In this document: positions 1-64,000 of the stretch, one piece after another
Numbering within the stretch: the stretch's first letter is position 1
Layout of the letters: every line of letters starts with the position of its first letter
Assembly (NCBI GenBank): GCA_036496285.1
Contig: DASXLI010000055.1
Coordinates: 3,692-67,691 of the forward strand
Length of the DNA stretch: 64,000 nt
Source of the DNA: Candidatus Binatia bacterium
GTDB lineage: Bacteria > Desulfobacterota > Binatia > UTPRO1
Direction of reading: 5' to 3'
Translations under genes and position numbers: made by a program
Notes under the pieces: generated by a model
The model's input: only the letters and a program-made list of their open reading frames with translations
The model's database searches: none
Told to the model about the DNA's origin: nothing

Positions 1-561
1 TTCTACTTCTACCTGCGCTATCGCCTGAACCTCCTCGACATCGAGCGTGCCCTTGAGCGCTCGAGCGAGTGGATTCGTGGCCGCTCCGAGGCCGAGATCG
101 CGACGCACTGCCGCGAGTGGTATCGCGACATGGTGCGCTGCCACCTCCAGCCGGAGATGGTCCGGCGTGTGCACGCGCATCGGGCGCAGGGGCACCTCGT
201 CGCGCTCCTCTCCAGCACGACGAACTACCTCGCCGAGCCGCTCGCCGAGGAGCTCGGCATCGAGCACTTGCTGGTATCGCGCCTCGTCGTGCGCGACGGC
301 CGCTTCACGGGCGAAGCGCACAAGCCGATCTGCTTCGGTGACGGCAAGCTCTACTGGGCGCGCCGTTTCGCCGCGGAGCACGGGGTGGACTTCGCGCAGA
401 GCTACTTCTACACGGACTCCGTGACCGACGTGCCGATGCTCGAGATCGTCGGCAACCCGCAGGTGGTGAACCCCGACCCGTTGCTGCGCCGGGTGGCGCG
501 GCAGCGCGGCTGGCAGGTGATGTACCTTCGGCCCGACGCGCCCGTCGCGCAGAGCGCCTGA
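1..561 (+). CDS. HAD-IB family hydrolase (phosphoserine phosphatase-like), 5' end truncated by the window edge
   Basis: The open frame runs from position 1 (FYFYLRYRLN...) in the same frame as the listed ORF 130..561. HAD-IB-like motifs (GDGKLYWARRFAAEHGVD...FYTDSVTDVPMLE) are present. Confidence 0.65.
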   Translation, partial: FYFYLRYRLNLLDIERALERSSEWIRGRSEAEIATHCREWYRDMVRCHLQPEMVRRVHAHRAQGHLVALLSSTTNYLAEPLAEELGIEHLLVSRLVVRDGRFTGEAHKPICFGDGKLYWARRFAAEHGVDFAQSYFYTDSVTDVPMLEIVGNPQVVNPDPLLRRVARQRGWQVMYLRPDAPVAQSA

Positions 562-563
562 CC

Positions 564-866
564 ATGGCCCGGCGAGCGGCGCGGCGGGGAGGGGGAGGCT
601 GGTGGATCGTGGTCACGCTCGTCGCGCTCGCCTTCGCGTTCTGGTGGCTGCGGGCGCGGCGTGTGGAGGCGCCGGCGCCACCGGCCTTCACGACCGGCCA
701 GCCGGGAATGCAGGCGGCGCCGGGCGGTGCCGGCGCGCCAGGCGGTGCCGCCGCGGCGGGCGGTGCGGGCGCGGCGGGCGGCGACGCCGACGAGATCACC
801 CAGCCCGAGAAGCGGGAGCTCGACCGCGTCCTGCGCGAGCGCGGCGCCGACCCCGCGGCGCGCTGA
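564..866 (+). CDS. small hypothetical membrane protein (single TM helix, Ala/Gly/Pro-rich linker, charged C-terminus)
   Basis: ATG 3 bp after the upstream stop. Hydrophobic segment WWIVVTLVALAFAFWWL, then a non-random C-terminus EITQPEKRELDRVLRERG. Could alternatively be non-coding leader. Confidence 0.35.
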   Translation: MARRAARRGGGGWWIVVTLVALAFAFWWLRARRVEAPAPPAFTTGQPGMQAAPGGAGAPGGAAAAGGAGAAGGDADEITQPEKRELDRVLRERGADPAAR

Positions 867-869
867 CCG

Positions 870-1730
870 GTGCCGCAACGGCCCGGCCAGGCTGACGCGC
901 ACGTCGACGACGCGGGCCGGACGTTCGTCCTCGCGGCGCCGCCGCGCCGGATCGTCTCGCTCGTCCCGAGCCTCACCGAGCTGCTGTTCGAGCTCGGCGC
1001 CGGCGAGGCGGTGATCGGCGTCACCCGCTACTGTACCGAGCCGCCGCACCGGGTCGCGCCCCTGGCGAAGCTCGGCGGTACGAAGAATCCCGACCTCGAG
1101 GCGCTGGTCGCTCTCGGCCCCGACCTCGTCGTCATGAACGCGGAGGAGAATCGCCGCGAGGACTTCGAGGCGCTCGCGGGGGGCGGCGTGCCCGTCTACG
1201 TGACCGAGCCGAAGACGGTCGCGGACGGCATCCGGCTGATCGCCCGCCTCGGCGCGCTGGTCGGGTGCTCCGAGGTCGCGACGCGGCTCGCGGCGGCGCA
1301 GCAAGCCGCGCTGGACGCCGTGCGCGCGCGCCTGCAGGGCGCGACGCCGGTCCGGTACTTCTGTCCGATCTGGCGGAAGCCGTGGATGGCATTCAACGCC
1401 GACACCTACGCGCACGACGTCCTGGCCGTCGCCGGCGGCGCGAACGTGACGGGCGACGCCGCCGCGCGCTATCCGGAGGTGACGCTCGACGCGATCGCGG
1501 CGGCGCGGCCCGAGGTCGTCCTGCTCCCCGACGAGCCCTACCGCTTCACCGCGCGCGACCTGCCCGCGCTCGCCGGGCTCGACGCGACCGCGGCGCTGCG
1601 CGGCGGCCACGTGCGCTTCGTCGACGGCAAGGCGCTCGCCTGGTACGGTCTTCGCATCGCCGACGCGGTCGCGACGTTCGCACGCGTTTTTGCCGAGGCG
1701 CGCCCGATTGCGCGCGGCGTGGACGGGTAG
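870..1730 (+). CDS. BtuF-like / helical-backbone metal-receptor substrate-binding protein (cobalamin or Fe-siderophore binding fold), no signal peptide
   Basis: RIVSLVPSLTELLFELG...VIGVT and DLVVM... periplasmic binding protein class III pattern. GTG start. No N-terminal hydrophobic signal and no cognate permease or ATPase adjacent. Confidence 0.7.
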   Translation: MPQRPGQADAHVDDAGRTFVLAAPPRRIVSLVPSLTELLFELGAGEAVIGVTRYCTEPPHRVAPLAKLGGTKNPDLEALVALGPDLVVMNAEENRREDFEALAGGGVPVYVTEPKTVADGIRLIARLGALVGCSEVATRLAAAQQAALDAVRARLQGATPVRYFCPIWRKPWMAFNADTYAHDVLAVAGGANVTGDAAARYPEVTLDAIAAARPEVVLLPDEPYRFTARDLPALAGLDATAALRGGHVRFVDGKALAWYGLRIADAVATFARVFAEARPIARGVDG

Positions 1731-1793
1731 CGACGATCATCTCTTGCGTTTTGCGCCGCCGGCGCGCATAGAAACCGCCGCCCGGGTTGGGGT

Positions 1794-3218
1794 GTGGTGA
1801 TGGCCTCGATCGAAGAAAACCTCCGCAAGATTCCGCCGCAGAACCTCGAAGCCGAGGAGTTCGTCCTCGGCGGCATCCTGCTCGACAACGACGCGTGCAA
1901 CCGCGCCGTCGAGGTCGGTCTCCGCGCCGACGACTTCTACCGCGAGGCGCACCGCAAGATCTTCGCGGCGATGCTCGAGCTCGGCGAGCACGGCTCCGCG
2001 GTCGACGCGGTCACGCTCGCGGAGGCGCTCCGCAAGCAGGGGCAGCTCCAGGCGATCGGCGGCGCGTCCTTCATCGCCGAGCTCACCGAGCGCGTTCCGA
2101 GCGCTGCCAACGTCGCCCACCACGCGAAAATCGTCAAGGAAAAGGCGATCTTGCGCGGGATGATCTCGGTCTCCACCGAGATCGCGACCCAGGCCTTCGA
2201 GGGGCGGACGGACGTCGAGCAGTTCCTCGACCAGGCCGAGAGCAAGATCTTCCAGATCGCCGAGCAGAAGTTCAAGCCGTCGTTCTACAAGGTGCGCGAT
2301 CTGCTCGTGCAGTCGTTGAAGGACGTCGAGCGGCTCTACGAGCGCAAGGAGCTCATCACCGGCGTGCCGACGGGCTTCCACGATCTCGACCGTTTGACGG
2401 CCGGCCTGCAGCGCTCCGATCTCATCATCGTCGCGGGACGTCCGGGCATGGGCAAGACGGCGCTGGCGCTCAACATCGGCACCTATGCCGCGCTGCAGGC
2501 GAACATCGCGGTCGCGATCTTCTCGCTCGAAATGTCGAAGGAGCAGCTCGTGCTGCGCATGTTGTGCTCGGAAGCGCTCATCAACTACGCGAGCGTGCGC
2601 TCCGGCCACCTGCGCGAGCAGGAGTTCACCAAGCTCACCAAGGCGGCGGGCCGCCTGTGGGAGGCGCAGATCTTCATCGACGACACGGCGGGCCTCTCCG
2701 TGCTCGAGCTGCGCGCCAAGGCCCGGCGGCTGATGCGCGAGACGAACGGCGCGCTCGGCCTGATCGTCGTCGACTACCTGCAGCTCATGCGCGGCTCCGG
2801 CCGCAGCGACTCGCGCGAGCAGGAGATCTCCGAGATCTCGCGCTCCTTGAAGGGGCTCGCCAAGGAGATGAGCATTCCGATCGTCGCGCTCTCGCAGCTG
2901 AACCGCCAGGTCGAAGGGCGCGCCGACCGCCGGCCGCTGATGGCGGATCTCCGCGAGTCGGGGGCGATCGAGCAGGACGCGGACGTCATCGTCTTCGTCT
3001 ATCGCGAGGCCGTCTACAACCGCGAGCTCGCGAACACGCCCGAGGAGAACGACGCCGAGATCATCATCGCCAAGCAGCGCAACGGTCCGACCGACACCGT
3101 GCGGGTCGTCTTCCGCAAGGAGTTCATGCGCTTCGAGGACCACGCGCTGCCGGGCGACGAGGCGTACATGGTCGAGGGGCCGCCGCGCGACGACCTCGAC
3201 CTGCTGCCGGAGCCCTGA
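1794..3218 (+). CDS. dnaB: replicative DNA helicase DnaB
   Basis: N-terminal DnaB domain (LGGILLDNDA..., FYREAHRKIF). Walker A GRPGMGKTALALNIG. RecA-like C-terminal domain (VVDYLQLM, SQLNRQVE). Probable true start ATG at 1800. Confidence 0.95.
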   Translation: MVMASIEENLRKIPPQNLEAEEFVLGGILLDNDACNRAVEVGLRADDFYREAHRKIFAAMLELGEHGSAVDAVTLAEALRKQGQLQAIGGASFIAELTERVPSAANVAHHAKIVKEKAILRGMISVSTEIATQAFEGRTDVEQFLDQAESKIFQIAEQKFKPSFYKVRDLLVQSLKDVERLYERKELITGVPTGFHDLDRLTAGLQRSDLIIVAGRPGMGKTALALNIGTYAALQANIAVAIFSLEMSKEQLVLRMLCSEALINYASVRSGHLREQEFTKLTKAAGRLWEAQIFIDDTAGLSVLELRAKARRLMRETNGALGLIVVDYLQLMRGSGRSDSREQEISEISRSLKGLAKEMSIPIVALSQLNRQVEGRADRRPLMADLRESGAIEQDADVIVFVYREAVYNRELANTPEENDAEIIIAKQRNGPTDTVRVVFRKEFMRFEDHALPGDEAYMVEGPPRDDLDLLPEP

Positions 3219-3238
3219 GCGCGCCGGGCGCGGGCGGT

Positions 3239-3892
3239 TCAGCCGGCGACGGCGAGCAGCTCGGCCGTCGCCCGCGCCACGTCGGGCGCGCGCACCACGG
3301 CGGCGATCACGCTGACCGCGTCGGCGCCCGCATCGAGCACCTCGCGCATGGTCGCCGCGGTGATGCCGCCGATCGCGACGACGGGCTCCGCGACGCGCGG
3401 GCGGGCGCTGTGCAGCACGGCCGGACCGATCACCGGGTCCGCCTTGGCCTTGCTCGTGGTCGCGAAGATCGGCCCGAGCGAGAGGTAGTCGGCACCGCAC
3501 CCCGACGCCGCCTCGAGCTGCGCCTCGCTGTGGGTCGAGAAGCCGATCCAGCGCTCGGGCCCGAGGAGCGCGCGGGCGGCCGCGATCGGCAGGTCGTCTT
3601 GCCCGAGGTGCACGCCGTCGGCCTCCACGGCGAGCGCGACGTCGATCCGGTCGTTCACGACGAAGCGCGCGCCGGCGGCAGCGGTCAGCTCGCGCAGCCG
3701 CCGGGCGATCGCGACCAGCTCGCCGCTCGCCGCGTGCTTCAGGCGGAGCTGCAGCAGGCGGGCGCCGCCCGCCAGCATGGCGCGCCCGAGCTCGACCGGG
3801 TCGCGGCCGGTGTCGAGTGGATCGACGATGCAATAGACGCGCGAGGGCAGGACGATCGGCGCGCGCGCCGCTGGCGGCGCCGGGCGGCTCAC
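3239..3892 (-). CDS. thiE: thiamine-phosphate synthase ThiE
   Basis: TMP-TENI fold motifs (VNDRIDVALAVEADGVHLGQDDL, GADYLSLGPIFATTSK, AIGGI). Start overlaps the ntrC stop (ATGA). Confidence 0.85.
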   Translation of the reverse strand: MSRPAPPAARAPIVLPSRVYCIVDPLDTGRDPVELGRAMLAGGARLLQLRLKHAASGELVAIARRLRELTAAAGARFVVNDRIDVALAVEADGVHLGQDDLPIAAARALLGPERWIGFSTHSEAQLEAASGCGADYLSLGPIFATTSKAKADPVIGPAVLHSARPRVAEPVVAIGGITAATMREVLDAGADAVSVIAAVVRAPDVARATAELLAVAG

Positions 3893-5316
3893 TTGCTGCC
3901 GCGCGGCACCGCGATGCCGAGCGAGGTGATCTTCTTCCGCAGCGTGTTGCGGTTGATGCCGAGGAGATCGGCGGCGCGCAGCTGATTGCCGCCGGTCTGC
4001 TCGAGGATGAGCTCGATGAGCGGCCGCTCGACCGCCGCGACCACCGCCGCGTGCAGCTCCTTGGCCGGACGCTCCGGATCCTGCACCAGCGCCGCGACGG
4101 CGCTCCGCAGCGTGTCGGCGAGCGAGCCGCTGAGCGGCGGCGGCGGCGCGGCGTCGGAGAGCGAGAGGTCCTCCGGCGTCAACGTCCGGCCGGGCGCCAT
4201 GACCGCGGCGCGCAGCAGGCAGTTCTCGAGCTCGCGCACGTTCCCCGGCCAGGGGTGGCGGATCAGATTCTCCTCTGCCTCGGGCGCGATCGCCGCGATG
4301 TCGGTGCCCATCTCCGCGTTGATCTTGCTGAGGAAGTGGCGGATCAGCTCCGGGATGTCACCGCGCCGCTCGCGCAGCGGCGGCACCGTGATCGGGACGA
4401 CCTTCAAGCGGAAGAAGAGGTCCTCGCGGAAGCGCCCCTCGCGCACCGCCCGCTCGAGGCTCTGATTCGTCGCGGCGATGATGCGGGCGTTCGCCTTCAT
4501 CACCTGCGTGCTGCCGACCCGGCTGAACTCGCGCTCCTGCAGCACGCGCAGCAGCTTCACCTGCAGTTCGATCGGCATGTCGCCGACCTCGTCGAGGAAG
4601 AGCGTGCCGCCCGAGGCAGTCTCGAAGCGGCCGGCGCGGCGCTCGGTCGCGCCGGTGAACGCGCCGCGCTCGTGTCCGAAGAGCTCGCTCTCGAGGAGAT
4701 CGCGCGGGATGGCGGAGCAGTTGAGCGCGACGAACGGGCCGCTCCAGCGCGTCGAGTGGAAGTGGATCGCGCGCGCGATCAGCTCCTTGCCGGTGCCGCT
4801 CTCGCCCTCGATCAGCACCGTCGCGTCGCTCTTGGCGACCCGGCCGATCGTCTTGAAGATCTCCTGCATCGCGCTGCTGGTGCCGACCAGCGTGACGCCG
4901 GGCTCGTAGCGACCACCGACCTCGTGACGGATGCGCCCAACGGTGCGCGTCAGCTCGTGCATCTCGGCCGCGCGGGTGACGAGCGCGCGTACCTCGTCGA
5001 GGTCGAAGGGCTTGGTGAGATAGTTGAAGGCGCCGCGCTTCATCGCCTCGATCGCGTTCGCCATCGTGTTCTGGGCGGTGATCATGATGACGATGAGCCC
5101 CGGATCGGTGCCGCGCACGCGCTCCAGCACGTCGAGGCCGCTCATGTCGGGCATGCGGATGTCGAGGATGGCGACGTCGAAGTCGCCACCGGTAAGCGCG
5201 GCGAGTGCGTCGCCGCCGGTTGCCACGGTCTGCACCTCGTGGCCCGTCTGCGCCAGCGCGGTGCCGAGCACCATGCGGATGGATTCCTCGTCGTCGGCGA
5301 TGAGAACGCGTGCCAT
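3889..5316 (-). CDS. ntrC: sigma-54-dependent response regulator (NtrC family: receiver + AAA+ with GAFTGA + Fis-type HTH)
   Basis: Receiver domain (LIADDEESIR...ILDIRMPDMSGLDV). AAA+ domain GESGTGKE and the GAFTGA loop (ERGAFTGA). C-terminal HTH (LGINRNTLRKKI). Symbol assigned by family resemblance only. Confidence 0.85.
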   Translation of the reverse strand: MARVLIADDEESIRMVLGTALAQTGHEVQTVATGGDALAALTGGDFDVAILDIRMPDMSGLDVLERVRGTDPGLIVIMITAQNTMANAIEAMKRGAFNYLTKPFDLDEVRALVTRAAEMHELTRTVGRIRHEVGGRYEPGVTLVGTSSAMQEIFKTIGRVAKSDATVLIEGESGTGKELIARAIHFHSTRWSGPFVALNCSAIPRDLLESELFGHERGAFTGATERRAGRFETASGGTLFLDEVGDMPIELQVKLLRVLQEREFSRVGSTQVMKANARIIAATNQSLERAVREGRFREDLFFRLKVVPITVPPLRERRGDIPELIRHFLSKINAEMGTDIAAIAPEAEENLIRHPWPGNVRELENCLLRAAVMAPGRTLTPEDLSLSDAAPPPPLSGSLADTLRSAVAALVQDPERPAKELHAAVVAAVERPLIELILEQTGGNQLRAADLLGINRNTLRKKITSLGIAVPRGSK

Positions 5317-5318
5317 GG

Positions 5319-6509
5319 TCAGTGCTGTCCGCCGGCGCCGGCCACCGGAAGGCGTACGCGGAAGCGCGTGCCGCGGCCGAGCTCGCTGTCGACCGTGATG
5401 GTGCCGCCGTGCTGGGCGACCAGGTGCTCGGTCACTGCGAGACCGAGCCCGGTGCCGTTGTTCTTGGTGGTGAAGAAGGGCGCGAAGATGCGCTCGCAGT
5501 CCTCCTGGGAGATGCCGGAGCCGGTGTCCTCGATGTCGACCGACAGGAACTGCCCGCGGTCACGGGCGGCGTGCCGGACGTGGAAATCGGTCTCAATGCG
5601 GGTGGTGATCGTGAGCGTCCCCGAGCCGCCGAGCGCCTCGATCGCGTTCTTCACCAGGTTCAGGAAGACCTGATGCAGCTGCGCCTCGTCGGCCCAGATC
5701 TCCGGGAGGCTCGGGTCGAAGACGAGGCGGACAGTGAGCGCCGCATCGGTGGCGGCGCGCTGGAGGGCCATCACCTCGTTCAGCACGCGGTGGACGTTGA
5801 CGGCGGCGAGGCGCAGGCGCGGCGGCCGGGTCAGCTCGAGCAGCTGCTCGAGCAGTCCCGACACGCGGTCGACCTCGCGCGTGATGAGCGCGGTGAAGCG
5901 CGCGCCGTTGGCATCGCTGCCGATCTCCTCGGCGAGGAGCTGCGCCGCGCCCTTGATGCCGCCGAGCGGGTTCTTGATCTCGTGCGCCAGGCCGGCGGCG
6001 ACCGCGGCGAGATTGGCGGCGCGGTTGCCGCGCTCGCCCGGATCGGGCAGCGAGCGCTGCGCAGTCATGTCGCGGAAGAGGAGCAGGGTGCCGACGACCG
6101 TGCCGAGCGCGTCGAGGATCGGTGCGGCGATCAACTGTACGGCGGTGCGCCTGCCGAACGGCGAGACGAGCTCACCGGCGTCGCTCGTGCGGCGCGCCTC
6201 ACCGAGCCGGAGTGCATTGGCCGTGTCGCTGATCCACGGATTGCCGAAGAACGCCCGCTCGGCGCTCCGGCCGGTCGACTGGGCCGCCGACACGCCGGTC
6301 AGGTCCTCGGCGCGCGGACTGACGAACGTGACACGCCCCTCGAGGTCGAGGAGCACGAGGCCGTCGCCGAGGCTCGCGAGCACGTCCTCGGAGTGGGTCG
6401 CGAGGAAGGCGTTGCCGGCCGACATCGCAGGCGGCGCGGTACCGCTCGCGGCGGCCGAGACGGCCTTGGATTTGGCGGCAGAAGCCATGCGCTCGACGCA
6501 GCGTATCAT
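5319..6509 (-). CDS. ntrB: PAS-domain sensor histidine kinase (NtrB-like), cognate of the downstream sigma-54 regulator
   Basis: H-box HEIKNPLGGIKGAAQLL, a HATPase_c region (DTGSGISQED...GTGLGL) and an N-terminal PAS domain. Located 3 bp upstream of the regulator gene. Confidence 0.8.
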   Translation of the reverse strand: MIRCVERMASAAKSKAVSAAASGTAPPAMSAGNAFLATHSEDVLASLGDGLVLLDLEGRVTFVSPRAEDLTGVSAAQSTGRSAERAFFGNPWISDTANALRLGEARRTSDAGELVSPFGRRTAVQLIAAPILDALGTVVGTLLLFRDMTAQRSLPDPGERGNRAANLAAVAAGLAHEIKNPLGGIKGAAQLLAEEIGSDANGARFTALITREVDRVSGLLEQLLELTRPPRLRLAAVNVHRVLNEVMALQRAATDAALTVRLVFDPSLPEIWADEAQLHQVFLNLVKNAIEALGGSGTLTITTRIETDFHVRHAARDRGQFLSVDIEDTGSGISQEDCERIFAPFFTTKNNGTGLGLAVTEHLVAQHGGTITVDSELGRGTRFRVRLPVAGAGGQH

Positions 6510-6535
6510 GTACGGAAAGGGTCTGCACCGTTGCG

Positions 6536-6564
6536 TTGACAGGGCGGGGAGCGGTGCCTAACCT
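6536..6564 (+). promoter_or_regulatory. candidate sigma-70-type promoter (TTGACA -17 nt- TAACCT) immediately upstream of ispF, implying a leaderless or very short-leader transcript
   Basis: TTGACA at 6536-6541 and TAACCT at 6559-6564 with 17-nt spacing. The GTG start is at 6571. It sits in the divergent ntrB/ispF intergenic region. Confidence 0.25.
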
Positions 6565-6570
6565 CGCGAC

Positions 6571-7050
6571 GTGCCAGGGCGCATCGGACAGGGTTTCGAC
6601 ATCCACCCGCTCGTCCCGGGACGCCGGCTCATCCTCGGAGGGGTCGAGATTCCGCACGGACGCGGCCTCGACGGCCACTCCGACGCCGATGCCGCCCTGC
6701 ATGCCCTGACCGATGCCCTCCTCGGCGCGATCGGGGCAGGGGACATCGGCCGCCACTTCCCGGACGCCGATGCCCGGCACAAGGACCGGGTGAGCAGCGA
6801 TTTCGTCCGCGAAGCGATGGCGAAGGTACGGGCGCTCGGCTGGCGCGTCGCCAACGCGGACGTGACCATCCTGGCTGAGGAGCCGCGCCTCGCCCCCTAT
6901 CTCGACCGCATGCGGAGCAACGTCGCCGAGCTCCTCGGGGTCGCGCCCGACGCCGCCAACGTGAAGGCGACGCGCGGCGAGAGGCTCGGGACGATCGGCC
7001 GCGCCGAGGGCATTGCGGCCCAGGCCGTCGTCCTCCTGGAGAAGAGCTGA
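6571..7050 (+). CDS. ispF: 2-C-methyl-D-erythritol 2,4-cyclodiphosphate synthase IspF
   Basis: Motifs GFDIHPL, GHSDADAALHALTDALLGA and GDIGRHFPD. Length about 159 aa. Confidence 0.9.
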   Translation: MPGRIGQGFDIHPLVPGRRLILGGVEIPHGRGLDGHSDADAALHALTDALLGAIGAGDIGRHFPDADARHKDRVSSDFVREAMAKVRALGWRVANADVTILAEEPRLAPYLDRMRSNVAELLGVAPDAANVKATRGERLGTIGRAEGIAAQAVVLLEKS

Positions 7051-7427
7051 TGCAGACCTACGAGGGCGGCTGCCACTGCGGCCGCGTGCGTTTTCGTGTG
7101 ACGGCGTCGCTCGATCGGGTGTCCGAGTGCAACTGCTCGATGTGCACCAAGAAGGGCTTCCTGCACCTGATCGTCGCCCCAGAGCAGTTCGAGCTCGTCT
7201 CGGGTGCGGACGTGCTCGCGACCTACGAGTTCAACACCAAGGTCGCGAAGCACCGCTTCTGCCGCATCTGCGGCATGCATCCGTTCTACACGCCGCGCTC
7301 CGACCCGGACAAGATCGACGTCAACGTGCGCTGCCTCGACGACGTCGATCCGTCGTCGCTCGCGGTTTCACGCTTCGACGGACGGCACTGGGAGCAGTCG
7401 ATGCAGGGCCGGGTGCCCTGGCGCTGA
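7050..7427 (+). CDS. GFA family protein (glutathione-dependent formaldehyde-activating / CENP-V-like Zn-binding domain)
   Basis: Cys pattern CHCG...CNCSMC...CRICGMHP. About 125 aa. Start overlaps the ispF stop. Confidence 0.75.
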   Translation: MQTYEGGCHCGRVRFRVTASLDRVSECNCSMCTKKGFLHLIVAPEQFELVSGADVLATYEFNTKVAKHRFCRICGMHPFYTPRSDPDKIDVNVRCLDDVDPSSLAVSRFDGRHWEQSMQGRVPWR

Positions 7428-7435
7428 GCGACCGT

Positions 7436-7837
7436 TCAGTCGTCGTCCGCGCCGCCGCCGCCATCCGCGTCGCCGCTGTCCGCGTCGTCGCCGCCGCAGC
7501 CATCCGAGCCGGAGAGGTCCTCGCCCGACTCGACGCCCTCGACCATCTGCTCGAGCTCGTCGCCGCCGAGCTCGTCGCCGAGCTCGCTGCCCATGCGGCG
7601 CATCCAGCGGCCGACGCTCTTCGGGTCGGCATCGTCGAGGCCGCCGAGCGACGACGGGTCGCTGAGGGCGTCGAGGCGGGCCTCCTCGGAGCGCGGCATC
7701 GCGAAGCGCGACATCAGCCGCTCGAGCGCGGTGCTGCCGCACTTGTCGCACGTCGGCTGCACCTCTTCACCCACCCGTAGCGTGAGGACGGTCACCCGCT
7801 TGCGGCACGCCGTGCACCGGTACTCGTAGAGCGGCAC
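7436..7837 (-). CDS. FmdB-family zinc-ribbon regulatory protein with long poly-acidic Gly/Asp/Ser C-terminal tail
   Basis: GTG start giving VPLYEYRCTACRKRVTVL...CDKCGS (CxxC...CxxC FmdB ribbon). The listed ORF 7436..8020 is extended upstream; the start was trimmed to the conserved N-terminus. Confidence 0.65.
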   Translation of the reverse strand: MPLYEYRCTACRKRVTVLTLRVGEEVQPTCDKCGSTALERLMSRFAMPRSEEARLDALSDPSSLGGLDDADPKSVGRWMRRMGSELGDELGGDELEQMVEGVESGEDLSGSDGCGGDDADSGDADGGGGADDD

Positions 7838-7907
7838 GGCACGATCATAGCCGAGCACGCTCGGACCGCCAACGAGGACTTGAACTCCCGGGGCGGACGC
7901 ACGTAGC

Positions 7908-8546
7908 ATGCGGCCCCTGCATGCGGGACGGGCGGTGACGCGAGACGAGGCGGGCGCGCTGCGCGCGCTCGAGATCGGCCTTTCCCGACGCGAGCTCCTG
8001 CGGACGGGCTTCGGCGGCATGCTGCTCCTCGCGTTCGGCGCCGTATTGCCGTCCGGCTGCCAGACCTACTCGCCGATCGCCCGGCCGCTCAAGTTCCTCT
8101 CGCGCAAGGAGTTTGCCGTCGTGACCCGGGCCGCCGTCCGCATCCTCGGCCTCCCCGACGACCGCGGCGACGAGATCGGCGGCTTCATCGACAATCTCCT
8201 CGCCGACCTGCCGCCCAGGACGCAGCGCCAGGCACGGCTCATGCTCCGTGTCGTCGAGCACGGCACCCACCTCTTCGACCTGAAGCCGAAGCGCTTCACC
8301 CGGCTCTCACCGGCGGAGCAGGACACGTATCTCCAGGGCTGGATGGAGAGCAGCCTGGGCGCGCGCCGTATCGTGTTCCGCGCCCTCAAGACGCTCGCGG
8401 CGCTCGGCTACTACGCGCAGCCGTCGTCGTGGGAGGCGGTCGGCTACGACGGCCCGTGGCTCGGGCGTGTCGACGTCGCGTCGGACTTCACGCACGAGGA
8501 GCCGGTGTCGCTCGCGACGGTGCGCGCGCGGCTCGCGCCGCGATGA
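7908..8546 (+). CDS. TAT-signal small subunit (gluconate 2-dehydrogenase subunit 3 family) partnering the GMC oxidoreductase
   Basis: Twin-arginine motif SRRELLRTGFGG followed by a hydrophobic region. About 210 aa. Stop overlaps the downstream GMC start (ATGA). Confidence 0.65.
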   Translation: MRPLHAGRAVTRDEAGALRALEIGLSRRELLRTGFGGMLLLAFGAVLPSGCQTYSPIARPLKFLSRKEFAVVTRAAVRILGLPDDRGDEIGGFIDNLLADLPPRTQRQARLMLRVVEHGTHLFDLKPKRFTRLSPAEQDTYLQGWMESSLGARRIVFRALKTLAALGYYAQPSSWEAVGYDGPWLGRVDVASDFTHEEPVSLATVRARLAPR

Positions 8547-10078
8547 TCCTCGACACCGGCACGGTCGACGGCGACGTCGCGCTCGAGAGCGACGTCTGCG
8601 TCGTCGGCTCGGGGGCGGGCGGCGCCGTCGTGGCGCGCGAGCTCGCGGAGGCGGGACGCTCGGTCGTGATGGTCGAGGACGGCCCGTACGTCACCAGCCG
8701 CGACTTCGTGCAGCGCGAGGAGGTGATGTACCCGCGGATCTACCGGGAGGGCGGCACCATCGCGACGGCGGAGTACGCCGTGCTGGTCACGCAGGGACGG
8801 CTCGTCGGCGGCTCAACGGTGCCGAGCTTCTGCCTGTGCATCCGCCCGCCACGCGCGATCCTCGCCTACTGGGCGCGCGCGTTCGACCTCCCGGGGCTCG
8901 CGTTCGAGGCGCTGGCGCCGCATCTGCGCCGGGTAGAGAAGCAGATCGGCGCCCGCCGCATCACCCCCGAGCAGGTAAACCCGAACGGTGGCAAGCTGAT
9001 CCTCGGCTCCGAGGAGCTCGGCTACCGCGGCTACCTGCCGTTCCACAACCGCCGTGGCTGTGTCGATTCCGGCTACTGCGCGCTCGGCTGCACCTACGAC
9101 CGCAAGGGCGACATGCTGACGACCTTCGTGCCGGCGGCGTCGAAGGCGGGCGCGGTGATCGTCCCCGACTGCGAGATCCGCACGATCGCGACACGCGACG
9201 GGCACGCCGTCGGGGTCGACGGCCTCTTCAACCGCACGCGGACGGGCCAGCGCTACTCGTTCAAGGTCCGCTCCAAGGTCGTCGTGCTCGCCGCAGGCGC
9301 CATCAACTCACCGCGCATCTGGCGCGCGAGCCAGCTGCCGGATCCGGGCGACGAGGTCGGGCGCAACCTGCACCTGCAACCGCACGTCGTGGTGAGCGCG
9401 CTCTATCCGGAGACGATCACCGGCTGGCGCGGCATTCCGCAGGGCTACGTCGTCGACGAGTTCCTGCGGCTCGACGAGCACAGCGCGGGACGCGGGTATC
9501 TCTTGATCCCGACGTCGGGGTTCCCGGTGACGGCGGCGAGCGTGCTGCCCGGCTACGGTGCGCAGCACCGCGAGCTCATGACGCTCTACCCGCGGCTCGG
9601 GGCGATCGGCATCTTCCTCCACGATCACACCCGCGGCCGGCTCGAGTTCTCCGACGACGCGCCCCCGACGGTGAGCTACCGCCTCGGCACGATGGACTCC
9701 GAGCAGCTGGTCGACGCCCTGGTGCGGGCCAGTGACATCAGCTTCGCCGCCGGCGCGGAGAAGGTCTTTCTGCCCTACAACGACGTCGTGACCATCGGCC
9801 ATCGCGGCGCGTACCAGGCGATCCACGAGCGCGGCGTCCGGCCGAACGATCCGCTGTTCCTCTCGTTCCAGCCGCAGGGCACGCTGCGGATGGGCGGCGA
9901 TCCGCGGCACGCGGTCGTCGACGGGGTGGGGGAGGCGTACACGGTCCGCAACCTCTTCGTCGCCGACGCCAGCGTCTTCCCGACCAGCGTCGCCGTTCCG
10001 GCGCAGCTCGCGGTGATGGCGCTCGCGTCGCGTACGGCCCAGCACATCGTGGCCAGCGCGGCGCAATACTTCGCCTGA
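8543..10078 (+). CDS. GMC family FAD-dependent oxidoreductase
   Basis: N-terminal Rossmann motif VCVVGSGAGGAVVARELAEAG. GMC C-terminal region. Start chosen at ATG 8543; the listed ORF begins at 8429 in the same frame. Confidence 0.85.
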   Translation: MILDTGTVDGDVALESDVCVVGSGAGGAVVARELAEAGRSVVMVEDGPYVTSRDFVQREEVMYPRIYREGGTIATAEYAVLVTQGRLVGGSTVPSFCLCIRPPRAILAYWARAFDLPGLAFEALAPHLRRVEKQIGARRITPEQVNPNGGKLILGSEELGYRGYLPFHNRRGCVDSGYCALGCTYDRKGDMLTTFVPAASKAGAVIVPDCEIRTIATRDGHAVGVDGLFNRTRTGQRYSFKVRSKVVVLAAGAINSPRIWRASQLPDPGDEVGRNLHLQPHVVVSALYPETITGWRGIPQGYVVDEFLRLDEHSAGRGYLLIPTSGFPVTAASVLPGYGAQHRELMTLYPRLGAIGIFLHDHTRGRLEFSDDAPPTVSYRLGTMDSEQLVDALVRASDISFAAGAEKVFLPYNDVVTIGHRGAYQAIHERGVRPNDPLFLSFQPQGTLRMGGDPRHAVVDGVGEAYTVRNLFVADASVFPTSVAVPAQLAVMALASRTAQHIVASAAQYFA

Positions 10079-10126
10079 GGCGGTCGCTCCGAAGCGGCCG
10101 GGTTGCCGCGACCGCTACTTCAGCGT

Positions 10127-11557
10127 CTATTTCAGCGTTTTGGCCGAGAAGCCGCGGTCGTTGAACGTCAGCAGGGTACGCTTGCCGCTCACGACCGACT
10201 CGAGGACGACCTCGCGTCCCCACAGGCGATAGACGTAGCCGAGCGTCTTCTCGGCGTTCTCGAGGTGCAGATCGCGGTCGTCGTGCTGGTGCACCAGATA
10301 GAGCGTGCGCTTGTGGCCGAAATCGGCGTCCTCGATGCGGATCACGGGGATCGTCGCCATGCCGACGCTGCGCAGGAGCTGCTCCTTCACGTCGCGCCAG
10401 CCCTCCTTGTCGGCGACCTTGCTGATCACGAGGTCGTCGCCCTTCGGCTCGTACTCGAAGAGGTCGAGCTCCCGCATGAGCTCCTCGGTCAGGTAGCGAC
10501 GCAGGAACGACACGTCACGGTCGGTCGCGCGGGCCTCGAGCAGCTTCTGCATGCCGGTCATCGTCGGCGCGCCGCTCTCCTCGATCTCGTCCTTCGTGGG
10601 CTCGTCGAAGCGGCGCTTCAGGTCGGTCCAGACCTTCAGGCCGACGTGGTACGGGTTCAGTCCGCCGGGCTGCGGGCGCACCACCTGGTTGTGGCGGACG
10701 AGGAACTCGAGGTGCAGATCCTGCGGCAGGTCGATCGCGTTCATGATCTCGCGGTGGACCCAGGAGGCCCAGCCCTCGTTCATGATCTTGGTCTCGATCT
10801 GCGGAATGAAGTAGCGCGCCTCCTCGTCGACGATCGTCAGGAGGTCGCGCTCCCAGTTCGCCAGATACGGGTTGTTGTCCCGGATGAAGAGGAGCAGGTC
10901 CTCCTCGGGCGAGAGCGGGATCTTCTGCAGATCGGGCTGTACGTACTCCGTCCGCCGATGCAGCCGCTGATAGGGATCGGGCGCCGGCTCGGCGGCCTGG
11001 AGGATGCGCTCGCGCTCCTCGTCGGGGGTGAGCTTGCGGATCGCGAGATTGCGGCGGCGCTGCAGCGAGAGCGCGTGCGCGGCATCGAGGATGGACTCGA
11101 CGCGGTCGACGCCGATCGAGGGATCCTCGGTGTAGCGGCGCACGCGCTCCGCGTGCGCCTTGAAGGTGCCGAGGGTGAACTCCGCACGGGTGGTCTTGAA
11201 GGTGAAGTTGTTCTTGAAGAAGTCGTTGTGGCCGTAGACGTGGGCGATCGTCAGAATCTGCAGGCAGAGCGAGTTGTCCCGCATGAGGTAGGCGAGGGCA
11301 GGGCTCGAGTTGATCACCATCTCGTACGGCAGGCCGCTCACGCCGTACTCGTAGAGGGTCTTCAGCTTCTCGAACGACTTGCCGTACGACCAGTGCGGGT
11401 AGTGCGACGGGATGCCCGAGTACGCCATGTACGTGAGCATGTCCGTATGGTTGCAGAGCTCGAACTCCTGCGGGTAGCAGTCGAGCCCGAGCCGATCCAC
11501 CTGCTCGCGGATCTTGGCGTCCCAGTACTCGAGATCGCTGACGTCCCACGCGGCCAT
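10127..11557 (-). CDS. spoVR: SpoVR/YcgB family protein
   Basis: Full-length SpoVR-like sequence (about 476 aa), immediately downstream of the yeaH-like gene. Confidence 0.9.
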   Translation of the reverse strand: MAAWDVSDLEYWDAKIREQVDRLGLDCYPQEFELCNHTDMLTYMAYSGIPSHYPHWSYGKSFEKLKTLYEYGVSGLPYEMVINSSPALAYLMRDNSLCLQILTIAHVYGHNDFFKNNFTFKTTRAEFTLGTFKAHAERVRRYTEDPSIGVDRVESILDAAHALSLQRRRNLAIRKLTPDEERERILQAAEPAPDPYQRLHRRTEYVQPDLQKIPLSPEEDLLLFIRDNNPYLANWERDLLTIVDEEARYFIPQIETKIMNEGWASWVHREIMNAIDLPQDLHLEFLVRHNQVVRPQPGGLNPYHVGLKVWTDLKRRFDEPTKDEIEESGAPTMTGMQKLLEARATDRDVSFLRRYLTEELMRELDLFEYEPKGDDLVISKVADKEGWRDVKEQLLRSVGMATIPVIRIEDADFGHKRTLYLVHQHDDRDLHLENAEKTLGYVYRLWGREVVLESVVSGKRTLLTFNDRGFSAKTLK

Positions 11558-11561
11558 CGGC

Positions 11562-12800
<1,239 letters not shown>

Positions 12801-12833
12801 GGCCCGCCCCCCGGTCAGCTCATACTGCCGGCG

Positions 12834-14771
12834 TCAGTCCTTCCACAGGTTGTTCGCCGCGTACTTGAGCACGACGTCGACGCAGCTCTCGCAGTAGCCG
12901 TTGTCGAGGAGGTTCTTGACCATCGCGTTGTACTTGCCGGTCTGGTCCTCGTCGCGGGTGCGTGCCTTGGTGATGATGCGGCTGATGTCGCGCACCGACG
13001 TCATGAGCTTCTTCTCGATCGCCTCCTTCAAGGGCTCGTAGCTCTTGTAGGTGATGCGCTCGCCGCGCCGGCTGCCGGCCCACAGGTACGCGATGACCTC
13101 CTGGCGGAAGCCCTCGGCCGCGGAGCCGATGATCGCGATCTGCTCCTCGATCGACTTGAGGAAGCCCTCGTCGGGCTGGAGATCCTCGCGCGTGTTGCGG
13201 TCCTTCACCCGCGTCTTGTTGACGAACGCCTCCGCGTGATCGAGGTAGTTCTGGAAGAGCGCCTCGGCCTGCTCCTGGTAGGAGTAGACGAACGCCTTGG
13301 TGATCTCCTTCTCCAGGACCTCGAGGTACTCCTTGTGCAACACGTCCTGCAGGAACTCGAGGTGCTGCTTGCGGGTGTCGTCGCCGACGTCGGCTTCCTT
13401 TACCATTGCGATCAGCGCCTCGCGGACGTTGATCGGGTTGATGCAGTTGCCCTCGACGTTGTCGGAGAGCGCGTTGTCGAGCGCCTTCATGATGAAGCGC
13501 GTCGAGATGCCGCTCATGCCCTCGCGCTTGGCGTCCTCGCGCAGCTCATGGAAGTCGATCTTCTTGGTCTTGCCCTTCTCGACCACTTCCTCGCCGTTGT
13601 AGAGCTTGAGCTTCGTCATCAAATCGCACTTGTTGTTCGGCTCAAGGCGCGACAGGATCGCGAACATCGAGGCGACCTCGAGCGTGTGCGGCGCGACGTG
13701 GGCGCGGAAGTCGGAGTTGCGGATGATCTTCTGGTAGATCTTCACCTCCTCCGACAGGCGGAGGTTGTAGGGCACCCGCACCACGACGATGCGGTCGAGG
13801 ATCGCCTCGTTGGTGTGGTCGGCGCGGAACTTCTGCCATTCGGCCTCGTTCGAGTGCGCGCAGATGACGGTGTCGACGTACACGAGGCCGTGGCGGCCCG
13901 GGGCCGGGATGACCTTCTCCTGCGTCGCGGTGATCATCGCGTGCAGGTACTCGGTCTCGTTCTTGAAGACCTCGATGAACTCGACGACGCCGCGGTTGCC
14001 GACGTTCAGTGCGCCGTTCAGGTCGAGGACGCGCGGATCGCCCTCGGAGTACTGGTCGAGCTTCGAGATGTCCTCGCTGCCGATCAGCACGGAGGTGTCC
14101 TGGTTGTTGGGATCGACCGGTGGGACGACGCCGATGCCGATGCGGTTGCGCTTGGAGAAGAACTTGGTGGCGATCGGCACCTCTTCGTAGCGGCCGGCGA
14201 ACTCGTCCTTCAGCCGGTAGCGGCACACGGGGCAGAGGTCGCCCTCGATGTGCGTGCCGAGCATCTTCTCGAACTCCTTGCGCAGGTGGCGCGGGATGAG
14301 GTGCAGCGGCTCCTCGAACATGGGGCAGCCCTCGATCACGTAGATCGGTTCGCTCGCCTCGAGGCCGCGCTGCAGCTTCTCGGCCAGTGAGCTCTTGCCC
14401 GAGCCCACGGGGCCCATCAGGTAGAGGACCTGGCGGCTCTCCTCGCCCTTCAGCGAGGCGGCATGGAAGTAGCGCACGATCTGCGCGATCGTCCGCTCGA
14501 TGCCGAAGAACTCGTCCCGGAAGAAGTTGTAGACCTTGACGGACTCGTCCTTGTAGAGCCGCTTCACCCTCGGATCGTCACCCTCGAGGATGTCGGACGT
14601 GCCGATCTTGATGATCACGTCATAGAGGCGCGAGTGCGAGAGCTTGGGAAGACTCGGATCCTCACGCACGCGCTCCAGGTAGTCGAGAAACGTGCCGCGC
14701 CACGCCTTCTGCTCGTGGGCGACTCGATCGTCCTTGATCAACTTCTCAAAGACGCTCTTCCCGTTTTCCAT
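12834..14771 (-). CDS. prkA: PrkA family serine protein kinase (AAA+ N-terminal domain)
   Basis: Walker-type P-loop LMGPVGSGKSSLAEKL. About 645 aa. Conserved PrkA C-terminal domain. Confidence 0.9.
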   Translation of the reverse strand: MENGKSVFEKLIKDDRVAHEQKAWRGTFLDYLERVREDPSLPKLSHSRLYDVIIKIGTSDILEGDDPRVKRLYKDESVKVYNFFRDEFFGIERTIAQIVRYFHAASLKGEESRQVLYLMGPVGSGKSSLAEKLQRGLEASEPIYVIEGCPMFEEPLHLIPRHLRKEFEKMLGTHIEGDLCPVCRYRLKDEFAGRYEEVPIATKFFSKRNRIGIGVVPPVDPNNQDTSVLIGSEDISKLDQYSEGDPRVLDLNGALNVGNRGVVEFIEVFKNETEYLHAMITATQEKVIPAPGRHGLVYVDTVICAHSNEAEWQKFRADHTNEAILDRIVVVRVPYNLRLSEEVKIYQKIIRNSDFRAHVAPHTLEVASMFAILSRLEPNNKCDLMTKLKLYNGEEVVEKGKTKKIDFHELREDAKREGMSGISTRFIMKALDNALSDNVEGNCINPINVREALIAMVKEADVGDDTRKQHLEFLQDVLHKEYLEVLEKEITKAFVYSYQEQAEALFQNYLDHAEAFVNKTRVKDRNTREDLQPDEGFLKSIEEQIAIIGSAAEGFRQEVIAYLWAGSRRGERITYKSYEPLKEAIEKKLMTSVRDISRIITKARTRDEDQTGKYNAMVKNLLDNGYCESCVDVVLKYAANNLWKD

Positions 14772-15144
14772 AGCTGCTCCTTCCCGGCACGTGGACCGGG
14801 AGCTCGAGGGAACGGCGCGTCGTGCAGCGACGCGCGTAGCCCGCGTGCGTTGCTGTCATGCAAAAGTATAGTGGTGTGCGGAAGCCCCGAGCAAGTACGC
14901 TTCGCCGCGCATGCCGCGGAGCGGCGTTGCGTGCGCGCCGCGAACGTGCTGCCGCACGGGAGTAAGGAAGAAACGAATCGGGAGCGCCGTGACGGCGCAT
15001 CGTCCGACCGCATCATCCATCGGCCACCTGACATGGCCTACCTCCCCTCGCCCGCAGAAACGGTAGCACCGTGATTCGCGAGGTGTCAACGTCGAAGCGT
15101 TCACGGCGCTTGCGATCCGTCCGCGTTTCGCACAGGACATCCTG

Positions 15145-16629
15145 GTGAACGCGACCGAATCCCTGCGGCGGGCGGCGCGATGCTGGCCGGAGCGCGAAGG
15201 CATCCGCGACGCCGAGCAATCCCTGACGTTTCGCGAGCTCGACGCCCGTGTCAATCGTCTGGCTCGGCTCCTGCGCCGCGTCGGCGTGACGCGCGGCGAC
15301 CGCGTCGCGACCCATCTGCAGAACTCGGTCGCCCACGTCGTGGCACAGCTCGCCGTGGTGCGCGCGGGCGCGGCGTGGGTCGGCATCAACCGCCGCCTCG
15401 CACCGCGTGAGGCCGCGTACATGCTCGACCACTCCGGCGCGCGGGCATTGCTCACGGACGGCGGCGGCGCGCCGCGCGGCGCCCCAGCCGTCGAGACGCT
15501 CGACGTGAGCGGGGGCGATGCCGAGATCGAGCGCCGGCTCGGCGCCGAGCGCGCCGACGCGCCGACGATCCCGACCACCGAGGACGACATCGTCCGCCTG
15601 CGCTATACGTCGGGGACCACCGGGAAGCCGAAGGCGGCCGTCCTCACCCACGCGAGCGCGCTCACGTCGCTCCGCAACCTGCTCGCCGAGCTGCACGAGC
15701 TCGGCCCGGAGGACGTCGCGCTGCACGTGACCCCGCTCACCCACGCCAGCGAGGCGCTCCTGGCGCCGGCGTTCTGGCGCGGCGCGCGCACCGTCATCGC
15801 CGCGACGACTGACCCGGCCGCGCTCGCCGAGACCATCGCGCGCGAGCGCGTGTCGATGCTCTTCCTGGTGCCGACCACGATCGCGGGGCTCGTCGACGCA
15901 CTCGCGGGCGCCCCGCGGGCGCTGCCGAGCCTGCGGACGCTCGTCTACGGCGCGGCGCCGATTCCGCCGGACGTCCTGCAGCGGGCGCTCGCGTGTCTCG
16001 GGCCGGTCCTGCTGCAGATCTACGGCATGAGCGAGTGCCCGTTTCCGATCACCACGCTGCGGAAGGCGGACCACCTCGATCCGCTGCACCAGGGCAGCTG
16101 CGGCGTACCCACGGCGATGAACGAGGTGCGCGTCGTCGACCTCGACGGCCAGCCCCTCCCCGTCGGCGAGGTCGGACAGATCGCCGTGCGCGGCCCGCAG
16201 ATGATGCGCGGATACTGGCAGGATCCCGAGGCGACGGGCGCGGTGCTACGCGACGGCTGGCTGCGCTCCGGCGACCTCGGCCGGCTCGACGACGCGGGGT
16301 TCCTCACGCTCGTCGATCGCAGCGACGACGTCATCATCACGGGCGGCTTCAACGTCTACCCGCGCGAGGTCGAGCTGGTTCTCGAGGAGCACCCCGCCGT
16401 CGCCGAGGCCGGCGTTGCCGCGGTCCCGCATCCGCGCTGGGGCCAGGGCGTCGGCGCCTGGGTCGTGCTGCGTCCGCAAGCCGCGACCACCGCCGAGGAG
16501 CTCATCGCCTTCTGCCGCGACCGCCTCGCGGGCTACAAGAAGCCCGTCGAGCTCCGCGTCGTTCCCGAGCTCCCCCGCAACTCGACCGGCAAGCTGCTGA
16601 GGCGCCATCTGCGGCAGAAGATCAAGTAG
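15145..16629 (+). CDS. AMP-dependent synthetase/ligase (acyl-CoA synthetase family)
   Basis: Adenylation motifs YTSGTTGKPKAAV and GYWQDPEAT...GWLRSGDLG, and the C-terminal lysine motif PRNSTGKLLR. Confidence 0.85.
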   Translation: MNATESLRRAARCWPEREGIRDAEQSLTFRELDARVNRLARLLRRVGVTRGDRVATHLQNSVAHVVAQLAVVRAGAAWVGINRRLAPREAAYMLDHSGARALLTDGGGAPRGAPAVETLDVSGGDAEIERRLGAERADAPTIPTTEDDIVRLRYTSGTTGKPKAAVLTHASALTSLRNLLAELHELGPEDVALHVTPLTHASEALLAPAFWRGARTVIAATTDPAALAETIARERVSMLFLVPTTIAGLVDALAGAPRALPSLRTLVYGAAPIPPDVLQRALACLGPVLLQIYGMSECPFPITTLRKADHLDPLHQGSCGVPTAMNEVRVVDLDGQPLPVGEVGQIAVRGPQMMRGYWQDPEATGAVLRDGWLRSGDLGRLDDAGFLTLVDRSDDVIITGGFNVYPREVELVLEEHPAVAEAGVAAVPHPRWGQGVGAWVVLRPQAATTAEELIAFCRDRLAGYKKPVELRVVPELPRNSTGKLLRRHLRQKIK

Positions 16630-16647
16630 AGTCAGGAGGATCACGCC

Positions 16648-17127
16648 ATGCATCACGTCGCGCAACGCTCCGCAGCCATCGTCATCGTCGCCGCACTCGT
16701 GTTCGGGGCCTCGACGGGCCGAGGGGCGACTTCCGGACAACGGTTTCTCGCGGCCGTGTTGGCCGCGCGCAGCGGCGCCGCGCGACAGCAGGCCGAGGCG
16801 CTGCCGTCCAACAAGGGCATCCAGGAGACCCCGGACACGAAGCACATCCTGGTCAGCAAGGACGTGGGATCGGACCGCTGGGCCATCTCGGGCAATGCCG
16901 ACGACGGCACGCTCAGCGGCAACGTCTTCCGTGGCGAGGGGAGTCCGCCCGCCTTCGTCTGGTGCAACCAGACTGGCGACGACCTCAATCCAGACATCCG
17001 GAACCGGATCGCGACGTACGCGTGCTTCGGATCCGACGCGTGTCCCGCGGCGCCGTGCGACCTGCAAACTCAGTGGGTGCTGATCAACGACAGCGTCCAG
17101 CTACGCGGCGCCTTCTTCCTGCCCTGA
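16648..17127 (+). CDS. hypothetical secreted protein (signal peptide, several Cys)
   Basis: N-terminal hydrophobic region AAIVIVAALVFGAST. No recognisable domain. Confidence 0.45.
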   Translation: MHHVAQRSAAIVIVAALVFGASTGRGATSGQRFLAAVLAARSGAARQQAEALPSNKGIQETPDTKHILVSKDVGSDRWAISGNADDGTLSGNVFRGEGSPPAFVWCNQTGDDLNPDIRNRIATYACFGSDACPAAPCDLQTQWVLINDSVQLRGAFFLP

Positions 17128-17169
17128 GCCGAGCGCAGGTCGGGGCGCCGCCGTCACGGTCGCGCGACC

Positions 17170-19020
17170 TCAATACGCGTTGCTGAAGCCTCCGTCAGCG
17201 ACGTCGAGCGGGCTCCGGTCGCCGGCGATGATCGCGCCGACCTTCGCGTGCACGCCCGGCAGGACGTAGTTGACGTAGTACTTCGCCGCCATGACCTTGC
17301 CGGAGTAGAAGTCGAAGTCCTCCTGGCTCTGCTCGTCGCCCTGGATGCGCTTGCCGTCGGCGATCATCGCGGCCTGCATGAGGAGGTGCGCGATCGTCAC
17401 CTCGGCCATGGCCTCGAGGAAGGCGTTGGCGACCAGCGTCACCTGGTCGATCTTGCCGCCCATGAAGAACTCCATGAGGGCGCCGGCGGCACGCTGCAGC
17501 GCCTCGCTGGCCTCGCCGAGCGCCCGCACCTCGCCGGCGAGGCCGGGCTGGCCGGCGTGCGCCTCGACGAACGTGGCGATCTCCGTGAGGAAGTGGCGCA
17601 GGTTCTCGCCGCCGTGCTCCTGCAGCTTGCGGGCGACGAGGTCGAGGGCCTGGATGTGATTCGTGCCCTCGTAGATCGAGAAGATCTTCGCGTCGCGGCA
17701 GTATTGCTCGACCGGGTTGTCGTTGACGTAGCCGGCGCCGCCGTAGGTCTGGATGGCGAGCTCGGCAATGCGGAATGCCTGGTCGGCGCAGTACGCCTTC
17801 ACGATCGGCGTGAGCAGATCGACCTGGCCCTGATGATAGATGGCCTTCGCCTCGTCGGTCTTCTTGAGGGCGACGGCGAGATCGGCGTGCAACGCGAGCT
17901 TGATCACCAGCGTGCGCATGCCTTCCACTTTGGCCTTCATCTCGAGCAGCATGCGCCGGACGTCGGCGTGCTCGATGATGGCGACGCGCGGCGCGTTGGG
18001 GTCCTTGAAGTGGCGCACCGACGAGCCCTGCATCCGCTCGCGCGCGTAGGAGAGCGCGTTCAGGTAGGCCGTCGAGGCGACGGAGAGGCCCTGGACGCCG
18101 ACGGCGATGCGCGCCCCGTTCATCATGCGGAACATCTGCCGCATGCCCATGTTGGCCTGGCCGCCGACGAGGATGCCGCGGCAGCCGTCGTTCTCGCCGA
18201 AGTTGAGGACGGCCGTTGCCGACGCGCGGATGCCGAGCTTGTGCTCGATCGATGCGGTGACGACGTCGTTCGGGTTGCCGAGCGAGCCGTCGTCGTTCAC
18301 CCAGATCTTCGGGACGATGAAGAGCGACAGGCCCTTGGTGCCGGCGGGCGCGCCCTCGATGCGGGCGAGGACGAGATGGATGATGTTCTCGGCGAGGTCG
18401 TGGTCACCGGCGGAGATCCAGCACTTGGTGCCGGCGATCTCGTAGACGTTGCCCTCGATCCGCTTGGCACGCGTCGTGGTGGCGCCGACGTCGGAGCCGG
18501 CGTGCGGCTCGGAGAGGCACATCGTGCCGGAGAACCGCCCCTCGATCATCGGCGGCAGGAAGCGATGGCGGTCGTCGGGGAGCGCGAAGTTCTCGATCAG
18601 GTCGGCCGCGCCGTGGGTCAGCCCGGGATACATGTTGAAGGCGGTGTTCGCGCCGCTCTGCAGCTCCTCCAGCACCACCGCGATGCAGTGCGGACCGCCG
18701 AACCCGCCGGCCTCGGTTCCCATGGGAAAGGACATGAACCCGAGCTCGAAGAGCTTCCGCCACGCCTCCTTGAAACCAGGCGGCGTGCGCGTCACGCCCT
18801 TCTCGAGGAGGCAGCCGACGCGGTCACCGGTGCCGTTCAGCGGGCCGGTGAACTCGTTCACGAAGCGCAGGCACTGCTCGATCGTCGCGTCGCATTCCTC
18901 CCGCGAGAGATGCGAGAACGTCTCGTGCTCGAAGACCTGCTCGACGTGGAGATGCTCGTAGAGCGTGAACTGGATGGCGCGAAGATCGGCCTTGAAGTTG
19001 TTCACGGCTGCTCCAGACAT
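17170..19020 (-). CDS. long-form acyl-CoA dehydrogenase (ACAD core plus C-terminal extension)
   Basis: ACAD motifs throughout. Start trimmed to ATG at 19020 (MSGAAVNNF...). About 617 aa. Confidence 0.85.
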   Translation of the reverse strand: MSGAAVNNFKADLRAIQFTLYEHLHVEQVFEHETFSHLSREECDATIEQCLRFVNEFTGPLNGTGDRVGCLLEKGVTRTPPGFKEAWRKLFELGFMSFPMGTEAGGFGGPHCIAVVLEELQSGANTAFNMYPGLTHGAADLIENFALPDDRHRFLPPMIEGRFSGTMCLSEPHAGSDVGATTTRAKRIEGNVYEIAGTKCWISAGDHDLAENIIHLVLARIEGAPAGTKGLSLFIVPKIWVNDDGSLGNPNDVVTASIEHKLGIRASATAVLNFGENDGCRGILVGGQANMGMRQMFRMMNGARIAVGVQGLSVASTAYLNALSYARERMQGSSVRHFKDPNAPRVAIIEHADVRRMLLEMKAKVEGMRTLVIKLALHADLAVALKKTDEAKAIYHQGQVDLLTPIVKAYCADQAFRIAELAIQTYGGAGYVNDNPVEQYCRDAKIFSIYEGTNHIQALDLVARKLQEHGGENLRHFLTEIATFVEAHAGQPGLAGEVRALGEASEALQRAAGALMEFFMGGKIDQVTLVANAFLEAMAEVTIAHLLMQAAMIADGKRIQGDEQSQEDFDFYSGKVMAAKYYVNYVLPGVHAKVGAIIAGDRSPLDVADGGFSNAY

Positions 19021-19169
19021 GCGGGGTGTCCTTTCTCTCCGGGCGGGTTGAAGCCCGCCAAGCTGCCTCAAAACTCGCAAATGTCAAGGAATCGGCGGCG
19101 CTGTCGCATCCGCGCTGGCGGAACCGCGGGCGGTTGCACTGCCGCGGCGGAGAACGTAGTGGCGGGACG

Positions 19170-19838
19170 ATGCGGGAGCCCTCCGCGACGACCGAGGCGC
19201 CCTACGTCCCCGCGCTCGGGTTCGCGGCGCTCACTCGCCTGTACGACCCGGTGCTGCGTGCGACACTTCGCGAGGATGTCTTCAAGCGGGCGCTGGTGGC
19301 CCAGGTGGCGCCGGCGAGTGGATCGCGCGTGCTCGACCTCGGGGCGGGCACCGGCACCCTCACCATGCTGCTTCAGCGGGCGGCGCCGGGCGCGACCGTG
19401 GTCGGGGTCGACGGCGACGCCGCGATCCTCGCGCTCGCCCGCCGCAAGGCGGCCGCTGCGGAGCTCGTCCTGCGCTTCGACCACGCGATGGCCGACGCGC
19501 TGCCGTACGACGACGGCTCGTTCGACCGCGTCGTGTCGAGCTTGCTCTTGCACCACCTGACGCCCGCGGTGAAGCGGCGCGCCCTCGCCGAGGCGCACCG
19601 CGTGCTCGTGCCGGGCGGGGAGCTGCACGTCGCCGACTGGGGGCGCCCGCAGAACGCGTTGATGCGCGTCCTCTTCGTCGGCATCCAGCTGCTCGACGGC
19701 TTCGCCACGACGGCCGAGAACGTCGACGGCATGCTGCCCGAGCTCTTCCGCGAGGCGGGCTTCCGCGACGTCCACGAGACGCGCGCCTTCGCCACCGTCT
19801 TCGGCACGATCGCGCTCTACCGCGGCCGGCGGGTCTGA
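19170..19838 (+). CDS. class I SAM-dependent methyltransferase
   Basis: Motif I VLDLGAGTGTLT. Start trimmed to MREPSATTE. Methyltransf_11/25-like. Confidence 0.75.
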   Translation: MREPSATTEAPYVPALGFAALTRLYDPVLRATLREDVFKRALVAQVAPASGSRVLDLGAGTGTLTMLLQRAAPGATVVGVDGDAAILALARRKAAAAELVLRFDHAMADALPYDDGSFDRVVSSLLLHHLTPAVKRRALAEAHRVLVPGGELHVADWGRPQNALMRVLFVGIQLLDGFATTAENVDGMLPELFREAGFRDVHETRAFATVFGTIALYRGRRV

Positions 19839-19845
19839 GCGCGTC

Positions 19846-20520
19846 TCAGGGCAGCGCGCCCCGCTGCAGGACCTCATAGGGCGCGGCGTACATGCTGCGC
19901 TTCAGGGCGCCGTAGGTCTGCCGGTCCTTGCTCGCGAGCGCGGCGGCGCGCGCGATCGCGGCCGGCAGCACCTCGTCGGCGGCGACCGCCTCGTCGACGA
20001 TGCCGCGCGTGACCGCGTCGCCGCCGCCGACGCGCGCGCCGGTGAGGATGGCGTCGCGGAACACGGTCGGCGAGAGCCGGCACACGATCAGCGCCGTCAT
20101 GCCGGGCGCGAGCGGCACGCGGATGTCGACCTCGGGGAGGCAGAAGAAGCCGCGGTCCCTCCGCATGACGCGGAAGTCGTGGGCGAGCGCCAGCATGCCG
20201 CCCGCCGCGAAGGCGTGGCCGTTGATCGCAGCGACCGTCGGCACGGGCAGGACGAGGAAGCGGCCCAGCATGCGCTGCACGTCGCCGACGAACGTGCTCG
20301 CCTCGGCCGCGCCGTCGCCCATCATCCAGTTCAGGTCGAGGCCGTTCGAGTAGAACTTGTCCTCGCCGGTCGTGACGAGGGCGGCGGGCCCGCTCGACGC
20401 CTCGACGGTGTCGAGCGCCGCGTTCAGGGCGTCGACGGAGTCGCGGTTGAAGCGGTTCTCCCCGGCCCGCATGGTGAGCACGAACACGTCGCCGTCGCGG
20501 CGCAGATCGACGAGGGACAT
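19846..20520 (-). CDS. enoyl-CoA hydratase/isomerase (crotonase) family protein
   Basis: Crotonase oxyanion-hole region AAINGHAFAAGGMLALAHDFRVM. Start trimmed to MSLVDLRRDG. Confidence 0.8.
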   Translation of the reverse strand: MSLVDLRRDGDVFVLTMRAGENRFNRDSVDALNAALDTVEASSGPAALVTTGEDKFYSNGLDLNWMMGDGAAEASTFVGDVQRMLGRFLVLPVPTVAAINGHAFAAGGMLALAHDFRVMRRDRGFFCLPEVDIRVPLAPGMTALIVCRLSPTVFRDAILTGARVGGGDAVTRGIVDEAVAADEVLPAAIARAAALASKDRQTYGALKRSMYAAPYEVLQRGALP

Positions 20521-20602
20521 CCTGGCTCCTTCTCGCGCGCGCGGCGCGCGGCTCGTAGTGGGCCGCCTTCTAGCCCGCGCGCCGACCTGTCGCACGCGGG
20601 GT

Positions 20603-20998
20603 TCAGAAGCTGATGCGGGCGGCTTCCTCGAGCAGGCGGGCGACCTCGGCCGGGTCGTACTCGTACGCGCGGTGGACGCCGATCCCGAGCGTGCCCCGCA
20701 CGGCGCCGGCCGCGTCGCGGATCGGCACCACGATCGCGCCGTTCACGCCCGTCTGCCGCGCTCCCGGACGGACATCGCCGGTGGTGTCGACCTGGATGTT
20801 GCAGCTCGAGACGGGCTCGTTGCGCTCGGCCGCGAGGCCCGCCATGCCTTTGCCGACCGGGACCCGGCGCACGATCTCGACGACGGGCGGCGGCAGGCCG
20901 ATCTCGGCCTCGAGGAGGAGCAGATCGCCCTCGCGCCGGTGGATGGTGCCGGTATCCGCGGGGAACCGTCCCATGATGGCCGCGAGCACGTCACGCAT
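20603..20998 (-). CDS. GAF domain protein
   Basis: About 131 aa with GAF-like fold motifs (VPVGKGMAGLAAERNEPV...NGAIVVPI). Divergent from the putative eboA. Confidence 0.55.
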   Translation of the reverse strand: MRDVLAAIMGRFPADTGTIHRREGDLLLLEAEIGLPPPVVEIVRRVPVGKGMAGLAAERNEPVSSCNIQVDTTGDVRPGARQTGVNGAIVVPIRDAAGAVRGTLGIGVHRAYEYDPAEVARLLEEAARISF

Positions 20999-21027
20999 GG
21001 CCAGGCGATAGCATAGGCGGCACGATC

Positions 21028-21693
21028 GTGGCAGGGGAGGTGGTCATGCTGGAGGTGTTGCGGGGGCTGCTGCGGGCGCGGACGGCGGTGCCGTTGCCCG
21101 GCGACGACCGGCCTGATGCCTCGGCCCCCGACGCGGGCGCGCTCCTGGCGGCGCTGGCGGGCGCCGGGCGGCGTGTCGGCAAGGCCACGCTCGCGCTCGA
21201 CGAGTCCGAGACGCGGCGCCTGCAAGGCGCCGGCGCGCACTGGCCGATCGCGACGCGTCTCGACGAGCTCTGGCGGATCGCGGTGCTGGTCGCGGCCGCG
21301 GCGCGACTTGACGGCGAGCGCCTCGTCGCCGACGCGTATCGCGGCGGCGACAGCGACGAGCGCTGCGCCGTGCTGCGCGCGCTGCCGCTCCTGCCCGCGC
21401 CCGAGCGCTTCACCGCGCTCGCGGCCGACGCGTGCCGGAGCCATGTGCGCCCGATCTTCGAGGCGCTGGCGTGCGAAAACCCATTTCCCGCGCGCCACCT
21501 CTCCACGCTACACTTCAATCAGATGATCCTGAAGGCGCTCTTCCTCGACGTGCCGCTCATGCGCGTGCTCGGCCTCGACGCCCGGCGGAGCGACGAGCTG
21601 GGGCGCATGGCGCGCGACTACGCCGCCGAGCGCCGCGCCGCCGGCCGTCCGGTGTCGGCGGACCTGGCCGCGCTCGCGGGGGAGGGCGCGTGA
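21028..21693 (+). CDS. eboA: putative EboA (first gene of the ebo cluster; no known domain)
   Basis: About 220-aa Ala/Leu-rich protein directly upstream of, and overlapping (GTGA), the TatD-family eboB. Assignment is by position in the ebo gene set. Confidence 0.5.
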   Translation: MAGEVVMLEVLRGLLRARTAVPLPGDDRPDASAPDAGALLAALAGAGRRVGKATLALDESETRRLQGAGAHWPIATRLDELWRIAVLVAAAARLDGERLVADAYRGGDSDERCAVLRALPLLPAPERFTALAADACRSHVRPIFEALACENPFPARHLSTLHFNQMILKALFLDVPLMRVLGLDARRSDELGRMARDYAAERRAAGRPVSADLAALAGEGA

Positions 21694-22577
21694 GGCTCAT
21701 CGACCCGCACATCCACATGACGTCGCGCACGACCGACGACTACCAGGCGATGGCCGCCGCCGGCATCGTCGCGGTCGTCGAGCCGGCGTTCTGGATCGGC
21801 CAGCCGCGCACCCACGTCGGCACCTTCGAGGACGGCTTCGCATCGCTCGTCGGCTGGGAGCGCTTCCGGGCGTCGCAGTTCGGCATCCGCCACTTCTGCA
21901 CCCTGGCGCTGAACCCGAAGGAGGCCAACGACCCCTCGCTCGTCGAGGGGGTGCTCGCGCTCCTGCCGCGTTGGCTCGAGAAGGAGAGCGTGGTGGCGGT
22001 CGGCGAGGTCGGCTTCGACGACCAGACGCAAGAGGAGGAGCACGTCTTCGCGCGCCAGCTCGAGCTCGCGCGCGCCCACGATCTGCCGGTCCTGGTGCAC
22101 ACGCCCCATCGCGACAAGAAGCGCGGCACCGAGCGCAGCCTCGCCCTGGTACGCGAGGCGGGCTTCCCCGAGGAGCGCGTGCTGATCGACCACAACAACG
22201 AGGAGACGCTGCCCCTCGTCCTCGCGACCGGCTGCTGGGCGGCGCACTCGATCTATCCCGACACCAAGATGGACGAGGAGCGCATGGTGGCGCTCGTGCA
22301 GCGTTACGGCGCCGAGCGCATCATCATCAACAGCGCCGCCGACTGGGGCATCTCCGATCCGTTGAAGGTGCCGAAGACCGCCGCGTTGATGCGCGAGCGC
22401 GGCATCGACGAGGCGACGATCGAGACCGTCGTCTGGCGCAATCCGCTGGCGTTCTTCGCGCAGTCGGGCCGGCTCGACGCGGCCGCGCTCGAGGCCGAGC
22501 CCGCGATCGACCAGCGGGAGCTCTACGAGGGGAACTCGGTGCTGCGCGCCGGCCGCACGCCGCTGGTGCGGCGGTGA
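21690..22577 (+). CDS. eboB: TatD-family metal-dependent hydrolase (EboB)
   Basis: IDPHIHM metal-binding start, plus TatD-like His/Asp motifs (VHTPHRDK, LIDHNNEE). Confidence 0.8.
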   Translation: MRLIDPHIHMTSRTTDDYQAMAAAGIVAVVEPAFWIGQPRTHVGTFEDGFASLVGWERFRASQFGIRHFCTLALNPKEANDPSLVEGVLALLPRWLEKESVVAVGEVGFDDQTQEEEHVFARQLELARAHDLPVLVHTPHRDKKRGTERSLALVREAGFPEERVLIDHNNEETLPLVLATGCWAAHSIYPDTKMDEERMVALVQRYGAERIIINSAADWGISDPLKVPKTAALMRERGIDEATIETVVWRNPLAFFAQSGRLDAAALEAEPAIDQRELYEGNSVLRAGRTPLVRR

Positions 22578-22605
22578 CGACGGCGTCGCGCGACGGACAC
22601 GCGCG

Positions 22606-23985
22606 GTGAGCATGCAGCGGACCGTGGTGGTGAACGTGGTCGGGCTCGACGCCGCCCTGCTCGGCGAGCACACGCCGCACCTCGCGGCGCTGGCGCGCGA
22701 GGGCGGGGTGCGTCCGCTCGAGACGGTCGTGCCGGCGGTGACCTGCACCGCGCAGGCGAGCTTCCTGACCGGCACCATGCCGCGCGAGCACGGCTGCGTC
22801 GCCAACGGCTGGTACTTCCGCGATCTTGCCGAGGTGTGGCTGTGGCGCCAGTCGAACCACCTGGTCGGCGGCGAGAAGCTGTGGGAGGCGGCGCGCCGGC
22901 AGGATCCGTCGTTCACCTGCGCCAACCTCTTCTGGTGGTACAACATGTACAGCTCGGTGGATCACGCGGTCACACCGCGGCCGATCTACCTCGCCGACGG
23001 ACTGAAGCTCCCCGACTTCTACACCGAGCCGTCCGAGTTGCACGGTGAGCTGCGCCAGCGCCTCGGCGACTTCCCGCTCTTCCACTTCTGGGGCCCGAAC
23101 GCCGACATCCGCTCGAGCCGCTGGATCGCCGACGCCGCCCGCTACGTCTACGACACGCGGAAGCCGACGCTCACGCTCGTCTACCTGCCACACCTCGACT
23201 ACAACCTGCAGCGCCTCGGCCCCGGCGACCCCGCGATTGCGGCCGACCTGCGCGCGATCGACGACGTCGCCGGCGAGCTGATCGCGCACGTGCGCGCCGA
23301 CGGCGCACGCGTCGTCGTGCTGTCGGAGTACGCGATCGGGCCGGTGCGCGGCGTCGTCCACGTGAATCGCGCGCTGCGCGAGGCGGGTCTGGTGCGGGTG
23401 CGCGAGGAGCTCGGGCTCGAGAAGCTCGACGCGGGCGCGTCGGAGGCGTTCGCGGTCGCAGATCATCAAGTGGCGCACGTCTACGTGAAGCGGCGCGAGC
23501 GGATCGGTGAGGTGCGCGCGCTGCTCGCGCGGCTCCCCGGCGTCGCGCAGGTGCTCGACGACGAGGGCAAGCGCGCGCTCGGCCTCGATCACGAGCGCTC
23601 CGGCGAGCTCGTCGCGCTCGCCGCCGACGACCATTGGTTCGCCTACTACTACTGGCTCGACGACGCGCGCGCTCCCGAATGGGCGCGCACCGTCGACATC
23701 CATCGCAAGCCCGGCTACGACCCGGCCGAGCTCTTCGTCGATCCCACGCTGACCCTCCCCGCGGCGCAGGTCGGCTGGCGCCTCGCGAAGAAGATGCTCG
23801 GCTTCCGCATGCTGATGGACGTGATCGGCCTCGATCCGTCGCTGGTACGGGGATCGCACGGCGCCCGTACGACCGGCCCGGTGCTGCTCTCGAGCGAGCC
23901 GACCTTGCTGCCCGGCGAGGGCGCCGTGCACGCCACGCAGGTGAAGGGACTGATCCTGCGCCACCTCGGGCTCGCGGCCTCGTGA
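22606..23985 (+). CDS. eboF: alkaline-phosphatase-superfamily nucleotide pyrophosphatase/phosphodiesterase (EboF)
   Basis: AlkP-core motifs (VVNVVGLD, TCTAQASFLTG with the Thr nucleophile, LVYLPHLD). Confidence 0.8.
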   Translation: MSMQRTVVVNVVGLDAALLGEHTPHLAALAREGGVRPLETVVPAVTCTAQASFLTGTMPREHGCVANGWYFRDLAEVWLWRQSNHLVGGEKLWEAARRQDPSFTCANLFWWYNMYSSVDHAVTPRPIYLADGLKLPDFYTEPSELHGELRQRLGDFPLFHFWGPNADIRSSRWIADAARYVYDTRKPTLTLVYLPHLDYNLQRLGPGDPAIAADLRAIDDVAGELIAHVRADGARVVVLSEYAIGPVRGVVHVNRALREAGLVRVREELGLEKLDAGASEAFAVADHQVAHVYVKRRERIGEVRALLARLPGVAQVLDDEGKRALGLDHERSGELVALAADDHWFAYYYWLDDARAPEWARTVDIHRKPGYDPAELFVDPTLTLPAAQVGWRLAKKMLGFRMLMDVIGLDPSLVRGSHGARTTGPVLLSSEPTLLPGEGAVHATQVKGLILRHLGLAAS

Positions 23986-25250
23986 GCCCGTCCCGGCTGC
24001 GGCAGCGGCCTCTCGTGCCGGTCGTGCTGTTTCTAATGATCGGCGCCGTGATCGCGCTGCGCACCGCGCGGAACCTGAACGTGCCCGGACACCCCGAGCT
24101 TCCGGGCTACGGACTGCACGACTTCCGCGACGTGCTCTACTACCCCGCCGTCGCCGTGCTCGACGGGCGGAATCCCTACGACCCGGCCGTCTTCCGCAGC
24201 GCCTATCCGGTGGCGCGGCCGCTCGCGCCGTACGCGCCGACGATGCTGATGCTGCACGTGCCGTTCGCGCTCCTGCCGTTCCCGCTCGCCGAGTGGACGC
24301 ACTTCGCGATGAACCTGACGCTGATGCTCGCGCTCGCGTACCTCGCGCTCGACGCCTGCGGATTGCCGGTCGCGGCGGCCGGCGTGTTCGGTCTCGGCGC
24401 GGTGATCCTGCTCAGCCGGCCGGCGCACATGACGCTCTACATCGGGCAGTCCTCGGCGTATCTGGTCGCCGCGACGTATTGCGCCTTGCTCTTCGCCGAG
24501 CGCCGTCCGGCGCTCGCCGGGGTCGCGCTCGCGATCGCGTGCGCCAAGCCGACGTTCGGCATCCCGCTCTGCGCGGTGCTATTAGTGCGCGGCGACCGCG
24601 CCGCGCTCGTCTGGGGGCTCACGCTCGCTGCCGTGGCGGGCGCCGTCATGGTCGCGGTGCTCGCGCCGGCGGCGGGAGGCCTCGCGCCCCTCGTCGAGTC
24701 CATCCGCGACAGCTACGCGCGCCTCATGCAGGATCCGTCGGCCAACGCGGCGTCGAGCATCATCCGCGTCGATGCCGTCGCGCTCGTCGGCCGCCTGCTC
24801 GGTGGCACGGTCGGCCCGGCCGCCGAGAGCCTGGCGACGCTGGCGCTCCTCGCCACCGGCACGGCCGCCGTGTGGCGGATCAGCTGCGCGGGCGACGCCG
24901 ACGCGCGGCTGCGGTCCGCCTGCGTTGCCTGCGTCACGATCCTCGCCTGCATGTACCACCAGTCGTACGACGGGCTCCTGCTGACGCTGCCGATGCTCGC
25001 GCTCGCGAGCGGCCGGCTCGGGGACGCCCCGGTGACGCGGCTGGTGGCATTCGTCGCCATGTCGGTTCCCGCCCTCAACTACGTGGCGACGGACACGGTC
25101 GTCGACGCGCTCGGCGTGCAAGGCACGGCACGCGCCGTCATCGGCTCGGTGAACGGTGCGGCGCTGCTCGTTGCGTTCGTGGCGGTCACGATGCTCGCCG
25201 TCAGCCGGCGCGGCGTCGCCCGCCCGCTCGTCGCCGACGTGGCCGGGTGA
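23982..25250 (+). CDS. GT87/DUF2029-like polytopic membrane protein (putative polyprenyl-phosphate-dependent glycosyltransferase), paralog A
   Basis: GTG start overlapping the eboF stop (GTGA). About 11 predicted TM helices. Conserved loop GxxDFRDxxYYPA and NPY motifs, and HQSYD near the C-terminus. Confidence 0.6.
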   Translation: MSPSRLRQRPLVPVVLFLMIGAVIALRTARNLNVPGHPELPGYGLHDFRDVLYYPAVAVLDGRNPYDPAVFRSAYPVARPLAPYAPTMLMLHVPFALLPFPLAEWTHFAMNLTLMLALAYLALDACGLPVAAAGVFGLGAVILLSRPAHMTLYIGQSSAYLVAATYCALLFAERRPALAGVALAIACAKPTFGIPLCAVLLVRGDRAALVWGLTLAAVAGAVMVAVLAPAAGGLAPLVESIRDSYARLMQDPSANAASSIIRVDAVALVGRLLGGTVGPAAESLATLALLATGTAAVWRISCAGDADARLRSACVACVTILACMYHQSYDGLLLTLPMLALASGRLGDAPVTRLVAFVAMSVPALNYVATDTVVDALGVQGTARAVIGSVNGAALLVAFVAVTMLAVSRRGVARPLVADVAG

Positions 25251-26539
25251 GCGCGGCCGTGCGCGACGATCACGCCGCCGCGGCAGGCAGCCGCCGGACG
25301 GCGCTCCTGCTCGCGCTCATCGTGTTCGCGATCGCCTTCGGTGCGGTGTCGCTGCGCACCTACCGAAACGCGATCGTTCCGGGGCAGCCGGAGCTCGAGC
25401 GCTATGGTCTCCGCGACTTCCGCGACGCCGTGCATTACCCGGCGCGCGCGCTCCTCGACGGCGTCAACCCGTATCGTCCGTCGACGTACCGCGCGCGCTA
25501 CCCGGTTGGCTCCAAGTTTCCGCTGTACACGCCGCTCACCCTGTTGGTGCACCTGCCGTTCGGGATGGGGTCGGTGCTCGCCGCCGGCACGGTGCACTAC
25601 CTCCTGAACGTGCTCTGCATGGTGCTGCTCGCGTACCTCAGCCTGCGCGTGTGCGGTGCGCGCCACGACGCGGCGGCGGTGCTCGGTCTCGGGGCGTTCA
25701 TCCTCGTGTGCCGGCCGGGCTACACCAACGTCTACACCGGCGAGTGCACCGCATACGTCACGCTCGGGGCGTATCTGGTCCTGGCGTTCGCCGAGGATCG
25801 GCCGGTCGTCGGCGCGCTCGGGGCGGCGCTCGCCTGGGTGAAGCCGACGTTCGGTGCGCCGCTCACCATCCTGCTCCTCGCGCGGCGCGATTGGCGGAAC
25901 GCGGCGCTGCGCGGCATCCTGCTGGGCGCGATCGTCTCGCTTCCGGTGCTGCTCGTGCTGCTGCGGGCGGAAGGCGGGGTCGGACCGTTGCTCGGCTCCG
26001 TGGTCGAGAACTATACGACCAGGAACACCGGGGAGACCTACTCGGGCGCGAGCGTGCTGGCGCTCGACGCGGGCGCGTTCGTCGCGCGCCTGCTCGGCCG
26101 CACGCCGGGAGCGGCGCTCGGCGGTGTCGAGCTCGCGGTCACGCTGCTGATCCTGGGCTTCGGCGTCGGCGCGGTCCTGTGCGCCGGCGAGGATCGCGCG
26201 AGCCGCTTCACGGCGATCACGATCGCCTGCCTGACCGTGCTGCTTGCCGTGCATCACCAGTCGTACGACGCGATCCTCGTGATCCTTCCGGCGACGGCGC
26301 TCGCGACCGGCCGCTGGTCGCCCCGCCTGCCGCTGCTCGGTGCCGCCACACCCTGGATGCTGTGCGCGCTGCTGCTGGTACCGTTCGTGAACTACGCCGC
26401 CTCGTACGCGTTCGTCGACCGCTGGCATCTGACCGGTTGGTCGTGGCTCGCCGCGACCAACGCGAACGGCGGCGCGCTCCTCTGCGCCCTCGTCTTGACC
26501 GGCGCTCTCGCGTTCGGCGCCGGCGCGGAAACGCGTTAG
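25247..26539 (+). CDS. GT87/DUF2029-like polytopic membrane protein, paralog B (tandem duplicate of the preceding gene)
   Basis: GTG start overlapping the previous stop (GTGA). About 45% identity to paralog A across the full length (RNxxVPGxPEL...GLxDFRD...NPY...KPTFG...HHQSYD). Confidence 0.6.
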   Translation: MSAAVRDDHAAAAGSRRTALLLALIVFAIAFGAVSLRTYRNAIVPGQPELERYGLRDFRDAVHYPARALLDGVNPYRPSTYRARYPVGSKFPLYTPLTLLVHLPFGMGSVLAAGTVHYLLNVLCMVLLAYLSLRVCGARHDAAAVLGLGAFILVCRPGYTNVYTGECTAYVTLGAYLVLAFAEDRPVVGALGAALAWVKPTFGAPLTILLLARRDWRNAALRGILLGAIVSLPVLLVLLRAEGGVGPLLGSVVENYTTRNTGETYSGASVLALDAGAFVARLLGRTPGAALGGVELAVTLLILGFGVGAVLCAGEDRASRFTAITIACLTVLLAVHHQSYDAILVILPATALATGRWSPRLPLLGAATPWMLCALLLVPFVNYAASYAFVDRWHLTGWSWLAATNANGGALLCALVLTGALAFGAGAETR

Positions 26540-26594
26540 GCCGCGCTGCGACGCGAGAGGCCAGCCGGACTGCCCGGTGGGCGCGCGGGAATGC

Positions 26595-27617
26595 CTATGC
26601 GCCGAGCCGGGCCAGCGTGCGTTGGATCTCGTCGAAGTCGGCGGCAGAGATGGTGACGCGGTTTGTCGAGTGGAAGGGCGGGAGCGCGCCGCGGACGGCG
26701 GACTCGTCGACCTCGACCCCGAACACCTCGCGGCCGACGGCGCCGATCAGCGCCTCGGGCGCGTGGCAGAAGTCCTCGTACTCGACGACGCGGAAGCGCG
26801 ACGGCCCGAGCTCGCGCTGCTGCTCGCGCATGCGGCGCTCGTGATAGACGAGCTGCGCGCACACCGCCTCGATCGGGCTCGCCGCGTCCTGGCCGACGAC
26901 GCGGTGCCGCGGGTCGGGGACGCCGTACGGTCCCTGGCGCGAGCCCTGGATGACCTCACGCGCGTGCAGGATCGACTGCGCCGCGTACGCGGGCTCGCGG
27001 CGGATGTAGACGAAATGCGCGGTCGGCAGCGCCCCCGCGATCGTCGACGCGACCGTCGCGATCGCGTTGTTCTTGGTGAGGAGCGGCTTGCCGAGCGCCG
27101 TCTCGTACGCCGCGAAGAACCGCCGCATCTCCTCGGCGGTGTGCGGGTCGAGGGCGGCGGGCGGCGTGTAGCGGTCCTCGCCGAGCCAGCGATCCCACAG
27201 GTACAGGCCGTCATTCTGGTCGGCGAATCCCCGGGTGCGGCCGTAGAAGCTGTGGAACGCGGGCGGGCGCGGGCGCAGCACCGACGCGAACACGCGGTTG
27301 GCGACGATCGGTGCCCGCGGGAAGACGGCGGTCAGGTTGTTGAAGTAGCCGACCGGGAGTTGCGAGCGCAGCACCTGCGAGACGACGGTCGTGCCGCTGC
27401 GCGGCGCGCCGGTGACGATGACGATCGGCAGGTGCGGCGACGTCGCCTGCGCGTAGAGCTTGCGCTCGGAACGCGCGAGCACGCCGTCCAGGGGGGCGGC
27501 GAGCGCGGCGAGGCCCGTCGACAGGATGGCGAAGAGCGCGGCGGGGTCGCGGGACCGGATCAGCCTGGAGACCAGGCCGACGGGGTCCTGGAAGTTTCGT
27601 GGGATCAGATGCGCCAT
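26595..27617 (-). CDS. sulfotransferase family protein
   Basis: PAPS 5'-phosphosulfate-binding P-loop TGAPRSGTT. Downstream region with RREP...Y. Last gene of the eboD-E-C operon. Confidence 0.7.
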   Translation of the reverse strand: MAHLIPRNFQDPVGLVSRLIRSRDPAALFAILSTGLAALAAPLDGVLARSERKLYAQATSPHLPIVIVTGAPRSGTTVVSQVLRSQLPVGYFNNLTAVFPRAPIVANRVFASVLRPRPPAFHSFYGRTRGFADQNDGLYLWDRWLGEDRYTPPAALDPHTAEEMRRFFAAYETALGKPLLTKNNAIATVASTIAGALPTAHFVYIRREPAYAAQSILHAREVIQGSRQGPYGVPDPRHRVVGQDAASPIEAVCAQLVYHERRMREQQRELGPSRFRVVEYEDFCHAPEALIGAVGREVFGVEVDESAVRGALPPFHSTNRVTISAADFDEIQRTLARLGA

Positions 27618-27684
27618 TGCCGCACGCCTCATTTCTAGCGTGCGAGGTGGACCGAGTTCCAGCCGCGTAACGCGTCCCGCGACA

Positions 27685-28542
27685 TCACGTGCCGCGGACC
27701 CAGCGCTGCAGCGCGAGCGTCGCGGGCCAGCCGAGCGCGCAGGCGGCGGCCGTCGTTGCGGCGCCTGCGTTGGCGATCGCCAGCGCGTCCACGAGGGCGA
27801 TGCCGGCGATCATGCCGGCGACCGCGCGCGGGAAGCGGTCCGGCGCGGTCCCCCGCAGCAGCCTGACCGCGGCGAGGACGGCGGCGAGGAGCAGCACCCA
27901 TACGGCCGCCGCGACGATGCCGCGGTCGAGGGCGCGCCAGCCGAGGAGAAGCGGCGCGGCGAGGAACGCGAGCGGCCACAGGCTCTCGACCCGCGCCAGC
28001 TGCTCCTGCTTGGCGGCATAGGTGAGGCCGATCAGATAGGCGAAGAGGATCGTCGCGCCGGCGACGACCGGCACCGCGAGGGAGCCCGCGACCGCCAGCG
28101 CGGCAGTCGCGTAGACGAGCCAGCGGCACGCGCCCATGAGGATCGGGCTGAGCGGATTCTGCTTGTGCCACAGGTCGTACAGCACGATCATGCCGGCGAG
28201 GGCGAGGGCCGCGACGACCGCCGCCGCGCCGGGCGCACGCGCGGCGATCAGTAGCATCCCCGCCGCGAGAAGCCCGAAGCCGACCGTGAACACCTCCGCG
28301 GCGCTGACGGCGCCGCTCGGGATCGGCCGCTCGGGGCGCTCGCGCGCGTCGATCGCACGGTCGAAGGCGTCGTTCAGGAACATGCCCCCGACGTAGAAGC
28401 AGGAGAGCGCCGCTGCCGTGTACGCGTAGACGAGCGCACCCGGACGGGCGCCCGCCAGGACGATGCCGGCGGCGACGTTCGTCCAGACCGTCGGCAGGTT
28501 CGACACCCGGCCGAGCTGGAGATAGAGGCGCCGCCGGCTCAC
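27685..28542 (-). CDS. eboC: UbiA-family aromatic/polyprenyl prenyltransferase (EboC)
   Basis: NDxxDxxxD motif (NDAFDRAIDARERPERP) and multiple TM helices. GTG start overlapping the eboE stop. The listed 666-aa ORF is a read-through frame; the true gene is its C-terminal 285 aa. Confidence 0.8.
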   Translation of the reverse strand: MSRRRLYLQLGRVSNLPTVWTNVAAGIVLAGARPGALVYAYTAAALSCFYVGGMFLNDAFDRAIDARERPERPIPSGAVSAAEVFTVGFGLLAAGMLLIAARAPGAAAVVAALALAGMIVLYDLWHKQNPLSPILMGACRWLVYATAALAVAGSLAVPVVAGATILFAYLIGLTYAAKQEQLARVESLWPLAFLAAPLLLGWRALDRGIVAAAVWVLLLAAVLAAVRLLRGTAPDRFPRAVAGMIAGIALVDALAIANAGAATTAAACALGWPATLALQRWVRGT

Positions 28543-29723
28543 GGCGCGGTCATCTGGTCGACGACCCAGGTGAGCTCGCGCGCAACCGCGTCGGCGATCG
28601 GCTCCGTGCGGAACTCCTCGGGCAGCACGTCCCAGGTGTAGGTCTCGACCTCGAGGTGCGCGGTCGGCGCGTCGCGGCGGACCAGCGCCAGGAGCTCGCG
28701 CACGTAACCCTGCGTCGAGCGGAAGCGGCCAAGCGCCTCGCGGAAGAGCGGCACGTGGAAGTGGATGCGCCATTCCCGGGTCGCGTCCGGGCGGCGCTCC
28801 GCCTCGGCGAGCGCGGCCGGCAGGTCGGTCCAGCGGAGCAAGCCTCCCGCCGAACGCTCGACGACCTGGTGCAGGTAGACGTCCTCGGCGAAGGCGCGCA
28901 GGGCGTCGCGGTCGACGGCGGAGCCGACCGACGCGGCGAGCCCGGCGCTCACCTGGATCTTCACGACGCGGATGCCGCGCGACCCGAGGGCGGCGAGCGC
29001 GGCGGCCGGGTCCTCGTACTCGACCGCCATGTGGCAGGCGTCGAGGCAGACGCCGACGTGGCGGCGAAGCGCGGCCGCGCTCGCGGACGGACCGAGCCCC
29101 GGTACCTGGCGGCGGAACAGATGATCCTCGAAGAACGCGACCGTCTCGGCGATCGTTTCGAGCTGGCAGCACGGCTCCGGCTCGAGCGCGAGGGCGATGG
29201 CGACGCCCTGGCGCTCGTGCAGGTCGTGCAGGGTGGCGACGTGCGCCGCGATGCGCGCGGCGATCGCGTCGGCGTCGCCGGCGCCGCCGAGCCGCGCCTT
29301 GAAGGCGCCCGGGACGGTCGAGATGCTGCCCTCGCAGCCGCCTGGCACGAGCGCTGCGAGGATGCGCGCGAGGCCGTCGGTATAGGCGAGCCGTTCGTCC
29401 TCGAGCCAGTCGGGCCGGTAGACGTCCTCTTTCACCGGCGTTCCGTGGAAGCGGCCGTAGGGGAAGCCGTTGATGGTGAAGACGTACAGCCCGCTTTCCG
29501 CGAGGTAGGTGCGAAAGGCCGCCAGCTCGTCCGGCGCTGCGAGCGCCGTCGCGGCCGCGCCGGAGAGCCGCAGCCCGACGCCGAACGGCCGGTCCGGCGC
29601 GACCCGCGCCTTCACCGCGCGCACGTGCGTCGCGACGTTCCGCCGCACCTCCGGCCAGGTCTCGCCGGCGTGGATGTTGGTGCAATAGGTGAGGTGCGGG
29701 GCGCCGGGCGCGGCGAGTCTCAT
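28539..29723 (-). CDS. eboE: xylose-isomerase-like TIM-barrel sugar-phosphate isomerase/epimerase (EboE)
   Basis: About 394 aa. TIM-barrel AP-endonuclease 2 / xylose-isomerase-like pattern. Start overlaps the eboD stop (ATGA). Confidence 0.8.
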   Translation of the reverse strand: MRLAAPGAPHLTYCTNIHAGETWPEVRRNVATHVRAVKARVAPDRPFGVGLRLSGAAATALAAPDELAAFRTYLAESGLYVFTINGFPYGRFHGTPVKEDVYRPDWLEDERLAYTDGLARILAALVPGGCEGSISTVPGAFKARLGGAGDADAIAARIAAHVATLHDLHERQGVAIALALEPEPCCQLETIAETVAFFEDHLFRRQVPGLGPSASAAALRRHVGVCLDACHMAVEYEDPAAALAALGSRGIRVVKIQVSAGLAASVGSAVDRDALRAFAEDVYLHQVVERSAGGLLRWTDLPAALAEAERRPDATREWRIHFHVPLFREALGRFRSTQGYVRELLALVRRDAPTAHLEVETYTWDVLPEEFRTEPIADAVARELTWVVDQMTAP

Positions 29724-30877
29724 CGCGCGTCCGGGCGGAGCCGCCCGATCGCGGCGTCGATCAGCGCGTCGTCCATCCGGTGCACCTCGACGCCCTCGCC
29801 GACCGCGCGCAGCAAGGTGATCGTGAGCTCGCCGCCGAGGTGCTCGCGGAACTCCGCGAGGCCGTCGAGCACCACCCGACGGCGGCCGCTCACGGTGTCG
29901 AGCGCCTCGTCCCAGAGCGGCAGCCCGAGGCGGGCGAGGAGCGTGCGGACGGCCGCACCCGTCGCGGTGTCACACACACCCGCGAGCTCCGCGTAGGTCG
30001 CGTCCATCGCGAGGCCGATCGCGACGGCCTCGCCGTGGCGCAGGCGGTGGCGCGTCATCGACTCGAGCTTGTGCGCCGCCCAGTGGCCGAAATCGAGCGG
30101 GCGGGCGCTGCCGAGCTCGAACGGATCGCCCGAGGTCGCGATGTGGCGCAGGTGCAGCTCGGCGCAGCGCCGGATCAAGGTCTCGAGCGACTCGCGGTCG
30201 CCGCGCGCGAGGGCGTCGGCCGACGACTCGAGCCAGCGGAAGAACGCGGCGTCGCGGATGAGCGCCACCTTCACGGCCTCGGCCATGCCCGCGACGACGT
30301 CGCGGGCTGCCAGCGTCTCGAGGAAGCGGCCATCGTTCACTACGGCGAAGGGCGGCGCGAACACGCCGAGAAAGTTCTTCTTGCCGAACAGGTTGACGCC
30401 GCACTTCACGCCGACGCCGGAGTCGGCCTGCGCCAGCACGCTCGTCGGCACGCGCAGCACGCGCAGGCCGCGGTGCAGGACGGCCGCCGCGTAACCGGCG
30501 AGGTCGAGGAGCGCGCCGCCGCCGACGATCGCGATCACCGCCTGACGATCCATGCCCAGCTCGTTCCAGCGTGTGTGCAGGCGGGCGGCGACCGCCGTGT
30601 CGTTCTTCGCCGCCTCGCCGCCGTCGAGCAGCAGCGGGTCGGCGACGAGCTCGATCGCGTCGCGGTGCTGTTCGGCGTAGGCGGCGATCGCCTCCAGCAG
30701 CCACGGCGACGCCGCGGCGACGTTGCGGTCGACGACCGCGAAGAGGCGGTGGCGGCGCTGCGGCTCGCGGGCGCTCACCGCCTCGCGGAGGCAGCCGTTC
30801 GCCGGCGCGAACGCGTCGCGCGTGAAGAAGACGGGGTACTCGAAGTCGACCGTGACCCGCTGCAGATGACGGTGCAT
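29720..30877 (-). CDS. eboD: 3-dehydroquinate-synthase-like sugar phosphate cyclase family protein (EboD)
   Basis: DHQS-fold motifs (IVGGGALLDLAGYAA, GVKCGVNLFGKKNFLG, HGEAVAIG). Start trimmed to MHRHLQRVTV. Confidence 0.8.
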   Translation of the reverse strand: MHRHLQRVTVDFEYPVFFTRDAFAPANGCLREAVSAREPQRRHRLFAVVDRNVAAASPWLLEAIAAYAEQHRDAIELVADPLLLDGGEAAKNDTAVAARLHTRWNELGMDRQAVIAIVGGGALLDLAGYAAAVLHRGLRVLRVPTSVLAQADSGVGVKCGVNLFGKKNFLGVFAPPFAVVNDGRFLETLAARDVVAGMAEAVKVALIRDAAFFRWLESSADALARGDRESLETLIRRCAELHLRHIATSGDPFELGSARPLDFGHWAAHKLESMTRHRLRHGEAVAIGLAMDATYAELAGVCDTATGAAVRTLLARLGLPLWDEALDTVSGRRRVVLDGLAEFREHLGGELTITLLRAVGEGVEVHRMDDALIDAAIGRLRPDAR

Positions 30878-31023
30878 GGGGGGCTGGGCGTCACCGGCGG
30901 CGCGGTCCGGCCTCGCGTGTGCGCTCAGGCTCGGCTCCGTTCCGGTCTGGGAAGAATAGCGTCGTGCGGGGTCTTCTGCATCAGGGGATCTCGGGGCGCC
31001 TGTCACCCCGCATGCGACGTGGC

Positions 31024-33648
31024 TCAGCGGCGCCAGGCCTCGCCGCCCTCGGCCCACACGCGGTCATGCAATGCGTCCGCGGTCGCCGGGTCGCGCAGCA
31101 GGGCGGCGCGCTCCGACGGGGCGAGCCCGTCGGGACCGTCGGCGACGGCGCGGGCGATGAGCGCCTCGCGGCGGGCGCGAATGGCGGCACGTACCCTCCG
31201 CGGCGCGCCGAGCAGCGCCCGATGCAGCGCCTGCAGGGCCGGATCGACGGCGGCCCATACGAATCCCGCGCGCGGCGCCGGCCGGTCGGCCAGCTCCTCG
31301 ACGTCGCGCAGCTCGCGCGGCGGATCGATCTCCTCCGGAATGAGGAAGAGCCCGCGGGTGCGGGCGCGGTCGCCGAGCGGCACCCGGCTCGCGAAGACCG
31401 AGAGGGGGATCGACAGGATGAGCGCGCCGATGATCGGCATGACCCACCAGAAGTAGTTCGGGTTCAGCCAGAAGAGGCAACCGCCCCAGACGCAGGCGAC
31501 GACCGTGTCGACCCCATGATGCCGGATCGCCTCGGCCCAGCTCGTCTCGGTGTCGTCACGGCCTTGCGACGACCACGTCACCGTGCGGCCCAGCAGGTTG
31601 GTCAGCACGAAACGGCTGTGGAAGACCATGCGGATCGGCGCGAGCAGGCTCGAGACGAGGATCTCGAGCAGCACGCTGAGCGACAGGCGTCCGAGTCCCC
31701 CGTACTTCTTCGCCTCGCGGCGCTTGAAGACGATCAGCGCGACGCTCAGGAACTTCGGCAGGAAGAGGATGATGCCGGTGACCGCGAGGAGCGCGCGCGC
31801 CCAGTTCGGCCGCCAGATCGGCCACGCCGGAAAGAGGCTCGGGCCCGACGGGAAGTAGTTCGGCTCGCGCAGTACGTCGATGATCGCCTGGCTCGTGCTG
31901 AGCGTGAGGAACATGAACCAGAGGAGCGCCGAGACGTACGACAGCACGCCGTTCAGAAAGAGCGCGCGGTGGGCGCCGAAGAGTCCCTCGGTGAAGAGCA
32001 GCCGGAGATGCTGGAGATTGCCCTGGCACCAGCGGCGATCGCGCTTCATCTCCTCGAGCAGGGTCGACGGCACCTCCTCGTAGCTGCCGCTCAGGTCGTA
32101 GGCGAGCCACAGCGTCCAGCCGGCGCGGCCCATGAGCGCCGCCTCGACGAAGTCGTGGCTCAGGATCTCGCCGCCGAGCGGCGGCTTGCCCGGCAGCCGG
32201 GGCAGCGCGCAATGGGCCATGAACGGCGCGACCCGGATGATCGCGTTGTGGCCCCAGTACTGGCCGTCGCCGAGCTGCCAGAAGTGCAGGCCGGCGGCGA
32301 ACATCGGTCCGTAGACCCGGCTGCCGAACTGCTGCACGCGCGCGAAGAGCGAGCGGCGGCTCACTGCCGCCGGCGCCGTCTGGATCATGCCGGCGTCGGG
32401 CCGATGCTCCATGAGCTGCACGAGCCGCACCAGGGTGTCGCCCGTCATGACGCTGTCGGCGTCCAGCATGATCATGTAGCGGTAGTCGCGGCCCCAGCGG
32501 CGGCAGAAGTCGGCGACGTTGCCGCTCTTGCGCCGCAGGCGCACGCGGCGCCGGCGGTAGAAGATGTGATCGAAGCCGCCGACCTCGCGGCACCACGCGA
32601 GCCACGCCGCCTCCTCGCGTACCGCGTGGTCGATGTCGGCCGTGTCGCTCAGCACGAAGAAATGGAAGTGGCGAAGCGCATCGATCCGCGCGAGCGACGC
32701 GTGGATCGCCCGCAGGCCGGCGAAGACGCGGTCGACCGGCTCGGCGCAGATCGGCATGACGATCGCGGTGCGCGTCGCGGCGTCGATCGGCGGCAGGCCG
32801 TCCGCGGGAAGGTTGGTGATCGCGAAGCGCTCGCGCCCGCGCATGAGGGTCACGAACCCGAAGAGCGCCGTCCAGAAGCCGATCGAGATCCAGCTGAAGA
32901 GCGCGCCGAAGAAGACGACGATCGCGACCTCGAGCCATGTGCCGCCCTGGCGCGGCAGCACGTTCACCATGAAGCCGCTCGCGACGATGCTCGGCAGGAA
33001 GACGAGGAAGCCGAGGAGCGCGCGCCGGCGCGCGGCGACGCGGGTCCAGGAGAGCGCGCGGCGCCGGCGGCGTAGCTCGGCGTGGCCGGTCGTGCCTGGG
33101 CCGTCGGGGCGCTTGCCGCGCAGGCGCAGCCAGAGGCGGCGGAGGATGCGCCGCTCGATCGGATCGGGCACCATGCGGCCGCGGTGGAGCGGCGGCGCCG
33201 AGCGGAAGCGCGGCGCGCAGCTCTCGGCGCGGAGCGGCTCCGCGCCGGTGCCCGGCGAGCGGGCAGGTGCGGCGGCGGGCCCGGTCGCACCGCCGGCTCC
33301 GAGCGCCGCGTCGAGACGCCAGGCCGTGAACGGCTCGAGCGTCGGGTCCCACGGATGCGCCGTCCGCGGATGCGCCTCCATCACGAGCGCACGGGTGTAC
33401 GCGAGTGTGTCGGCCATGGCGTCGCCGTCGGCAGTCGCGGCACGCGCCAGGGCCTCGCGAGCGATGCGATCGCACTCGTCCGGCGAGAGGCCGAGCGCCG
33501 CGAGATAGGCGAGCGCATGCGCGTACGCCTCGTCCCAGCGCTGGATCAGGCGCTCGGGCGTGATCGCGATGCGGCCCTCCGGCGCGGGCGGGGGCTCCGT
33601 CCGCTCGCGCGCCCGCAGGTCCGTCGCCTGTCGGATCGGCTCGCTCAT
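31024..33648 (-). CDS. opgH: glucans biosynthesis glucosyltransferase H (OpgH/MdoH, GT2)
   Basis: About 874 aa. GT2 motifs MLDADSVMTGD and RDRRWCQGNLQ. Multiple TM helices on either side of the catalytic domain. Confidence 0.9.
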   Translation of the reverse strand: MSEPIRQATDLRARERTEPPPAPEGRIAITPERLIQRWDEAYAHALAYLAALGLSPDECDRIAREALARAATADGDAMADTLAYTRALVMEAHPRTAHPWDPTLEPFTAWRLDAALGAGGATGPAAAPARSPGTGAEPLRAESCAPRFRSAPPLHRGRMVPDPIERRILRRLWLRLRGKRPDGPGTTGHAELRRRRRALSWTRVAARRRALLGFLVFLPSIVASGFMVNVLPRQGGTWLEVAIVVFFGALFSWISIGFWTALFGFVTLMRGRERFAITNLPADGLPPIDAATRTAIVMPICAEPVDRVFAGLRAIHASLARIDALRHFHFFVLSDTADIDHAVREEAAWLAWCREVGGFDHIFYRRRRVRLRRKSGNVADFCRRWGRDYRYMIMLDADSVMTGDTLVRLVQLMEHRPDAGMIQTAPAAVSRRSLFARVQQFGSRVYGPMFAAGLHFWQLGDGQYWGHNAIIRVAPFMAHCALPRLPGKPPLGGEILSHDFVEAALMGRAGWTLWLAYDLSGSYEEVPSTLLEEMKRDRRWCQGNLQHLRLLFTEGLFGAHRALFLNGVLSYVSALLWFMFLTLSTSQAIIDVLREPNYFPSGPSLFPAWPIWRPNWARALLAVTGIILFLPKFLSVALIVFKRREAKKYGGLGRLSLSVLLEILVSSLLAPIRMVFHSRFVLTNLLGRTVTWSSQGRDDTETSWAEAIRHHGVDTVVACVWGGCLFWLNPNYFWWVMPIIGALILSIPLSVFASRVPLGDRARTRGLFLIPEEIDPPRELRDVEELADRPAPRAGFVWAAVDPALQALHRALLGAPRRVRAAIRARREALIARAVADGPDGLAPSERAALLRDPATADALHDRVWAEGGEAWRR

Positions 33649-33661
33649 GCTCCCGGGCGCC

Positions 33662-35170
33662 TCATTGCACGACCGCGTACGACCACGTCTCGGTGAGGGC
33701 CTCGCCGCCCTTCTCGAGGAAGGCGCGCAGCTCGAGCGTGTCGCGCGTCTGCGGCTGGATCTGGCAGCTCAGGCGCCAGCCGCCCGTGACCTCGTTCTTG
33801 ACGACGTGCTGATCGAGGATCGTCGCCACCTCCTCGCCGTTGAGGATCGTCACTACCCCGCGTAGCACTTCGTTCGCGGGAATGCTCGCCAGCTTGCCGC
33901 CCGCGAAATCGAGGACGAAGCGGTGCGCGTTCGGCACCTTGCCGTAGTCGTGGCGGGTCGCGACGACCTTGCCGGCAGGCGGGATCCTGGGATCGTCGCC
34001 GTACCACGAGAGCACGTACGAGAAGGAGAGCGGCTCGCCCGGCTTGGGTTGCTCGCGTGGCGTCCAGAATCCCACGATGTTGTCGTTCAGCTCGGAGTTG
34101 GTGGGGATCTCGACGAGCTGGACGGCGCCCTCGCCCCAGTCGCCGCGCGGGGTGATCCACGCGCTCGGGCGCACCTCGGGGCGGGTTTCGAGGTCCTCGT
34201 AGTGGACGAAGTCGCGGTCGCGCTGCATGAGCCCGAAGCCCCGCGGGTTCGTCGCCTGGAAGCTGTTCACCTGCACCGCCTTCGGGTCCTCGAGCGGCCG
34301 CCAGAGCCACTCGCCGCTCGCGAGGTGGAGCAGCAGCCCGTCGGAGTCGTGGACCTCGGGCCGGAAGTCGACCGGACGCTCCACGGTGTTCTCACCGAAG
34401 AAGAACATGCTGGTGAGCGGCGCGATGCCGAGGCGCTGCACCGGTTTCCGGAGGAAGATCGTGCTGTCGACCGCGACCGTCGTCTTCACGCCGGGCGTCA
34501 CGACGAAGTGATACGCGCCCGTTACGCTCGGGCTGTCGAGCAGCGCGTACAGCTCGAGCTGCTTGGCCCCCGCGGCCGGCGTCACCAGCCACCACTCGCG
34601 GAAGAAGGGGAACTCCTCCGCCGACGGCAGGCCGGTGTCGATCGCGAGCGCGCGGGCCGACAGGCCGAAGCCCTCGTCCCGCCCGACGGCGCGGAAGTAG
34701 CTGGCGCCGAGGAAGACGATCAGCTCGTCGAGCCGGTTCGCCACCTTCAGCGGATAGTGGACGCGGAACCCGGCGTAGCCGAGGTCGGGCGGGATGCGGC
34801 TCGCGAACGTGTTCTTGCCGTAGTCGAAAAGGGCCGACGAGTATGGGAACGGATGCGGGCCCTGCCGATCGACGACGTTCATCGTGACCGAGCGGTCGTA
34901 GAAGAGGCCCGGATGGAAGAACTGGATGCGGAACGGCGAGCCGGTGTCCGCCCAGAGCGCCTTCTCCGGGCGGAAGCGGATGTCGCGCCACTGGTCATAG
35001 GAGATCTGGAGGAGCCAGTCCGGCACCGTGTCCTTGGTATCGTGGAACTCCTGCTGGGCGAGCTGGCGGGCCTTGGCGGTGACGTCGTCGAGGCCGAACG
35101 CCGCCGCCCGGCCGGCCGGCAGCCATGCGGCGAGCGCGCATAGGAGGAGGGCGCGGGAGCGAAGACGCAT
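33662..35170 (-). CDS. opgG: periplasmic glucan biosynthesis protein OpgG/MdoG
   Basis: Signal peptide. About 502-aa MdoG family. Immediately upstream of opgH. Confidence 0.9.
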   Translation of the reverse strand: MRLRSRALLLCALAAWLPAGRAAAFGLDDVTAKARQLAQQEFHDTKDTVPDWLLQISYDQWRDIRFRPEKALWADTGSPFRIQFFHPGLFYDRSVTMNVVDRQGPHPFPYSSALFDYGKNTFASRIPPDLGYAGFRVHYPLKVANRLDELIVFLGASYFRAVGRDEGFGLSARALAIDTGLPSAEEFPFFREWWLVTPAAGAKQLELYALLDSPSVTGAYHFVVTPGVKTTVAVDSTIFLRKPVQRLGIAPLTSMFFFGENTVERPVDFRPEVHDSDGLLLHLASGEWLWRPLEDPKAVQVNSFQATNPRGFGLMQRDRDFVHYEDLETRPEVRPSAWITPRGDWGEGAVQLVEIPTNSELNDNIVGFWTPREQPKPGEPLSFSYVLSWYGDDPRIPPAGKVVATRHDYGKVPNAHRFVLDFAGGKLASIPANEVLRGVVTILNGEEVATILDQHVVKNEVTGGWRLSCQIQPQTRDTLELRAFLEKGGEALTETWSYAVVQ

Positions 35171-35245
35171 GGGCCCGTACTGTGGCAGCCGCGACCCGGG
35201 AGATAAAGGCCCGCCAATGCGGACCGGGCCTGGACGGCGCCGCGC

Positions 35246-36502
35246 TCAGCGCATGCGGTAGCGGATCGGCAGGGTCTTCAAGCCGCTCACGAAGCTCGAG
35301 CTGACGAGGGCCGGTATGCCGTCGAGCGCGATCGCGTCGACCCGCGACAGCAGCTCGGTGAAGAGCGTCTCGATCTCCATCTTCGCGAGCACCTTGCCGA
35401 GGCAGAGGTGTGCGCCGAAGCCGAACGCGAGGTGCGGGTTGGGATCGCGGTCGACGCGGAAGCGGAACGGGTCGGCGAAGACCTCCTCGTCGCGGTTGGC
35501 CGACGCGTAGCACAGCATCAGGCACTCGCCAGCGCGGATCGTCTGGCCGCGGATCACGTCGTCCTCGGTCGCGGTGCGCAGGAAGTGCTTCACCGGCGTC
35601 GTCCAGCGGATCATCTCGTCGGCGGCCTTGCCGAGGAGGCCGGGGTCGGCGCGCAGCCGCGCCATCTCCTCCGGCTGCTGCAGCAGCGCGAGGAGGCCGC
35701 CCGCGATCGACGAGCTGGTGGTGTCGTGGCCGGCCGTCGCGACGATGACGTAGTACGAGTTGCGCTCGAATTCGGGGATCGGCTGCCCGCCGATTTCCGC
35801 GTTGGCGATCACCGTCGCGAGGTCGTCGCGCGGGGTCCGGCGACGGTCCTCCGTGAGCGCGTTGAAGTAGTTCTGGAAGTCGAACAGCGCTTGCATCAGG
35901 TCGATGTTCTCGCCCTGGCGTCGCATGTCCGGGTCCTCGGGACCGAAGAGCTCCTGCGTCAGCTTCAGCATGAGGGGCTCGTCGGTGCGCGGGACGCCGA
36001 GGAGGCTCATGATGACCCGCAGCGGATACCAGGCGGCGACGTCGCGGACGAAGTCGCAGGCGTCGCGATGCTCGGCCAGGCGGTCGACGAACTCGACCGC
36101 GAGACGCTTGAGCTCCGGCTCGAGCGCGCGCAGGCTGGACTTGAGGAAGCGCGACTGGGTGAAGGCACGGTAGACCCGGTGGTCCGGGTCGTCCATCTGC
36201 ACGAGCGAGCGCACCGGATTCGCGCTGCCGCCGGTGAGCTGGCGGGCGCGATCCTCGGCGACGTGCGTCTGGAGGACGGCGCGCGGCTCGTTGATGTAGC
36301 GGTGGTGCTGGCGCTCGATCTCGATGACGTCGGCGTGCTTCGTCACCGCGCGGAACGGTGGGTAGCCCTCCGCCTCGATCCAGGCGAGCGGCGCGTCGCG
36401 TCGCATCGCCGTGAAGATGGCGTCGAGACGCGCCGGGTTCGCGTAGGTCTTGGGGGAAGCGATCTCGCGATAGTCAGCCGTGGTGACGGGCTCCGCCGTC
36501 AC
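35246..36502 (-). CDS. cytochrome P450
   Basis: Heme-binding loop [11 protein letters not shown]-helix AGHDTT and K-helix ExxR. Confidence 0.9.
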
Positions 36503-37925
36503 CCGGCGACGCCCATGACGGCCTTCACCTCGAGGAACTCCTCGAACCCGTACTCACCCCACTCGCGGCCGTTGCCCGATTGCTTGTAGCCGCCGAAGGG
36601 CGCGGCGAAATCCGGCCCGGCGCCGTTCAGGTGGACGTTCCCCGTGCGCAGGCGGGCGCCGACGCGCAGCGCGCGCTCGGGGTTGCCCGATGCGACGTAG
36701 CCCGAGAGGCCGTACGGCGTGTCGTTGGCGATGCGGATCGCGTCTTCCTCGTCATCGTAGGGGAGGATCGCCAGCACCGGGCCGAAGACCTCCTCGCGCG
36801 CGATCGTCATGTCGTTCCGCACGTTGGCGAAGACGGTGGGCCGGACGTAGTAGCCCTTGCTCAGGCCCTCGGGGCGGCCGGGGCCGCCGGTGACGAGCTC
36901 GGCGCCTTCCTGCACACCGCGTTCGATCAATCCCTGGATCTTGTCGAACTGCATCTTGCTGACGACCGGGCCGATCGTCGTACCGTCGGTCTTCGGGCTA
37001 CCGACCCGCACGCCTTCGGCCGCGGCCTTGGCGATCGCGACGGCCTCGGCGTGCCGGGTGCGCGGCACCAGCATGCGCGTCGGCGCGTTGCACGACTGGC
37101 CGCTGTTGGTGAAGCAGGTGCGCACGCCGCCCTGGACGGCGCGCTGCAGGTCGGCGTCGTCGAGGATGATGTTGGCCGACTTGCCGCCGAGCTCCTGCGC
37201 GACGCGCTTCACGGTGTCGGCGGCCGTCTTCGCGACCTGGACGCCGGCGCGTGTGGAGCCGGTGAACGAGACCATGTCGATTCCCGGATGCGAGGAGATC
37301 GCGGTGCCGACGGTCGGCCCGTCGCCGTTCACGAGATTGAAGACGCCGGGCGGCACGCCGGCCGCATCGAGGATCTCGGCGACCAGGATGCCGGAGAGCG
37401 GCGCGATCTCGCTCGGCTTCAGCACCATCGTGCAGCCGGCGGCGAGCGCGGGCGCGACCTTGCACATGATCTGGTTCACCGGCCAGTTCCACGGCGTGAT
37501 GAAGCCGCAGACGCCGACCGGCTCGCGCAGGATGCGCGTCGTGCCCTTGTTCTCGACGAACGTGTAGGTGCGGAGCACCTCGAGGGCCTGCGCCAGATGC
37601 GCCAGGCCGGACGGCGCCTGCGCCGCCTTCGCGAGCCACATCGGCGCGCCCATCTCGGCGGAGATCGTCTCCGCGAGATCGTCGAGCCGCGCCTGGTAGG
37701 CGCCCATGATGCGCTCGAGCAGCGCGATGCGCTCCTCACGTGTCGTGCGACCGTAGGTCTCGAAGGCGCGGCGCGCGGCGGCGACCCCTTGTCGACGTCG
37801 GCGGCGCTGCCGAGGCTGATGCGGCCGATCGCTTCCTCCGTGGAGGGGTCGATGACGTCGAGCGTCTTGGGCGTCGTGGGCGGAACCCAGCGGCCGTCGA
37901 TGTAGAAATTGAGGCATTCCTTCAT
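36499..37925 (-). pseudogene. NAD(P)-dependent aldehyde dehydrogenase interrupted by a single -1 frameshift (possible sequencing error in a C4/G4 run)
   Basis: The N-terminus [14 protein letters not shown]...AADVDK (listed ORF 37476..37925) continues in another frame as [12 protein letters not shown]... of the listed 552-aa ORF. The catalytic Cys ([13 protein letters not shown]) and [10 protein letters not shown] are intact downstream. The frame change is at about 37785-37788 (cccc). Confidence 0.7.
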
Positions 37926-37961
37926 GGGGATCTCCTTCGCGTGCGCGCGTCGGCGCGCGAT

Positions 37962-39152
37962 TCAGTCGAGACGCTCGATGATGGTGGCGTTGGCCATGCC
38001 CCCGCCCTCGCACATCGCCTGCAAGCCGAAGCGGCCGCCAGTGCGCTCGAGGATGTTGAGGAGCGTGGTCATGAGGCGTGCGCCGCTGCAGCCGAGCGGA
38101 TGCCCGAGCGCGATCGCGCCGCCGTTCAGGTTGGTCTTGCGGAGATCGGCCTTGCACTCGCGCTCCCAGGCCAGGATGACCGGCGCGAAGGCCTCGTTGA
38201 TCTCGACGACGTCGATGTCCTTGAGCGTCATGTCGGCGCGCTCGAGGACGTTGCGGGTGGCGGGAATCGGGCCGGTCAGCATGATCACCGGGTCGACGCC
38301 GCCGAGCGCGAAGGTGTGGAAGCGGGCGCGGGGCCGGAAGCCGAGCGCCTTGGCGCGCTCCTTCTCCATCACCAGTACGGCAGCCGCGCCGTCGGTGATC
38401 TGGCTCGAGTTGCCCGCGGTGATCACCCCGTCCGGCTTGAAGGCGGGCTTCAGCGCCCCCAGCTTGTCGATCGAGCTGTCCGGCCGGACGCCTTCGTCGC
38501 TGGCGATGACGTCACGCGAGCCGTCGGGACGCCGCACGTCGACCGGGACGATCTCGTTGGCGAACCAGCCGTTGCGCGCGGCGGCCGCCGCCTTGCGGTG
38601 CGACTCGACCGAGTAGGCGTCGAGCTCCTCGCGCGAGAGCTTCCACTTGTCGGCGATGATCTCGGCCGACAGGCCCTGCTGGACGAGGCCGCCCGCGCCG
38701 TACAGGTTCTCGTCGACGTAGCGCTGGATCATCGTCGGCCCGAAGGGCTGGCCGCCCGCGGCGACGCTCGTGCCCATCGGCACCCGGCTCATCGACTCGA
38801 CGCCGGCGGCGACCACGCAATCGTAGGCGCCTGCGATCACGCCCTGCGCCGCGAAGTGCAGCGACTGCTGGCTGGAGCCGCACTGCCGGTCGACGGTCGT
38901 GCCGCACACGCTGTCCGGGAAGCCGGCGGCGAGGGCGGCGTTGCGGCCGACGTTCAGGCCCTGCTCGCCGACCTGGCTCACGCACCCCATGATGACGTCC
39001 TCGATCTCGGCGGGATCGATGCCGACGCGTTTCACGAGCGCGCGCAAGGTATGCGCGGCGAGATCGACGGGGTGCACGGGGTAGAGCGCACCGGTCTGCT
39101 TCCCTCGGCCCAGCGGGGTGCGAACGGCATCGACGATCACGGCTTCACGCAT
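37962..39152 (-). CDS. acetyl-CoA C-acyltransferase (thiolase)
   Basis: Thiolase active-site regions [10 protein letters not shown] and [11 protein letters not shown]. Confidence 0.9.
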
Positions 39153-39282
39153 GGGATCTCCTTCGGCGAATGAGCTCGGCGGCCCGGGGTATCGCCCAAA
39201 CCGTCACTCTGCTGCAAGCGCGGACGTCGTTCAACTGCCCCCCGCTGCGCGGTGCCCCACGCGGCGGAGTGGCGCCTCCGTC

Positions 39283-42051
39283 TCAATGCGTCTTGCCCTT
39301 GAAGCTCTCCGCATCGTTCTGCTGGATGTCGAAGCCGTCCTCGTAGTCGGCTCCCCAGCAACGCCGGGTGGTACCATCGGCGCGCCGCAGCTGGACGGTG
39401 AGCCGCGGGACCACCGGCGTGGCAGGAAGCTCGAGCGCGGCGCCGCGCCCCTTCAAGAAGATCTTTGCGCGCCCGTCACCATCGTGCAGCTTGACGTCCG
39501 TGAGCCCGTCGCTCGCCGCCGATCGGTCCTTGTAGGTGAACCCGCCGTTGGTGAAGCGCCAGCATGGCGAGCCGCCGCAGCTCAGCGCGCCAACCGGCGG
39601 GCTCGCGGCCAGCAGTAGGACGGGATCGCCGCCGGGCCCTGATCGATCGTAGACGCAGAGCGTGTAGCGGCTCACGGTGAGCGGATTGCCGAAGTCGTTT
39701 TCCACGGTGCTGCCGTGGTTCCACCGCCAGACGAGCCTGCGATGGGCGGGGTCAGCGCCTTGCCGCATGAGGAGCCGGGTCGAGCCGGCAGACATACAGG
39801 TGGGCTCCGGGACGGGATTGCCGGCGCAGACACCGCCGAGACAGCGATCGAACGTGCAGAGGTTGCCGTCGTCGCACGCCGTGCCGTCGGGGAATGCCGG
39901 CGACGAGTAGACACAGGCGCCGGTGCCGCCATCGCAAAAGCCAGGGCTCGCATGGCACTGCGTGTCGCACTCGATCGGCGCGTTGCGACATCCCGTGCCG
40001 GGATCGGCGCCCGCACCGCCCGGGTCGCAGCTGTCGGTGGTGCACAGGTTGCCGTCATCGCAGTCGGCGGCCGAGGTGCAGATGGTAATGCTGGTCGTGC
40101 TCCGGAAGATGCCGTCTACCGCCGCGGCGTAGGCCGTTGCGCCCGTGGTCGGATCGACGGCGAACCCTTGCACGTAGTTGCTCAGGCCCGCGGAGCTGAC
40201 CGAGTTCCAGGTGGCGCCCGAATCAGTGGACTTGTCCACGGTCATCTGGTCGGCAGCGAAGAGGGTAGCCGGGTGGAGCGGATCGATCGCGAGCGGGCTG
40301 CCGCCGCCGCTCGGCCCGACCAAGGTCCATGAGGCGCCCGCATCGGCGCTCCGGTACACCCCCAGCGCCTCGACGTAGAGGATGTCGGAGTTCGTCGGAT
40401 CGATGATCACGTTGCTGAAGCCGATGCTCGACGGGTTTGGAAAGCCGTTGTTGATGGCCGTCCAGGAGGCGGCGCCGTCGAGACTCTTGAACACGCCGTG
40501 AAACGCGAGGCTCGCGTAGACCGTTCCCTCGTGCTGCGGGTCGGGTGCCACCGACATGATGAAGGGAATCGGCAGTCCGCTGTTCATCACGGCCCACGTC
40601 GCTCCGCCGTCGGCGCTCTTCTGGAAGCCGTCGCCTTGCGTGCCCATGTAGAGCACCGACGGCGCCAGGGGATCGACGGCGATCCAGTTGACGAAGGGCG
40701 CGTTCTGCGCGGCGCTCCATGTCCAGGTGGTCCCCGCATCACTGCTGCGGAAGATGCCACTGGTCGTGGCCAGGTAGATCTTCGCCGAGTCGGTCGGGTC
40801 GATCACGACCTGCAGGACGTTCGCATCCGCGATGGCGGAGGTGAACGCCGGCGTCCGCGCCGCGGGTCCGATCTGCGACCACGACACGCCGCCGTCGACG
40901 CTCTTCACGACGCTCGCCGGACCGTCGGCATTGCCGCCGCCGTACAACGTCGCGGGGGCGTGCGGATCGACCGCGACCGTCACCATGCCCGTGTGCCTGA
41001 TGCCGCTCGTGCGCAATGCCCACGTCGCGCCAGCGTCGGTGCTGCGGAACACGCCGCCCTGCGTGCCGGCAAAGACGATCGACGGAAGGATCGGAATCAA
41101 CGCGAGGCCGTCGACGACGTGCCCCTCGAGTCCGCTGCCAAGCGGTGCCCACGTGGCCGCGAAGTCCGTGCTGACGAACACCGGGTGCTGCGCATCGTCG
41201 GTGAGGGCGGCGTACAGCGTCCCCGCGGTCCCCGGCTGCGCCGCGAGAGCGACGACGCAGCCCGTCGCGCTCGGCAATCCCGTGTTGCTCGCGCTCCACG
41301 TGCTGCCACCGTCGATGCTGCGATACATCCCCAGCGCGCAGCCGCCCGCGTACACCTTGCTCGAACTCGTCGGGTCGACGGCCAGGAACTGCACGCCTGG
41401 GCCCGGGAGGCCGGTGGTGCTGAGCGTCCACGTCGACGCGCCGTCGCTGCTCTTGAAGACGCCGTCGAACGTGGCGGCGTAGAGGACCTGCGGGTTGGCG
41501 GGATCGATGGCCAGCGCCGACACGACGAGCTGCGTCAGGCCGCTATTGGAGGCGCTGAAGAGACCACCGCCGTTCGTGCTGCGGTACACGCCATGTTGCG
41601 TCGCCAGATACAGATTGCTCGGGTTGAGCGGATCGATCACGAATGCCGCGTACGGATCGCTGGGCGTACCGATGGTGGAGCTCCAGCTCGCCCCGCCGTT
41701 CGTGCTGCGGTACACGCCGCCGAAGGTGGCGGCAAAGAGGATCTGTGAGTTGTGAGGATTGACGACGATCTGGCTGACGGCGAGGGTCCCGAGGCCGATG
41801 CTCGAGAGCGTCCAGCTCATGCCGCCGTTCGAGCTCTTGTAGATGCCGCGCCCCTCGCCGTCGTCCGGGCCGGCGAAGACCGCGGCATAGACGGTCGATG
41901 GATTCCCGGGGTCGACGGCGATTGCGCTGATCGTACCGCCGTCCGGGCCGATCGGCACCCACGCCCGCCCAACACCGGGTGACAAGACGATGAACGGAAG
42001 CGTCGCGAGAAGCACACGTCGGGCGAGCAGGGTGAGAAGGGGGATTCGCAT
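39283..42051 (-). CDS. large secreted BNR/Ycf48-like repeat protein with Myxococcus-type Cys-rich repeats and a conserved C-terminal module
   Basis: Signal peptide MRIPLLTLLARRVLLATLPFIVLS. About 13 S-x-D/N-G-G-x-S/T-W BNR repeats. CxxDxxCxxxxGxC repeats (DCDDGNLCTTDSCD...). A C-terminal roughly 170-aa module is shared with the FG-GAP protein at 51691..53694. Confidence 0.8.
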   Translation of the reverse strand: MRIPLLTLLARRVLLATLPFIVLSPGVGRAWVPIGPDGGTISAIAVDPGNPSTVYAAVFAGPDDGEGRGIYKSSNGGMSWTLSSIGLGTLAVSQIVVNPHNSQILFAATFGGVYRSTNGGASWSSTIGTPSDPYAAFVIDPLNPSNLYLATQHGVYRSTNGGGLFSASNSGLTQLVVSALAIDPANPQVLYAATFDGVFKSSDGASTWTLSTTGLPGPGVQFLAVDPTSSSKVYAGGCALGMYRSIDGGSTWSASNTGLPSATGCVVALAAQPGTAGTLYAALTDDAQHPVFVSTDFAATWAPLGSGLEGHVVDGLALIPILPSIVFAGTQGGVFRSTDAGATWALRTSGIRHTGMVTVAVDPHAPATLYGGGNADGPASVVKSVDGGVSWSQIGPAARTPAFTSAIADANVLQVVIDPTDSAKIYLATTSGIFRSSDAGTTWTWSAAQNAPFVNWIAVDPLAPSVLYMGTQGDGFQKSADGGATWAVMNSGLPIPFIMSVAPDPQHEGTVYASLAFHGVFKSLDGAASWTAINNGFPNPSSIGFSNVIIDPTNSDILYVEALGVYRSADAGASWTLVGPSGGGSPLAIDPLHPATLFAADQMTVDKSTDSGATWNSVSSAGLSNYVQGFAVDPTTGATAYAAAVDGIFRSTTSITICTSAADCDDGNLCTTDSCDPGGAGADPGTGCRNAPIECDTQCHASPGFCDGGTGACVYSSPAFPDGTACDDGNLCTFDRCLGGVCAGNPVPEPTCMSAGSTRLLMRQGADPAHRRLVWRWNHGSTVENDFGNPLTVSRYTLCVYDRSGPGGDPVLLLAASPPVGALSCGGSPCWRFTNGGFTYKDRSAASDGLTDVKLHDGDGRAKIFLKGRGAALELPATPVVPRLTVQLRRADGTTRRCWGADYEDGFDIQQNDAESFKGKTH

Positions 42052-42463
42052 GCGGCACCTCGAGCGCGGCGGTCGTGGGTTGCGAGGCCGGAAAGGGAAG
42101 GTGCCGCCGCGACGGCCTGCGAGCTGTACCACGCAGGGTTTCGAGCGCCAAGCGAAATCGCCCGCTCCGAGGCGCGACCGCCGAACTCTAACCCGCGTCG
42201 GGAGGAAGCAACTACGATCTGCGTCGCGGTCGCCGAATTGGCGCACGAATTTCGCTCCCTATGCGATCCGCAACGTGGGTACGCGCACTGCCCCATCCAG
42301 CGGCGAATGGCGGATCACGCACGTCCACGACTCGGTGCCGTTCGCGATGGACGGCAGCGGCCGCGCCCTCCTCGACTTGAAGCCCTGAGGTGCGCGTCGC
42401 AGCCGTCGTTTGGCTGTGGCCGCGCGCGTCGCTACGGTGACCCCAACCCCCGGAGGATTGGCC

Positions 42464-44359
42464 ATGTACCGTTTCGCCTCGAAGCCTCGGCCGCGCGTGC
42501 AGATCGCCGATGCCATCGCCGTCGCGCTCGCGCTCGTCTCCGTGCTGATCGCGCCGCGGCTCGTGCCGGCGGCGAACGTGACGCTCACGGCGAAGGATGC
42601 CGGCGGCGCCGTGCTGGCCACGAACGTCGAGAACGTGCCGCTGGGGACCGTGGCGCGTCCGATGCGCCTGGGCGGCAACGCGTTCGTGCCGATCACGTTG
42701 CAAGACGCGGGCGACACCACGTGCGGCGCCGGGCGGCTCGACGGGGCGGGGACGCCCTGCGCGGCGGGCAACGCGCGTGAGTGGACGATCGAGACGGGGT
42801 CGGTGGCGAATCTGCCGGGCGTCGCGAGCCTCACGATCGAGGTCGGCGCGCCTTCGGAGGTCTGCGACTGCACGTCGAGCTTCGCGTCGAGCCGCTGCTG
42901 CGCCACGACGTCGATGGTCGCGACCGGGTCGCCGAGCGGCGGCACGCATTCGCTGCGCTTCCTGCTGCCGCCGCCGAGCGCCGGCTGCGCCGTCGCAATC
43001 GTGGGCCAATGCGAGGGCGCCGCGTGCGTGAAGCTTGCGACGACGCCCTCCGGGACCGTGCTGCAGCTCGACGACGTCGATCAGAACGGACGCTGTGAGT
43101 GGCCGCCGGGTCAGACGAAGATCGCCGGGACGCTGCGCTTCGACGCCGCGACGCCGATCGAGTTCAGCGGCAACACCACGATCCGCGCCGGGGAGATCGT
43201 CGTCGAGGACGGCGGGCTGCTCGCGAGCGTCGCCACGACCACGTTCGACGCCTTCGCCGCCCACGACCTGACGCTGATCGCCACGGGATCGATCACCGCG
43301 CGCGGGCGGCTCGATCTCGTGGTGGCGGACGACCTCGCGCTCGAGGCCGACAACGGCGACCTCACGCTCCTCGGCTCGACGACGTTGCGCGCGGCCGATC
43401 ATGCGACGATCGTGGCGCGCGCCGCCGACGTCACGATCGTCGCGCCCGCGGCAGAGCCCGGCGATGTCTTCGGCGGGAGCCTCGCGGCCGTCCTCGCCCC
43501 CGGCCCCGCCGGCAACATCGCCATCACCGGGCACGTCCACGTCGGATCGCACCGCCGGGTGGCGGTGTCGAATCGTACCGGGGTCTCGGTTGTCGGGACG
43601 AAGGAGCTGCGCGTCGCCGATGGCGCCGTCCTCACCACCGATCAGGCGCGTACCGGGACCGCCGGCACGACGCCGAGCGACGTCGAGCTGCGCGCGAGCG
43701 GGCCGATCGTCGTGAGCGGCGACGTCCTGGTCGACTCGGGGCGGAACATCCGCATCCAGAGCGACAATCCACACGCGCAGATATGTCTCGCTGGCGGCGC
43801 TACGCTCGAGGCGGCACGGCCGGAGCGCGCTGGCGACGCGATCGCGACTGGACGGATCGTCCTCGCCGGCGCTACGACGCCGATCTTCGATGACGGGACG
43901 ACGACGTTCGCCGGCAACCTCCGCGGCAACGTGCAGCAGGGCGCGTGCGGTCCGGCGGCGACCCCGACGATCGCCGCGACCGGCGGCGCGCCGGGCGCAA
44001 CCCCGTCCGCTCCGGCACCGTCGGCGACGGCGACGCCCGGCGCCGCGGAATGGCGATTCTACGTGCGCATCGCCCGCGACTTCGGCACCGACACCAATGT
44101 GCACGTTCCGCGGACCTCGACCGAGCCGCCGATCGTGATCGCGATTCCCGACGCGGAGGTCTCGCTGTTCCGTAGCGGCGATCAAGTGGCGGCTGACGAG
44201 ATTGCCGCCGCGGATCCGGACACGCTCGCGCGCCTGACCGACGCGGCGGCGGCACACATCGCGGGCCACCCGGACGACTACCCCGGCTTCACCTCCGTGG
44301 TGACGCTCGTCTGGGCCGAGCGCCAGCGCCCAGGGCCGTCGCCGACGCCGACCCCGTGA
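42464..44359 (+). CDS. hypothetical secreted protein, probably beta-helix-like (Thr/Ala/Gly-rich repeats)
   Basis: Good RBS (GGAGGA) 6 nt upstream of the ATG. Signal peptide IADAIAVALALVSVLIA. No recognisable catalytic motif. Confidence 0.55.
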   Translation: MYRFASKPRPRVQIADAIAVALALVSVLIAPRLVPAANVTLTAKDAGGAVLATNVENVPLGTVARPMRLGGNAFVPITLQDAGDTTCGAGRLDGAGTPCAAGNAREWTIETGSVANLPGVASLTIEVGAPSEVCDCTSSFASSRCCATTSMVATGSPSGGTHSLRFLLPPPSAGCAVAIVGQCEGAACVKLATTPSGTVLQLDDVDQNGRCEWPPGQTKIAGTLRFDAATPIEFSGNTTIRAGEIVVEDGGLLASVATTTFDAFAAHDLTLIATGSITARGRLDLVVADDLALEADNGDLTLLGSTTLRAADHATIVARAADVTIVAPAAEPGDVFGGSLAAVLAPGPAGNIAITGHVHVGSHRRVAVSNRTGVSVVGTKELRVADGAVLTTDQARTGTAGTTPSDVELRASGPIVVSGDVLVDSGRNIRIQSDNPHAQICLAGGATLEAARPERAGDAIATGRIVLAGATTPIFDDGTTTFAGNLRGNVQQGACGPAATPTIAATGGAPGATPSAPAPSATATPGAAEWRFYVRIARDFGTDTNVHVPRTSTEPPIVIAIPDAEVSLFRSGDQVAADEIAAADPDTLARLTDAAAAHIAGHPDDYPGFTSVVTLVWAERQRPGPSPTPTP

Positions 44360-44436
44360 CGCGCCACGCGCCGTGAGCCCGGACGATTGACGCTCGCGCG
44401 CGGACCGATGCACAGTAGACGGGGAGGCGCACACCA

Positions 44437-45498
44437 ATGGCGCGTCGGATCTCCGGGGTAGTCGCCGCGGCGCTGGTTTTCGGGCTCGCGGCGCTCGCAC
44501 ACGGCGGCATGCTGCACGTGGCCGGCAACGGCGTCGACGGCCCCAGCTGCGGGATCGGCGGGCCGTCGCCGTGCGGCGGCAAGGCGAACCCGTGCCGCTC
44601 GATCACCTGCGCGATCAGGGTCGCCGCGGCCGGCGACGCGATCGTCGTCGGTCCCGGCGTCTATGGAGACCTCAACCAAAATGGAACGCTCAACGAGACC
44701 GGCGAGGAGGGCGGCGAGGCCTACGCCCCCGGGTGCGCCTGCGTGGTCGCGGTCAACAAGCCCGTAAGCATCACCTCGAGCGACGGCGCGGCGTCGACCA
44801 TCATCGAGGCACGGACCGTGAACGTCGTCCAGAACGTGCTCGTGATCACCGAGGGGGGCGAGTTCGGCAAGCCAGGGAAGGGCTTCACGGTGACCCAGAC
44901 CCAGCAATCGACCGGCGACGGCATCGTGATCGACTCCACGAACGTCAAGGTGCGGGGCAACGAGGTCGTCGGCCGGGAGACGGCGTTGCTCTCCGCCGTG
45001 GGCATCGATACCGTGGCGGCGCCGGAAACGATCCTCATCGAGGCCAATCACGTCGTTGGATGGGGCGTCGGAATCCGCGCGCAAAGCACCGGCAAGACGC
45101 TGCGCGCGAATCAGGTCGCGACGAACATCCACGGCATCGAGGCGGCGGCGGGCCTCGTCGTCGGCAACGTCGCGACGCAGAACAGCGAGGTCGGGATCTC
45201 GCTCTCCGGTCCGGTGACTGCGACCGGGAACGCCGCGTACGGGAACGGCAGCGAGGGCGGATTCCGCGTGCTCGGCTCCTTCACCGGCACGCTCGAGAAG
45301 AACAACATCTATGGCAATGGCTGCGGTCTGGAGAACCTCGGGATCCTCGGGCTCTCGGTCGCGAAGAACTTCTGGGGTGCCGCGATCAGACCCGGTCCCG
45401 ACCCGGCCGATGACGTCTGCGATCTGGACGGCGGCACGACGAGCGCGCCCCAGCCGGCGTCGAAGCCGTTCAAGGTGAAGGCGCCGATCAAGTTGTGA
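44437..45498 (+). CDS. secreted right-handed parallel beta-helix repeat protein (pectate-lyase-fold / NosD-like)
   Basis: Signal peptide. Repeated hydrophobic-Asn/Gly turn units (IVIDSTNVKVRGNEV..., ILIEANHVVGWGVGI..., NNIYGNG). Confidence 0.65.
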   Translation: MARRISGVVAAALVFGLAALAHGGMLHVAGNGVDGPSCGIGGPSPCGGKANPCRSITCAIRVAAAGDAIVVGPGVYGDLNQNGTLNETGEEGGEAYAPGCACVVAVNKPVSITSSDGAASTIIEARTVNVVQNVLVITEGGEFGKPGKGFTVTQTQQSTGDGIVIDSTNVKVRGNEVVGRETALLSAVGIDTVAAPETILIEANHVVGWGVGIRAQSTGKTLRANQVATNIHGIEAAAGLVVGNVATQNSEVGISLSGPVTATGNAAYGNGSEGGFRVLGSFTGTLEKNNIYGNGCGLENLGILGLSVAKNFWGAAIRPGPDPADDVCDLDGGTTSAPQPASKPFKVKAPIKL

Positions 45499-45648
45499 CC
45501 GCCCAGGTGCGCCGCAGGTCGACGGCGCCTTCGCAAAGCCGGGAATCCGCGGCCAATCGTTGTCATCCCTCGGAAACGGTCGGCGCCGTCATCGCTTGCG
45601 GCAGCAGCGTCGCGTCATGGCATCGGGCTTGCTGCCCGTCCTCCAATC

Positions 45649-47415
45649 GTGGCTCGCATGGTCGAGGATCTCGTCATCGGAATGGCCGGCTCGGGCGGCG
45701 ACGGCATCGTGAGCGCGGGCGAATCGCTGATCTCGGCCTGCGCCGCCATGGGCTATCACGCCATGATGACGAAGAGCTTCGGCTCGCAGATCCGCGGCGG
45801 CGAATCCTCCTGCCGCGTTCGAATGGCGACCGGTGCCGTCCGTAATCCCGGCGGGACGCTCGATGTTGCCGTCGCGCTCAACTGGGAGGACTTCCTCAAG
45901 TTCGGTGCCGAGCTGCCGGTCGGCGACGACACGCTGGTGCTCTACGAGGCGAAGACCGGCGTGGCGCCGGACGCCCTGCCGCTCGACGGAGTCACGCCGG
46001 CCGAAGCGGTCGCGGTGCCGATCGCGGACATGGCCCGGACGGCTACCGGAAGCGACAAGGGCAAGAGCAGCGTCGTGCTCGGTCTGCTCGCAGGTTGGTG
46101 CGGGATCGGCCGGGACGCGATCCTCGCAGGCATCCGGAAGAAATTTGCGAAGAAGGACGAGCGGTTGGTCGAGGCGAACGAGAAAGCGTTCGCCCTCGGC
46201 GTCCAGTACGCCGAGGCGCATCCGCTGGCGACGCCGCGCACCATCGAGCCCGCCGTTGCGGGCGAGCCGAGGATGCTCACCGACGGCAACGACATCTGCG
46301 CCGCCGCAGCCATCTTCGCCGGCTGCGACTTCTTCAGCGGGTACCCGATCACGCCGTCGACGGAGGTGATGCAGCTCTTCACGCGCGAGATCTGGAAATA
46401 CGGCGGCGCCGTCCTGCAAGCGGAGGACGAGATCGCCGGCATAGGCGCCGCGCTCGGCGCCTCCTTCGGCGGCAAGAAGGCCATGACCGCAACGTCGGGT
46501 CCGGGCATGTCGCTCAAGACCGAGATCATGGGCCTGGCGTCGATTGCCGAGCTTCCGCTCGTCGTCGTGGACGTGCAGCGCGGCGGTCCGTCGACCGGCA
46601 TGCCGACCAAACCCGAGCAGTCGGACGTGTTCCAGGCGATCTTCTCCGCGCACGGTGACGTGGTCAGGCCGGTACTCGCGCCGACCTGCGTGTCGGACAC
46701 GTTCGAGGTCACCGTCGAGGCGTTCAACATCGCGGAGCAGTTCCAGACGCCGGTGGTGGTCCTGTCCGATCAGGAGATCGCGCAGCGCAAGGAGGTCATC
46801 GAGGTCATCGACACCGCGCGCTTCCAGGTGGTCGAGCGTCAGCGCCCCGATGCCGCCGAGCTTGCGCGGTACGAGCGTTTTCGCTTGACGGCAAACGGCG
46901 TCAGCCCGGTTTCGCATCCCGGGATGCAGGGCGGCAACTACGTCGGCGCCGGCATCGAGCACGACGAGCACGGCGATCCCACGGCAAACGGCCGCGTCCA
47001 TCAGCGCATGAACGAGAAGCGTCTCCACAAGCTCGACCCGTTGCGCGAGCGCGACGACCTGCTTCGCATCGAGGGTGACCCGAGCGCGCCTCTGGCGCTC
47101 GTCAGCTGGGGCTCCACCGCCGGCGTGTGCCGCGAGGCGCTGGATCTCGCGACCGCCCAGGGGCTACGCGTCAAGCTCCTGGTGCCGTACCTGCTCTACC
47201 CGGTGAACGAGCGCGTCTATCGCGGGTTTTTCGCGACCGTCCAGGCCGGCCTGGTCGTGGAGCAATCCTATCTCGGTCAGCTCTACCGCGTGTTGCGGAT
47301 GATGGTGGACGTCCCCGCCGGGCTCGAGTCCTTCTGCCGTTCCGGCGCCAACCCGTTTCGTCCCGCTGAGATCGTGCGGGAGCTGCAGCTTCGTGCCGGA
47401 AAGGAGTCCCGATGA
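45649..47415 (+). CDS. korA: 2-oxoacid:ferredoxin oxidoreductase subunit alpha (KorA)
   Basis: Fused gamma-alpha architecture, about 588 aa, with a pyruvate-flavodoxin/ferredoxin oxidoreductase domain. Stop overlaps the korB start. Confidence 0.85.
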   Translation: MARMVEDLVIGMAGSGGDGIVSAGESLISACAAMGYHAMMTKSFGSQIRGGESSCRVRMATGAVRNPGGTLDVAVALNWEDFLKFGAELPVGDDTLVLYEAKTGVAPDALPLDGVTPAEAVAVPIADMARTATGSDKGKSSVVLGLLAGWCGIGRDAILAGIRKKFAKKDERLVEANEKAFALGVQYAEAHPLATPRTIEPAVAGEPRMLTDGNDICAAAAIFAGCDFFSGYPITPSTEVMQLFTREIWKYGGAVLQAEDEIAGIGAALGASFGGKKAMTATSGPGMSLKTEIMGLASIAELPLVVVDVQRGGPSTGMPTKPEQSDVFQAIFSAHGDVVRPVLAPTCVSDTFEVTVEAFNIAEQFQTPVVVLSDQEIAQRKEVIEVIDTARFQVVERQRPDAAELARYERFRLTANGVSPVSHPGMQGGNYVGAGIEHDEHGDPTANGRVHQRMNEKRLHKLDPLRERDDLLRIEGDPSAPLALVSWGSTAGVCREALDLATAQGLRVKLLVPYLLYPVNERVYRGFFATVQAGLVVEQSYLGQLYRVLRMMVDVPAGLESFCRSGANPFRPAEIVRELQLRAGKESR

Positions 47416-48287
47416 GTCTCCCGCCTAACCTCACGCCCCAGGACTTCAAGAGCGATCTCAAGCCCATCTGGTGTCCGGGATGCGGCGACTTCGGCGTCCT
47501 GCAGGCGATCTGTCGCGCGCTCGCCGCCATCGGACGACCGCCGCACGAGATCGCGTTCATCTCGGGCATCGGCTGCTCTTCGCGCATTCCCGGCTACACG
47601 GCTGCCTATGGCTTCAACAGCGTGCACGGGCGCGCTTTGCCGATCGCGCAAGGTCTCAAGCTGGCGCGGCCGGAGCTGCTCGTGCTCGTCGCGGGCGGCG
47701 ACGGCGACGGCTTCTCGATCGGCGGCGGCCACGTGCCGCATGCGGTTCGCCGCAACGACGACCTCACCTACATCGTGATGGACAACCAGATCTACGGCCT
47801 GACCAAGGGGCAACTCTCGCCCACCAGCCCGCAGGGACTGCACACCGTCACGTCGGGCTATGGCAGCCTCGAGAGCCCGGTCAATCCCCTGCTGTATGTG
47901 CTCGCGTATGGCGCGCCGTTCGTCGCGCAAGGGACGCCGGCCGACATGCCGGGCCTCACCGCGATGATCGAGGAGGCGATTCGTTTTCCCGGGTTCGCTT
48001 TCGTGAACGTGCGCTCGCCCTGCGTCACCTACGGCGAGGCGGATCAGCAGATCAAGATCCACAAGACCGTGATGCGCCGCCTCGAGGACCTCGATCACGA
48101 TCCCGGCAATCGCATCCAGGCGCTGGAGAAGGCCGAGACCTACGGCCAGGCGTTGCTCACCGGCATCTTCTACCGCAACCCGGCGCCCCGCCCGACGCTC
48201 GGCGCCGTCGTGCGCGAGCGCCAGCAGCAACTGATGGCCGGCGCTGCGCCACGCGACCGCATCCTCGACATGTTCGTCCAGCACTGA
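47412..48287 (+). CDS. korB: 2-oxoacid:ferredoxin oxidoreductase subunit beta (KorB, TPP-binding)
   Basis: Motifs WCPGCGDFG and GGDGDGFSIG. Confidence 0.85.
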   Translation: MSLPPNLTPQDFKSDLKPIWCPGCGDFGVLQAICRALAAIGRPPHEIAFISGIGCSSRIPGYTAAYGFNSVHGRALPIAQGLKLARPELLVLVAGGDGDGFSIGGGHVPHAVRRNDDLTYIVMDNQIYGLTKGQLSPTSPQGLHTVTSGYGSLESPVNPLLYVLAYGAPFVAQGTPADMPGLTAMIEEAIRFPGFAFVNVRSPCVTYGEADQQIKIHKTVMRRLEDLDHDPGNRIQALEKAETYGQALLTGIFYRNPAPRPTLGAVVRERQQQLMAGAAPRDRILDMFVQH

Positions 48288-48307
48288 AGGAGGAGGGGAA
48301 AACGACC

Positions 48308-48835
48308 ATGCGCGCGACCCGGAGCATCGATTTCGCCGCGCTGTCCCTGCAGGACGCTTTGGATCTCGCGGTCCTCATCGAAGAGGAGGCCCGCGACCGG
48401 TATCAGGAGTTCGCCGACCAGATGGAGATCCACCACACGCCGGAGGCCGCCCGCTTCTTTCGCTACATGGCCGACAACGAGGAAAAGCATCGGAGCACCC
48501 TCGTCGCGCGCCGGCGCGCGCGGTTCGGCGATGCGACCCCGGCGGTGACGAGGACGATGCTGTTCGACGTCGAGGCGCCTGACTACGACGAGGCGCGCGC
48601 ATTCATGACCGCCAGGGCAGCGTTGGAGACGGCCCTTCGCTGCGAGCAGAAGGCGGAGGCGTTCTTCGCCGCCGCGCTGCCCCAGCTCGGCGCAGCAGAC
48701 GTGCGCGCGCTCTTCGACGAGCTGCGGCGCGAAGAGATCGAGCACCAGGCGCTGATCCGACGACAGCTCGCCGATGCGCCGCCCGACCCTCTCCTCGGCG
48801 GTGATGACTTCGCCGACGAGCCGGTCGGGCAGTAG
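48308..48835 (+). CDS. ferritin-like / rubrerythrin-family protein
   Basis: Diiron-type ExxH-like helices (EEEARDRYQEFA...EEKH...EQKAEAFF...EIEHQ). Confidence 0.65.
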   Translation: MRATRSIDFAALSLQDALDLAVLIEEEARDRYQEFADQMEIHHTPEAARFFRYMADNEEKHRSTLVARRRARFGDATPAVTRTMLFDVEAPDYDEARAFMTARAALETALRCEQKAEAFFAAALPQLGAADVRALFDELRREEIEHQALIRRQLADAPPDPLLGGDDFADEPVGQ

Positions 48836-48848
48836 GAAGGAGTCGCCG

Positions 48849-49715
48849 ATGCCGACGCCACAGCAGATTCTCGTCCCGTTCGACTATTCGGCCGCTGCCG
48901 AAGCCGCACTGCGGTTCGCCGCCGACCTCGCGCATGCCTGTCAGGCGAAGCTCCTCGTGCATCACTTCGTCGAGCTCGAGGTGCGCATGCTCGACGACTA
49001 CCCTGTGATCAAGGGCGATCCGATCGCCGAGGAAGGCGAGCGCCTGCGCGCGCACGTCCAGCGTCTCCTCGCCGCGGCCGGACGGGGCCCCGCGCAGGAA
49101 GTGGAGATCAGCTGGGGCTCCCCGCTCCTCCGCATCGTGGAGACGGCCATCGAGCGCAAGGCGGATCTCATCGTCCTGGGAGCGCACGGACGGGCCGGAG
49201 TCCTCGTCGGCAGCCTTGCGGAGCGGACCGTGCGGCTCGCGCCATGTCCCGTGTTGACGGTGCGCGGACCCGTGAGCCCTGGGAACGAGACAGCGTCGCA
49301 CGTTGCGCCGCACGCCGGCGATGCCGGGACCGGGCCCGCCCGGGTCGCGCGCGTCATGACTCCGAGCCCCGTGACGATCGGTCCCGGCGACAGCCTCGCG
49401 GTCGCGCGCGATCGGATGCTCGACGCCGGGATCCGGCATCTGCCCGTGGTCGATGGCGGCCGGCTGGTCGGAATCGTGAGCGACGTCGACCTCCCCGCGC
49501 ACCGGGGTCGGTTTGCACACACCCGCGTCGACGCGGCGATGACCCCCGACCCGGTCGTCATCGGCCGCGGCGCGACGATCGCGGACGCCGCTCGTCTCAT
49601 GCTCGAGCGACGCGTACGGGCGCTGCCGGTGGTCGAGGGCACACAACTCGTCGGCGTGCTCTCCGTCGTGGACATCCTTGAGGACTACGTGCGCGCTTCG
49701 CGGGAAGACACGTAG
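48849..49715 (+). CDS. universal stress protein (UspA) domain fused to a CBS pair
   Basis: Usp fold (ILVPFDYSAAAEAAL...DLIVLGAHGRAG) followed by two CBS motifs (IRHLPVVDGGRLVGIVSDVD and RALPVVEGTQLVGVLSVVD). Start trimmed to MPTPQQ after the RBS GGAAGGAG. Confidence 0.75.
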   Translation: MPTPQQILVPFDYSAAAEAALRFAADLAHACQAKLLVHHFVELEVRMLDDYPVIKGDPIAEEGERLRAHVQRLLAAAGRGPAQEVEISWGSPLLRIVETAIERKADLIVLGAHGRAGVLVGSLAERTVRLAPCPVLTVRGPVSPGNETASHVAPHAGDAGTGPARVARVMTPSPVTIGPGDSLAVARDRMLDAGIRHLPVVDGGRLVGIVSDVDLPAHRGRFAHTRVDAAMTPDPVVIGRGATIADAARLMLERRVRALPVVEGTQLVGVLSVVDILEDYVRASREDT

Positions 49716-49748
49716 CGTCCCGTTCCGTCGCCGGCGCGGCGCCGATGT

Positions 49749-50474
49749 TCAGGGCGTCGCGTACGTGCGCCGCAGATAGACGATGATGTCCGCCGACTCG
49801 AACATCGCGACGTCGCGGTTGGGGTCGATGAGGTACGGCACCATCATCTTGCCCGAGCGAGCGGTGAACGCCTGGCGGCGGGAGCTCCCGCGCGCGACGT
49901 TGCGCAGATGGTACGGCAATGCGAGCTCGCAGAGCACCTCGCGTACCAGCCGACAGAATGGCGAGCCCTCGTAGCTGTAGAGCTCGAGCGGACGCTCGGG
50001 AGCACGGGCGGCCCGGTATCTTTCGCCGTGGCCGACGCGCATGGCCGATGCGGCGAGCGAGCCGACGAGCGTGAATGGCCCCGCGGACAGCATGAGCGGT
50101 ACGCCGGCACGGCCGTAGCGCTCGAACAGATAGCGGTTGATGTCGTCCGACTCGTACATCTCGACGCCGGTGTTCGGATCGACCAGGTAGGGGAACTGCT
50201 CCTTGCCGCCTCGCCGACGGACGACGTCGCGAAAGCGCGGGCTGCCCTTCGGGCACGGATAGATCATCGCCTCGAGGTCGAGAACGGTGAGTGCCTCGCG
50301 CACTTTGCGGCAATATGGACACGCCTCGAACTCGTAGAGCTCGAGCAGCTTCTCCGGCTGTCTTCCGACCGGAGCGACGCGCTCGCCGTAACCGAGACGT
50401 GCCACGGTGGCGAGGAGGGATGTCGTGACGTCGACCGCGCGCATGTGCCCCCGAATCACGTGCGGGCGCGACAA
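49749..50474 (-). CDS. tandem glutaredoxin-like / GST-N-terminal-domain protein (two thioredoxin-fold modules)
   Basis: Two repeats of LELYxxExxPxCRxVRExL...VPxLxDPN...ESxDI (ACPYC and GSPFC). Confidence 0.7.
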   Translation of the reverse strand: MSRPHVIRGHMRAVDVTTSLLATVARLGYGERVAPVGRQPEKLLELYEFEACPYCRKVREALTVLDLEAMIYPCPKGSPRFRDVVRRRGGKEQFPYLVDPNTGVEMYESDDINRYLFERYGRAGVPLMLSAGPFTLVGSLAASAMRVGHGERYRAARAPERPLELYSYEGSPFCRLVREVLCELALPYHLRNVARGSSRRQAFTARSGKMMVPYLIDPNRDVAMFESADIIVYLRRTYATP

Positions 50475-50640
50475 TCAACAACGGCTCGGGGCCCTCCGCA
50501 GGCGCACGCCAGCGGAACGGGGAGCGCCACCCCGGAGCGCGCTGCACCACGAGACCGTCGCACATGAGCGGAGCGAGGCGGCGTTGTCCCGGCACGAGAA
50601 CCTGCTCCAGCTCCGGAGCGGAATACGCTCGGCGAGACGG

Positions 50641-50736
50641 GTGTCCATCCTGCGTCGCTGGTCGCTGGAGGGACGTCGACCCGGCTTCGACGCTGGCATG
50701 AACGATTACATCGCCAAACCCGGGGCGGCCGGCTGA
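50641..50736 (+). pseudogene. possible remnant of a response-regulator receiver domain (C-terminal ...FDAGMNDYIAKP motif only)
   Basis: An isolated AGMNDYIAKP-type receiver alpha4-beta5 signature with no upstream receiver sequence. Very short. Confidence 0.2.
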
Positions 50737-50878
50737 TCGATCGTCGAGGCCGGCCAAGCGAAATCGCTCCGCGGCAGTTTGAAGAAACGGCTACGCACGC
50801 GGGCTCACCCGCACGCGACTCCGACCACCTGGCGCAGGGATGCGTTGGCACGGACGTTGCGACGCTGGAGCGTGTATG

Positions 50879-51572
50879 GCCCCGTCGTCATTCCTCATCA
50901 AGATCGAGCAACGCGTGCTCGACGACCTGCGCGAACGCCTCGATCGCACGCGTTGGGTCGGCGATCTCGGCGACTCCGGCTGGAAGTACGGCGCGAGCGT
51001 TCCGTACATGAAGGAGCTGGTCGCCGGACGATCCGTCGCGCGCCGAGCGGAAGTATCTGGACTCGATCGCGGAGTATCAGCAACGGGAGGGCGCGTATGC
51101 GTTCGTGCAGGGATCGCAGCCGCAGGTCGCCGCGGTCGGGCTCAATGATTCGCCTGCGGGGCTCGCGACGTGGATCGTCGAGAAGTTTCGCCGCTGGAGC
51201 GATTGCGACGGCGACGTCGAACGCCGGTTCACCAAGGACGAGCTGCTGACGAACGTGATGCTCTACTGGGCGACGGAGACGATCAATTCGGCGTTCCTCC
51301 TGTACTACGACGTCACGCAAGCCGGCGCGCTCACGTGGATCGGACAGAAGATCAAGGAATGGGTGGGAACTACGACCGTGCCGGCGGCGTTCGCGATGTT
51401 CCCGAAGGACCTCTCGTTCCCGCCGCGCGAGTGGGCCGAGCGGTTCTTCAACGTCCAGCGTTGGACGGAGATGGAGCGTGGGGGGCATTTCGCGGCGCTC
51501 GAGGAGCCGGAGTCACTCGTGCGGGACATTCGCGAGTTCTTTCGTCCGTTGCGGAGCGCGGCCGCGCGGTGA
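50879..51572 (+). pseudogene. epoxide hydrolase remnant (N-terminal EHN domain and C-terminal cap joined with loss of the catalytic core, frame change at about 51050-51105)
   Basis: N-terminal SFLIKIEQRVLDDLRERLDRTRW (EHN) in one frame. C-terminal NDSPAGLATWIVEKF...MFPKD...WTEMERGGHFAALEEPE in another. The roughly 150-aa alpha/beta-hydrolase core with the HGxP motif and nucleophile is missing. Confidence 0.6.
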
Positions 51573-51690
51573 CGCGCGTGCTGCCTCCGCTCGGCGATCT
51601 TGCATGGGTTTGTCCTTGCCTTGCGCCGCCCTCTCCGTGCTAGACACGACGAGCCGTCTCACCCGATCGCGGTCATCCAGGAGAGCCCCC

Positions 51691-53694
51691 ATGCGTCTGT
51701 CGTCTGCGCCGCTCACGGCGCTTCTCGTTTTTCTCGCCGTCCCGGCCGTACACGCGAGCCAGCCGCAGGTCGTGTCTACCAGCCCCGCGCGCCTGGCATT
51801 CGCGCCCGCGACGACGACGATCAGCGTTACCTTCGACCAGGCGCTGCTGCCGGCGTCGGTGACGAGCGCGAGCCTGCGCGTCTTCGGGCGCTCGAGCGGC
51901 ACGGTGAGCGGCGCGATCGCCCTCTCCAACGGCGACAAGACCGTCACGGTCACGCCGTCGCATCCGTTCTCGGCGGGCGAGATCGTGCTGGTGAACCTGT
52001 CGCACGACATCAAGGCGGCGGACGCGACGCCCCTCCGGTCGGCCGGCTACGCGTACCAGTTCTGGATCTCGACCAAGCCGGCGACGCGCAGCTTCGCCGA
52101 GATCCAGAAGTTCTCCAACCGGAACGGTCCGGACAACACGCGCATCTACGGCGCGCTCGCGACCGACTTCAACGGCGACGGCTTCATCGATCTCGGCACC
52201 GTGAACGAGGACAGCGCCGACGTGCGGGTCTTCCTCAACACCGCCGACGGCTCCGGCAAGTACGACGTGCCTTTCGTCCCCCCGCCGGTACCGGTGGGCG
52301 TGGAGTCGAGCCCGAACGAGCCCGCCGATGTCGACAACGACGGCAAGACCGACGCCGTCATCTCCTCGACCGACGCGCCCGGCATCTTCGTGCTGCACGG
52401 CCACGGTGACGGCACGTTCGACGGCACGCAGATGATCACGACCGGCGCCGAGGCGCACGGTGTCGCGGTGCTCGACGTCGACGGCGACGGCGACCTCGAC
52501 ATCGCCGAGGCGCTCCAGGGCGCGAGCAGCGACGAGATGGCGCTGCTCATCAACGACGGAACGGGCCACTACGGCACGCCGACCTTCTTCGACAGCAGCT
52601 GCAGCGGCGAGTGGGGCCTTGGCTCCGGCGACATGAACAACGACGGCATCACCGACCTCGTCGTCGGCTGCGTCAACGACCAGAAGGTCTCGGTGATGCT
52701 GGGCAACGGCGACGGCACCTTCACCGTGCTGCCGGCGCAGAACGCGGGCGGCCAGCCGTGGCAGGTCGCGATCGGCGACCTCGACGGCGACGGCAATCTC
52801 GACGCCGCGCTGGCGCTCGCCAACAGCACTGACGGCGGCGGCATCCTGCTCGGGAACGGCGACGGCACGTTCAAGCCCGTCGTGACCTATGCGATGCCGG
52901 GCCATACGCCGTCGAGCAAGCTCGGCGACCTCGACGGCGACGGTGATCTCGACTGGGTGCTGTCGAGCTTCGGCGCCGGTCTCTGGCGCATCTACGTGAA
53001 CGACGGTAGCGGCGCGTTCACCAAGGACCAGGACATTCCCGCGGACTCGAATCCATCGTGCTCCGTCCTGCTCGACATCGACAACGACGGCGACCTCGAC
53101 ATGGCGTTGAGCGACGAGATCGCCGACACCGTGAAGATCATGCAGAGCGAGAACCCGCCGAGCCTGCTCTGTCCGCCGGCGCCGGCGACGTGCCGCGCGC
53201 CGTTCGTCCCGGGCAAGGCGTCGATTCTCATGAAGGACAAGACGCCCGACAAGGGCGACCAGATCGTCTGGAAGTGGATCAAGGGGCCGACGACGCCGCT
53301 CGGCGACTTCGCCGACCCCGTCACGACGGACGACTACGCGCTCTGCATCTACGACGCCGGCGCGCTGGTCACGAGCGCCGCCGCCGACCACGGCGGCCTC
53401 TGCCGCGGCAAGCCCTGCTGGACGACGAAGCCGACGGCCATCCAGTACAAGAACCGCGACGCGTCCCCGAGCGGCACGCAGAGCATCAAGCTCAAGCCGG
53501 GCGCCCTCGACGGCAAGGCATCGATCACCTTCAAGGCGAAGGGCGACAAGGTCGTCCTGCCCGACCTCGGCGCGTTGACCGGCCCGGTCGTCGTGCAGCT
53601 CCAGCGCAGCGGCGGCGCCCCGTGCTTCGGGGCGACCTACAGCGCGCCCTTCCTCAAGCAGGACGCGGCGAACTTCAAAGACAAGGCCGACTGA
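51691..53694 (+). CDS. secreted FG-GAP/VCBS-repeat beta-propeller protein with N-terminal Ig-like domain and conserved C-terminal module
   Basis: Signal peptide MRLSSAPLTALLVFLAVPAVHA. Seven DxDGDGxxD repeats (FNGDGFIDL ... LDIDNDGDLDM). C-terminal roughly 170-aa module shared with the BNR protein at 39283..42051. Confidence 0.8.
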   Translation: MRLSSAPLTALLVFLAVPAVHASQPQVVSTSPARLAFAPATTTISVTFDQALLPASVTSASLRVFGRSSGTVSGAIALSNGDKTVTVTPSHPFSAGEIVLVNLSHDIKAADATPLRSAGYAYQFWISTKPATRSFAEIQKFSNRNGPDNTRIYGALATDFNGDGFIDLGTVNEDSADVRVFLNTADGSGKYDVPFVPPPVPVGVESSPNEPADVDNDGKTDAVISSTDAPGIFVLHGHGDGTFDGTQMITTGAEAHGVAVLDVDGDGDLDIAEALQGASSDEMALLINDGTGHYGTPTFFDSSCSGEWGLGSGDMNNDGITDLVVGCVNDQKVSVMLGNGDGTFTVLPAQNAGGQPWQVAIGDLDGDGNLDAALALANSTDGGGILLGNGDGTFKPVVTYAMPGHTPSSKLGDLDGDGDLDWVLSSFGAGLWRIYVNDGSGAFTKDQDIPADSNPSCSVLLDIDNDGDLDMALSDEIADTVKIMQSENPPSLLCPPAPATCRAPFVPGKASILMKDKTPDKGDQIVWKWIKGPTTPLGDFADPVTTDDYALCIYDAGALVTSAAADHGGLCRGKPCWTTKPTAIQYKNRDASPSGTQSIKLKPGALDGKASITFKAKGDKVVLPDLGALTGPVVVQLQRSGGAPCFGATYSAPFLKQDAANFKDKAD

Positions 53695-53987
53695 CGCAGT
53701 CGCGAGCGTAGAGACAGAGGAAGGGCGGCGCGGGCGCGGGGGCGGGGATGCGTCGTCTGCATCCGACGGGCGCGATCGGTTCAGTGCGCCCCAACGGATG
53801 CAGACGCCGGCCACCGCACGCCGGCGCCTTCCATTTCATTCCCTCGCCGGTCCGGCCCATCACCTCTCCGTTCGGCTACCTCTTCGCTCCGGCCGGTGCG
53901 TGCATCATGGGCGGGCTTCCTGTAGAAGCCTGGCTTTCGTACTCTCGTTGAAGGCTCCGTACCCCGTACCCAAAGGAGATCATTTCC

Positions 53988-55169
53988 ATGCGTGAAGCCG
54001 TCATCGTTGCGAGCGCCCGCACCCCGCTCGGCAAGTCATTCCGCGGCAGTCTGAACGCCACCCGGCCGGACGACATGGCCGCGACCGCGATCAAGGGCGC
54101 GCTCGCCAAGGTGCCGCAGCTGTCGGTCAAGGAGATCGAGGACGTGATCTGCGGGTGCGGCCTTCCGGAGGGACCCTCGGGGATGAATGTCGCGCGCGTG
54201 GCGACGCTCGCGGCCGGGCTGCCCGAGACGATCGCGGCGACGACGGTGAACCGCTTCTGCTCGTCGGGCCTGCAGGCGATCGGCATGGCGGCGCATCAGA
54301 TCATCAACGAGGGCGCGAACGCCGCGATCGGCGCCGGCACCGAGTCGATCTCGATGGTGCAGGGCCAGCAGAACATGAACAACCTCGTGAACTCGCGGGT
54401 GCAGGAGCTCTGGCCGGGCCTCTACATGGGCATGGGGCAGACCGCGGAGATCGTCGCCGAGCGCTACAAGATCTCGCGCGAGGACCAGGACAAGTACTCG
54501 CTCCTGAGCCAGCAGCGCACCGGCGCGGCGCAGCGCGACGGCAGGTTCTCCGAGATCATCCCGATGAAGGTGAAGAAGGCGGTGAAGGACGAGTCCGGCA
54601 ACCTCAAGTTCGAGGATGCCGAGATCACCAAGGACGAGTGCAACCGCCCCGATACGACGCTCGAGGGCCTGCAGAAGCTGAAGCCCTCGTTCAAGGAGGA
54701 CGGCACGGTCACGGCCGGCAACGCCTCGCAGCTCTCCGACGGCGCGTCAGCGACGATCCTGATGTCGCGCGAGCGCGCCAAAGAGCTCGGCATCGAGCCG
54801 CTCGGCATCTTCCGCGGCGTTGCGGTCGCCGGCTGCCGACCGGAGGAGATGGGGATCGGTCCGGTGTTCGCGGTGCCGAAGCTCCTCAAGCGCCACGGCC
54901 TCACCATGAAGGACATCGACATCGTCGAGCTGAACGAGGCCTTCGCCTCGCAGCTCCTCTACTGCCAGCGCCAGCTCGAGATCCCCGACGAGAAGCTGAA
55001 CCCGCTCGGCGGCTCGATCTCGATCGGCCACCCGTACGGCATGACGGGCTCACGCATGGTGGGTCAGCTCCTCGGCGAGCTGCGCCGGCGGAAGCAGAAG
55101 TACGGCCTGGTCACGATGTGCGTCGGCGGCGGCATGGGAATGGCGGGCCTGTTCGAGGCCTGCTGGTAG
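53988..55169 (+). CDS. acetyl-CoA acetyltransferase (thiolase)
   Basis: Thiolase motifs VNRFCSSGLQA, NEAFASQ and GHPYGMTGSRM. Good RBS AAAGGAGA. Confidence 0.9.
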   Translation: MREAVIVASARTPLGKSFRGSLNATRPDDMAATAIKGALAKVPQLSVKEIEDVICGCGLPEGPSGMNVARVATLAAGLPETIAATTVNRFCSSGLQAIGMAAHQIINEGANAAIGAGTESISMVQGQQNMNNLVNSRVQELWPGLYMGMGQTAEIVAERYKISREDQDKYSLLSQQRTGAAQRDGRFSEIIPMKVKKAVKDESGNLKFEDAEITKDECNRPDTTLEGLQKLKPSFKEDGTVTAGNASQLSDGASATILMSRERAKELGIEPLGIFRGVAVAGCRPEEMGIGPVFAVPKLLKRHGLTMKDIDIVELNEAFASQLLYCQRQLEIPDEKLNPLGGSISIGHPYGMTGSRMVGQLLGELRRRKQKYGLVTMCVGGGMGMAGLFEACW

Positions 55170-55231
55170 GATCGTGAGCGACGGCGGGCCGGGCGCGACG
55201 GCGCCGCCCGCCGGCCGCCCCCGCTTGGCGC

Positions 55232-55960
55232 GTGACGCCGCGCCCTCCGCCAATGGCCGAGCCGCTGATCACGCTCCGTGACGTGTCGCGCTCGTACGAG
55301 CGCGGCCACGACGTCGTCCACGCGCTCGCCGACGTCTCGCTGACCATCGCGAGCGGCGGGTTCGTCGCGCTCATGGGCCCGTCGGGCTCCGGCAAGTCGA
55401 CGTTGCTGAACCTGCTCTCGGGCATCGACCGGCCGAGCGCCGGCGAGGTCTGGGTCGCGGGCCAGCGGCTGAACGACCTCTCGGAGGACGCGCTCGCGAC
55501 GTGGCGGGCGCGCCACGTCGGGTTGATCTTCCAGTTCTACAACCTGATACCGGTCCTCTCGGCGCTGGAGAACGTCGAGCTGCCCCTGCTGCTGACGCCG
55601 TTCAACCGCGCCGAGCGTCTGCGCCGGGCGGAGACGGCGCTGCGCGTGGTCGGGCTCGCCGCGCGCGCCCGCCACTTGCCGAGCGAGCTCTCCGGCGGCG
55701 AGCAGCAGCGCGTCGCGATCGCGCGCGCGATCGTCGCCGACCCCGACGTGATCATCGCCGACGAGCCGACCGGCGACCTCGACGCGCGCAGCGCCGACGA
55801 CGTGCTGGGCATGCTGCGCGACCTGAGCCGCGAGTTCCACAAGACCGTGGTGATGGTGACGCACGACCCGCGCGCCGCGCACTGGGTCGACGTCGTGTAC
55901 CATCTCGAGAAGGGCCTGCTGCTCGGCGTGGAGCCGGGGGACGCGGAGCGGCGCGCGTGA
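55232..55960 (+). CDS. ABC transporter ATP-binding protein (MacB/LolD-type)
   Basis: Walker A GPSGSGKST, signature LSGGEQQRVAIARA and Walker B IIADEPT. Alternative start at 55253. Confidence 0.85.
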   Translation: MTPRPPPMAEPLITLRDVSRSYERGHDVVHALADVSLTIASGGFVALMGPSGSGKSTLLNLLSGIDRPSAGEVWVAGQRLNDLSEDALATWRARHVGLIFQFYNLIPVLSALENVELPLLLTPFNRAERLRRAETALRVVGLAARARHLPSELSGGEQQRVAIARAIVADPDVIIADEPTGDLDARSADDVLGMLRDLSREFHKTVVMVTHDPRAAHWVDVVYHLEKGLLLGVEPGDAERRA

Positions 55961-57123
55961 GGTTCCTGCCGCTCATCCTGCGGAACCTCGGACGCAACAA
56001 GCTGCGCACCGGGCTCACCGGCGTGGCGATCGGGCTCGCGGTACTGCTCGTGTGCTTCTTCCTCACGATGCCCGCCGGAATCGACGTCTTCCTGTCGCAG
56101 ATCGCGAGCAACGTCCGCATCTCGGTCCACCACAAGGGCGGCCTCGTCTACCAGATGCCGTTCGCCTACGTGAACAAGATCCGCGCCGTGCCGGGCGTCG
56201 TCGCGGCGGACGGCGTGGTGTGGTTCGGCGGCGCCTTCGAGGAGGCGGGGCACGTGACGTTCCCGAGCTTCGCGGTCGAGCCCGAGCACGTCGGCGCCGT
56301 CTGGCCAGACTACCACATCGATCCCGCGGCGCTCGAGCGCTTCCGGCGCTTCCGCGACGGCGCCATCGTCGGCCGTCAGACGATGGAAAAGTACGGCTGG
56401 AAGGTCGGGCAGCAGGTGAGCCTGCGCAGCACGATCTGGCCCGTCACCCTCACGTTCCGCATCGTCGGCGAGATCCCGAACGCGCGCTCCCCGCTCTTCT
56501 GGTTCCAGCGCGAGTACCTGGCGCAGGCGATCCACGAGCACGGCTGGACGCTCAGCATCGTCGGCATCGTCTGGGTGCGCATCGCCGATCCGGCGCTGGT
56601 CGACGGTGTCATGACAAAGCTCGACGCGATGTTCCGCAACAGTCCGGCCGAGACCGCGGCGGAGACCGAGAAGTCGTTCTTCGCGAGCTACTTCGGCTCG
56701 CTGCAGGGGTTCGTCGCGATCATCCTCGTCGTGACCGGCCTCGTCGCGCTCTGCGTGCTCTGCATCGCCGCCAACACGGCGAGCATGGCGGTGCGCGAGC
56801 GCGCGCGCGAGATCGCCGTGCTGCGCGCCATCGGCTTCGGCCGCGGCCTCGTCTTCGGCACCCTGGTCGCCGAGTCGACGGTGCTCGCGACGGTCGCGGG
56901 TGGCACGGGCGCGCTGCTCACTTACGCCTTCACGGCCGGGGTGAAGCTCGCGGCGGGCGGCTGGAGCACCCAGCTCGGACCGCTCTCCGGCTTCCTCGTG
57001 AGCCCGGCGATCGTGGGGCAGGGCATCCTGCTCGCCGTCGTCGTCGGGCTGGTGGCAGGGATCGCGCCGGCCTACGGCGCTGCGCACCGGCCGGTCGCCA
57101 GCGTGCTGCGGGAGGTCTTTTGA
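55957..57123 (+). CDS. ABC transporter permease, FtsX-like (first of two)
   Basis: GTG start overlapping the ATPase stop (GTGA). N-terminal TM helix, large periplasmic domain, then a C-terminal 3-TM FtsX domain. Confidence 0.8.
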   Translation: MRFLPLILRNLGRNKLRTGLTGVAIGLAVLLVCFFLTMPAGIDVFLSQIASNVRISVHHKGGLVYQMPFAYVNKIRAVPGVVAADGVVWFGGAFEEAGHVTFPSFAVEPEHVGAVWPDYHIDPAALERFRRFRDGAIVGRQTMEKYGWKVGQQVSLRSTIWPVTLTFRIVGEIPNARSPLFWFQREYLAQAIHEHGWTLSIVGIVWVRIADPALVDGVMTKLDAMFRNSPAETAAETEKSFFASYFGSLQGFVAIILVVTGLVALCVLCIAANTASMAVRERAREIAVLRAIGFGRGLVFGTLVAESTVLATVAGGTGALLTYAFTAGVKLAAGGWSTQLGPLSGFLVSPAIVGQGILLAVVVGLVAGIAPAYGAAHRPVASVLREVF

Positions 57124-58298
57124 GCGGCCTGCCGCTCTCCTACCCCGTGCGCAACGTGCGCGCCCGCCTGCGGCGCACCGCGCTCACGATCGGTGTCATC
57201 GCGCTCGCGGTGATCGCCACCTCGGTGTTCCTCGCGCTCATCACGAGCCTCAAGCGGACGCTCGTCGCCAGCGGCTCGCCCGACAACCTGATCGTGCTCC
57301 GCAAGGGCTCCGACAACGACGGCTCGAGCATGCTGTCCTACGAGGCGTATCAGGTGCTGCGCTACCTCGACGGCATCGCCACGTTGCCCGACGGCACGCC
57401 GCTCGTCTCGGCGGAGAAGGTGATGCAGCCGTTCGCGCGCACGCGTGCGGGCGGCCGCGAGAACATCCTGCTGCGCGGCGTCGATCCGATCGCCCTCGCC
57501 GTGCACGACGAGGTGCACGTCGTCGAGGGCCGGATGTTCCGGCCGAGCGCGGGCGAGATCGTGGTCGGACGTGGGGTCGCCGGGCGCTACGCCGACGCCG
57601 ACGTCGGCGCCGACATGTTCATCGGCAAGCGTACATGGCGCGTCGTCGGCATCTTCGAGTCCGGCGGCACGTCGTTCGAGAGCGAGATCTGGGGCGACCT
57701 GCGCGACATCGCGCGTGACGCGAACACGTTTCCGTACTCAGGTGTCCGGATGAAGCTCGCGCCCGGCACGGACCGCCAGGCGCTCATCGAGCGCATCGAC
57801 CGCGACCCCCGCTACGCGCTGCAGGCGACCCCCGAGGTCGACTACTACGCGGAGCAGGCAAAGAGCGCGGGCACCCTCTACCTGCTGCTGGTGATCCTCG
57901 CCATTCCGGTCGGGGTGGCGGCCGGGTTCGGCGCCGCCAATACGATGTTCGCCGCGGTGCAGAGCCGGACCGTCGAGATCGGCACCCTGCGCGCCCTCGG
58001 CTTCTCGCGCGGCACCATCCTGCGCTCGTTCGTGCTCGAGTCCGTGGTGATCTCGCTGATCGGGTTCGTGGTCGGCGCCGCGGGGACCTTGCTCGTCGCG
58101 TTCCTCTTGCGTATTGCGCTCGGCGGCATCGCGTTCGGCGCGCAGACCTTCACGATCAACGTCGTGACGCTGCGCGTGAGCCTCCGGGATCTCGAGGCCG
58201 CGCTCGTCTTCGCGACGGCGATCGGTCTGGTCGGCGGCCTCTTGCCGGCATGGCGGGCGGCGCATCTCCGTCCGGTCGAGGCATTGCGCAAGGCATGA
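57120..58298 (+). CDS. ABC transporter permease, FtsX-like (second of two)
   Basis: TTG start overlapping the previous stop (TTGA). Same MacB-type topology as the first permease, but divergent sequence. Confidence 0.75.
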   Translation: MSGLPLSYPVRNVRARLRRTALTIGVIALAVIATSVFLALITSLKRTLVASGSPDNLIVLRKGSDNDGSSMLSYEAYQVLRYLDGIATLPDGTPLVSAEKVMQPFARTRAGGRENILLRGVDPIALAVHDEVHVVEGRMFRPSAGEIVVGRGVAGRYADADVGADMFIGKRTWRVVGIFESGGTSFESEIWGDLRDIARDANTFPYSGVRMKLAPGTDRQALIERIDRDPRYALQATPEVDYYAEQAKSAGTLYLLLVILAIPVGVAAGFGAANTMFAAVQSRTVEIGTLRALGFSRGTILRSFVLESVVISLIGFVVGAAGTLLVAFLLRIALGGIAFGAQTFTINVVTLRVSLRDLEAALVFATAIGLVGGLLPAWRAAHLRPVEALRKA

Positions 58299-58314
58299 CC
58301 CTCCGGCTACAGGC

Positions 58315-59544
58315 GTGAGCGCGGTGAGCACGGCCCCGTCCCCCGAGCGGAACGAGCGCCTGCGCGGCGATCTCGCATCGCTGCGCATCGAGCGCTCCGA
58401 TGCGCCACCCCGCGCGGCGCGGCGGCGTCGTCTGCTGTTGTGGAGCGCGCTCGCGGTCGCGGTGCTGGCGCTCCTCGGGGTCGCTCTCCGGCTGCGCGCG
58501 GGCGGCGCGCCGGAGGTGCAGGTCGTGCGCGCCGCGGCCGAGGAGGGCGGGAAGCCGGTGCGCGGCACCGTGCTCTCGGGCTCGGGCTACGTCGTGACTG
58601 GCGAGAAGTACATCTCGATCGGCGTCCGCGTCCCGGGGCGGATCGAGCGCTATTTCGTCGAAGAGGGGCAGTCGGTCCACGCCGGCGATCCGCTGGTCGC
58701 GCTCGACGACCGGGACTACCGCGCGGCCGTCGACCAGGCCGAGGCGTCGCTGCGCACCGCCGAGGCCAACCTCGTCCTGCACGAGAGCGACCTGCGCCGG
58801 GCGCAGGCCCTGCACGGGCGGAAGATCATCTCCGACCAGGAGCTCGAGCAGACGATCAACCGCGCTGCCGTCGACCGGGCCACGGTCGCGCAGCTGAAGG
58901 CACAGCTTGCGCAAGCGAAGGTGCAGCTCGACTACACCCTGCTGCGCGCACCGCGCGACGGCGTGATCCTCGCCAAGCAGAAGGAGGTGGGCGAGATCGC
59001 CGTGCCGGGCGGCTTCGAGGGCGCGGGCGACCTGATCCGTATGGCCAACCTCGAGGATCTGCGCGCCGAGGTCGACGTCAACGAGTCCGACCTGCACCGC
59101 ATCGCCATGGGGCAGGACGCCGAGGTGCTGCCGGACGCGTATCCCGGCGCGAGCTACCCCGCGCGGGTCGTGAAGCTGTATCCGCAGGTGAACCGCCAGA
59201 AGGGCACGCTCAAGGTCGAGGTGCAGATCCCGCAGCACGACGGCCGGCTGCTGCCGGACATGAGCGTGCGCATCAACTTCCTCGCCGAGGCGCGCCCGTC
59301 CGCATCGGGCGCACCGCTGCTGCTCGTGCCGCGCGCGGTGCTGCGCCAGGACGAGCGCGGCACCTTCGTCTGGACGATCGTCGATGGACGCGTGCGGCGC
59401 ACGCCGGTCACGGTCGGCACCGAGCTCGGCGACCGGGTGCAGATCACGCAGGGCGTGGGCGACGGCGACGCGCTCGTCGCAGGCGACGCGGCGAGGCTCA
59501 CCGACGGCGCCGCGGTGCGCGTCGCCGCCAACGCACCGCACTGA
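58315..59544 (+). CDS. HlyD-family periplasmic adaptor (membrane fusion protein)
   Basis: N-terminal TM anchor, coiled-coil region, then biotinyl/lipoyl-like and beta-barrel domains (LVALDDRDY..., TLLRAPRDGVIL). Confidence 0.8.
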   Translation: MSAVSTAPSPERNERLRGDLASLRIERSDAPPRAARRRRLLLWSALAVAVLALLGVALRLRAGGAPEVQVVRAAAEEGGKPVRGTVLSGSGYVVTGEKYISIGVRVPGRIERYFVEEGQSVHAGDPLVALDDRDYRAAVDQAEASLRTAEANLVLHESDLRRAQALHGRKIISDQELEQTINRAAVDRATVAQLKAQLAQAKVQLDYTLLRAPRDGVILAKQKEVGEIAVPGGFEGAGDLIRMANLEDLRAEVDVNESDLHRIAMGQDAEVLPDAYPGASYPARVVKLYPQVNRQKGTLKVEVQIPQHDGRLLPDMSVRINFLAEARPSASGAPLLLVPRAVLRQDERGTFVWTIVDGRVRRTPVTVGTELGDRVQITQGVGDGDALVAGDAARLTDGAAVRVAANAPH

Positions 59545-59567
59545 CCAACGAAAGGAACCCATCCGGC

Positions 59568-60338
59568 ATGGCATACGGGGCACTCGATCTGACGGGGAAG
59601 GTCGCGCTCATCACCGGCGGCAACAGCGGCATCGGCCTCGGCATGGCCGAGGCGCTCGCCGATGCGGGCGCGGCGGTCTGCATCTGGGGGACGAACGAGA
59701 CGAAGAACCGCGAGGCCGCGGCCGCGCTCGAGCAGCGCGGCGCGCGCGTCCATGCGCTGCGCTGCGACGTCGGCGACGAGGGCGAGGTCGAGCGCGCCTT
59801 CGCCCGGACGCTGGAGGCGTTTGGCAGGGTCGACGCGTGCTTCGCCAACGCCGGCGTCGGCGGTGCGGCGCCGTCCTTCGTCGAGATGACGACGGAGGAA
59901 TGGCGGCGCGTCCTGCGCGTCAACCTCGACGGCGTCTTCTTCACCTTTCGCGCGGCGGCGCGACACATGGTGGCCCGCGGCGGCGGAGGCTCGCTCGTCG
60001 TGACGGCGAGCCTTGCCGGGGTCGAGGGCATCGCGCGCGGCGAGCACTACGCCGCGACCAAGGGCGGCGTCATTGCGATGATGCGCGGGCTCGCCGTCGA
60101 GCTCGCCCGCCACGGCGTCCGCGCCAACGCCATCCTGCCGGGCTGGATCGATACCGCCATGACCGAGCACTCGCTCGGTAGCGACATCGTGCGTCGCAAG
60201 ATCCTGCCGCGCGTGCCGATGCGCCGCTGGGGGGAGCGCGCCGACTTCGGCGGCATCGCCGTCTACCTCGCGAGCGACGCGAGCGCCTACCACAGCGGCG
60301 ACACCATCGTCATCGACGGCGCCTATCGCGTCTTCTAG
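59568..60338 (+). CDS. SDR family oxidoreductase
   Basis: Motifs TGGNSGIGLG, NAG and YAATKGG (YxxxK). Confidence 0.85.
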   Translation: MAYGALDLTGKVALITGGNSGIGLGMAEALADAGAAVCIWGTNETKNREAAAALEQRGARVHALRCDVGDEGEVERAFARTLEAFGRVDACFANAGVGGAAPSFVEMTTEEWRRVLRVNLDGVFFTFRAAARHMVARGGGGSLVVTASLAGVEGIARGEHYAATKGGVIAMMRGLAVELARHGVRANAILPGWIDTAMTEHSLGSDIVRRKILPRVPMRRWGERADFGGIAVYLASDASAYHSGDTIVIDGAYRVF

Positions 60339-60345
60339 CCGGCGA

Positions 60346-60711
60346 TCAACGCACCTCTGAGCAGGTTCCGCTCGCTACGTCGCAAAACGTGGCTCGGAAG
60401 TCCTTTTTGTTTCCCTTGTCGATCGTGACCTTGCAGTAGTAATCACCGGCGGCGCCCAGGCCGAAGGTGGCCGGGCACGCCGTGTCCGGCAGGACCGGCT
60501 GGCAGTTGACGGAGCTGGCGTTCGCCGGTTGGGTCGCGGGAACGATCGCTACCGTGACCGTCCCGACGGTCTTCTTGCCGGCGTTGACGACCTCGCAGGT
60601 GACGGTGCCGCCGGCCGAGCTCAGAGCGCCCGAGACCATGACGGTCGCGGCGTGCGCGGAGCCTGCGGTTGCGACGAGAGCAGTCAGAGCGGCAACGGCG
60701 GAGCGAAGCAT
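60346..60711 (-). CDS. small secreted Cys-containing hypothetical protein
   Basis: Signal peptide AVAALTALVATAGSAHA. Six Cys in about 100 mature residues. No known domain. Confidence 0.45.
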   Translation of the reverse strand: MLRSAVAALTALVATAGSAHAATVMVSGALSSAGGTVTCEVVNAGKKTVGTVTVAIVPATQPANASSVNCQPVLPDTACPATFGLGAAGDYYCKVTIDKGNKKDFRATFCDVASGTCSEVR

Positions 60712-60747
60712 GGGGTCTCCCTTCGACGGCGCCTCCGGTCGCGGGGG

Positions 60748-61551
60748 TCAGAGCGGCGACTGGAGGTTGTGCACGAGGCCGAGGATCGTCTTGCGCGGCA
60801 GGAACGGGACGAGGCGGGCGAGGACGCGGTTGCGTGTGCCGGTGATGACCACGCGCTGGTTGGCCTTCCAGGCGCGGACGCCCTCGTCGGCGACGACGGC
60901 CGAGGGCATCGGCGTGCCGCCGGCGCGCGAAAGGCGCGTCTTGCCGGTGCCGGCGGTCTCGCGGAAGTTGCTGACGGTCGGGCCGGGGCAGAGGCAGCTC
61001 ACGCGGACGCCGGTGCCTTCGGCCTCCTTCCACAGCGCCTCGGAGAACGACAGCACGAACGCCTTCGACGCGTAGTAGATCGCCATCAGGGGCCCGGGCT
61101 GGAACGACGCGGTCGAGGCGACGTTCAGCACGCCGCCGCGCTTGTTGGCGAGCATGCGCGGCCAGTAGATGTGGGTCAGCTCGACCAGCGCCCGATCGTT
61201 CAGGTCGATCATGCCGAGCTGGCGCGTCCGGTCCGAGCCCTCGAAGGCGCCGGCGATGCCGTAGCCGGCGTTGTTGACGAGGACGTCGATCTGGATACCC
61301 GCGGCCGCGATCGCCGCCGCGAGCCTCTCGCCGGCGCCGGGGACGCCGAGATCGCTCGCGATCGCCGTCGCCTTGACGCCGTGCTGCTGCGCGAGGCGGG
61401 CGGCGACCTCCTTCAACGCGGGCTCGGAGCGCGCCGCGAGCACGAGGTCGTAGCCGTCGCGCGCGAAGCACTCGGCGAGATCGACCCCGATGCCCATGCT
61501 GGCCCCGGTGACGAGCACCGTCTGTCCCACGCCTTCTTTCGAGCTCGCCAT
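60748..61551 (-). CDS. SDR family oxidoreductase
   Basis: Motifs VTGASMGIG, NNAG and YYASKAF. Start trimmed to MASSKEG. Confidence 0.85.
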   Translation of the reverse strand: MASSKEGVGQTVLVTGASMGIGVDLAECFARDGYDLVLAARSEPALKEVAARLAQQHGVKATAIASDLGVPGAGERLAAAIAAAGIQIDVLVNNAGYGIAGAFEGSDRTRQLGMIDLNDRALVELTHIYWPRMLANKRGGVLNVASTASFQPGPLMAIYYASKAFVLSFSEALWKEAEGTGVRVSCLCPGPTVSNFRETAGTGKTRLSRAGGTPMPSAVVADEGVRAWKANQRVVITGTRNRVLARLVPFLPRKTILGLVHNLQSPL

Positions 61552-61597
61552 GGAAGTGCCTCCTGGCAGCGCATACACCGCTCGCGCGCTCCGCTCA

Positions 61598-61643
61598 ACG
61601 ACGCGCGCTCCGGCCCGACGACGCGCGCTCCGGCCCGGCGACG
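61598..61643. repeat. 20-bp perfect tandem direct repeat (ACGACGCGCGCTCCGGCCCG x2, plus a degenerate third partial copy)
   Basis: Read directly: the unit occurs at 61598-61617 and again at 61618-61637, followed by gcgacgctc. A partial echo (cgcgcgctccg) lies upstream at 61584-61594. It is intergenic, between the protease stop and the SDR start. Confidence 0.8.
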
Positions 61644-61645
61644 CT

Positions 61646-62797
61646 CTAGGGTCGCAGGTCCACCCCGAGGCGGGCGTGCGGCACGTCGATCACCACCCGG
61701 CTGAAGGCCTCGAGTTGGTTCGCCCCGAAGATGCCGTCGAGGGTGATGCGCGTGCCGTCGTCGGTGACGGTGGTGACGTCGTGCACGAAGACGGCGGCGT
61801 CGGTGAGCACGAGGACGTCGCCGTCGCTGGTCGGGATCTCGACGCGCTCGACGTGCCAGCCCGGCAGCGCCTGCTGCGTTCCCGAGATGCCGCCGACGGG
61901 CGCCGAGAGCGGCGCGGGCTCGTGGAGGCCGAGGCTCCTGGCCGTCGCGGTCGAGAGGATCGTCAGCGCCGAGCCGGTATCGACGAGCCAGTCGCCGCGC
62001 GCGCTGTGTCCGCCCTCGACGACGCGGACGCCGCGCAGCACCGGGTTCGGCGCCAGCGTGGGCGGGGTGCCGCGGTTCTTCGGGTCGTGATGGCGGGCGA
62101 AGTCGACGAGCGCGAGCGGCAGCCAGTGATCGGCGCGCACCGCGTCGCCGGCCTCGTGCAAGGTCACGCTCGCCGGCGCGAGGCCGCCGCCGGCGGGATG
62201 GAGCTCTGCGACCGCGCGCTGCAGGGCCGGCATGCCGACGACGTCGACGATGGCGCCCGGGCTCGCGAGCATGGCCTCGGGAGTGGCGGCGACGTCGTTC
62301 ACCAGGAGACGCTGCCCGTCCAGCACGATCGGCGACGGCGCGGCGCGCCGCCCGCGGCCTCCGTCCTCGTCGCCGCCGGCATCGAGCGCGAGGCCGTACG
62401 CCGCCGTCACCCCGAGCGCGTGATCGCCCGTCATGCCGGTCTCCGTCCAGCGCGCACCGCTCTCGCTGCGGACGCCGTAGCGCTGGGCCGTATCGTGCGA
62501 GAGGAGGGTGGCGCTCGCGCCGGTGTCGAGGATCGCGAGCACGGGCAGGTCGCCCATCAGCTCCGCCTCGCCGGCGTCCACCGGCTTGAGTGCCCGCCCG
62601 GCGCCGTCGCGCAGGTGGAGCGCGATCATCGGCGGCAGCAGGGTCGCGTCGGTCGCGGCGCGTACGGTGACGGATGCGGCGGCGGCCGGCGCGGCGTGCC
62701 CGGTGAGGGCGATCGTCACGAGGCAGGCCGTGAGCAGCGGACGCGGAGCACGCACCGTCTCATCCTGCGCGCCCGCCGCGCTGGGGAAAAGACGCAA
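61646..62797 (-). CDS. secreted bilobed retropepsin-like aspartic protease (two DTG-containing domains in one chain)
   Basis: Signal peptide, then ILDTGASATLL (first lobe) and LVDTGSALTIL (second lobe). About 383 aa. Confidence 0.6.
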   Translation of the reverse strand: MRLFPSAAGAQDETVRAPRPLLTACLVTIALTGHAAPAAAASVTVRAATDATLLPPMIALHLRDGAGRALKPVDAGEAELMGDLPVLAILDTGASATLLSHDTAQRYGVRSESGARWTETGMTGDHALGVTAAYGLALDAGGDEDGGRGRRAAPSPIVLDGQRLLVNDVAATPEAMLASPGAIVDVVGMPALQRAVAELHPAGGGLAPASVTLHEAGDAVRADHWLPLALVDFARHHDPKNRGTPPTLAPNPVLRGVRVVEGGHSARGDWLVDTGSALTILSTATARSLGLHEPAPLSAPVGGISGTQQALPGWHVERVEIPTSDGDVLVLTDAAVFVHDVTTVTDDGTRITLDGIFGANQLEAFSRVVIDVPHARLGVDLRP

Positions 62798-62806
62798 AAA
62801 CGCGGG

Positions 62807-63676
62807 TCAGCGGAGCGCGCTCGCCGTGCCGACGACCGTCTTCGTACCGTCCGGCTTCTCGCACCAGACGTCGAGCACGGTGCGGCGCCGGCTGCCCTCC
62901 GGCAGCTCGTCGCGCACCTTGCCACGGGTGACGAGCACGTCGCGCGGCCACACCACGTTCACGAGCCGCACATCGAGCTTCCCGGCGAGGTGCCAGCCGA
63001 TCCCGAACGCGTGCGCCATCAGCTCGGCGACGAAGCACACGGAGAGCATCCCCTGGACGACGATGTCGGGGAAGCCGAGCGCGCGCGCCATCTCCTCGTC
63101 AGTGTGGTAGTTCTTCTCCGGGCCCGAGAAGGCGACACACATCACGTGCGTGATCGTACGCTCGAGCGGCGCCACCTCCTCGCCGGGACCCTCACCGATC
63201 GTGAAGCGGCGATCAGGGCGCTTCTCGCGGTCGCGGTCGACGACGATCGCGCCGTGGCGCTCGGCGGCAAGGAAGCTCTGGTGCGTGCGGCTGCGCTGCA
63301 GCCAGCGTCCGTCCTCGTCGGTGATCAGCACCTCGTTCACGACGTAGTCGCGGTCGCGCTTGGCGTAGCGCTCGACGACGGTCGAGCGGGTGCGGACCGT
63401 CCGCCCGACGACGAGCGGGGCGTAGAGCTCCCACTCCTGGCGCGCGTGCAGGTTGCCGAAGACGTTCGGCAGGTACCACGAGAGGCTGCGGTACACCTCG
63501 GAGTGGTAGAGCAGCGCGGGCGCGACGCGTGCGCCGTCCACCTGGAGACCGGCGGCGGGCCCCCCGGTGCCGGCCTCGTAGCGGGCAATCGTCGCCTGGT
63601 CGACCGCGACGGCGCGGCCGCCGAGATCCTTGCCGACGTGCACCTCATGTTGGGGGAAGAACGTGCTCGCGTCCAT
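62807..63676 (-). CDS. double hotdog-fold dehydratase (FAS1-like dehydratase N-domain plus MaoC-like C-domain)
   Basis: About 290 aa, start trimmed to MDASTFFPQH. The MaoC-like region (GEGPGEEVAPLERTITHV...) carries conserved hotdog residues. Confidence 0.7.
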   Translation of the reverse strand: MDASTFFPQHEVHVGKDLGGRAVAVDQATIARYEAGTGGPAAGLQVDGARVAPALLYHSEVYRSLSWYLPNVFGNLHARQEWELYAPLVVGRTVRTRSTVVERYAKRDRDYVVNEVLITDEDGRWLQRSRTHQSFLAAERHGAIVVDRDREKRPDRRFTIGEGPGEEVAPLERTITHVMCVAFSGPEKNYHTDEEMARALGFPDIVVQGMLSVCFVAELMAHAFGIGWHLAGKLDVRLVNVVWPRDVLVTRGKVRDELPEGSRRRTVLDVWCEKPDGTKTVVGTASALR

Positions 63677-64000
63677 GCTCGTGCGACCTCCTAGCAGCGG
63701 TGCGACGCCGATCACAACCCACGGTTGCGGTGGCTGCGACGCTCGTGCGAAGAACCTGATCGTGCTGCGCCTCGTCTTCGTGATCGCGGTCGCCGTCTGG
63801 CTCGGGACCATAGTCTGCTTCTCGTACGTCGTGCTGCCCGCGATCCACCGCACCAGCGCCCCGGGCGACGCTACGCGCCTCCTGCGCCGGCTCTTCCCGC
63901 GCTACTACTACGCCGGGATCGGCTGCGGCTTCGTCGCGCTGGCGGCGGTCTCGATCGCGCGCTCGGCCGGGCTGCCCGTGTCGGAGGCCATGCGCCTCGC
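63675..64000 (+). CDS. DUF4149-like small membrane protein, 3' end truncated by the window edge; start uncertain
   Basis: Open frame with KNLIVLRLVFVIAVAVWLGTIVCFSYVVLPAIHRT...RLFPRYYYAGIGCGFVALAAV. No stop before the window end. The only in-frame ATG overlaps the divergent dehydratase start. Confidence 0.3.
   Translation, partial: MLVRPPSSGATPITTHGCGGCDARAKNLIVLRLVFVIAVAVWLGTIVCFSYVVLPAIHRTSAPGDATRLLRRLFPRYYYAGIGCGFVALAAVSIARSAGLPVSEAMRL

Follow-up and report, generated by a model that had tools for sequence, protein, structure and literature searches.

The stretch of DNA analysed here (the window) comprises 64,000 nucleotides of Candidatus Binatia bacterium, and its positions 21028-30877 hold a complete eboA-F set in which all six genes are intact (Table 1). 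A myxococcal origin, which had been implied earlier, does not apply, as proteins identical to GT87b and the sulfotransferase are deposited under Candidatus Binatia. Gene calls were based on the codon-position GC pattern. The six ebo genes form two convergent sets, one continued by a pair of GT87 genes and the other by a sulfotransferase gene, and the sets meet, as the earlier note had it, in a gap whose coordinates match the sequence. We infer that each set is transcribed as a unit. No terminator-like site was found in the convergence gap, and, judged by folding energy, the gap folds no more stably than shuffled sequence.

Table 1. Features of the ebo locus and its borders, in window coordinates.
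Feature	Position	Strand	Length or remark
Small GAF-only protein, divergent from eboA	20603..20998	-	131 aa
eboA	21046..21693 (alternative start 21028)	+	215 aa; 221 aa from GTG 21028
eboB, TatD-like metal-dependent hydrolase	21690..22577	+	295 aa
eboF, alkaline-phosphatase-superfamily phosphodiesterase	22606..23985	+	459 aa
GT87a, GT-C-type membrane glycosyltransferase, inserted gene	23982..25250	+	422 aa
GT87b, GT87a paralogue, inserted gene	25247..26539	+	430 aa
Convergence gap	26540..26594	.	55 bp, read from sequence
Sulfotransferase, PAPS-type, Stf-like, inserted gene	26595..27617 (alternative start 27632)	-	340 or 345 aa
eboC-sulfotransferase spacer with conserved motif	27633..27684	-	
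eboC, UbiA-superfamily intramembrane prenyltransferase	27685..28542	-	285 aa
eboE, xylose-isomerase-like TIM barrel	28539..29723	-	394 aa
eboD, DHQS-like sugar-phosphate cyclase	29720..30877	-	385 aa
Conserved non-coding leader/promoter region upstream of eboD	30878..31023	-	

Within each set the genes had been described as chained by 4-bp start/stop overlaps, and this holds at five of the seven junctions. Read from the sequence, the overlap is GTGA at eboA/eboB, eboF/GT87a and GT87a/GT87b on the + strand, and ATGA at eboD/eboE and GTGA at eboE/eboC on the - strand; eboB and eboF are instead separated by 28 nt, and eboC and the sulfotransferase gene by 52-67 nt. Since the TatD HxH motif (IDPHIH) occupies residues 4-9 of EboB, upstream of the next ATG, we take GTG 21690 to be the true eboB start and the eboA/eboB overlap to be real. 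For eboA the ATG at 21046, which has a GGAGG Shine-Dalgarno sequence 7 nt upstream, is the more likely start than 21028, and for the sulfotransferase the ATG at 27617, the sole start kept in relatives, is likewise the more likely one.

The generic Pfam names of four of the products (DHQ_synthase, UbiA, TatD_DNase and Phosphodiest) would permit reading the region as an accidental grouping of housekeeping aroB, ubiA/menA, tatD and phosphatase genes with no ebo system at all. In profile-HMM searches, EboA scored 147.5 bits against NF035938 (EboA_domain, cut-off 50) and EboE 458 bits against NF035939 (TIM_EboE, cut-off 250). The precomputed Pfam match of EboA is PF28008 (EboA), although its score lies under the cut-off of the NCBIfam EboA_family subfamily model; the closest relative of EboE, at 74% identity, is encoded in another Binatia metagenome-assembled genome (MAG; locus L001). 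EboD reached 542 bits on the DHQS-like model NF004852 (cut-off 333), whereas it scored 208 bits on the true aroB model TIGR01357, under the cut-off of 305, and 77-142 bits only against DHQS chains in the PDB; in more than 60 loci its counterpart encoded beside eboE shares 48-79% identity with it. EboB matched PF01026 (TatD_DNase) with 57 bits across the full profile and is 55-81% identical to EboB of most other ebo loci (43-44% in five), and EboF matched PF01663 (Phosphodiest) with 215.6 bits and is 59-70% identical to the ebo-linked EboF of nearly all eboF-bearing loci. Given that the EboA and EboE models are exceeded, that the aroB model is failed and that the six genes co-cluster in dozens of distant genomes, we rule out the housekeeping interpretation with near certainty, and the earlier claim that all six ebo-type functions are present is borne out.

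EboC matched PF01040 (UbiA) with 68 bits, and its best NCBIfam matches, SCO3242_trans (111 bits) and EboC (106 bits, against an equivalog cut-off of 250), are both below their cut-offs, the SCO3242 model being slightly the better. The ebo-linked UbiA proteins of Granulosicoccus, Bradyrhizobium and Haliangiales, the three tested, gave the same pattern. Because the window protein and these three relatives score so far under the EboC cut-off, we regard their clade as a distinct EboC subgroup whose acceptor is a prediction. The NDAFDRAIDARERPERP motif of EboC is common to the ebo-linked UbiA proteins inspected from ten other loci, and eboC adjoins eboE in most of 80 related ebo loci.

These 80 loci formed our comparison set, and all six orthologues are clustered in 37 of them. 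The earlier note had considered the gene set rearranged. Among the complete loci, however, eboD-eboE-eboC facing eboF-eboB-eboA in convergent orientation is the largest layout class (12 of 37), spanning Haliangiales, Polyangiaceae, Rokuibacteriota, Nitrospiraceae and Terriglobia, with an interval between eboC and eboF of 1 bp to 4 kb. Orders other than ABCDEF, DECABF and reversed orientations among them, were reported in 2016 (Yurchenko et al., PMC5133447) and again in a preprint (Kallscheuer et al. 2026). Those clusters resemble the window in that the six families lie together and EboD is of the non-AroB type, and the D-E-C and A-B-F sub-blocks of the published DECABF and FABDEC orders are the same as those found here; the window differs in its host phylum, Binatota, and in the three foreign genes (3.7 kb) between eboC and eboF. 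In contrast, the canonical eboABCDEF of Bacteroidota and Cyanobacteria, as in thallusin-producing Maribacter and in Nostoc punctiforme, is a single operon that encodes the same six functions in a different order, and the window sequences have diverged from it far enough for the EboC equivalog model to fail. The two-operon layout is typical of the ebo clade outside Bacteroidota and Cyanobacteria. That the neighbourhood is kept in relatives is evident both from the six-gene clustering and from two close relatives (L083 and L090) with the full layout.

The three inserted genes are of another kind. GT87a and GT87b, paralogues with 40% identity, scored 70 and 52 bits against PF09594, both above the Pfam GT87 cut-off; both are predicted to span the membrane several times and carry a D-F-R-D loop motif at the N-terminal end. 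A search for sequence matches to either in the PDB found none. They belong to the same Pfam family as the mycobacterial PimE-type enzymes, which are polyprenyl-phosphate-mannose-dependent mannosyltransferases. The sulfotransferase matched PF13469 (Sulfotransfer_3) with 60 bits and carries the PAPS-binding 5'-PSB loop GAPRSGTT. Its AF2 model (pLDDT 93) is closest in the PDB to mycobacterial Stf9 (2z6v) and Stf1 (2zq5), although sequence identity is low, at about 15%; the window host, in contrast to mycobacteria, is of Gram-negative type.

The earlier note had called these genes added tailoring genes, and they could be ebo-pathway enzymes yielding, for example, a glycosylated and/or sulfated ebo meroterpenoid or cyclitol. 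The GT87a start overlaps the stop codon of eboF, and this overlap is kept together with the following N-terminal peptide in L083 and L090; the sulfotransferase gene follows eboC closely on the same strand; its fold is common to small-molecule sulfotransferases; and eboD and the sulfotransferase gene are each preceded by a similar GGAAC-N15-CGC motif. In the spacer after eboC this motif reads TGGAAC-N15-CGCTAGA (pattern match 27638-27661), is kept in the window, L082, L083 and L090, and may represent a putative promoter. The arrangement is retained in four assemblies, with the full layout and insertion only in the close relatives L083 and L090, and in part in L082. Since only close relatives (79-93% identity) have the insertion, its retention says little about selection.

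Against a tailoring role, no GT87 or sulfotransferase homologue was found in any of the 80 related ebo loci at E<=1e-3, and the longer intervals between eboC and eboF in other lineages, together with the flanks of L001, hold, where called, genes that are related neither to one another nor to the three inserted ones (GST, HGSNAT-like, DUF3995, GT4, pirin, YceI and SBP). Orthologues of the three occur in ebo-free surroundings of envelope-glycan genes: GT87a (51% identity) in a polysaccharide cluster (L086), GT87b (50-58%) beside a Sulfotransfer_3 gene or a second GT87 gene, and the sulfotransferase at 71-75%. Those of GT87b and the sulfotransferase either neighbour each other or have UDP-GlcNAc 2-epimerase, PMT_2 or GT2 genes beside them. 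The partners in relatives also include genes for very large secreted proteins, which again sets them apart from the mycobacterial envelope enzymes. In the sister Binatia MAG GCA_041476145.1 the sulfotransferase (JBGOSW010000057, L092) is on a different contig from eboDEC (JBGOSW010000010, L001). Furthermore, GT87 and other GT-C enzymes act at the periplasmic face with polyprenyl-phosphate sugars rather than on small metabolites of the cytoplasm. We therefore consider an ebo tailoring role unlikely. The three genes make up an independent cell-envelope module placed between the ebo halves in one lineage, although the tight joins and the common upstream motif mean that they may have acquired functional coupling to ebo. 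By its description, the EDB cluster of Pseudomonas fluorescens NZI7, implicated in nematode repellence, is comparable in joining three lineage-specific extra genes to an ebo set; some of the EDB extra genes have signal peptides (PMC6282210).

The borders of the locus hold conserved features of their own. The region upstream of eboD can be aligned between the window, L083, L090 and L001, a more distant locus, has a composition unlike coding sequence and contains invariant blocks including TTCC-N6-GGAACGGAGC; it gave no match in Rfam and was absent ahead of eboD in other lineages. The small GAF-only protein (PF13185, 42 bits) is also encoded in L083 and L090, and homologues with 40-53% identity lie directly beside ebo genes, in varying relative positions, in five further loci (L004, L018, L022, L047 and L068), so that the gene is a recurrent ebo neighbour. 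Finally, opgG-opgH lie directly upstream of eboD in the window and in L090, whereas in L001 the distance is 2.5 kb.

This last neighbour recalls the prenylated cyclitol carrier proposed by Klicki et al. 2018 (PMC6282210). On such a 'metabolite traffic' model, EboD and EboC would make a prenylated cyclitol(-phosphate) lipid that carries material to the periplasm, and the adjacent GT-C enzymes, a class known to use lipid-linked donors, and the opgGH periplasmic-glucan genes would use or decorate it. However, Binatia are alone in having opgGH beside ebo (1 of 80 related loci), and in L001 two genes intervene, one for a GST and one, in opposite orientation, for an HGSNAT-like protein. Moreover, the conserved region upstream of eboD is its own, and the GT87 and sulfotransferase genes are ebo-independent elsewhere. 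An unreviewed preprint of May 2026 (10.64898/2026.05.21.724671) also reports Asp labelling, that EboC farnesylates hydroxyquinolines and that ebo deletions abolish thallusin, and argues that the scytonemin phenotype of ebo may be indirect. A carrier role thus seems to us quite improbable.

It is this one preprint that ties ebo to thallusin and to saccharoquinoline; it also finds the core genes in 11 phyla, Myxococcota and Desulfobacterota among them, and lists Tranquillimonas as a producer in Pseudomonadota; within the ebo clade of the window, a product is reported for one alphaproteobacterium. EboC homologues have also been found to farnesylate quinolines (PMC9235831), and the EboD product is known from Tanoeyadi 2024, cited in PMC12904256. 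The ebo products, which the earlier note had described as chemically undefined, are thus no longer so.

Based on this published work on homologues, we propose a model for the Binatia locus. First, EboD would make a cyclitol, from which, together with L-aspartate, EboA, EboB, EboE and EboF would build a hydroxylated quinaldic-acid core. EboC, a membrane enzyme, would then farnesylate this core, and possibly also cyclise it, to give a meroterpenoid of the saccharoquinoline/thallusin type; cyclitol formation by EboD followed by farnesylation by EboC is also the presumed pathway of the canonical clusters. The three-gene envelope module would have been inserted where the two ebo operons converge, so that translation of the GT87 genes became coupled to that of eboF, while the sulfotransferase gene came to lie after eboC. 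We put the probability of this overall interpretation, namely an intact Binatia ebo set in a common two-operon layout, encoding a meroterpenoid pathway and interrupted by an independent envelope module, at roughly 70%. The ancestral role of the inserted genes would accordingly be the modification of envelope glycoconjugates and not ebo chemistry.

At about 70% G+C, raw ORF lists for the window are full of spurious frames; a codon-position GC plot resolved a single coding frame at every position from 19.8 to 33.6 kb. All nine reading frames of the locus, those of the six ebo genes, of two GT87 proteins and of a sulfotransferase, run without interruption, the six ebo genes all lie inside 9.85 kb, and the same genes are present on JGI metagenome contig Ga0376675_0000945 as an exact-sequence match. 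The ebo locus described in the earlier note was therefore borne out, with minor corrections to start codons. The same note had the genes of each strand chained by 4-bp overlaps, and direct reading of the sequence upheld this for five junctions (GTGA, GTGA, GTGA, ATGA and GTGA) but not for eboB-eboF, which are 28 nt apart, nor for eboC and the sulfotransferase gene, which are separated by 52-67 nt. That eboA and eboB overlap is certain, since the ATG picked by the public gene caller falls downstream of the metal-binding HxH motif (IDPHIH) of EboB. For the sulfotransferase, the second ATG (27617) is the only start kept in relatives.

Coordinates of genes and other features in and around the ebo locus
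Feature	Position	Strand	Basis of call	Reading frame
GAF-domain-only protein	20603-20998	-		
eboA	21046 (or 21028)-21693	+	codon-position GC	intact
eboB	21690-22577	+	codon-position GC	intact
eboF	22606-23985	+	codon-position GC	intact
GT87a	23982-25250	+	codon-position GC	intact
GT87b	25247-26539	+	codon-position GC	intact
sulfotransferase	27617 (or 27632)-26595	-	codon-position GC	intact
eboC-sulfotransferase spacer	27633-27684	-		
eboC	28542-27685	-	codon-position GC	intact
eboE	29723-28539	-	codon-position GC	intact
eboD	30877-29720	-	codon-position GC	intact
eboD upstream spacer	30878-31023	-		
opgG-opgH	31024-35170	-		
terminator-like hairpin	35208-35225	-		

In the public annotation EboB (286 aa) begins too late, at ATG 21717, and so lacks the catalytic HxH motif; its proper start codon is GTG 21690 (21690-21717). 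EboB models truncated in this way may be frequent in annotations of high-GC MAGs.

The claim that the ebo set is complete held for EboA, EboD and EboE by profile models and for EboB and EboF by family and synteny, but the equivalog score of EboC fell below its cut-off. EboA matched NF035938 (EboA_domain) at 147.5 bits (cut-off 50) and has a precomputed Pfam match, PF28008, although the narrower NF035937 (EboA_family) gave 129 bits against a cut-off of 320. EboE aligned full-length to NF035939 (TIM_EboE) at 458.2 bits (cut-off 250); a PDB sequence search returned no match for it. EboD scored 542 bits with the DHQS-like model NF004852 (cut-off 333), only 208.5 bits with TIGR01357, the model for true aroB (cut-off 305), and at most 142 bits against DHQS chains in a PDB sequence search, and it is 48-79% identical to eboD genes adjoining eboE in 60+ loci. 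EboD thus belongs to a sugar-phosphate cyclase clade apart from true 3-dehydroquinate synthase (AroB). From synteny, we infer that NF004852 describes the EboD clade, although the model itself does not say so. EboB matched PF01026 (TatD_DNase) at 57 bits (cut-off 27), retains the HxH motif and is mostly 55-81% identical to ebo-linked orthologues; EboF matched PF01663 (Phosphodiest) at 216 bits (cut-off 23), with identities mostly of 59-70%. The profile libraries searched gave no match to an HMM specific for EboB or EboF.

EboC scored 111 bits with SCO3242_trans (cut-off 260) and 106 bits with the EboC equivalog NF035940 (cut-off 250), and its matches in a PDB sequence search were remote, to chlorophyll synthase and DGGGP synthase. 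With NF035940, low scores (112-138 bits) are also obtained for the ebo-linked UbiA proteins from Granulosicoccus, Bradyrhizobium and Haliangiales, and the miss is therefore clade-wide. The protein is putatively EboC-like by synteny, by its best-hit rank and by the Asp-rich motif, support that stops short of strict NF035940 equivalog membership; given the sub-cut-off scores (106-138 bits), this clade may differ in acceptor or prenyl-donor preference. A chance grouping of housekeeping aroB, ubiA and tatD genes was ruled out by the ebo-specific HMMs, by the failure against the aroB model and by the clustering in related loci.

For comparison, the proteins of the window were mapped on the best 80 EboE loci from 185,579 species genomes (GTDB, one genome per species). 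The closest EboE among these genomes, at 74% identity, is from a Binatia MAG, and the source of the window belongs to Binatota, not Myxococcota. All six ebo genes lay within the fetched stretch in 37 of the 80, so that the clustering of the six genes recurs among related loci. The canonical operon runs eboABCDEF on one strand, whereas in the window eboA-eboB-eboF, continued by GT87a-GT87b, is read on the plus strand and eboD-eboE-eboC, continued by the sulfotransferase gene, on the minus strand. Described earlier as rearranged, this layout is in fact the commonest among the complete loci: D>E>C> facing <F<B<A accounts for 12 of the 37, ahead of FABDEC with eight. The convergent class was found in Haliangiales, Polyangiaceae, Rokuibacteriota, Nitrospiraceae, Terriglobia and Pseudomonadota MAGs, with 1 bp to 4 kb between eboC and eboF. 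Variant orders had already been published: Yurchenko et al., 2016 (PMC5133447) reported ABDEFC, FABDEC and DECABF, reversed orientations and inserted non-ebo genes, and a 2026 preprint (10.64898/2026.05.21.724671) described phylum-specific orders over 3,403 ebo clusters. The layout would not surprise specialists; what seems rearranged is standard for a large group of lineages from soil and groundwater (Myxococcota, Rokuibacteriota, Nitrospirota, Acidobacteriota and Binatota). The locus extends the complete ebo set to the Binatia, which neither the 2026 preprint nor its supplement mentions.

The three genes between eboC and eboF are of other families. GT87a and GT87b, paralogues with 40% identity, matched PF09594 at 70 and 52 bits, respectively (cut-off 25), have 8 and 10 hydrophobic windows, partly overlapping, as predicted membrane spans, and carry loop motifs of the D-F-R-D type (GLHDFRD and GLRDFRD), for which we infer the loop topology and a catalytic role of the Asp. 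GT87 enzymes, of the GT-C fold, use a polyprenyl-phosphate-sugar donor and a periplasmic acceptor. No solved structure matched GT87a in a PDB sequence search, and the same search gave no match for the sulfotransferase. The latter matched PF13469 (Sulfotransfer_3) at 60 bits (cut-off 27); in its PAPS-binding loop, GxPRSGTT, G75, R78 and G80-T81-T82 are invariant among 35 homologues and P77 and S79 nearly so. Its AlphaFold (AF2) model (pLDDT 93) found mycobacterial Stf9 (2z6v, E 2e-9) and Stf1 (2zq5) as best Foldseek matches; by profile, loop and model the protein has a sulfotransferase fold with the 5'-phosphosulfate-binding loop of Stf-like, PAPS-dependent enzymes.

Neither the two GT87 proteins nor the sulfotransferase has a homologue in the best 80 ebo loci, even at E<=1e-3. 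Nor were shared accessory genes seen at the operon junction of other loci: where genes were called in the longer eboC-to-eboF gaps, and in the flanks of eboDEC in L001, a locus of Binatia MAG GCA_041476145.1, they were mutually unrelated (GST, HGSNAT-like acyltransferase, DUF3995, GT4, pirin, YceI and solute-binding protein). The nearest non-identical relatives of GT87b form two groups. One, at 79-85% identity, includes contigs of close relatives with the whole layout (L083, L090 and, in part, L082); of the other, at 50-58%, three members were looked up and all have ebo-free neighbourhoods. In ebo-free loci the GT87b orthologue is convergent with a Sulfotransfer_3 gene and a UDP-GlcNAc 2-epimerase gene (L084/L085) or lies inside an epimerase-sulfotransferase-GT87 operon (L088), and a GT87a-GT87b tandem follows GT2, acetyltransferase, carbamoyltransferase and PMT_2 genes (L086/L087). 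The sulfotransferases of these loci are 71% identical to that of the window, a higher value than for the GT87s, and further orthologues (56-75%) come after an epimerase gene or beside genes for GT-C-like membrane proteins and for secreted proteins of very large size. A metagenome scan with the sulfotransferase returned two loci only, both of close relatives. Most tellingly, the sulfotransferase of L092 (75% identity) and the eboDEC genes of L001 (69-79%) lie on separate contigs of GCA_041476145.1, and the gene sets are unlinked in this sister lineage.

A module of UDP-GlcNAc 2-epimerase, Sulfotransfer_3 and GT-C-like membrane protein genes (GT87, PMT_2-like or unannotated), in that order, recurs without ebo genes in uncultured high-GC bacteria (L084:10001-14074, L088:1556-5076, L092:6819-10884 and L094:6821-10577). 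It often adjoins very large secreted proteins of 1,100-1,700 aa with TSP3_bac, PKD or DUF4215 domains, an arrangement suggesting that envelope or secreted proteins are decorated with sulfated glycans.

The earlier note regarded the three genes as added tailoring genes of the ebo pathway. The GTGA overlap of eboF and GT87a, kept with the downstream peptide in two other contigs, the position of the sulfotransferase gene on the same strand as eboC, and a GGAAC-N15-CGC spacing common to motifs upstream of eboD (at about 30935) and of the sulfotransferase gene (at about 27640) would fit that role. However, given that the 80 ebo loci lack the genes, that orthologues occur in ebo-free loci, and that the two sets are on separate contigs in GCA_041476145.1, we consider a tailoring set unlikely; by these comparisons, GT87a, GT87b and the sulfotransferase are not conserved ebo partners. 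The simplest reading of the sequences is that a GT-C/sulfotransferase envelope-glycan module was inserted where the two ebo operons converge, in one Binatia sub-lineage. Genes that look like tailoring functions can be cargo unrelated to their neighbours, placed where convergent operons meet.

The 146 nt ahead of eboD form a spacer whose DNA sequence is conserved as far as the more distant L001 (L083:352-530, L090:15600-15805 (-) and L001:8700-8862), with invariant blocks GCAGAA, CTTCC-N6-GGAACGGAGC and CTGAGCGCnCAC. Its composition is not coding-like and it has no special fold; an Rfam scan of 20500-36800 (E<=1) found no family, and the eboD leader is therefore no known riboswitch. Its probable role is that of a lineage-specific promoter or operator, and transcription of eboDEC would then be more than read-through from opgGH. 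In the eboC-sulfotransferase spacer a kept motif, CTGGAACTCGGTCC..GCACGCTAGA, resembles an ECF-sigma-type promoter; it has counterparts in the close relatives (L082:295-385, L083:3695-3790 and L090:12300-12420 (-)) and was not found upstream of the sulfotransferase orthologues in ebo-free L084, L088 and L092. The window holds 17 one-mismatch matches to TTCC-N6-GGAAC where 8.5 are expected; this excess is not significant by itself, and a repeated operator was rejected. No intrinsic terminator or stable hairpin was found in the convergence gap, the opgH-eboD spacer or the eboC-sulfotransferase spacer (fold z-scores -0.7 to +0.5). Of seven terminator-like sites in the scanned region one is plausible, after the P450 gene; between the upstream P450 gene and opgG lies a terminator-like hairpin, GGTCCGCATTGGCGGGCC, with a T-rich stretch after it. 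A sigma-70 promoter scan gave 0 sites, which is uninformative at the GC content of the window.

The osmoregulated periplasmic glucan genes opgG-opgH lie directly upstream of eboD in the window and L090, and 2.5 kb upstream in L001. None of the remaining 79 ebo loci has them there. As a general part of the ebo system they were rejected, being Binatia-only and interrupted in L001. Their proximity lends superficial support to the lipid-carrier 'traffic' model for ebo (PMC6282210), but the adjacency is Binatia-specific, two other genes intervene in L001 and eboD has its own conserved upstream region, and we hold that model to be highly improbable here. It is also decidedly unlikely that ebo has become physically and transcriptionally fused with the GT-C/sulfotransferase module beside opgGH, a fusion that would lead to sulfation or glycosylation of the ebo product, or of a prenylated cyclitol intermediate, or to its use as a lipid-linked donor at the periplasmic face.

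A small GAF-domain-only protein is encoded directly beside ebo genes in several lineages (L004:12261-12635, L018:2167-2439, L022:7290-7637, L047:12198-12488 and L068:358-732), though its position varies: its gene diverges from eboA in the window and from eboD in Polyangia, and follows eboC in two further MAGs. The protein may act as a seventh ebo partner, regulatory or ligand-binding. The flanks at 15067-20595 and 35246-39203 are conserved in L083 and L090. At 10001-14000, G+C is ~0.645 against ~0.70 elsewhere, coinciding with a block of minus-strand genes, among them one for a PrkA-type serine kinase (12834-14855).

The view that ebo chemistry is undefined has been overtaken by work of 2024 on EboD (Tanoeyadi, as conveyed in PMC12904256) and by the 2026 preprint. 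EboC homologues farnesylate hydroxyquinoline carboxylates (PMC9235831; 2026 preprint). According to that single preprint, loss of eboB, eboC, eboE or eboF abolishes thallusin in Stieleria, L-aspartate labels the quinoline core, and ebo presence matched thallusin production in 35 of 35 strains, plus three cyanobacteria tested separately; the alphaproteobacterium Tranquillimonas is among the confirmed producers (supplement, Fig. S5 legend). Thallusin was followed there in derivatised (methylated) form at m/z 500.2643 (EIC, Fig. 2). Because of these published results on homologues, the six genes of the window should yield a saccharoquinoline/thallusin-type meroterpenoid, the thallusin link coming from one preprint.

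The remaining interest of the insert is whether it became functionally coupled to ebo. The coupling of eboF to GT87 in one lineage is a cheap natural experiment for asking if ebo products ever enter envelope glycoconjugate chemistry, and a fusion of the two systems, if true, would for the first time connect the 'secreted meroterpenoid signal' and 'periplasmic metabolite traffic' views genetically. If the thallusin preprint holds, the genetic potential for thallusin, an algal morphogen, or a related quinoline meroterpenoid extends to another uncultured soil phylum.

What the first reader, a model, noticed from the sequence alone, without database searches (positions are those of the whole stretch)
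23982..26539. Tandem paralogous GT87/DUF2029-like polytopic membrane proteins translationally coupled to eboF
Two roughly 425-aa multi-TM proteins follow eboF, both with GTGA overlaps. They are about 45% identical and share loop motifs (GLxDFRD, NPY, KPTFG, HHQSYD), so they look like a local duplication. GT87-type enzymes use polyprenyl-phosphate-linked donors on the periplasmic face. Pairing them with a UbiA prenyltransferase, a phosphodiesterase and a phosphatase-like hydrolase recalls the mycobacterial DPPR-synthase (UbiA) / phospholipid phosphatase / GT-C arabinosyltransferase logic. This suggests that the ebo enzymes build a polyprenyl-phospho-cyclitol or -sugar donor, and that the two membrane paralogs transfer the head group to an extracytoplasmic acceptor.
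Basis: inference. Interest (0 to 1): 0.65.

Follow-up and report, generated by a model that had tools for sequence, protein, structure and literature searches.

The report
Paired PimE-like glycosyltransferases inserted in ebo cluster
Two adjacent genes really do encode a pair of membrane sugar-transferring enzymes of the PimE (GT87) type, but they are an old two-gene module that normally sits in surface-polysaccharide clusters and was dropped into the ebo cluster only in one narrow group of uncultured Binatia bacteria, so a working partnership with ebo is not supported.

Summary
Two genes, 23982-25250 (422 aa) and 25247-26539 (430 aa), follow eboF with GTGA stop/start overlaps. They are paralogs (40% identity, E 1e-81) and share the named motifs. 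Both pass the Pfam GT87 threshold. Their AlphaFold2 models (pLDDT about 90) match mycobacterial PimE best and do not match transporters.

Two points fail. First, the duplication is not local. Copies a and b form separate orthologous clades across distant genomes. There they sit as PMT_2-GT87a-GT87b inside exopolysaccharide-type clusters with no ebo genes. Second, the ebo link is narrow. Only 1 of 78 genome loci with this GT87 subfamily has ebo genes within 10 kb. Only 1 of 80 loci with EboE relatives has a GT87. The pair, plus a sulfotransferase, fills the junction between the convergent halves eboDEC and eboABF. In most relatives that junction is under 400 bp, and elsewhere it holds unrelated genes.

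The pair is found there only in five closely related Binatia contigs, whose whole neighbourhood is syntenic. Recent work assigns ebo to thallusin-type meroterpenoids and needs no glycosyltransferase.

Most likely these are polyprenyl-phosphate-sugar-dependent envelope glycosyltransferases, co-transcribed with eboABF by relocation.

The parts
23982..25250 (+). GT87-1 (copy a), 422 aa, a PimE-like GT-C glycosyltransferase. Its GTG start overlaps the eboF stop (GTGA).
   Evidence: PF09594 scores 70 bits. The AF2 model has pLDDT 89.7. The Foldseek top hit is PimE 9dm5, E 7.5e-7, TM 0.69/0.75. It falls in the copy-a clade. Start-site conservation is shown.
25247..26539 (+). GT87-2 (copy b), 430 aa, a paralogous PimE-like GT-C glycosyltransferase. 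Its GTG start overlaps the GT87-1 stop.
   Evidence: PF09594 scores 52 bits. It is 40% identical to GT87-1. The AF2 model has pLDDT 89.9. The Foldseek top hits are PimE 9dm7/9dm5, E about 3e-7. It falls in the copy-b clade.
22606..23985 (+). eboF, a type I phosphodiesterase / alkaline-phosphatase-family protein, 459 aa. It lies immediately upstream of GT87-1.
   Evidence: PF01663 scores 216 bits. It is 59-91% identical to the Phosphodiest gene of ebo clusters that lack GT87.
21687..22577 (+). eboB, a TatD-like hydrolase.
   Evidence: PF01026 match. It is 53-94% identical (most 56-76%; one locus, L116, 45%) to eboB in other ebo loci.
21028..21693 (+). eboA.
   Evidence: NF035938 EboA_domain scores 147.5 bits against a cut-off of 50.
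26595..27632 (-). Sulfotransferase (Sulfotransfer_3), convergent with GT87-2. It is the last gene of the minus-strand unit and belongs to the clade-specific insert.
   Evidence: PF13469 scores 60 bits. It is present in the window, L001, L167 and the P0002 contig, and absent from L087 and from all other ebo loci. One 51%-identical homolog lies 3.5 kb from a GT87 in the non-ebo locus L069.
27685..28536 (-). eboC, a UbiA-family prenyltransferase.
   Evidence: PF01040 match. NCBIfam gives SCO3242_trans 111 bits and EboC 106 bits, both below their cut-offs. It is 41-78% identical to eboC in most GT87-less ebo loci (one, L116, 36%).
28539..29723 (-). eboE.
   Evidence: NF035939 TIM_EboE scores 458 bits against a cut-off of 250. 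The 100%-identical protein P0030 is named EboE of a Candidatus Binatia MAG.
29720..31057 (-). eboD, a DHQS-like sugar phosphate cyclase. The true start is probably Met61 of the ORF, near 30877.
   Evidence: PF01761 and PF24621 matches, and NF004852 at 543 bits. Relatives are called at 385 aa. The N-terminal sequence is shown.
31024..35170 (-). Context: mdoH (31024-33648) and mdoG (33662-35170), the periplasmic glucan synthesis genes. They lie directly upstream of eboD on the same strand.
   Evidence: MdoH NCBIfam models score up to 935 bits. PF04349 MdoG scores 628 bits. No terminator-like site lies between them and eboD. The arrangement is the same in L001 and the P0002 contig.
20603..20998 (-). 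Context: a small GAF-domain protein, divergent from eboA.
   Evidence: PF13185 match. It is conserved at this position in L001, L167 and the P0002 contig.

Best explanation
The two genes encode an ancient pair (copies a and b) of PimE-like GT-C glycosyltransferases of family GT87.

Inferred mechanism. Each protein inserts with its N-terminus in the cytoplasm. The first loop after TM1, carrying the DFRD and NPY motifs, faces the periplasm. A conserved aspartate of the DFRD motif (D47 or D50) acts as the base on an acceptor hydroxyl. The invariant Lys of KPTFG (K189) and the conserved His of HQSYD (H326) hold the phosphate of a polyprenyl-phosphate-sugar donor. The two enzymes add two different or successive sugars to a lipid-linked or envelope glycan on the outer face of the inner membrane.

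Origin. The pair's ancestral home is PMT_2-GT87a-GT87b in exopolysaccharide-type clusters. In one Binatia sub-lineage the pair, with a sulfotransferase, was relocated into the junction between the convergent ebo half-operons. There it is now read through from eboABF. It is a lineage-specific passenger or add-on, not a general ebo component.

Shown here: family and fold, conservation of the motif residues in both copies, a/b orthology, and context statistics. Inferred: topology, residue roles, donor type, acceptor, and independence from ebo chemistry.
For: Family and fold. PF09594 is above threshold for both proteins. Both AF2 models are confident (pLDDT 89.7 and 89.9). PimE is the best PDB match for both, followed by other GT-C folds (PIGU, ALG3, ALG9, ArnT, GPI-MT-I); transporters reach TM 0.2 or less.

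Conserved residues. In the narrower subfamily alignments A1/A2 (31 and 26 sequences) D47, K189, D264, H326, Y329 and D330 are invariant and D50, Y53 and Q156 are at least 90% conserved (Y84 invariant in A2, at least 90% in A1). Across the broad 42-sequence alignment A3, D47, K189 and D264 stay invariant and D50, Y53, Y84 and H326 are at least 90% conserved. These residues sit at nearly constant offsets from PimE's essential D58, Y62, Y92, Q163, K195 and H322 (PMC12041525).

Ancient pair. Copies a and b each form a clade containing the window, L001, L002, L006 and L008.

Ancestral context. PMT_2-GT87-GT87 occurs with carbamoyltransferase/SxtJ/DUF5989, GT2, GT4, Wzy_C, Polysacc_synt and acyltransferases in L002-L008. 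The PMT_2 partner is conserved in 12 loci but absent from the window and L001. Natural fusions exist: GT87-GT87, PMT_2-GT87 and GT87-PMT_2.

Narrow ebo link. Ebo genes lie near only 1 of 78 GT87 genome loci. A GT87 lies near only 1 of 80 EboE loci, by tblastn and by HMM. Of 33 loci holding both eboC and eboF, 26 are convergent and 20 have less than 400 bp between them. Other inserts at that junction are unrelated genes: GAF, YceI, Pirin, CcmE and cytochrome c.

Composition. GC3 is native-like.
Against: The pair is co-oriented with eboABF and overlaps eboF. No terminator-like site separates them. The arrangement has persisted in five related contigs, down to 69% GT87a identity. A functional tie to ebo in this lineage therefore cannot be excluded.

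The PMT_2 partner and every polysaccharide gene are missing from the 64-kb window, so the pair's usual pathway context is not visible here.

Residue-level equivalence to the PimE catalytic residues was not verified. Sequence-profile searches of the PDB found nothing, and model coordinates could not be superposed. No biochemical data exist for any member of this subfamily.
Confidence: 0.6

Rival explanations
1. Lineage-specific tailoring of the ebo product as the acceptor. The prenylated ebo product (a thallusin/saccharoquinoline-type meroterpenoid or a prenyl-cyclitol lipid) reaches the outer leaflet. The two GT87 enzymes glycosylate it from ordinary polyprenyl-phosphate-sugar donors, and the sulfotransferase adds sulfate. 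The result would be a PIM-like glycolipid or a glycosylated meroterpenoid.
For: The GT87 genes are co-transcribed with eboABF, and the sulfotransferase follows eboDEC on the other strand. The insert is kept in five related contigs. The PMT_2 partner and polysaccharide genes were left behind, as if the pair had gained a new acceptor. PimE's own acceptor is a lipid-anchored cyclitol glycoside (PMC12041525). EboD makes a cyclitol and EboC prenylates.
Against: The whole neighbourhood is syntenic in those relatives, so the retained adjacency carries little weight. L087 keeps only copy a and lacks the sulfotransferase. The same junction holds unrelated genes in other lineages. The tree shows no accelerated divergence of the ebo-linked clade. 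No GT-C enzyme acting on a meroterpenoid turned up in the few targeted searches made of the held paper library.
Confidence: 0.18
2. The ebo enzymes (UbiA prenyltransferase, phosphodiesterase, hydrolase) build a polyprenyl-phospho-cyclitol or -sugar donor, and the two GT87 paralogs transfer its head group to an extracytoplasmic acceptor. This would parallel the DPPR synthase / phosphatase / Emb-Aft pathway.
For: The locus holds a UbiA enzyme, a phosphodiesterase and GT-C enzymes together. Klicki et al. proposed a lipid-carrier role for the ebo product (PMC6282210).
Against: Ebo clusters almost never carry a GT87, and this GT87 subfamily almost never sits near ebo. So ebo cannot be the general donor pathway for these enzymes, nor GT87 the general consumer of the ebo product.

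The window's EboC is the same type as in GT87-less clusters, at 41-78% identity in most (one, L116, 36%). No decaprenyl-phosphate phosphoribosyltransferase model appears among its NCBIfam hits. EboC orthologs farnesylate hydroxyquinaldic acids with FPP, and eboB, C, E and F are required for thallusin, a diffusible small molecule (preprint 10.64898/2026.05.21.724671).
Confidence: 0.06
3. The pair, and perhaps the sulfotransferase, decorates osmoregulated periplasmic glucans made by the adjacent MdoG/MdoH.
For: mdoG-mdoH lies directly upstream of eboDEC-sulfotransferase on the same strand with no terminator-like site. This is conserved in L001 and the P0002 contig. Periplasmic glucans would be reachable by a periplasm-facing GT-C enzyme.
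Against: The GT87 genes are on the opposite strand, separated from mdoGH by four ebo-unit genes. No mdo genes lie near the pair in any other locus. The adjacency has the same synteny caveat as above. I know of no GT-C-dependent branching of these glucans (own knowledge, not searched).
Confidence: 0.05
4. The proteins are not active transferases. They would be transporters, flippases or decayed pseudo-enzymes.
For: No biochemical data exist for this subfamily. NCBIfam has no model for them.
Against: Both models match PimE, and transporter folds score TM 0.2 or less. The putative catalytic and phosphate-binding residues are invariant or nearly so in both copies, within a family of 5,707 clusters. 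GC3 and intact ORFs across relatives indicate purifying selection.
Confidence: 0.03

Closest known systems
PimE, the polyprenyl-phosphate-mannose-dependent alpha-1,2-mannosyltransferase of Mycobacterium (GT87; PDB 9dm5/9dm7; PMC12041525)
   Same: Same Pfam family, PF09594. It is the closest solved fold for both proteins, at TM 0.63-0.76. Size is similar, about 12 TM helices with juxtamembrane helices. Conserved Asp(s) sit at the start of the first periplasmic helix, and Lys and His lie near PimE positions K195 and H322.
   Different: Structural alignments show only 16-18% identity, and PDB sequence-profile searches detect nothing. The host is a Gram-negative-type Binatia bacterium, with no phosphatidylinositol mannoside pathway evident in the window. 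The genes occur as a conserved a/b pair, usually next to a PMT_2 GT-C enzyme. Donor sugar, acceptor and linkage are unknown.
ebo / EDB cluster (eboA-F; Yurchenko 2016 PMC5133447; Klicki 2018 PMC6282210; thallusin preprint 10.64898/2026.05.21.724671)
   Same: All six ebo genes are present, in the common convergent layout eboDEC -> <- eboFBA. Insertion of non-ebo genes into ebo operons has been described before, including a putative glycosyltransferase in cyanobacteria.
   Different: The GT87 pair and the sulfotransferase are not part of the ebo set. They are absent from 79 of 80 sampled ebo loci. The 2026 survey of 3,403 clusters does not use the words GT87 or glycosyltransferase anywhere in its main text; the sulfotransferase was not among the terms searched there.
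PMT_2-GT87a-GT87b module in exopolysaccharide-type clusters of Binatia and 'Deltaproteobacteria' MAGs (uncharacterised; seen in L002, L006, L008, L010, L011, L013)
   Same: Copies a and b are orthologous to the window's two genes at 51-58% identity. Gene order is the same, and in L002, L003 and L006 the two genes share the same 4-nt overlap (L008 overlaps by 31 nt; L007's second gene is a 212-aa fragment after a 51-nt gap).
   Different: In the window the upstream PMT_2 gene is replaced by eboF. The downstream reverse PMT_2, the carbamoyltransferase/SxtJ/DUF5989 trio and the GT2/GT4/Wzy genes are all missing.
Mycobacterial DPPR synthase (UbiA, Rv3806c) / phosphatase / Emb-Aft GT-C arabinosyltransferase pathway
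   Same: A UbiA-family enzyme, a phosphate-ester hydrolase and GT-C enzymes lie at one locus.
   Different: EboC orthologs prenylate aromatic acceptors with FPP. No similarity to DPPR synthase models was seen. The GT-C enzymes here are GT87, not the GT53/GT85/GT89 arabinosyltransferase families. The co-occurrence is confined to one clade.

Membership tests
GT87 (Pfam PF09594, formerly DUF2029; PimE-like GT-C) | Match to the family profile above the curated threshold | tested here: met
   GT87-1 scores 70 bits and GT87-2 scores 52.2 bits against a cut-off of 25. Both cover nearly the whole 237-position model.
GT87 (Pfam PF09594, formerly DUF2029; PimE-like GT-C) | GT-C membrane fold, closest to PimE | tested here: met
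   The AF2 models have pLDDT 89.7/89.9 and pTM 0.91/0.90. The Foldseek top hits are 9dm5/9dm7 at E 2e-7 to 3e-6 and TM 0.63-0.76. Next come PIGU, ALG3, ALG9, ArnT and GPI-MT-I.
GT87 (Pfam PF09594, formerly DUF2029; PimE-like GT-C) | Catalytic aspartate at the tip of the first juxtamembrane helix in periplasmic loop 1 (PimE D58, with Y62) | tested here: inconclusive
   D47 is invariant, and D50 and Y53 are at least 90% conserved. They lie at the start of helix 46-60, right after TM1. The D47/D50 spacing mirrors PimE D55/D58. Residue-by-residue superposition could not be done, and PDB profile searches found nothing.
GT87 (Pfam PF09594, formerly DUF2029; PimE-like GT-C) | Lys and His that bind the donor phosphate (PimE K195, H322) | tested here: inconclusive
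   K189 (KPTFG) is invariant and H326 ([YH]HQSYD) is at least 90% conserved across 42 sequences. They lie within 4-6 residues of the PimE positions. The equivalence is inferred from position, not from an alignment.
GT87 (Pfam PF09594, formerly DUF2029; PimE-like GT-C) | Use of a polyprenyl-phosphate-mannose donor and formation of an alpha-1,2 linkage | not testable with these tools
   This needs membrane assays with labelled polyprenyl-P-sugars.
ebo cluster component (accessory 'eboG/H') | Recurrent co-occurrence with eboA-F across taxa | tested here: not met
   Ebo genes lie within 10 kb at 1 of 78 GT87 genome loci; 50 of those loci are 18 kb or longer. A GT87 is present at 1 of 80 EboE loci, and at 1 of 33 loci holding both eboC and eboF. 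Positive cases are limited to five closely related Binatia contigs.
ebo cluster component (accessory 'eboG/H') | Same transcription unit as ebo genes | tested here: met
   The genes share the eboABF strand. The GTGA overlap with eboF is conserved in four relatives, and no terminator-like site intervenes. Overlaps are generic at this locus.
ebo cluster component (accessory 'eboG/H') | Required for, or acting on, the ebo product | not testable with these tools
   In Stieleria, thallusin production needs eboB, C, E and F. The preprint's main text makes no mention of a glycosyltransferase.
PMT_2-GT87a-GT87b polysaccharide-cluster module | Orthology of the two genes to copies a and b | tested here: met
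   The neighbour-joining tree separates an a clade from a b clade. Each holds the window, L001, L002, L006 and L008 members.
PMT_2-GT87a-GT87b polysaccharide-cluster module | Adjacent PMT_2-type GT-C partner and polysaccharide assembly genes | tested here: not met
   The window and L001 give no tblastn hit to either PMT_2 partner, the carbamoyltransferase or the GT2. Pfam scans of the main flanking ORFs on either side of the locus found no polysaccharide genes; several ORFs, mainly beyond 50.5 kb, were not scanned.
UbiA-made polyprenyl-phosphate donor plus GT-C consumer (DPPR/Emb-Aft logic) | A UbiA enzyme of the polyprenyl-phosphate:sugar-phosphate transferase type | tested here: not met
   The best NCBIfam hits are SCO3242-family and EboC models. 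No DPPR synthase model appears at E <= 0.01. EboC orthologs use FPP on hydroxyquinolines.

The most novel reading that the evidence does not exclude
In this Binatia lineage the relocated GT87 pair and the sulfotransferase may have been recruited as tailoring enzymes for the ebo pathway. They would glycosylate, and sulfate, the membrane-embedded prenylated ebo product on the periplasmic face. The product would be either a PIM-like prenyl-cyclitol glycolipid or a glycosylated thallusin-type meroterpenoid. That would be the first GT-C enzyme acting on an ebo product and the first ebo-derived glycoconjugate.
Probability: 0.15. Interest if true: 0.7.

Novelty: new member of a known kind. Interest (0 to 1): 0.3.

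Why it matters
The ebo cluster is widespread, and its chemistry is only now being worked out. Lineage-specific genes embedded in it are the obvious leads to derivatives or to how the product is handled at the membrane. This analysis shows that this particular lead is weak. The GT87 pair is a portable envelope-glycan module that landed at a variable junction, not a hidden part of the ebo pathway.

Two by-products are useful. One is a previously undescribed, broadly distributed DFRD/KPTFG/HQSYD subfamily of GT87 outside the Actinobacteria. It has 5,707 clusters at 50% identity, often paired or fused with PMT_2-type GT-C enzymes. This suggests periplasmic, polyprenyl-phosphate-sugar-fed glycan elaboration in Binatia, Planctomycetota, Acidobacteriota and Acidimicrobiia. 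The other is a corrected start site for GT87-1, which public gene calls truncate within TM1.

Tried and rejected
- Sequence-profile searches of the PDB with three alignments (A1, A2, A3; E up to 10) found no hit, not even PimE. I therefore could not align residues to PimE. The residue equivalences rest on the fold match and on positional offsets.
- NCBIfam has no model matching either GT87 protein.
I rebuilt it as A2.
- A Kyte-Doolittle window count gave only 7 segments for each protein, which is unreliable for these Ala-rich proteins. I used the AF2 helices instead.
- The promoter/terminator scan found no sigma-70-like sites and no informative terminator within the locus.
- A phmmer search of the PDB with the sulfotransferase found nothing.
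- One NCBIfam call on eboC of relatives failed on wrong coordinates and was dropped.
- I considered that the window's Phosphodiest might be a GT-C partner rather than eboF, because L004 has a Phosphodiest next to PMT_2/GT87. I rejected this. The window protein is 59-91% identical to eboF of GT87-less ebo clusters and has no tblastn hit in L004.
- I considered recent foreign transfer of the pair and rejected it on native GC3.

Full report
OBSERVATION. The window has about 71% G+C. A codon-position check was therefore needed to sort real genes from shadow ORFs. The two genes are at 23982-25250 (422 aa) and 25247-26539 (430 aa) on the + strand. Their GC3 is 0.93 and 0.91, like every neighbouring gene. 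The long antisense ORFs show the shadow pattern, with GC3 of 0.74-0.75.

Both starts are GTG codons overlapping the preceding stop as GTGA. Public gene calls start the first protein at ATG 24036, giving 404 aa (P0001). Three things argue for GTG 23982 instead. The junction ctcGTGAgc is conserved in the window and three relatives (L167, L001, L087). The Arg-rich peptide it encodes (VSxxSxRxR...LV) is conserved too. And the later start would remove half of the first transmembrane helix, residues 11-30 in the model.

The two proteins are 40% identical over 412 residues, E 1e-81. They share GLxDFRD, NPY, KPTFG and [YH]HQSYD at matching positions.

LOCUS. On the + strand lie eboA (21028-21693), the TatD-like eboB (21687-22577), eboF (22606-23985), GT87-1 and GT87-2. 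Convergent on the - strand lie a Sulfotransfer_3 gene (26595-27632), the UbiA-type eboC (27685-28536), eboE (28539-29723) and the DHQS-like eboD (29720-31057). These are preceded on the same strand by mdoH and mdoG.

EboE is identical to a protein named as EboE of a Candidatus Binatia MAG. Of the ORFs scanned across the 64 kb (several, mainly beyond 50.5 kb, were not scanned), all were housekeeping or unrelated: DnaB, a two-component system, PrkA/YeaH/SpoVR, fatty-acid oxidation genes, a P450, thiolase and pyruvate:ferredoxin oxidoreductase. None is a polysaccharide gene, a PMT_2 or a GtrB-like GT2.

WHAT THE PROTEINS ARE. Both pass the Pfam GT87 threshold, at 70 and 52 bits against 25. AlphaFold2 models built on 26-sequence alignments are confident, with pLDDT 89.7 and 89.9 and pTM 0.91 and 0.90. 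Foldseek against the PDB puts mycobacterial PimE first for both, at E 2e-7 to 3e-6 and TM 0.63-0.76. Other GT-C folds follow: PIGU, ALG3, ALG9, ArnT, GPI mannosyltransferase I and ALG6. Transporter folds score TM 0.2 or less.

The PimE paper identifies D58 (at the tip of the first juxtamembrane helix) as the base, with Y62 supporting it. K195, H322 and W319 hold the donor phosphate, and Y92 and Q163 are essential (PMC12041525). In this subfamily D47, K189 and D264 are invariant across the broad 42-sequence alignment, where D50, Y53, Y84 and H326 are at least 90% conserved. In the narrower 26-31-sequence alignments H326, Y329 and D330 are also invariant and Q156 is at least 90% conserved. This holds in both copy-a and copy-b proteins. 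These residues lie at near-constant offsets from the PimE residues, and the DFRD aspartates start the first helix after TM1.

I treat these equivalences as probable but unverified. Three profile searches of PDB sequences found nothing, and I could not superpose coordinates. The Arg-rich N-terminus before TM1 fits an N-in topology, with the DFRD/NPY loop in the periplasm, as in PimE. That is an inference.

THE DUPLICATION IS OLD. A neighbour-joining tree of the pair and its relatives separates a copy-a clade from a copy-b clade. Each clade contains members from the window, L001, L002, L006 and L008. The pair is therefore a conserved two-gene module, not a local duplication.

WHERE THE MODULE NORMALLY LIVES. 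Word-indexed search found only 29 relatives of GT87-1. Relatives at 51-63% identity sit in clusters with no ebo gene. The recurring order is PMT_2 (about 500 aa), GT87a, GT87b, then a reverse PMT_2-like gene of 710-760 aa. Around them are carbamoyltransferase/SxtJ/DUF5989, GDSL lipase, Acyl_transf_3, GT2, GT4, Wzy_C, Polysacc_synt and Pel9A-like beta-helix genes. A more distant single-copy relative follows three PMT_2 genes next to nucleotide-sugar genes.

The upstream PMT_2 partner is detectable in 12 loci but not in the window or L001. A full HMMER scan of 1.84 billion representatives finds 5,707 clusters at E <= 1e-3 and 600 at E <= 1e-30. These include natural fusions: GT87-GT87, PMT_2-GT87, GT87-PMT_2 and GT87-GNAT. 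This subfamily evidently works in teams of periplasm-facing GT-C enzymes on glycans.

CO-OCCURRENCE WITH EBO, BOTH DIRECTIONS. Forward test: a scan of one genome per species (185,579 species) with the subfamily's DFRD motif gave 78 loci. They come from Binatia, 'Deltaproteobacteria' MAGs, Planctomycetota, Holophagae, Acidimicrobiia and Pseudonocardiaceae. Fifty of the loci are 18 kb or longer. tblastn with all window ebo proteins found ebo genes in only one, the 74%-identical MAG MFD05442.bin.2.52 (L009 = L001).

Reverse test: EboE has more than 7,400 relatives in the word-indexed search. I fetched 80 metagenome loci with 50-89% identical EboE (630 kb in total, median 5.9 kb). Only L087, the closest at 89%, has a GT87, by tblastn and by a subfamily HMM. 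Thirty-three of these loci carry both eboC and eboF. Twenty-six show the convergent layout eboDEC -> <- eboFBA, and in 20 the two genes are less than 400 bp apart. At 74% EboE identity (L088) the junction is empty.

Where the junction is occupied in other lineages, it holds unrelated genes: GAF/YceI/Pirin/NMT1, CcmE with a sigma-70-like protein, or a c-type cytochrome.

The full ebo + GT87a + GT87b + sulfotransferase layout is present in the window, the P0002 contig (85%), L167 (79%) and L001 (74%). L087 (69%) has only copy a and no sulfotransferase. In those relatives the flanking acyl-CoA synthetase, acyl-CoA dehydrogenase, methyltransferase, enoyl-CoA hydratase, GAF, mdoGH and P450 genes are also syntenic. 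Retained adjacency therefore adds little evidence of function.

LITERATURE. [quoted passage not shown] Klicki et al. proposed that ebo makes a lipid-carrier-like prenylated cyclitol for export of the scytonemin monomer (PMC6282210). [quoted passage not shown]

A May 2026 preprint ties ebo to the morphogen thallusin. EboC from three phyla farnesylates hydroxyquinaldic acids with FPP. Single deletions of eboB, C, E or F abolish thallusin. A survey of 3,403 clusters does not mention a glycosyltransferase in its main text (10.64898/2026.05.21.724671). The window's EboC is 41-78% identical to EboC of most GT87-less clusters (one, L116, 36%). It shows no similarity to decaprenyl-phosphate phosphoribosyltransferase models.

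The search for GT87/DUF2029 turned up no paper on GT87 outside the Actinobacteria among the listed hits, and the ebo papers examined make no mention of it.

INTERPRETATION. The best-supported reading is that the two genes encode active PimE-like glycosyltransferases. They would take sugars from polyprenyl-phosphate donors and add them, probably in two distinct steps, to a lipid-linked or envelope glycan on the periplasmic face. The pair was relocated, with native codon usage, from a PMT_2/polysaccharide context into the variable junction of the convergent ebo cluster in one Binatia sub-lineage. There it is read through from eboABF.

A genuine recruitment to modify the ebo product cannot be excluded, and it is the most interesting residual possibility (about 0.15-0.2). 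The pair lost its usual partners, it sits in the ebo transcription unit, and PimE's own acceptor is a lipid-anchored cyclitol glycoside. A link to the adjacent periplasmic-glucan genes is speculative (about 0.05).

VERDICT. The proposed ebo-GT87 pathway logic is not supported by comparative genomics or by current ebo biochemistry. The finding is a new member, and a newly seen context, of a known enzyme family. Interest is modest.

Noticed in passing
window 31024-35170 (-), with L001 and the P0002 contig: mdoG and mdoH (periplasmic glucan synthesis) lie directly upstream of eboD on the same strand, with no terminator-like site between them. In this clade the minus-strand unit may therefore read mdoG-mdoH-eboD-eboE-eboC-sulfotransferase. 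mdo genes were not seen near ebo in any of the other sampled ebo loci.
   Followed up: partly
window 20603-20998 (-); L153 2011-2565: A small GAF-domain protein is divergent from eboA and is conserved at that position in relatives. A GAF gene is also among the genes inserted between eboC and eboF in an unrelated ebo locus. It may be an ebo-linked sensor or regulator.
   Followed up: partly
proteins P0150, P0228, P0219, P0162 (representative library): Natural fusions occur in this GT87 subfamily: GT87-GT87 (856 aa, halves 43% identical), PMT_2-GT87 (914 aa), GT87-PMT_2 (936 aa) and GT87-GNAT acetyltransferase (799 aa). They suggest physical cooperation between these GT-C enzymes. I did not check whether any of them is a gene-calling artefact.
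   Followed up: partly
window 23982 vs 24036; L167 7360; P0002 contig: Public gene calls start GT87-1 and its orthologs 29-54 nt too far downstream, which truncates TM1. The conserved GTGA junction and N-terminal peptide indicate that the GTG overlapping the eboF stop is the true start.
   Followed up: yes
window 29720-31057 (-): The eboD ORF as listed overlaps mdoH by 34 nt. The first 60 residues look non-coding, and relatives are called at 385 aa. The real start is probably the Met near 30877, leaving about 146 nt between mdoH and eboD.
   Followed up: partly
L153 2330-3884: In another ebo lineage the eboC/eboF junction carries a YceI-family gene (a family annotated as polyisoprenoid-binding) and a Pirin gene. 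This is a different accessory set that might relate to handling a prenylated product.
   Followed up: no
L069 9941-11203 and 14735-15778: A 51%-identical homolog of the window's sulfotransferase lies about 3.5 kb downstream of a GT87 gene in a Binatia locus without ebo genes. This is the only other sulfotransferase-GT87 proximity found.
   Followed up: partly
window 10127-14855 (-): A complete PrkA / DUF444 (YeaH) / SpoVR operon is present. This is the conserved stress-response trio, and it is unrelated to the finding.
   Followed up: no
window 39286-44356: A 991-aa BNR/Sortilin-Vps10 repeat protein on the - strand lies next to a 656-aa ORF on the + strand that has no Pfam match.
   Followed up: no
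L035 and L051 (same MAG as L001): The MAG that shares the ebo-GT87 layout carries at least two further GT87 paralogs of this subfamily elsewhere in its genome, at 39-40% identity. I did not annotate their contexts.
   Followed up: no

Follow-up and report, generated by a model that had tools for sequence, protein, structure and literature searches.

Two genes in the window, by which is meant the whole 64,000-nucleotide stretch of Candidatus Binatia DNA analysed here, encode an FG-GAP protein and a BNR/Ycf48-like protein that are otherwise unrelated and yet resemble each other at their C-terminal ends. The locus raises the question of whether this shared end is a genuine homologous module and, if so, what common role it could have on such different proteins.

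Two carrier proteins and their shared C-terminal module

ORF A (51691..53694, plus strand; 667 aa) is a 100% match of a deposited protein (NCBI HEY2387406.1) named 'FG-GAP-like repeat-containing protein'. It begins with a probable Sec-type signal peptide (51691..51756, plus strand), read from the sequence with the help of a heuristic, which would be cleaved between MRLSSAPLTALLVFLAVPAVHA and S. A Big_5 bacterial Ig-like domain (aa 24-125; 51760..52065, plus strand; Pfam, E=3e-11) is followed by FG-GAP and FG-GAP_3 repeats with a Pro-rich linker, for which the outer limits of 52066..53169 (plus strand) are approximate (Pfam, E=2.9e-38). Pfam matches six stretches of the FG-GAP region, the strongest at aa 315-373, and together with the Big_5 match this bears out the initial annotation of ORF A as an FG-GAP protein. 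Genes resembling ORF A at two of the genome loci described below (L011 and L013) share only the FG-GAP repeats with it and were set aside. The module of ORF A, copy A, occupies aa 494-667 (53170..53691, plus strand), starts with CPPAPATCRAP and ends with FKDKAD; its conserved cysteines are at aa 494, 501, 552, 571, 576 and 645.

ORF B (39283..42051, minus strand; 922 aa) is likewise a 100% match of a deposited protein, HEY2387397.1 (hypothetical protein VGK30_10575). Its first 30 residues (41962..42051, minus strand) probably form a Sec signal peptide ending in SPGVGRA ahead of W. BNR, Sortilin-Vps10 and Ycf48-like repeats extend over about aa 59-656 (40084..41877, minus strand; NF045728, E=2.9e-64; PF15902, E=6e-27), and Cys-rich 'DGNxCT' repeats resembling Dicty_CTDC and DUF4215 in Pfam follow at aa 657-741 (39829..40083, minus strand). 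These matches agree with the earlier description of the protein as BNR/Ycf48-like and add the Cys-rich repeat to it. Similar Cys-rich repeats adjoin the module on its N-terminal side in many family members. Copy B of the module covers aa 742-922 (39286..39828, minus strand), from CAGNPVPEPTC to FKGKTH, with conserved cysteines at aa 742, 752, 799, 825, 830 and 898. Proteins homologous to ORF B in the BNR core have varied C-terminal appendages. In other lineages, one of 120 homologues (P0281) has a T9SS CTD (PF18962) and another one of 120 (P0190) has a hydrophobic-tail signal with a TM helix where ORF B has the module; these known sorting tags are weakly informative for the role of the module.

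Copies A and B are 35% identical over 173 aa (BLASTP with composition-based statistics, E=2e-25), and their Smith-Waterman score of 220 compares with 31 +/- 5 for shuffled sequences (n=2000, best 64; z=36). The pairwise alignment thus upholds the claim of a homologous C-terminal module on two otherwise unrelated proteins, and the composition-corrected E value together with the shuffle test indicates that the resemblance is not an effect of composition, so that the low-complexity origin which the initial annotation had named as a refutation falls away. The G+C content of 70% and the abundance of spurious ORFs in the window could have pointed to a resemblance due to chance or low complexity, or to an artefact of annotation. 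Such an explanation is refuted not only by the alignment statistics but also by the thousands of homologues, by the deposition of both ORFs as proteins and by a third-codon-position G+C of 0.86-0.89 in the coding frames. Searches of the 64-kb window with each module (tblastn) returned A and B only, with no third copy. A thiolase gene comes after each of the two carriers. Segmental duplication of carrier plus thiolase was considered and rejected since the two thiolases are only 41% identical and a thiolase flanks none of the carriers at the 32 loci, which leaves coincidence. The window also contains MdoG/MdoH genes, which indicate a diderm host with a periplasm.

Family, conserved cysteines and predicted fold

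A profile search retrieved 7,459 cluster representatives at E<=1e-3, 6,104 of them at E<=1e-10. The module ends within six residues of the C-terminus in 141 of the 148 best representatives (95%). Truly internal or tandem copies, with linkers and further domains after them, make up about 4% (P0019, P0020, P0023, P0062, P0111 and P0146), and that of P0019 (1006 aa) was recovered in at least seven assemblies. The FK[DA]K[AS]D motif persists in these copies, so that the module is probably an autonomous domain rather than an obligate terminal signal. Passengers of the module include DUF4215, Disintegrin, DUF5122, FG-GAP, Lactonase, Lcl_C, GSDH, Kelch, Peptidase_S8, Peptidase_M64 and SASA domains, and in the carriers scanned propellers and Cys-rich repeats, neither of them catalytic, predominate. 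In 80 carriers, 51 partner families were matched, the top 25 of which include a single SASA esterase and no GH or PL family. Of 82 full-length carriers, at least 58 begin, by a heuristic, with a segment resembling a signal peptide; only two have a lipobox, which suggests that carriers lack a lipid anchor. Genuine stand-alone proteins consisting of a signal peptide plus the module are limited to P0014, P0136 and P0147, most short module matches being contig-edge fragments.

The module was located at 32 genome loci, labelled as Binatia (14), Deltaproteobacteria (10), unclassified (four), Polyangiaceae (two), Myxococcales (one) and a Gemmatimonadota fragment (one). The family is apparently confined, in essence, to Candidatus Binatia and to close relatives among the MAGs, as labelled by their submitters, a restriction that is based on these 32 loci and one narrow peptide pattern, the 7,459 profile matches carrying no taxonomy. 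Genomes contain several copies, with at least seven carriers in one MAG, and probably range from several copies to tens. Carriers are clustered in tandem at three loci (L003, L013 and L030). All-versus-all BLAST of the genes called at the 32 loci and in the window revealed no conserved neighbour or machinery gene; the one shared arrangement was an orthologous synteny linking L007, L010 and L019.

Six cysteines are each conserved in at least 94% of the family, which makes three potential pairs, and C86 and C91 are jointly missing in two sequences. This conservation and the joint loss fit an extracytoplasmic domain stabilised by disulfides. C86 is predicted to pair with C91, which leaves C9, C16, C67 and C160 as the other four. 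The two to three conserved Cys pairs suggested by the initial annotation are too loose as to number. Both proteins had also been said to end in FKxK, which needs correction as the actual ends are FKDKAD in A and FKGKTH in B, the family consensus being F-K-[DA]-K-[AS]-D. The highest 19-residue Kyte-Doolittle window is 0.99 in A and 1.22 in B, in agreement with the predicted lack of a TM helix in the module. An internal duplication, hinted at by the segments 'GKAxLxLKD' and 'GKAxIxxKGKG', was dismissed on an hhalign probability of 3.5%.

The module comprises 165-181 aa and is modelled by AlphaFold2 with confidence as all-beta (pLDDT 92.1 and pTM 0.89 for A; 90.9 and 0.88 for B), with 11 or 12 predicted strands that are each short (4-12 residues). 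The agreement of the two models supports the all-beta character suggested at the outset. Foldseek found nothing at E<=1e-3 for the models of A and B in the PDB or for that of A in BFVD, the top TM scores of 0.30-0.34 belonging to sandwiches of a generic C2, Ig or MD-2-like kind. The weak matches include sugar-binding sandwiches and C2 domains. A beta-trefoil, prompted by the strand count, was rejected as there is no trefoil among the Foldseek matches and no internal repeat. It is possible that the module has a new beta fold.

Searches of Pfam at E<=10 with the two modules, 16 module sequences and 80 full carriers gave no family that spans the module. Noise matches on the module include DUF7137 at E~0.2. 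NCBIfam had no match to the module at E<=10, profile searches of PDB sequences gave noise only (A1, E~0.5) or zero matches (A4), and literature searches found no account of the domain. The match to a characterised family that would have spoken against novelty did not appear in Pfam, NCBIfam or PDB sequences, and the module, as judged by these sequence comparisons, is a new and unnamed domain family.

Comparison with known sorting and binding domains

The T9SS CTD is a folded beta-sandwich that is confined to Bacteroidota and located at the C-terminus of many unrelated Sec-exported proteins (PMC4804311, PMC11285876), and it consists of a compact seven-strand (3+4) Ig-like beta-sandwich of about 70-100 aa (PMC11285876). 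Most copies of the module are likewise C-terminal, on functionally unrelated Sec-exported carriers that are numerous in a genome, and the family is apparently confined to one phylum as well. The module differs in that it is roughly twice as large, has 11-12 predicted strands rather than seven, possesses six conserved cysteines, occasionally occurs in internal or tandem positions, and is found in Binatia. Models of the T9SS CTD (PF18962, TIGR04183 and TIGR04131) gave no match at E<=10 in Pfam and NCBIfam, and no T9SS CTD chain is among the best 50 Foldseek matches of each PDB search. SprA/Sov, PorK/L/M/N and PorU/V were not seen among the neighbours recurring across the 32 loci or among selected ORFs of the window.

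The MYXO-CTERM, PEP-CTERM and GlyGly-CTERM signals are C-terminal and lineage-specific, and dozens of surface proteins in a genome carry them (PMC11980579; 10.1101/2023.06.07.544157; PMC1569441). In being C-terminal and lineage-specific and in having many carriers, these substrate signals of myxosortase, exosortase and rhombosortase are similar to the module, but they have about 25-35 aa made up of a motif, a TM helix and a basic tail, whereas the module is soluble and has about 175 aa. This tripartite architecture is absent from the module ends, as judged from hydropathy, the FKDKAD and FKGKTH termini and NCBIfam, and the absence of the TM-helix architecture and of any NCBIfam match is in line with the initial exclusion of PEP-CTERM and MYXO-CTERM. 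The passengers of the module (DUF4215 repeats, FG-GAP, DUF5122 'delta-60' propellers and Lcl_C) presumably resemble the surface-protein repertoire of Myxococcota.

Among non-covalent surface-retention modules, the dockerin has about 70 aa in a helical duplication that binds Ca2+, and the SLH domain is helical. Both may be analogous to the module as proposed below, in that they are autonomous, mostly terminal domains that link many passengers to one common partner; the module is related to neither in sequence or fold, and no cohesin-like partner or envelope polymer is known for it. CBMs and bacterial lectin-like beta-sandwiches are similar to the module in size and predicted all-beta structure, are likewise fused as modules to other domains and likewise tolerate being placed in tandem or internally. 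The module departs from them in having no family match, no Foldseek TM score above 0.34 and a strong C-terminal bias, and habitual fusion to carbohydrate-active catalytic domains is not seen in the 80 carriers and the top 25 of their 51 partner families.

A further C-terminal domain with no assigned role is TIGR03437, which we take to be the 'Soli_cterm' of Solibacter usitatus, and which like the module has expanded within a single soil lineage, where many exported proteins carry it. Two proteins (P0182 and P0232) are annotated by JGI as 'TIGR03437 family'. NCBIfam incorporates the TIGRFAMs models and is blank for the module at E<=10; the module is a different family. It also differs from DUF4215 and the Myxococcus Cys-rich repeat (PF13948, TIGR02232; a unit of about 40-47 aa) in having no internal repeat, and the DUF4215 and Dicty_CTDC matches lie upstream of the module and not inside it. 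Autotransporter or other outer-membrane beta-barrels are amphipathic, have about 250-300 aa and end in an aromatic residue, in contrast to the short strands, cysteines and Asp or His end of the module, which is not matched by PF03797 in Pfam.

Candidate roles and their meaning for the Binatia

The reading preferred here, with a probability of about 0.4, is that the module serves as a tether or targeting domain peculiar to this lineage, joining passengers of varying kinds to an envelope or matrix partner that they share. Carriers would be exported by Sec, as the observed signal peptides indicate, the six conserved cysteines would be oxidised in the periplasm, and the module would then bind one shared partner, which may be an envelope or matrix component of the cell itself or a docking protein. 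Dozens of passenger types per genome, among them beta-propellers, Cys-rich adhesin-like repeats, proteases and esterases, would thereby be co-localised. In function such a domain would be similar to dockerin, SLH or other domains of surface retention and, less closely, to the T9SS CTD, though it is homologous to none of these. A huge, multi-copy, lineage-restricted family with very diverse Sec-exported passengers fits this role, and the rarity of carbohydrate-active enzymes among the passengers suits it. With the FK[AD]K[AS]D strand preserved in genuine internal and tandem copies, the module would seem to work without a free C-terminus, as is more to be expected of a domain for binding or tethering than of a signal at the terminus. 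Against the tether stands the 95% C-terminal bias, which a simple binding domain does not need and which is equally expected of a secretion tag. The lack of a conserved neighbouring gene at the 32 loci and in the window also counts against it. Another possibility is that the carriers merely reside in the periplasm.

The remaining explanations account for parts of the same evidence. It is conceivable, if doubtful, that the module acts like a lectin or CBM by binding an external ligand such as a polysaccharide, a host or prey surface or a mineral and lends its affinity to the passenger. The predicted beta-sandwich-like all-beta structure with its many conserved aromatic, Asp and Lys residues is consistent with this, as are the autonomy of the module in internal and tandem positions, the occasional hydrolase passengers (Peptidase_S8, M64, SASA esterase) and the sugar-binding sandwiches and C2 domains among the weak Foldseek matches. 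No CBM or lectin family of Pfam was matched even at E<=10, however, glycoside hydrolases and lyases are essentially absent from the passengers scanned, and CBMs, which spread widely across phyla, do not typically show such a C-terminal bias or the confinement to one lineage that is apparent here. Moreover, the conserved Trp and Tyr residues alternate with hydrophobic residues in the strands, suggesting that they form a core rather than an exposed platform. The carbohydrate-binding beta-sandwich of the initial annotation thus keeps its all-beta structure as a prediction, while a classic CBM is weakened by the scarcity of carbohydrate-active passengers.

It is unlikely that the module is instead a secretion or sorting tag, in a logic parallel to that of the T9SS CTD (PMC4804311, PMC11285876), whereby a putative Binatia-specific outer-membrane translocon or sortase-like enzyme would pick out the module, already folded, in the periplasm. 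The module would then possibly be removed, the passenger being released or covalently attached to the surface. We would not readily expect a new Binatia-specific pathway for which the module is the cargo tag and by which proteins, folded and with their disulfides formed, leave the periplasm for the surface or are attached at the surface. Such a pathway would correspond in function to the T9SS CTD and PorU-PorV or to sortase-type systems, on the basis of an unrelated and possibly new beta fold. The C-terminal location of 95% of the copies, the diverse cargo with Sec signal peptides and no other anchor, the lineage restriction with numerous paralogues per genome, the rarity of stand-alone copies and the sorting tags that replace the module on BNR-core homologues all agree with a tag. 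The true internal and tandem copies, some found repeatedly in independent assemblies, do not, and as the FK[DA]K[AS]D motif is kept internally and placed in the last beta-strand by the models, it is probably structural and not a free-carboxylate signal. There is also no candidate machinery gene near the carriers at the 32 loci and in the window, and no similarity to T9SS CTDs in either sequence or fold. The earlier suggestion of a secretion-system recognition domain accordingly retains the C-terminal bias in its favour and is weakened by the internal and tandem copies. A role as a folding or stability aid (an intramolecular chaperone or pro-domain) or as an oligomerisation domain, with no part in targeting, is quite improbable. 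Large multi-repeat proteins that end in a compact domain with disulfides would fit it, and the C-terminal pro-domains (PPC type) of secreted proteases are a precedent, but the passenger folds share no folding need, stand-alone copies exist, if rarely, no data point to oligomerisation, and the very high number of paralogues argues for a shared cellular function. Of the common sorting, anchoring or binding role that was first proposed, the common element is supported by the C-terminal location, the diversity of passengers and the Sec signal peptides, and the evidence chooses none of the three forms.

Binatia (Binatota) are abundant uncultured bacteria of soil, sediment and sponge, and to our knowledge nothing is known of their cell surface. 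Secretion and the envelope go unmentioned in the main genomic survey of the group (PMC8262859). The module marks a large part of the exported proteome of Binatia, with sequence clusters in the thousands, and has neither a Pfam or NCBIfam name nor a detectable structural relative in the PDB. Naming it would provide an annotation for thousands of 'hypothetical' proteins and a ready marker of the Binatia surface and secreted proteome in metaproteomics. If the module is only a binding module, it would still be a candidate new fold with three predicted disulfides. If it is a sorting or anchoring tag, partial phylogenetic profiling, the approach that found exosortase and myxosortase, would offer a computational route from the module to new envelope-targeting machinery.

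Two exported proteins and the anatomy of their shared domain

The two genes considered here lie on one 72.7-kb contig of a Candidatus Binatia metagenome-assembled genome, and the G+C content of the window is 70%. ORF A (51691..53694, plus strand) encodes a 667-aa protein identical to NCBI HEY2387406.1 ('FG-GAP-like repeat-containing protein'), while ORF B (39283..42051, minus strand) encodes a 922-aa protein identical to HEY2387397.1 ('hypothetical protein VGK30_10575'). Each begins with a clearly recognisable Sec signal peptide. Pfam assigns Big_5 and FG-GAP/FG-GAP_3 domains to ORF A and Sortilin-Vps10/PSII_BNR/BNR domains plus a Dicty_CTDC-type Cys-rich repeat to ORF B, which also matches the BNR-type 'F510_1955 glycosylhydrolase' of NCBIfam. 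The C-termini of the two proteins are homologous, as the initial annotation had claimed: copy A of the shared module (nt 53170..53691, plus strand; aa 494-667) and copy B (nt 39828..39286, minus strand; aa 742-922) are 35% identical across 173 residues (E=2e-25, composition-based statistics). The similarity extends beyond composition and chance is excluded as its source, since the Smith-Waterman score was 220 versus 31 +/- 5 for shuffled sequences (z=36) and the highest of 2000 shuffles reached 64. The window holds two carriers, as proteins bearing the module are termed here, and exactly two module copies were found in it by tblastn. Neither copy has a TM-like segment (maximum 19-residue hydropathy, 0.99 for A and 1.22 for B), which bears out the proposed lack of a TM helix.

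In an alignment of 162 modules, numbered from SENPP of ORF A, the domain opens with C-x3-P-x2,3-C-R-x-P-x3-G-K-A-x-L and closes with F-K-[DA]-K-[AS]-D. Conserved Cys were correctly predicted, but the suggested two to three pairs are better described as six Cys (C9, C16, C67, C86, C91 and C160), each at least 94% conserved across the family. Two sequences have lost both C86 and C91, which supports a C86-C91 bond. Near-invariant positions are W42, W44, G47, T50, G56, P58, Y64, Y69, W92, G110, G119, A125, G133, Q151 and L152, and the mean pI of the modules is 8.3. Neither chain ends at FKxK as first described; the termini are FKDKAD (A) and FKGKTH (B). Confident all-beta models were predicted by AlphaFold2 for copy A (pLDDT 92.1, pTM 0.89, 11 strands) and copy B (pLDDT 90.9, pTM 0.88, 12 strands), with the FKDK motif in the last strand of both. 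An internal duplication was rejected (hhalign probability 3.5%). In a few family members (P0087, P0089 and P0128) a short conserved tail, G-S-P-S-G-A-F-[IL]-D-A-T, directly follows the FKAKAG end of the module.

A large, unnamed domain family

The module matches no characterised family. Searches at E<=10 gave no Pfam match for the two modules or for 16 module sequences and no NCBIfam match; no Pfam family covered the module in 80 full carriers, and the best match in PDB sequence-profile searches with two alignments was only at E~0.5. The module is not described in the literature searched, and neither secretion nor the envelope is covered in the Binatota genome survey. A word-indexed search recovered only 17 relatives of A and one of B. 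A profile built from 16 module sequences and searched against 1.84 billion cluster representatives matched 7,459 proteins at E<=1e-3, of which 6,104 reached E<=1e-10 and 1,915 reached E<=1e-30. The module defines a real, large domain family, whose members are named 'hypothetical' or 'cysteine-rich repeat protein' in databases.

Among the best 148 representatives, carriers are 160 to 1,900 aa long and the module ends within six residues of the C-terminus in 141. The passengers, the regions N-terminal to the module, are highly varied: Pfam matches in 80 carriers include DUF4215 Cys-rich repeats (14), Disintegrin (6) and the DUF5122 propeller (5), as well as FG-GAP, Lactonase, Lcl_C, GSDH, Sortilin/BNR, Kelch, Peptidase_S8, Peptidase_M64 and SASA esterase. 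By a crude test, 58 of 82 carriers of at least 330 aa that start with Met have signal-peptide-like N-termini, most of the remainder look 5'-truncated, and only two have a lipobox. About 4% of modules are internal or tandem. In P0019, P0020 and P0023 a module is followed by a Ser/Thr linker, DUF4215 or Disintegrin, and a second module, while in P0062, P0111 and P0146 a module precedes a linker and another domain. These arrangements are not assembly artefacts, because at least seven contigs encode full-length P0019 (1006 aa) and several encode P0146. Internal copies retain FK[AD]K[AS]D, so a free C-terminus is not a requirement of the domain.

Distribution and genomic context

When each GTDB species, represented by one genome, was scanned with a single conserved peptide pattern, 32 loci were recovered, which by submitter labels comprise 14 Candidatus Binatia, 10 Deltaproteobacteria, 2 Polyangiaceae (including UTPRO1), 4 unclassified, 1 Myxococcales and 1 frameshifted Gemmatimonadota fragment. 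The family appears confined to essentially one lineage, 'Binatia-restricted' being provisional given the narrowness of the pattern and the use of submitter-assigned labels. Tandem pairs or triplets of carrier genes in some Binatia-like MAGs (L013, 1035..8744; L003, 3799..12073; L030, 2..4511) amount to four extra copies in about 330 kb of flanks and indicate local gene-family expansion. At least seven carriers occur on contigs of MAG MFD05442.bin.2.52, and extrapolation suggests tens per genome.

An all-against-all comparison of called genes from the 32 loci and the window revealed no recurrent neighbour beyond orthologous synteny; carriers are therefore dispersed, without adjacent machinery. 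The neighbours of ORF A and ORF B are metabolic (thiolases, P450, 2-oxoacid:ferredoxin oxidoreductase, GST, ABC ATPase), the two oxidoreductase subunits (POR/POR_N; TPP_enzyme_C/PFO_beta_C) lying between the carriers at 45499..48284 (plus strand). An acetyl-CoA acetyltransferase-like thiolase gene follows each carrier gene in the same orientation (37962..39152, minus strand; 53988..55169, plus strand), and the two products are 41% identical. An old segmental duplication of carrier and thiolase is disfavoured and coincidence is probable, since no thiolase adjoins carriers at the 32 related loci. Divergent from ORF B on the plus strand are genes for a protein of 656 aa (42389..44356), which matches no Pfam family and whose N-terminus resembles a signal peptide, and, adjoining it, a NosD/right-handed beta-helix protein (44419..45495); both are further unannotated exported proteins and lack the module. 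A PrkA/DUF444/SpoVR cluster of three genes (10130..14855, minus strand) is a conserved stress or starvation-associated operon. Genes for a 914-aa MdoH-like GT2 glycosyltransferase and MdoG (E=1e-188) at 31027..35245 (minus strand), associated with osmoregulated periplasmic glucan synthesis, point to an envelope of the diderm type, including a periplasm, in this Binatia genome.

Possible roles of the module

The module is an all-beta domain that contains Cys, is discrete and homologous between proteins, is overwhelmingly C-terminal, and is borne by Sec-exported proteins with unrelated passengers and present as many paralogues. It would act most like known C-terminal targeting or retention domains, yet belongs to none. 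MYXO-CTERM, PEP-CTERM and GlyGly-CTERM consist of a motif, a TM helix and a basic tail (PMC11980579; 10.1101/2023.06.07.544157; PMC1569441), an architecture absent from the module, and the initial exclusion of the first two holds. The module also differs in both sequence and predicted fold from the T9SS CTD, which has about 70-100 aa and forms an Ig-like sandwich of seven strands (PMC4804311, PMC11285876). DUF4215 repeats are likewise distinct and sit upstream of it. Among BNR-core homologues of ORF B from other metagenomic proteins (P0195, P0202, P0215, P0270, P0272 and P0177, P0187, P0222, P0256, etc.), other unannotated endings recur ('...ILDVNGYFE' and '...DT.AFATCP'), a sign that one passenger may be combined with additional C-terminal modules that are likewise unnamed.

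An outer-membrane secretion tag like the T9SS CTD would account for the C-terminal bias, the cargo pattern and the T9SS CTD or TM-tail signal found at the module's position in BNR-core homologues elsewhere; it is nonetheless unlikely given the internal copies and the lack of linked machinery near carriers. Alternatively, the module could bind an external ligand as a lectin or CBM does. Its fold class and positional tolerance would permit this, but carbohydrate-active passengers are nearly absent, no CBM matches and the lineage restriction also argues against it, leaving a conceivable though rather doubtful role. An aid to folding or oligomerisation is very improbable.

The reading to which we assign a probability of about 0.4 is that the module tethers or retains its carriers through one shared partner, for which the envelope or matrix of the cell itself is the most plausible candidate. 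Carriers would be exported, disulfides would then form in the module, and binding to this common partner would hold many passengers at the same place, a logic akin to that of dockerin, SLH and other retention domains. It seems improbable that a surface-sorting pathway specific to Binatia and so far undescribed is marked by the module, and the family is rated as one instance of promiscuous C-terminal domains on exported proteins.
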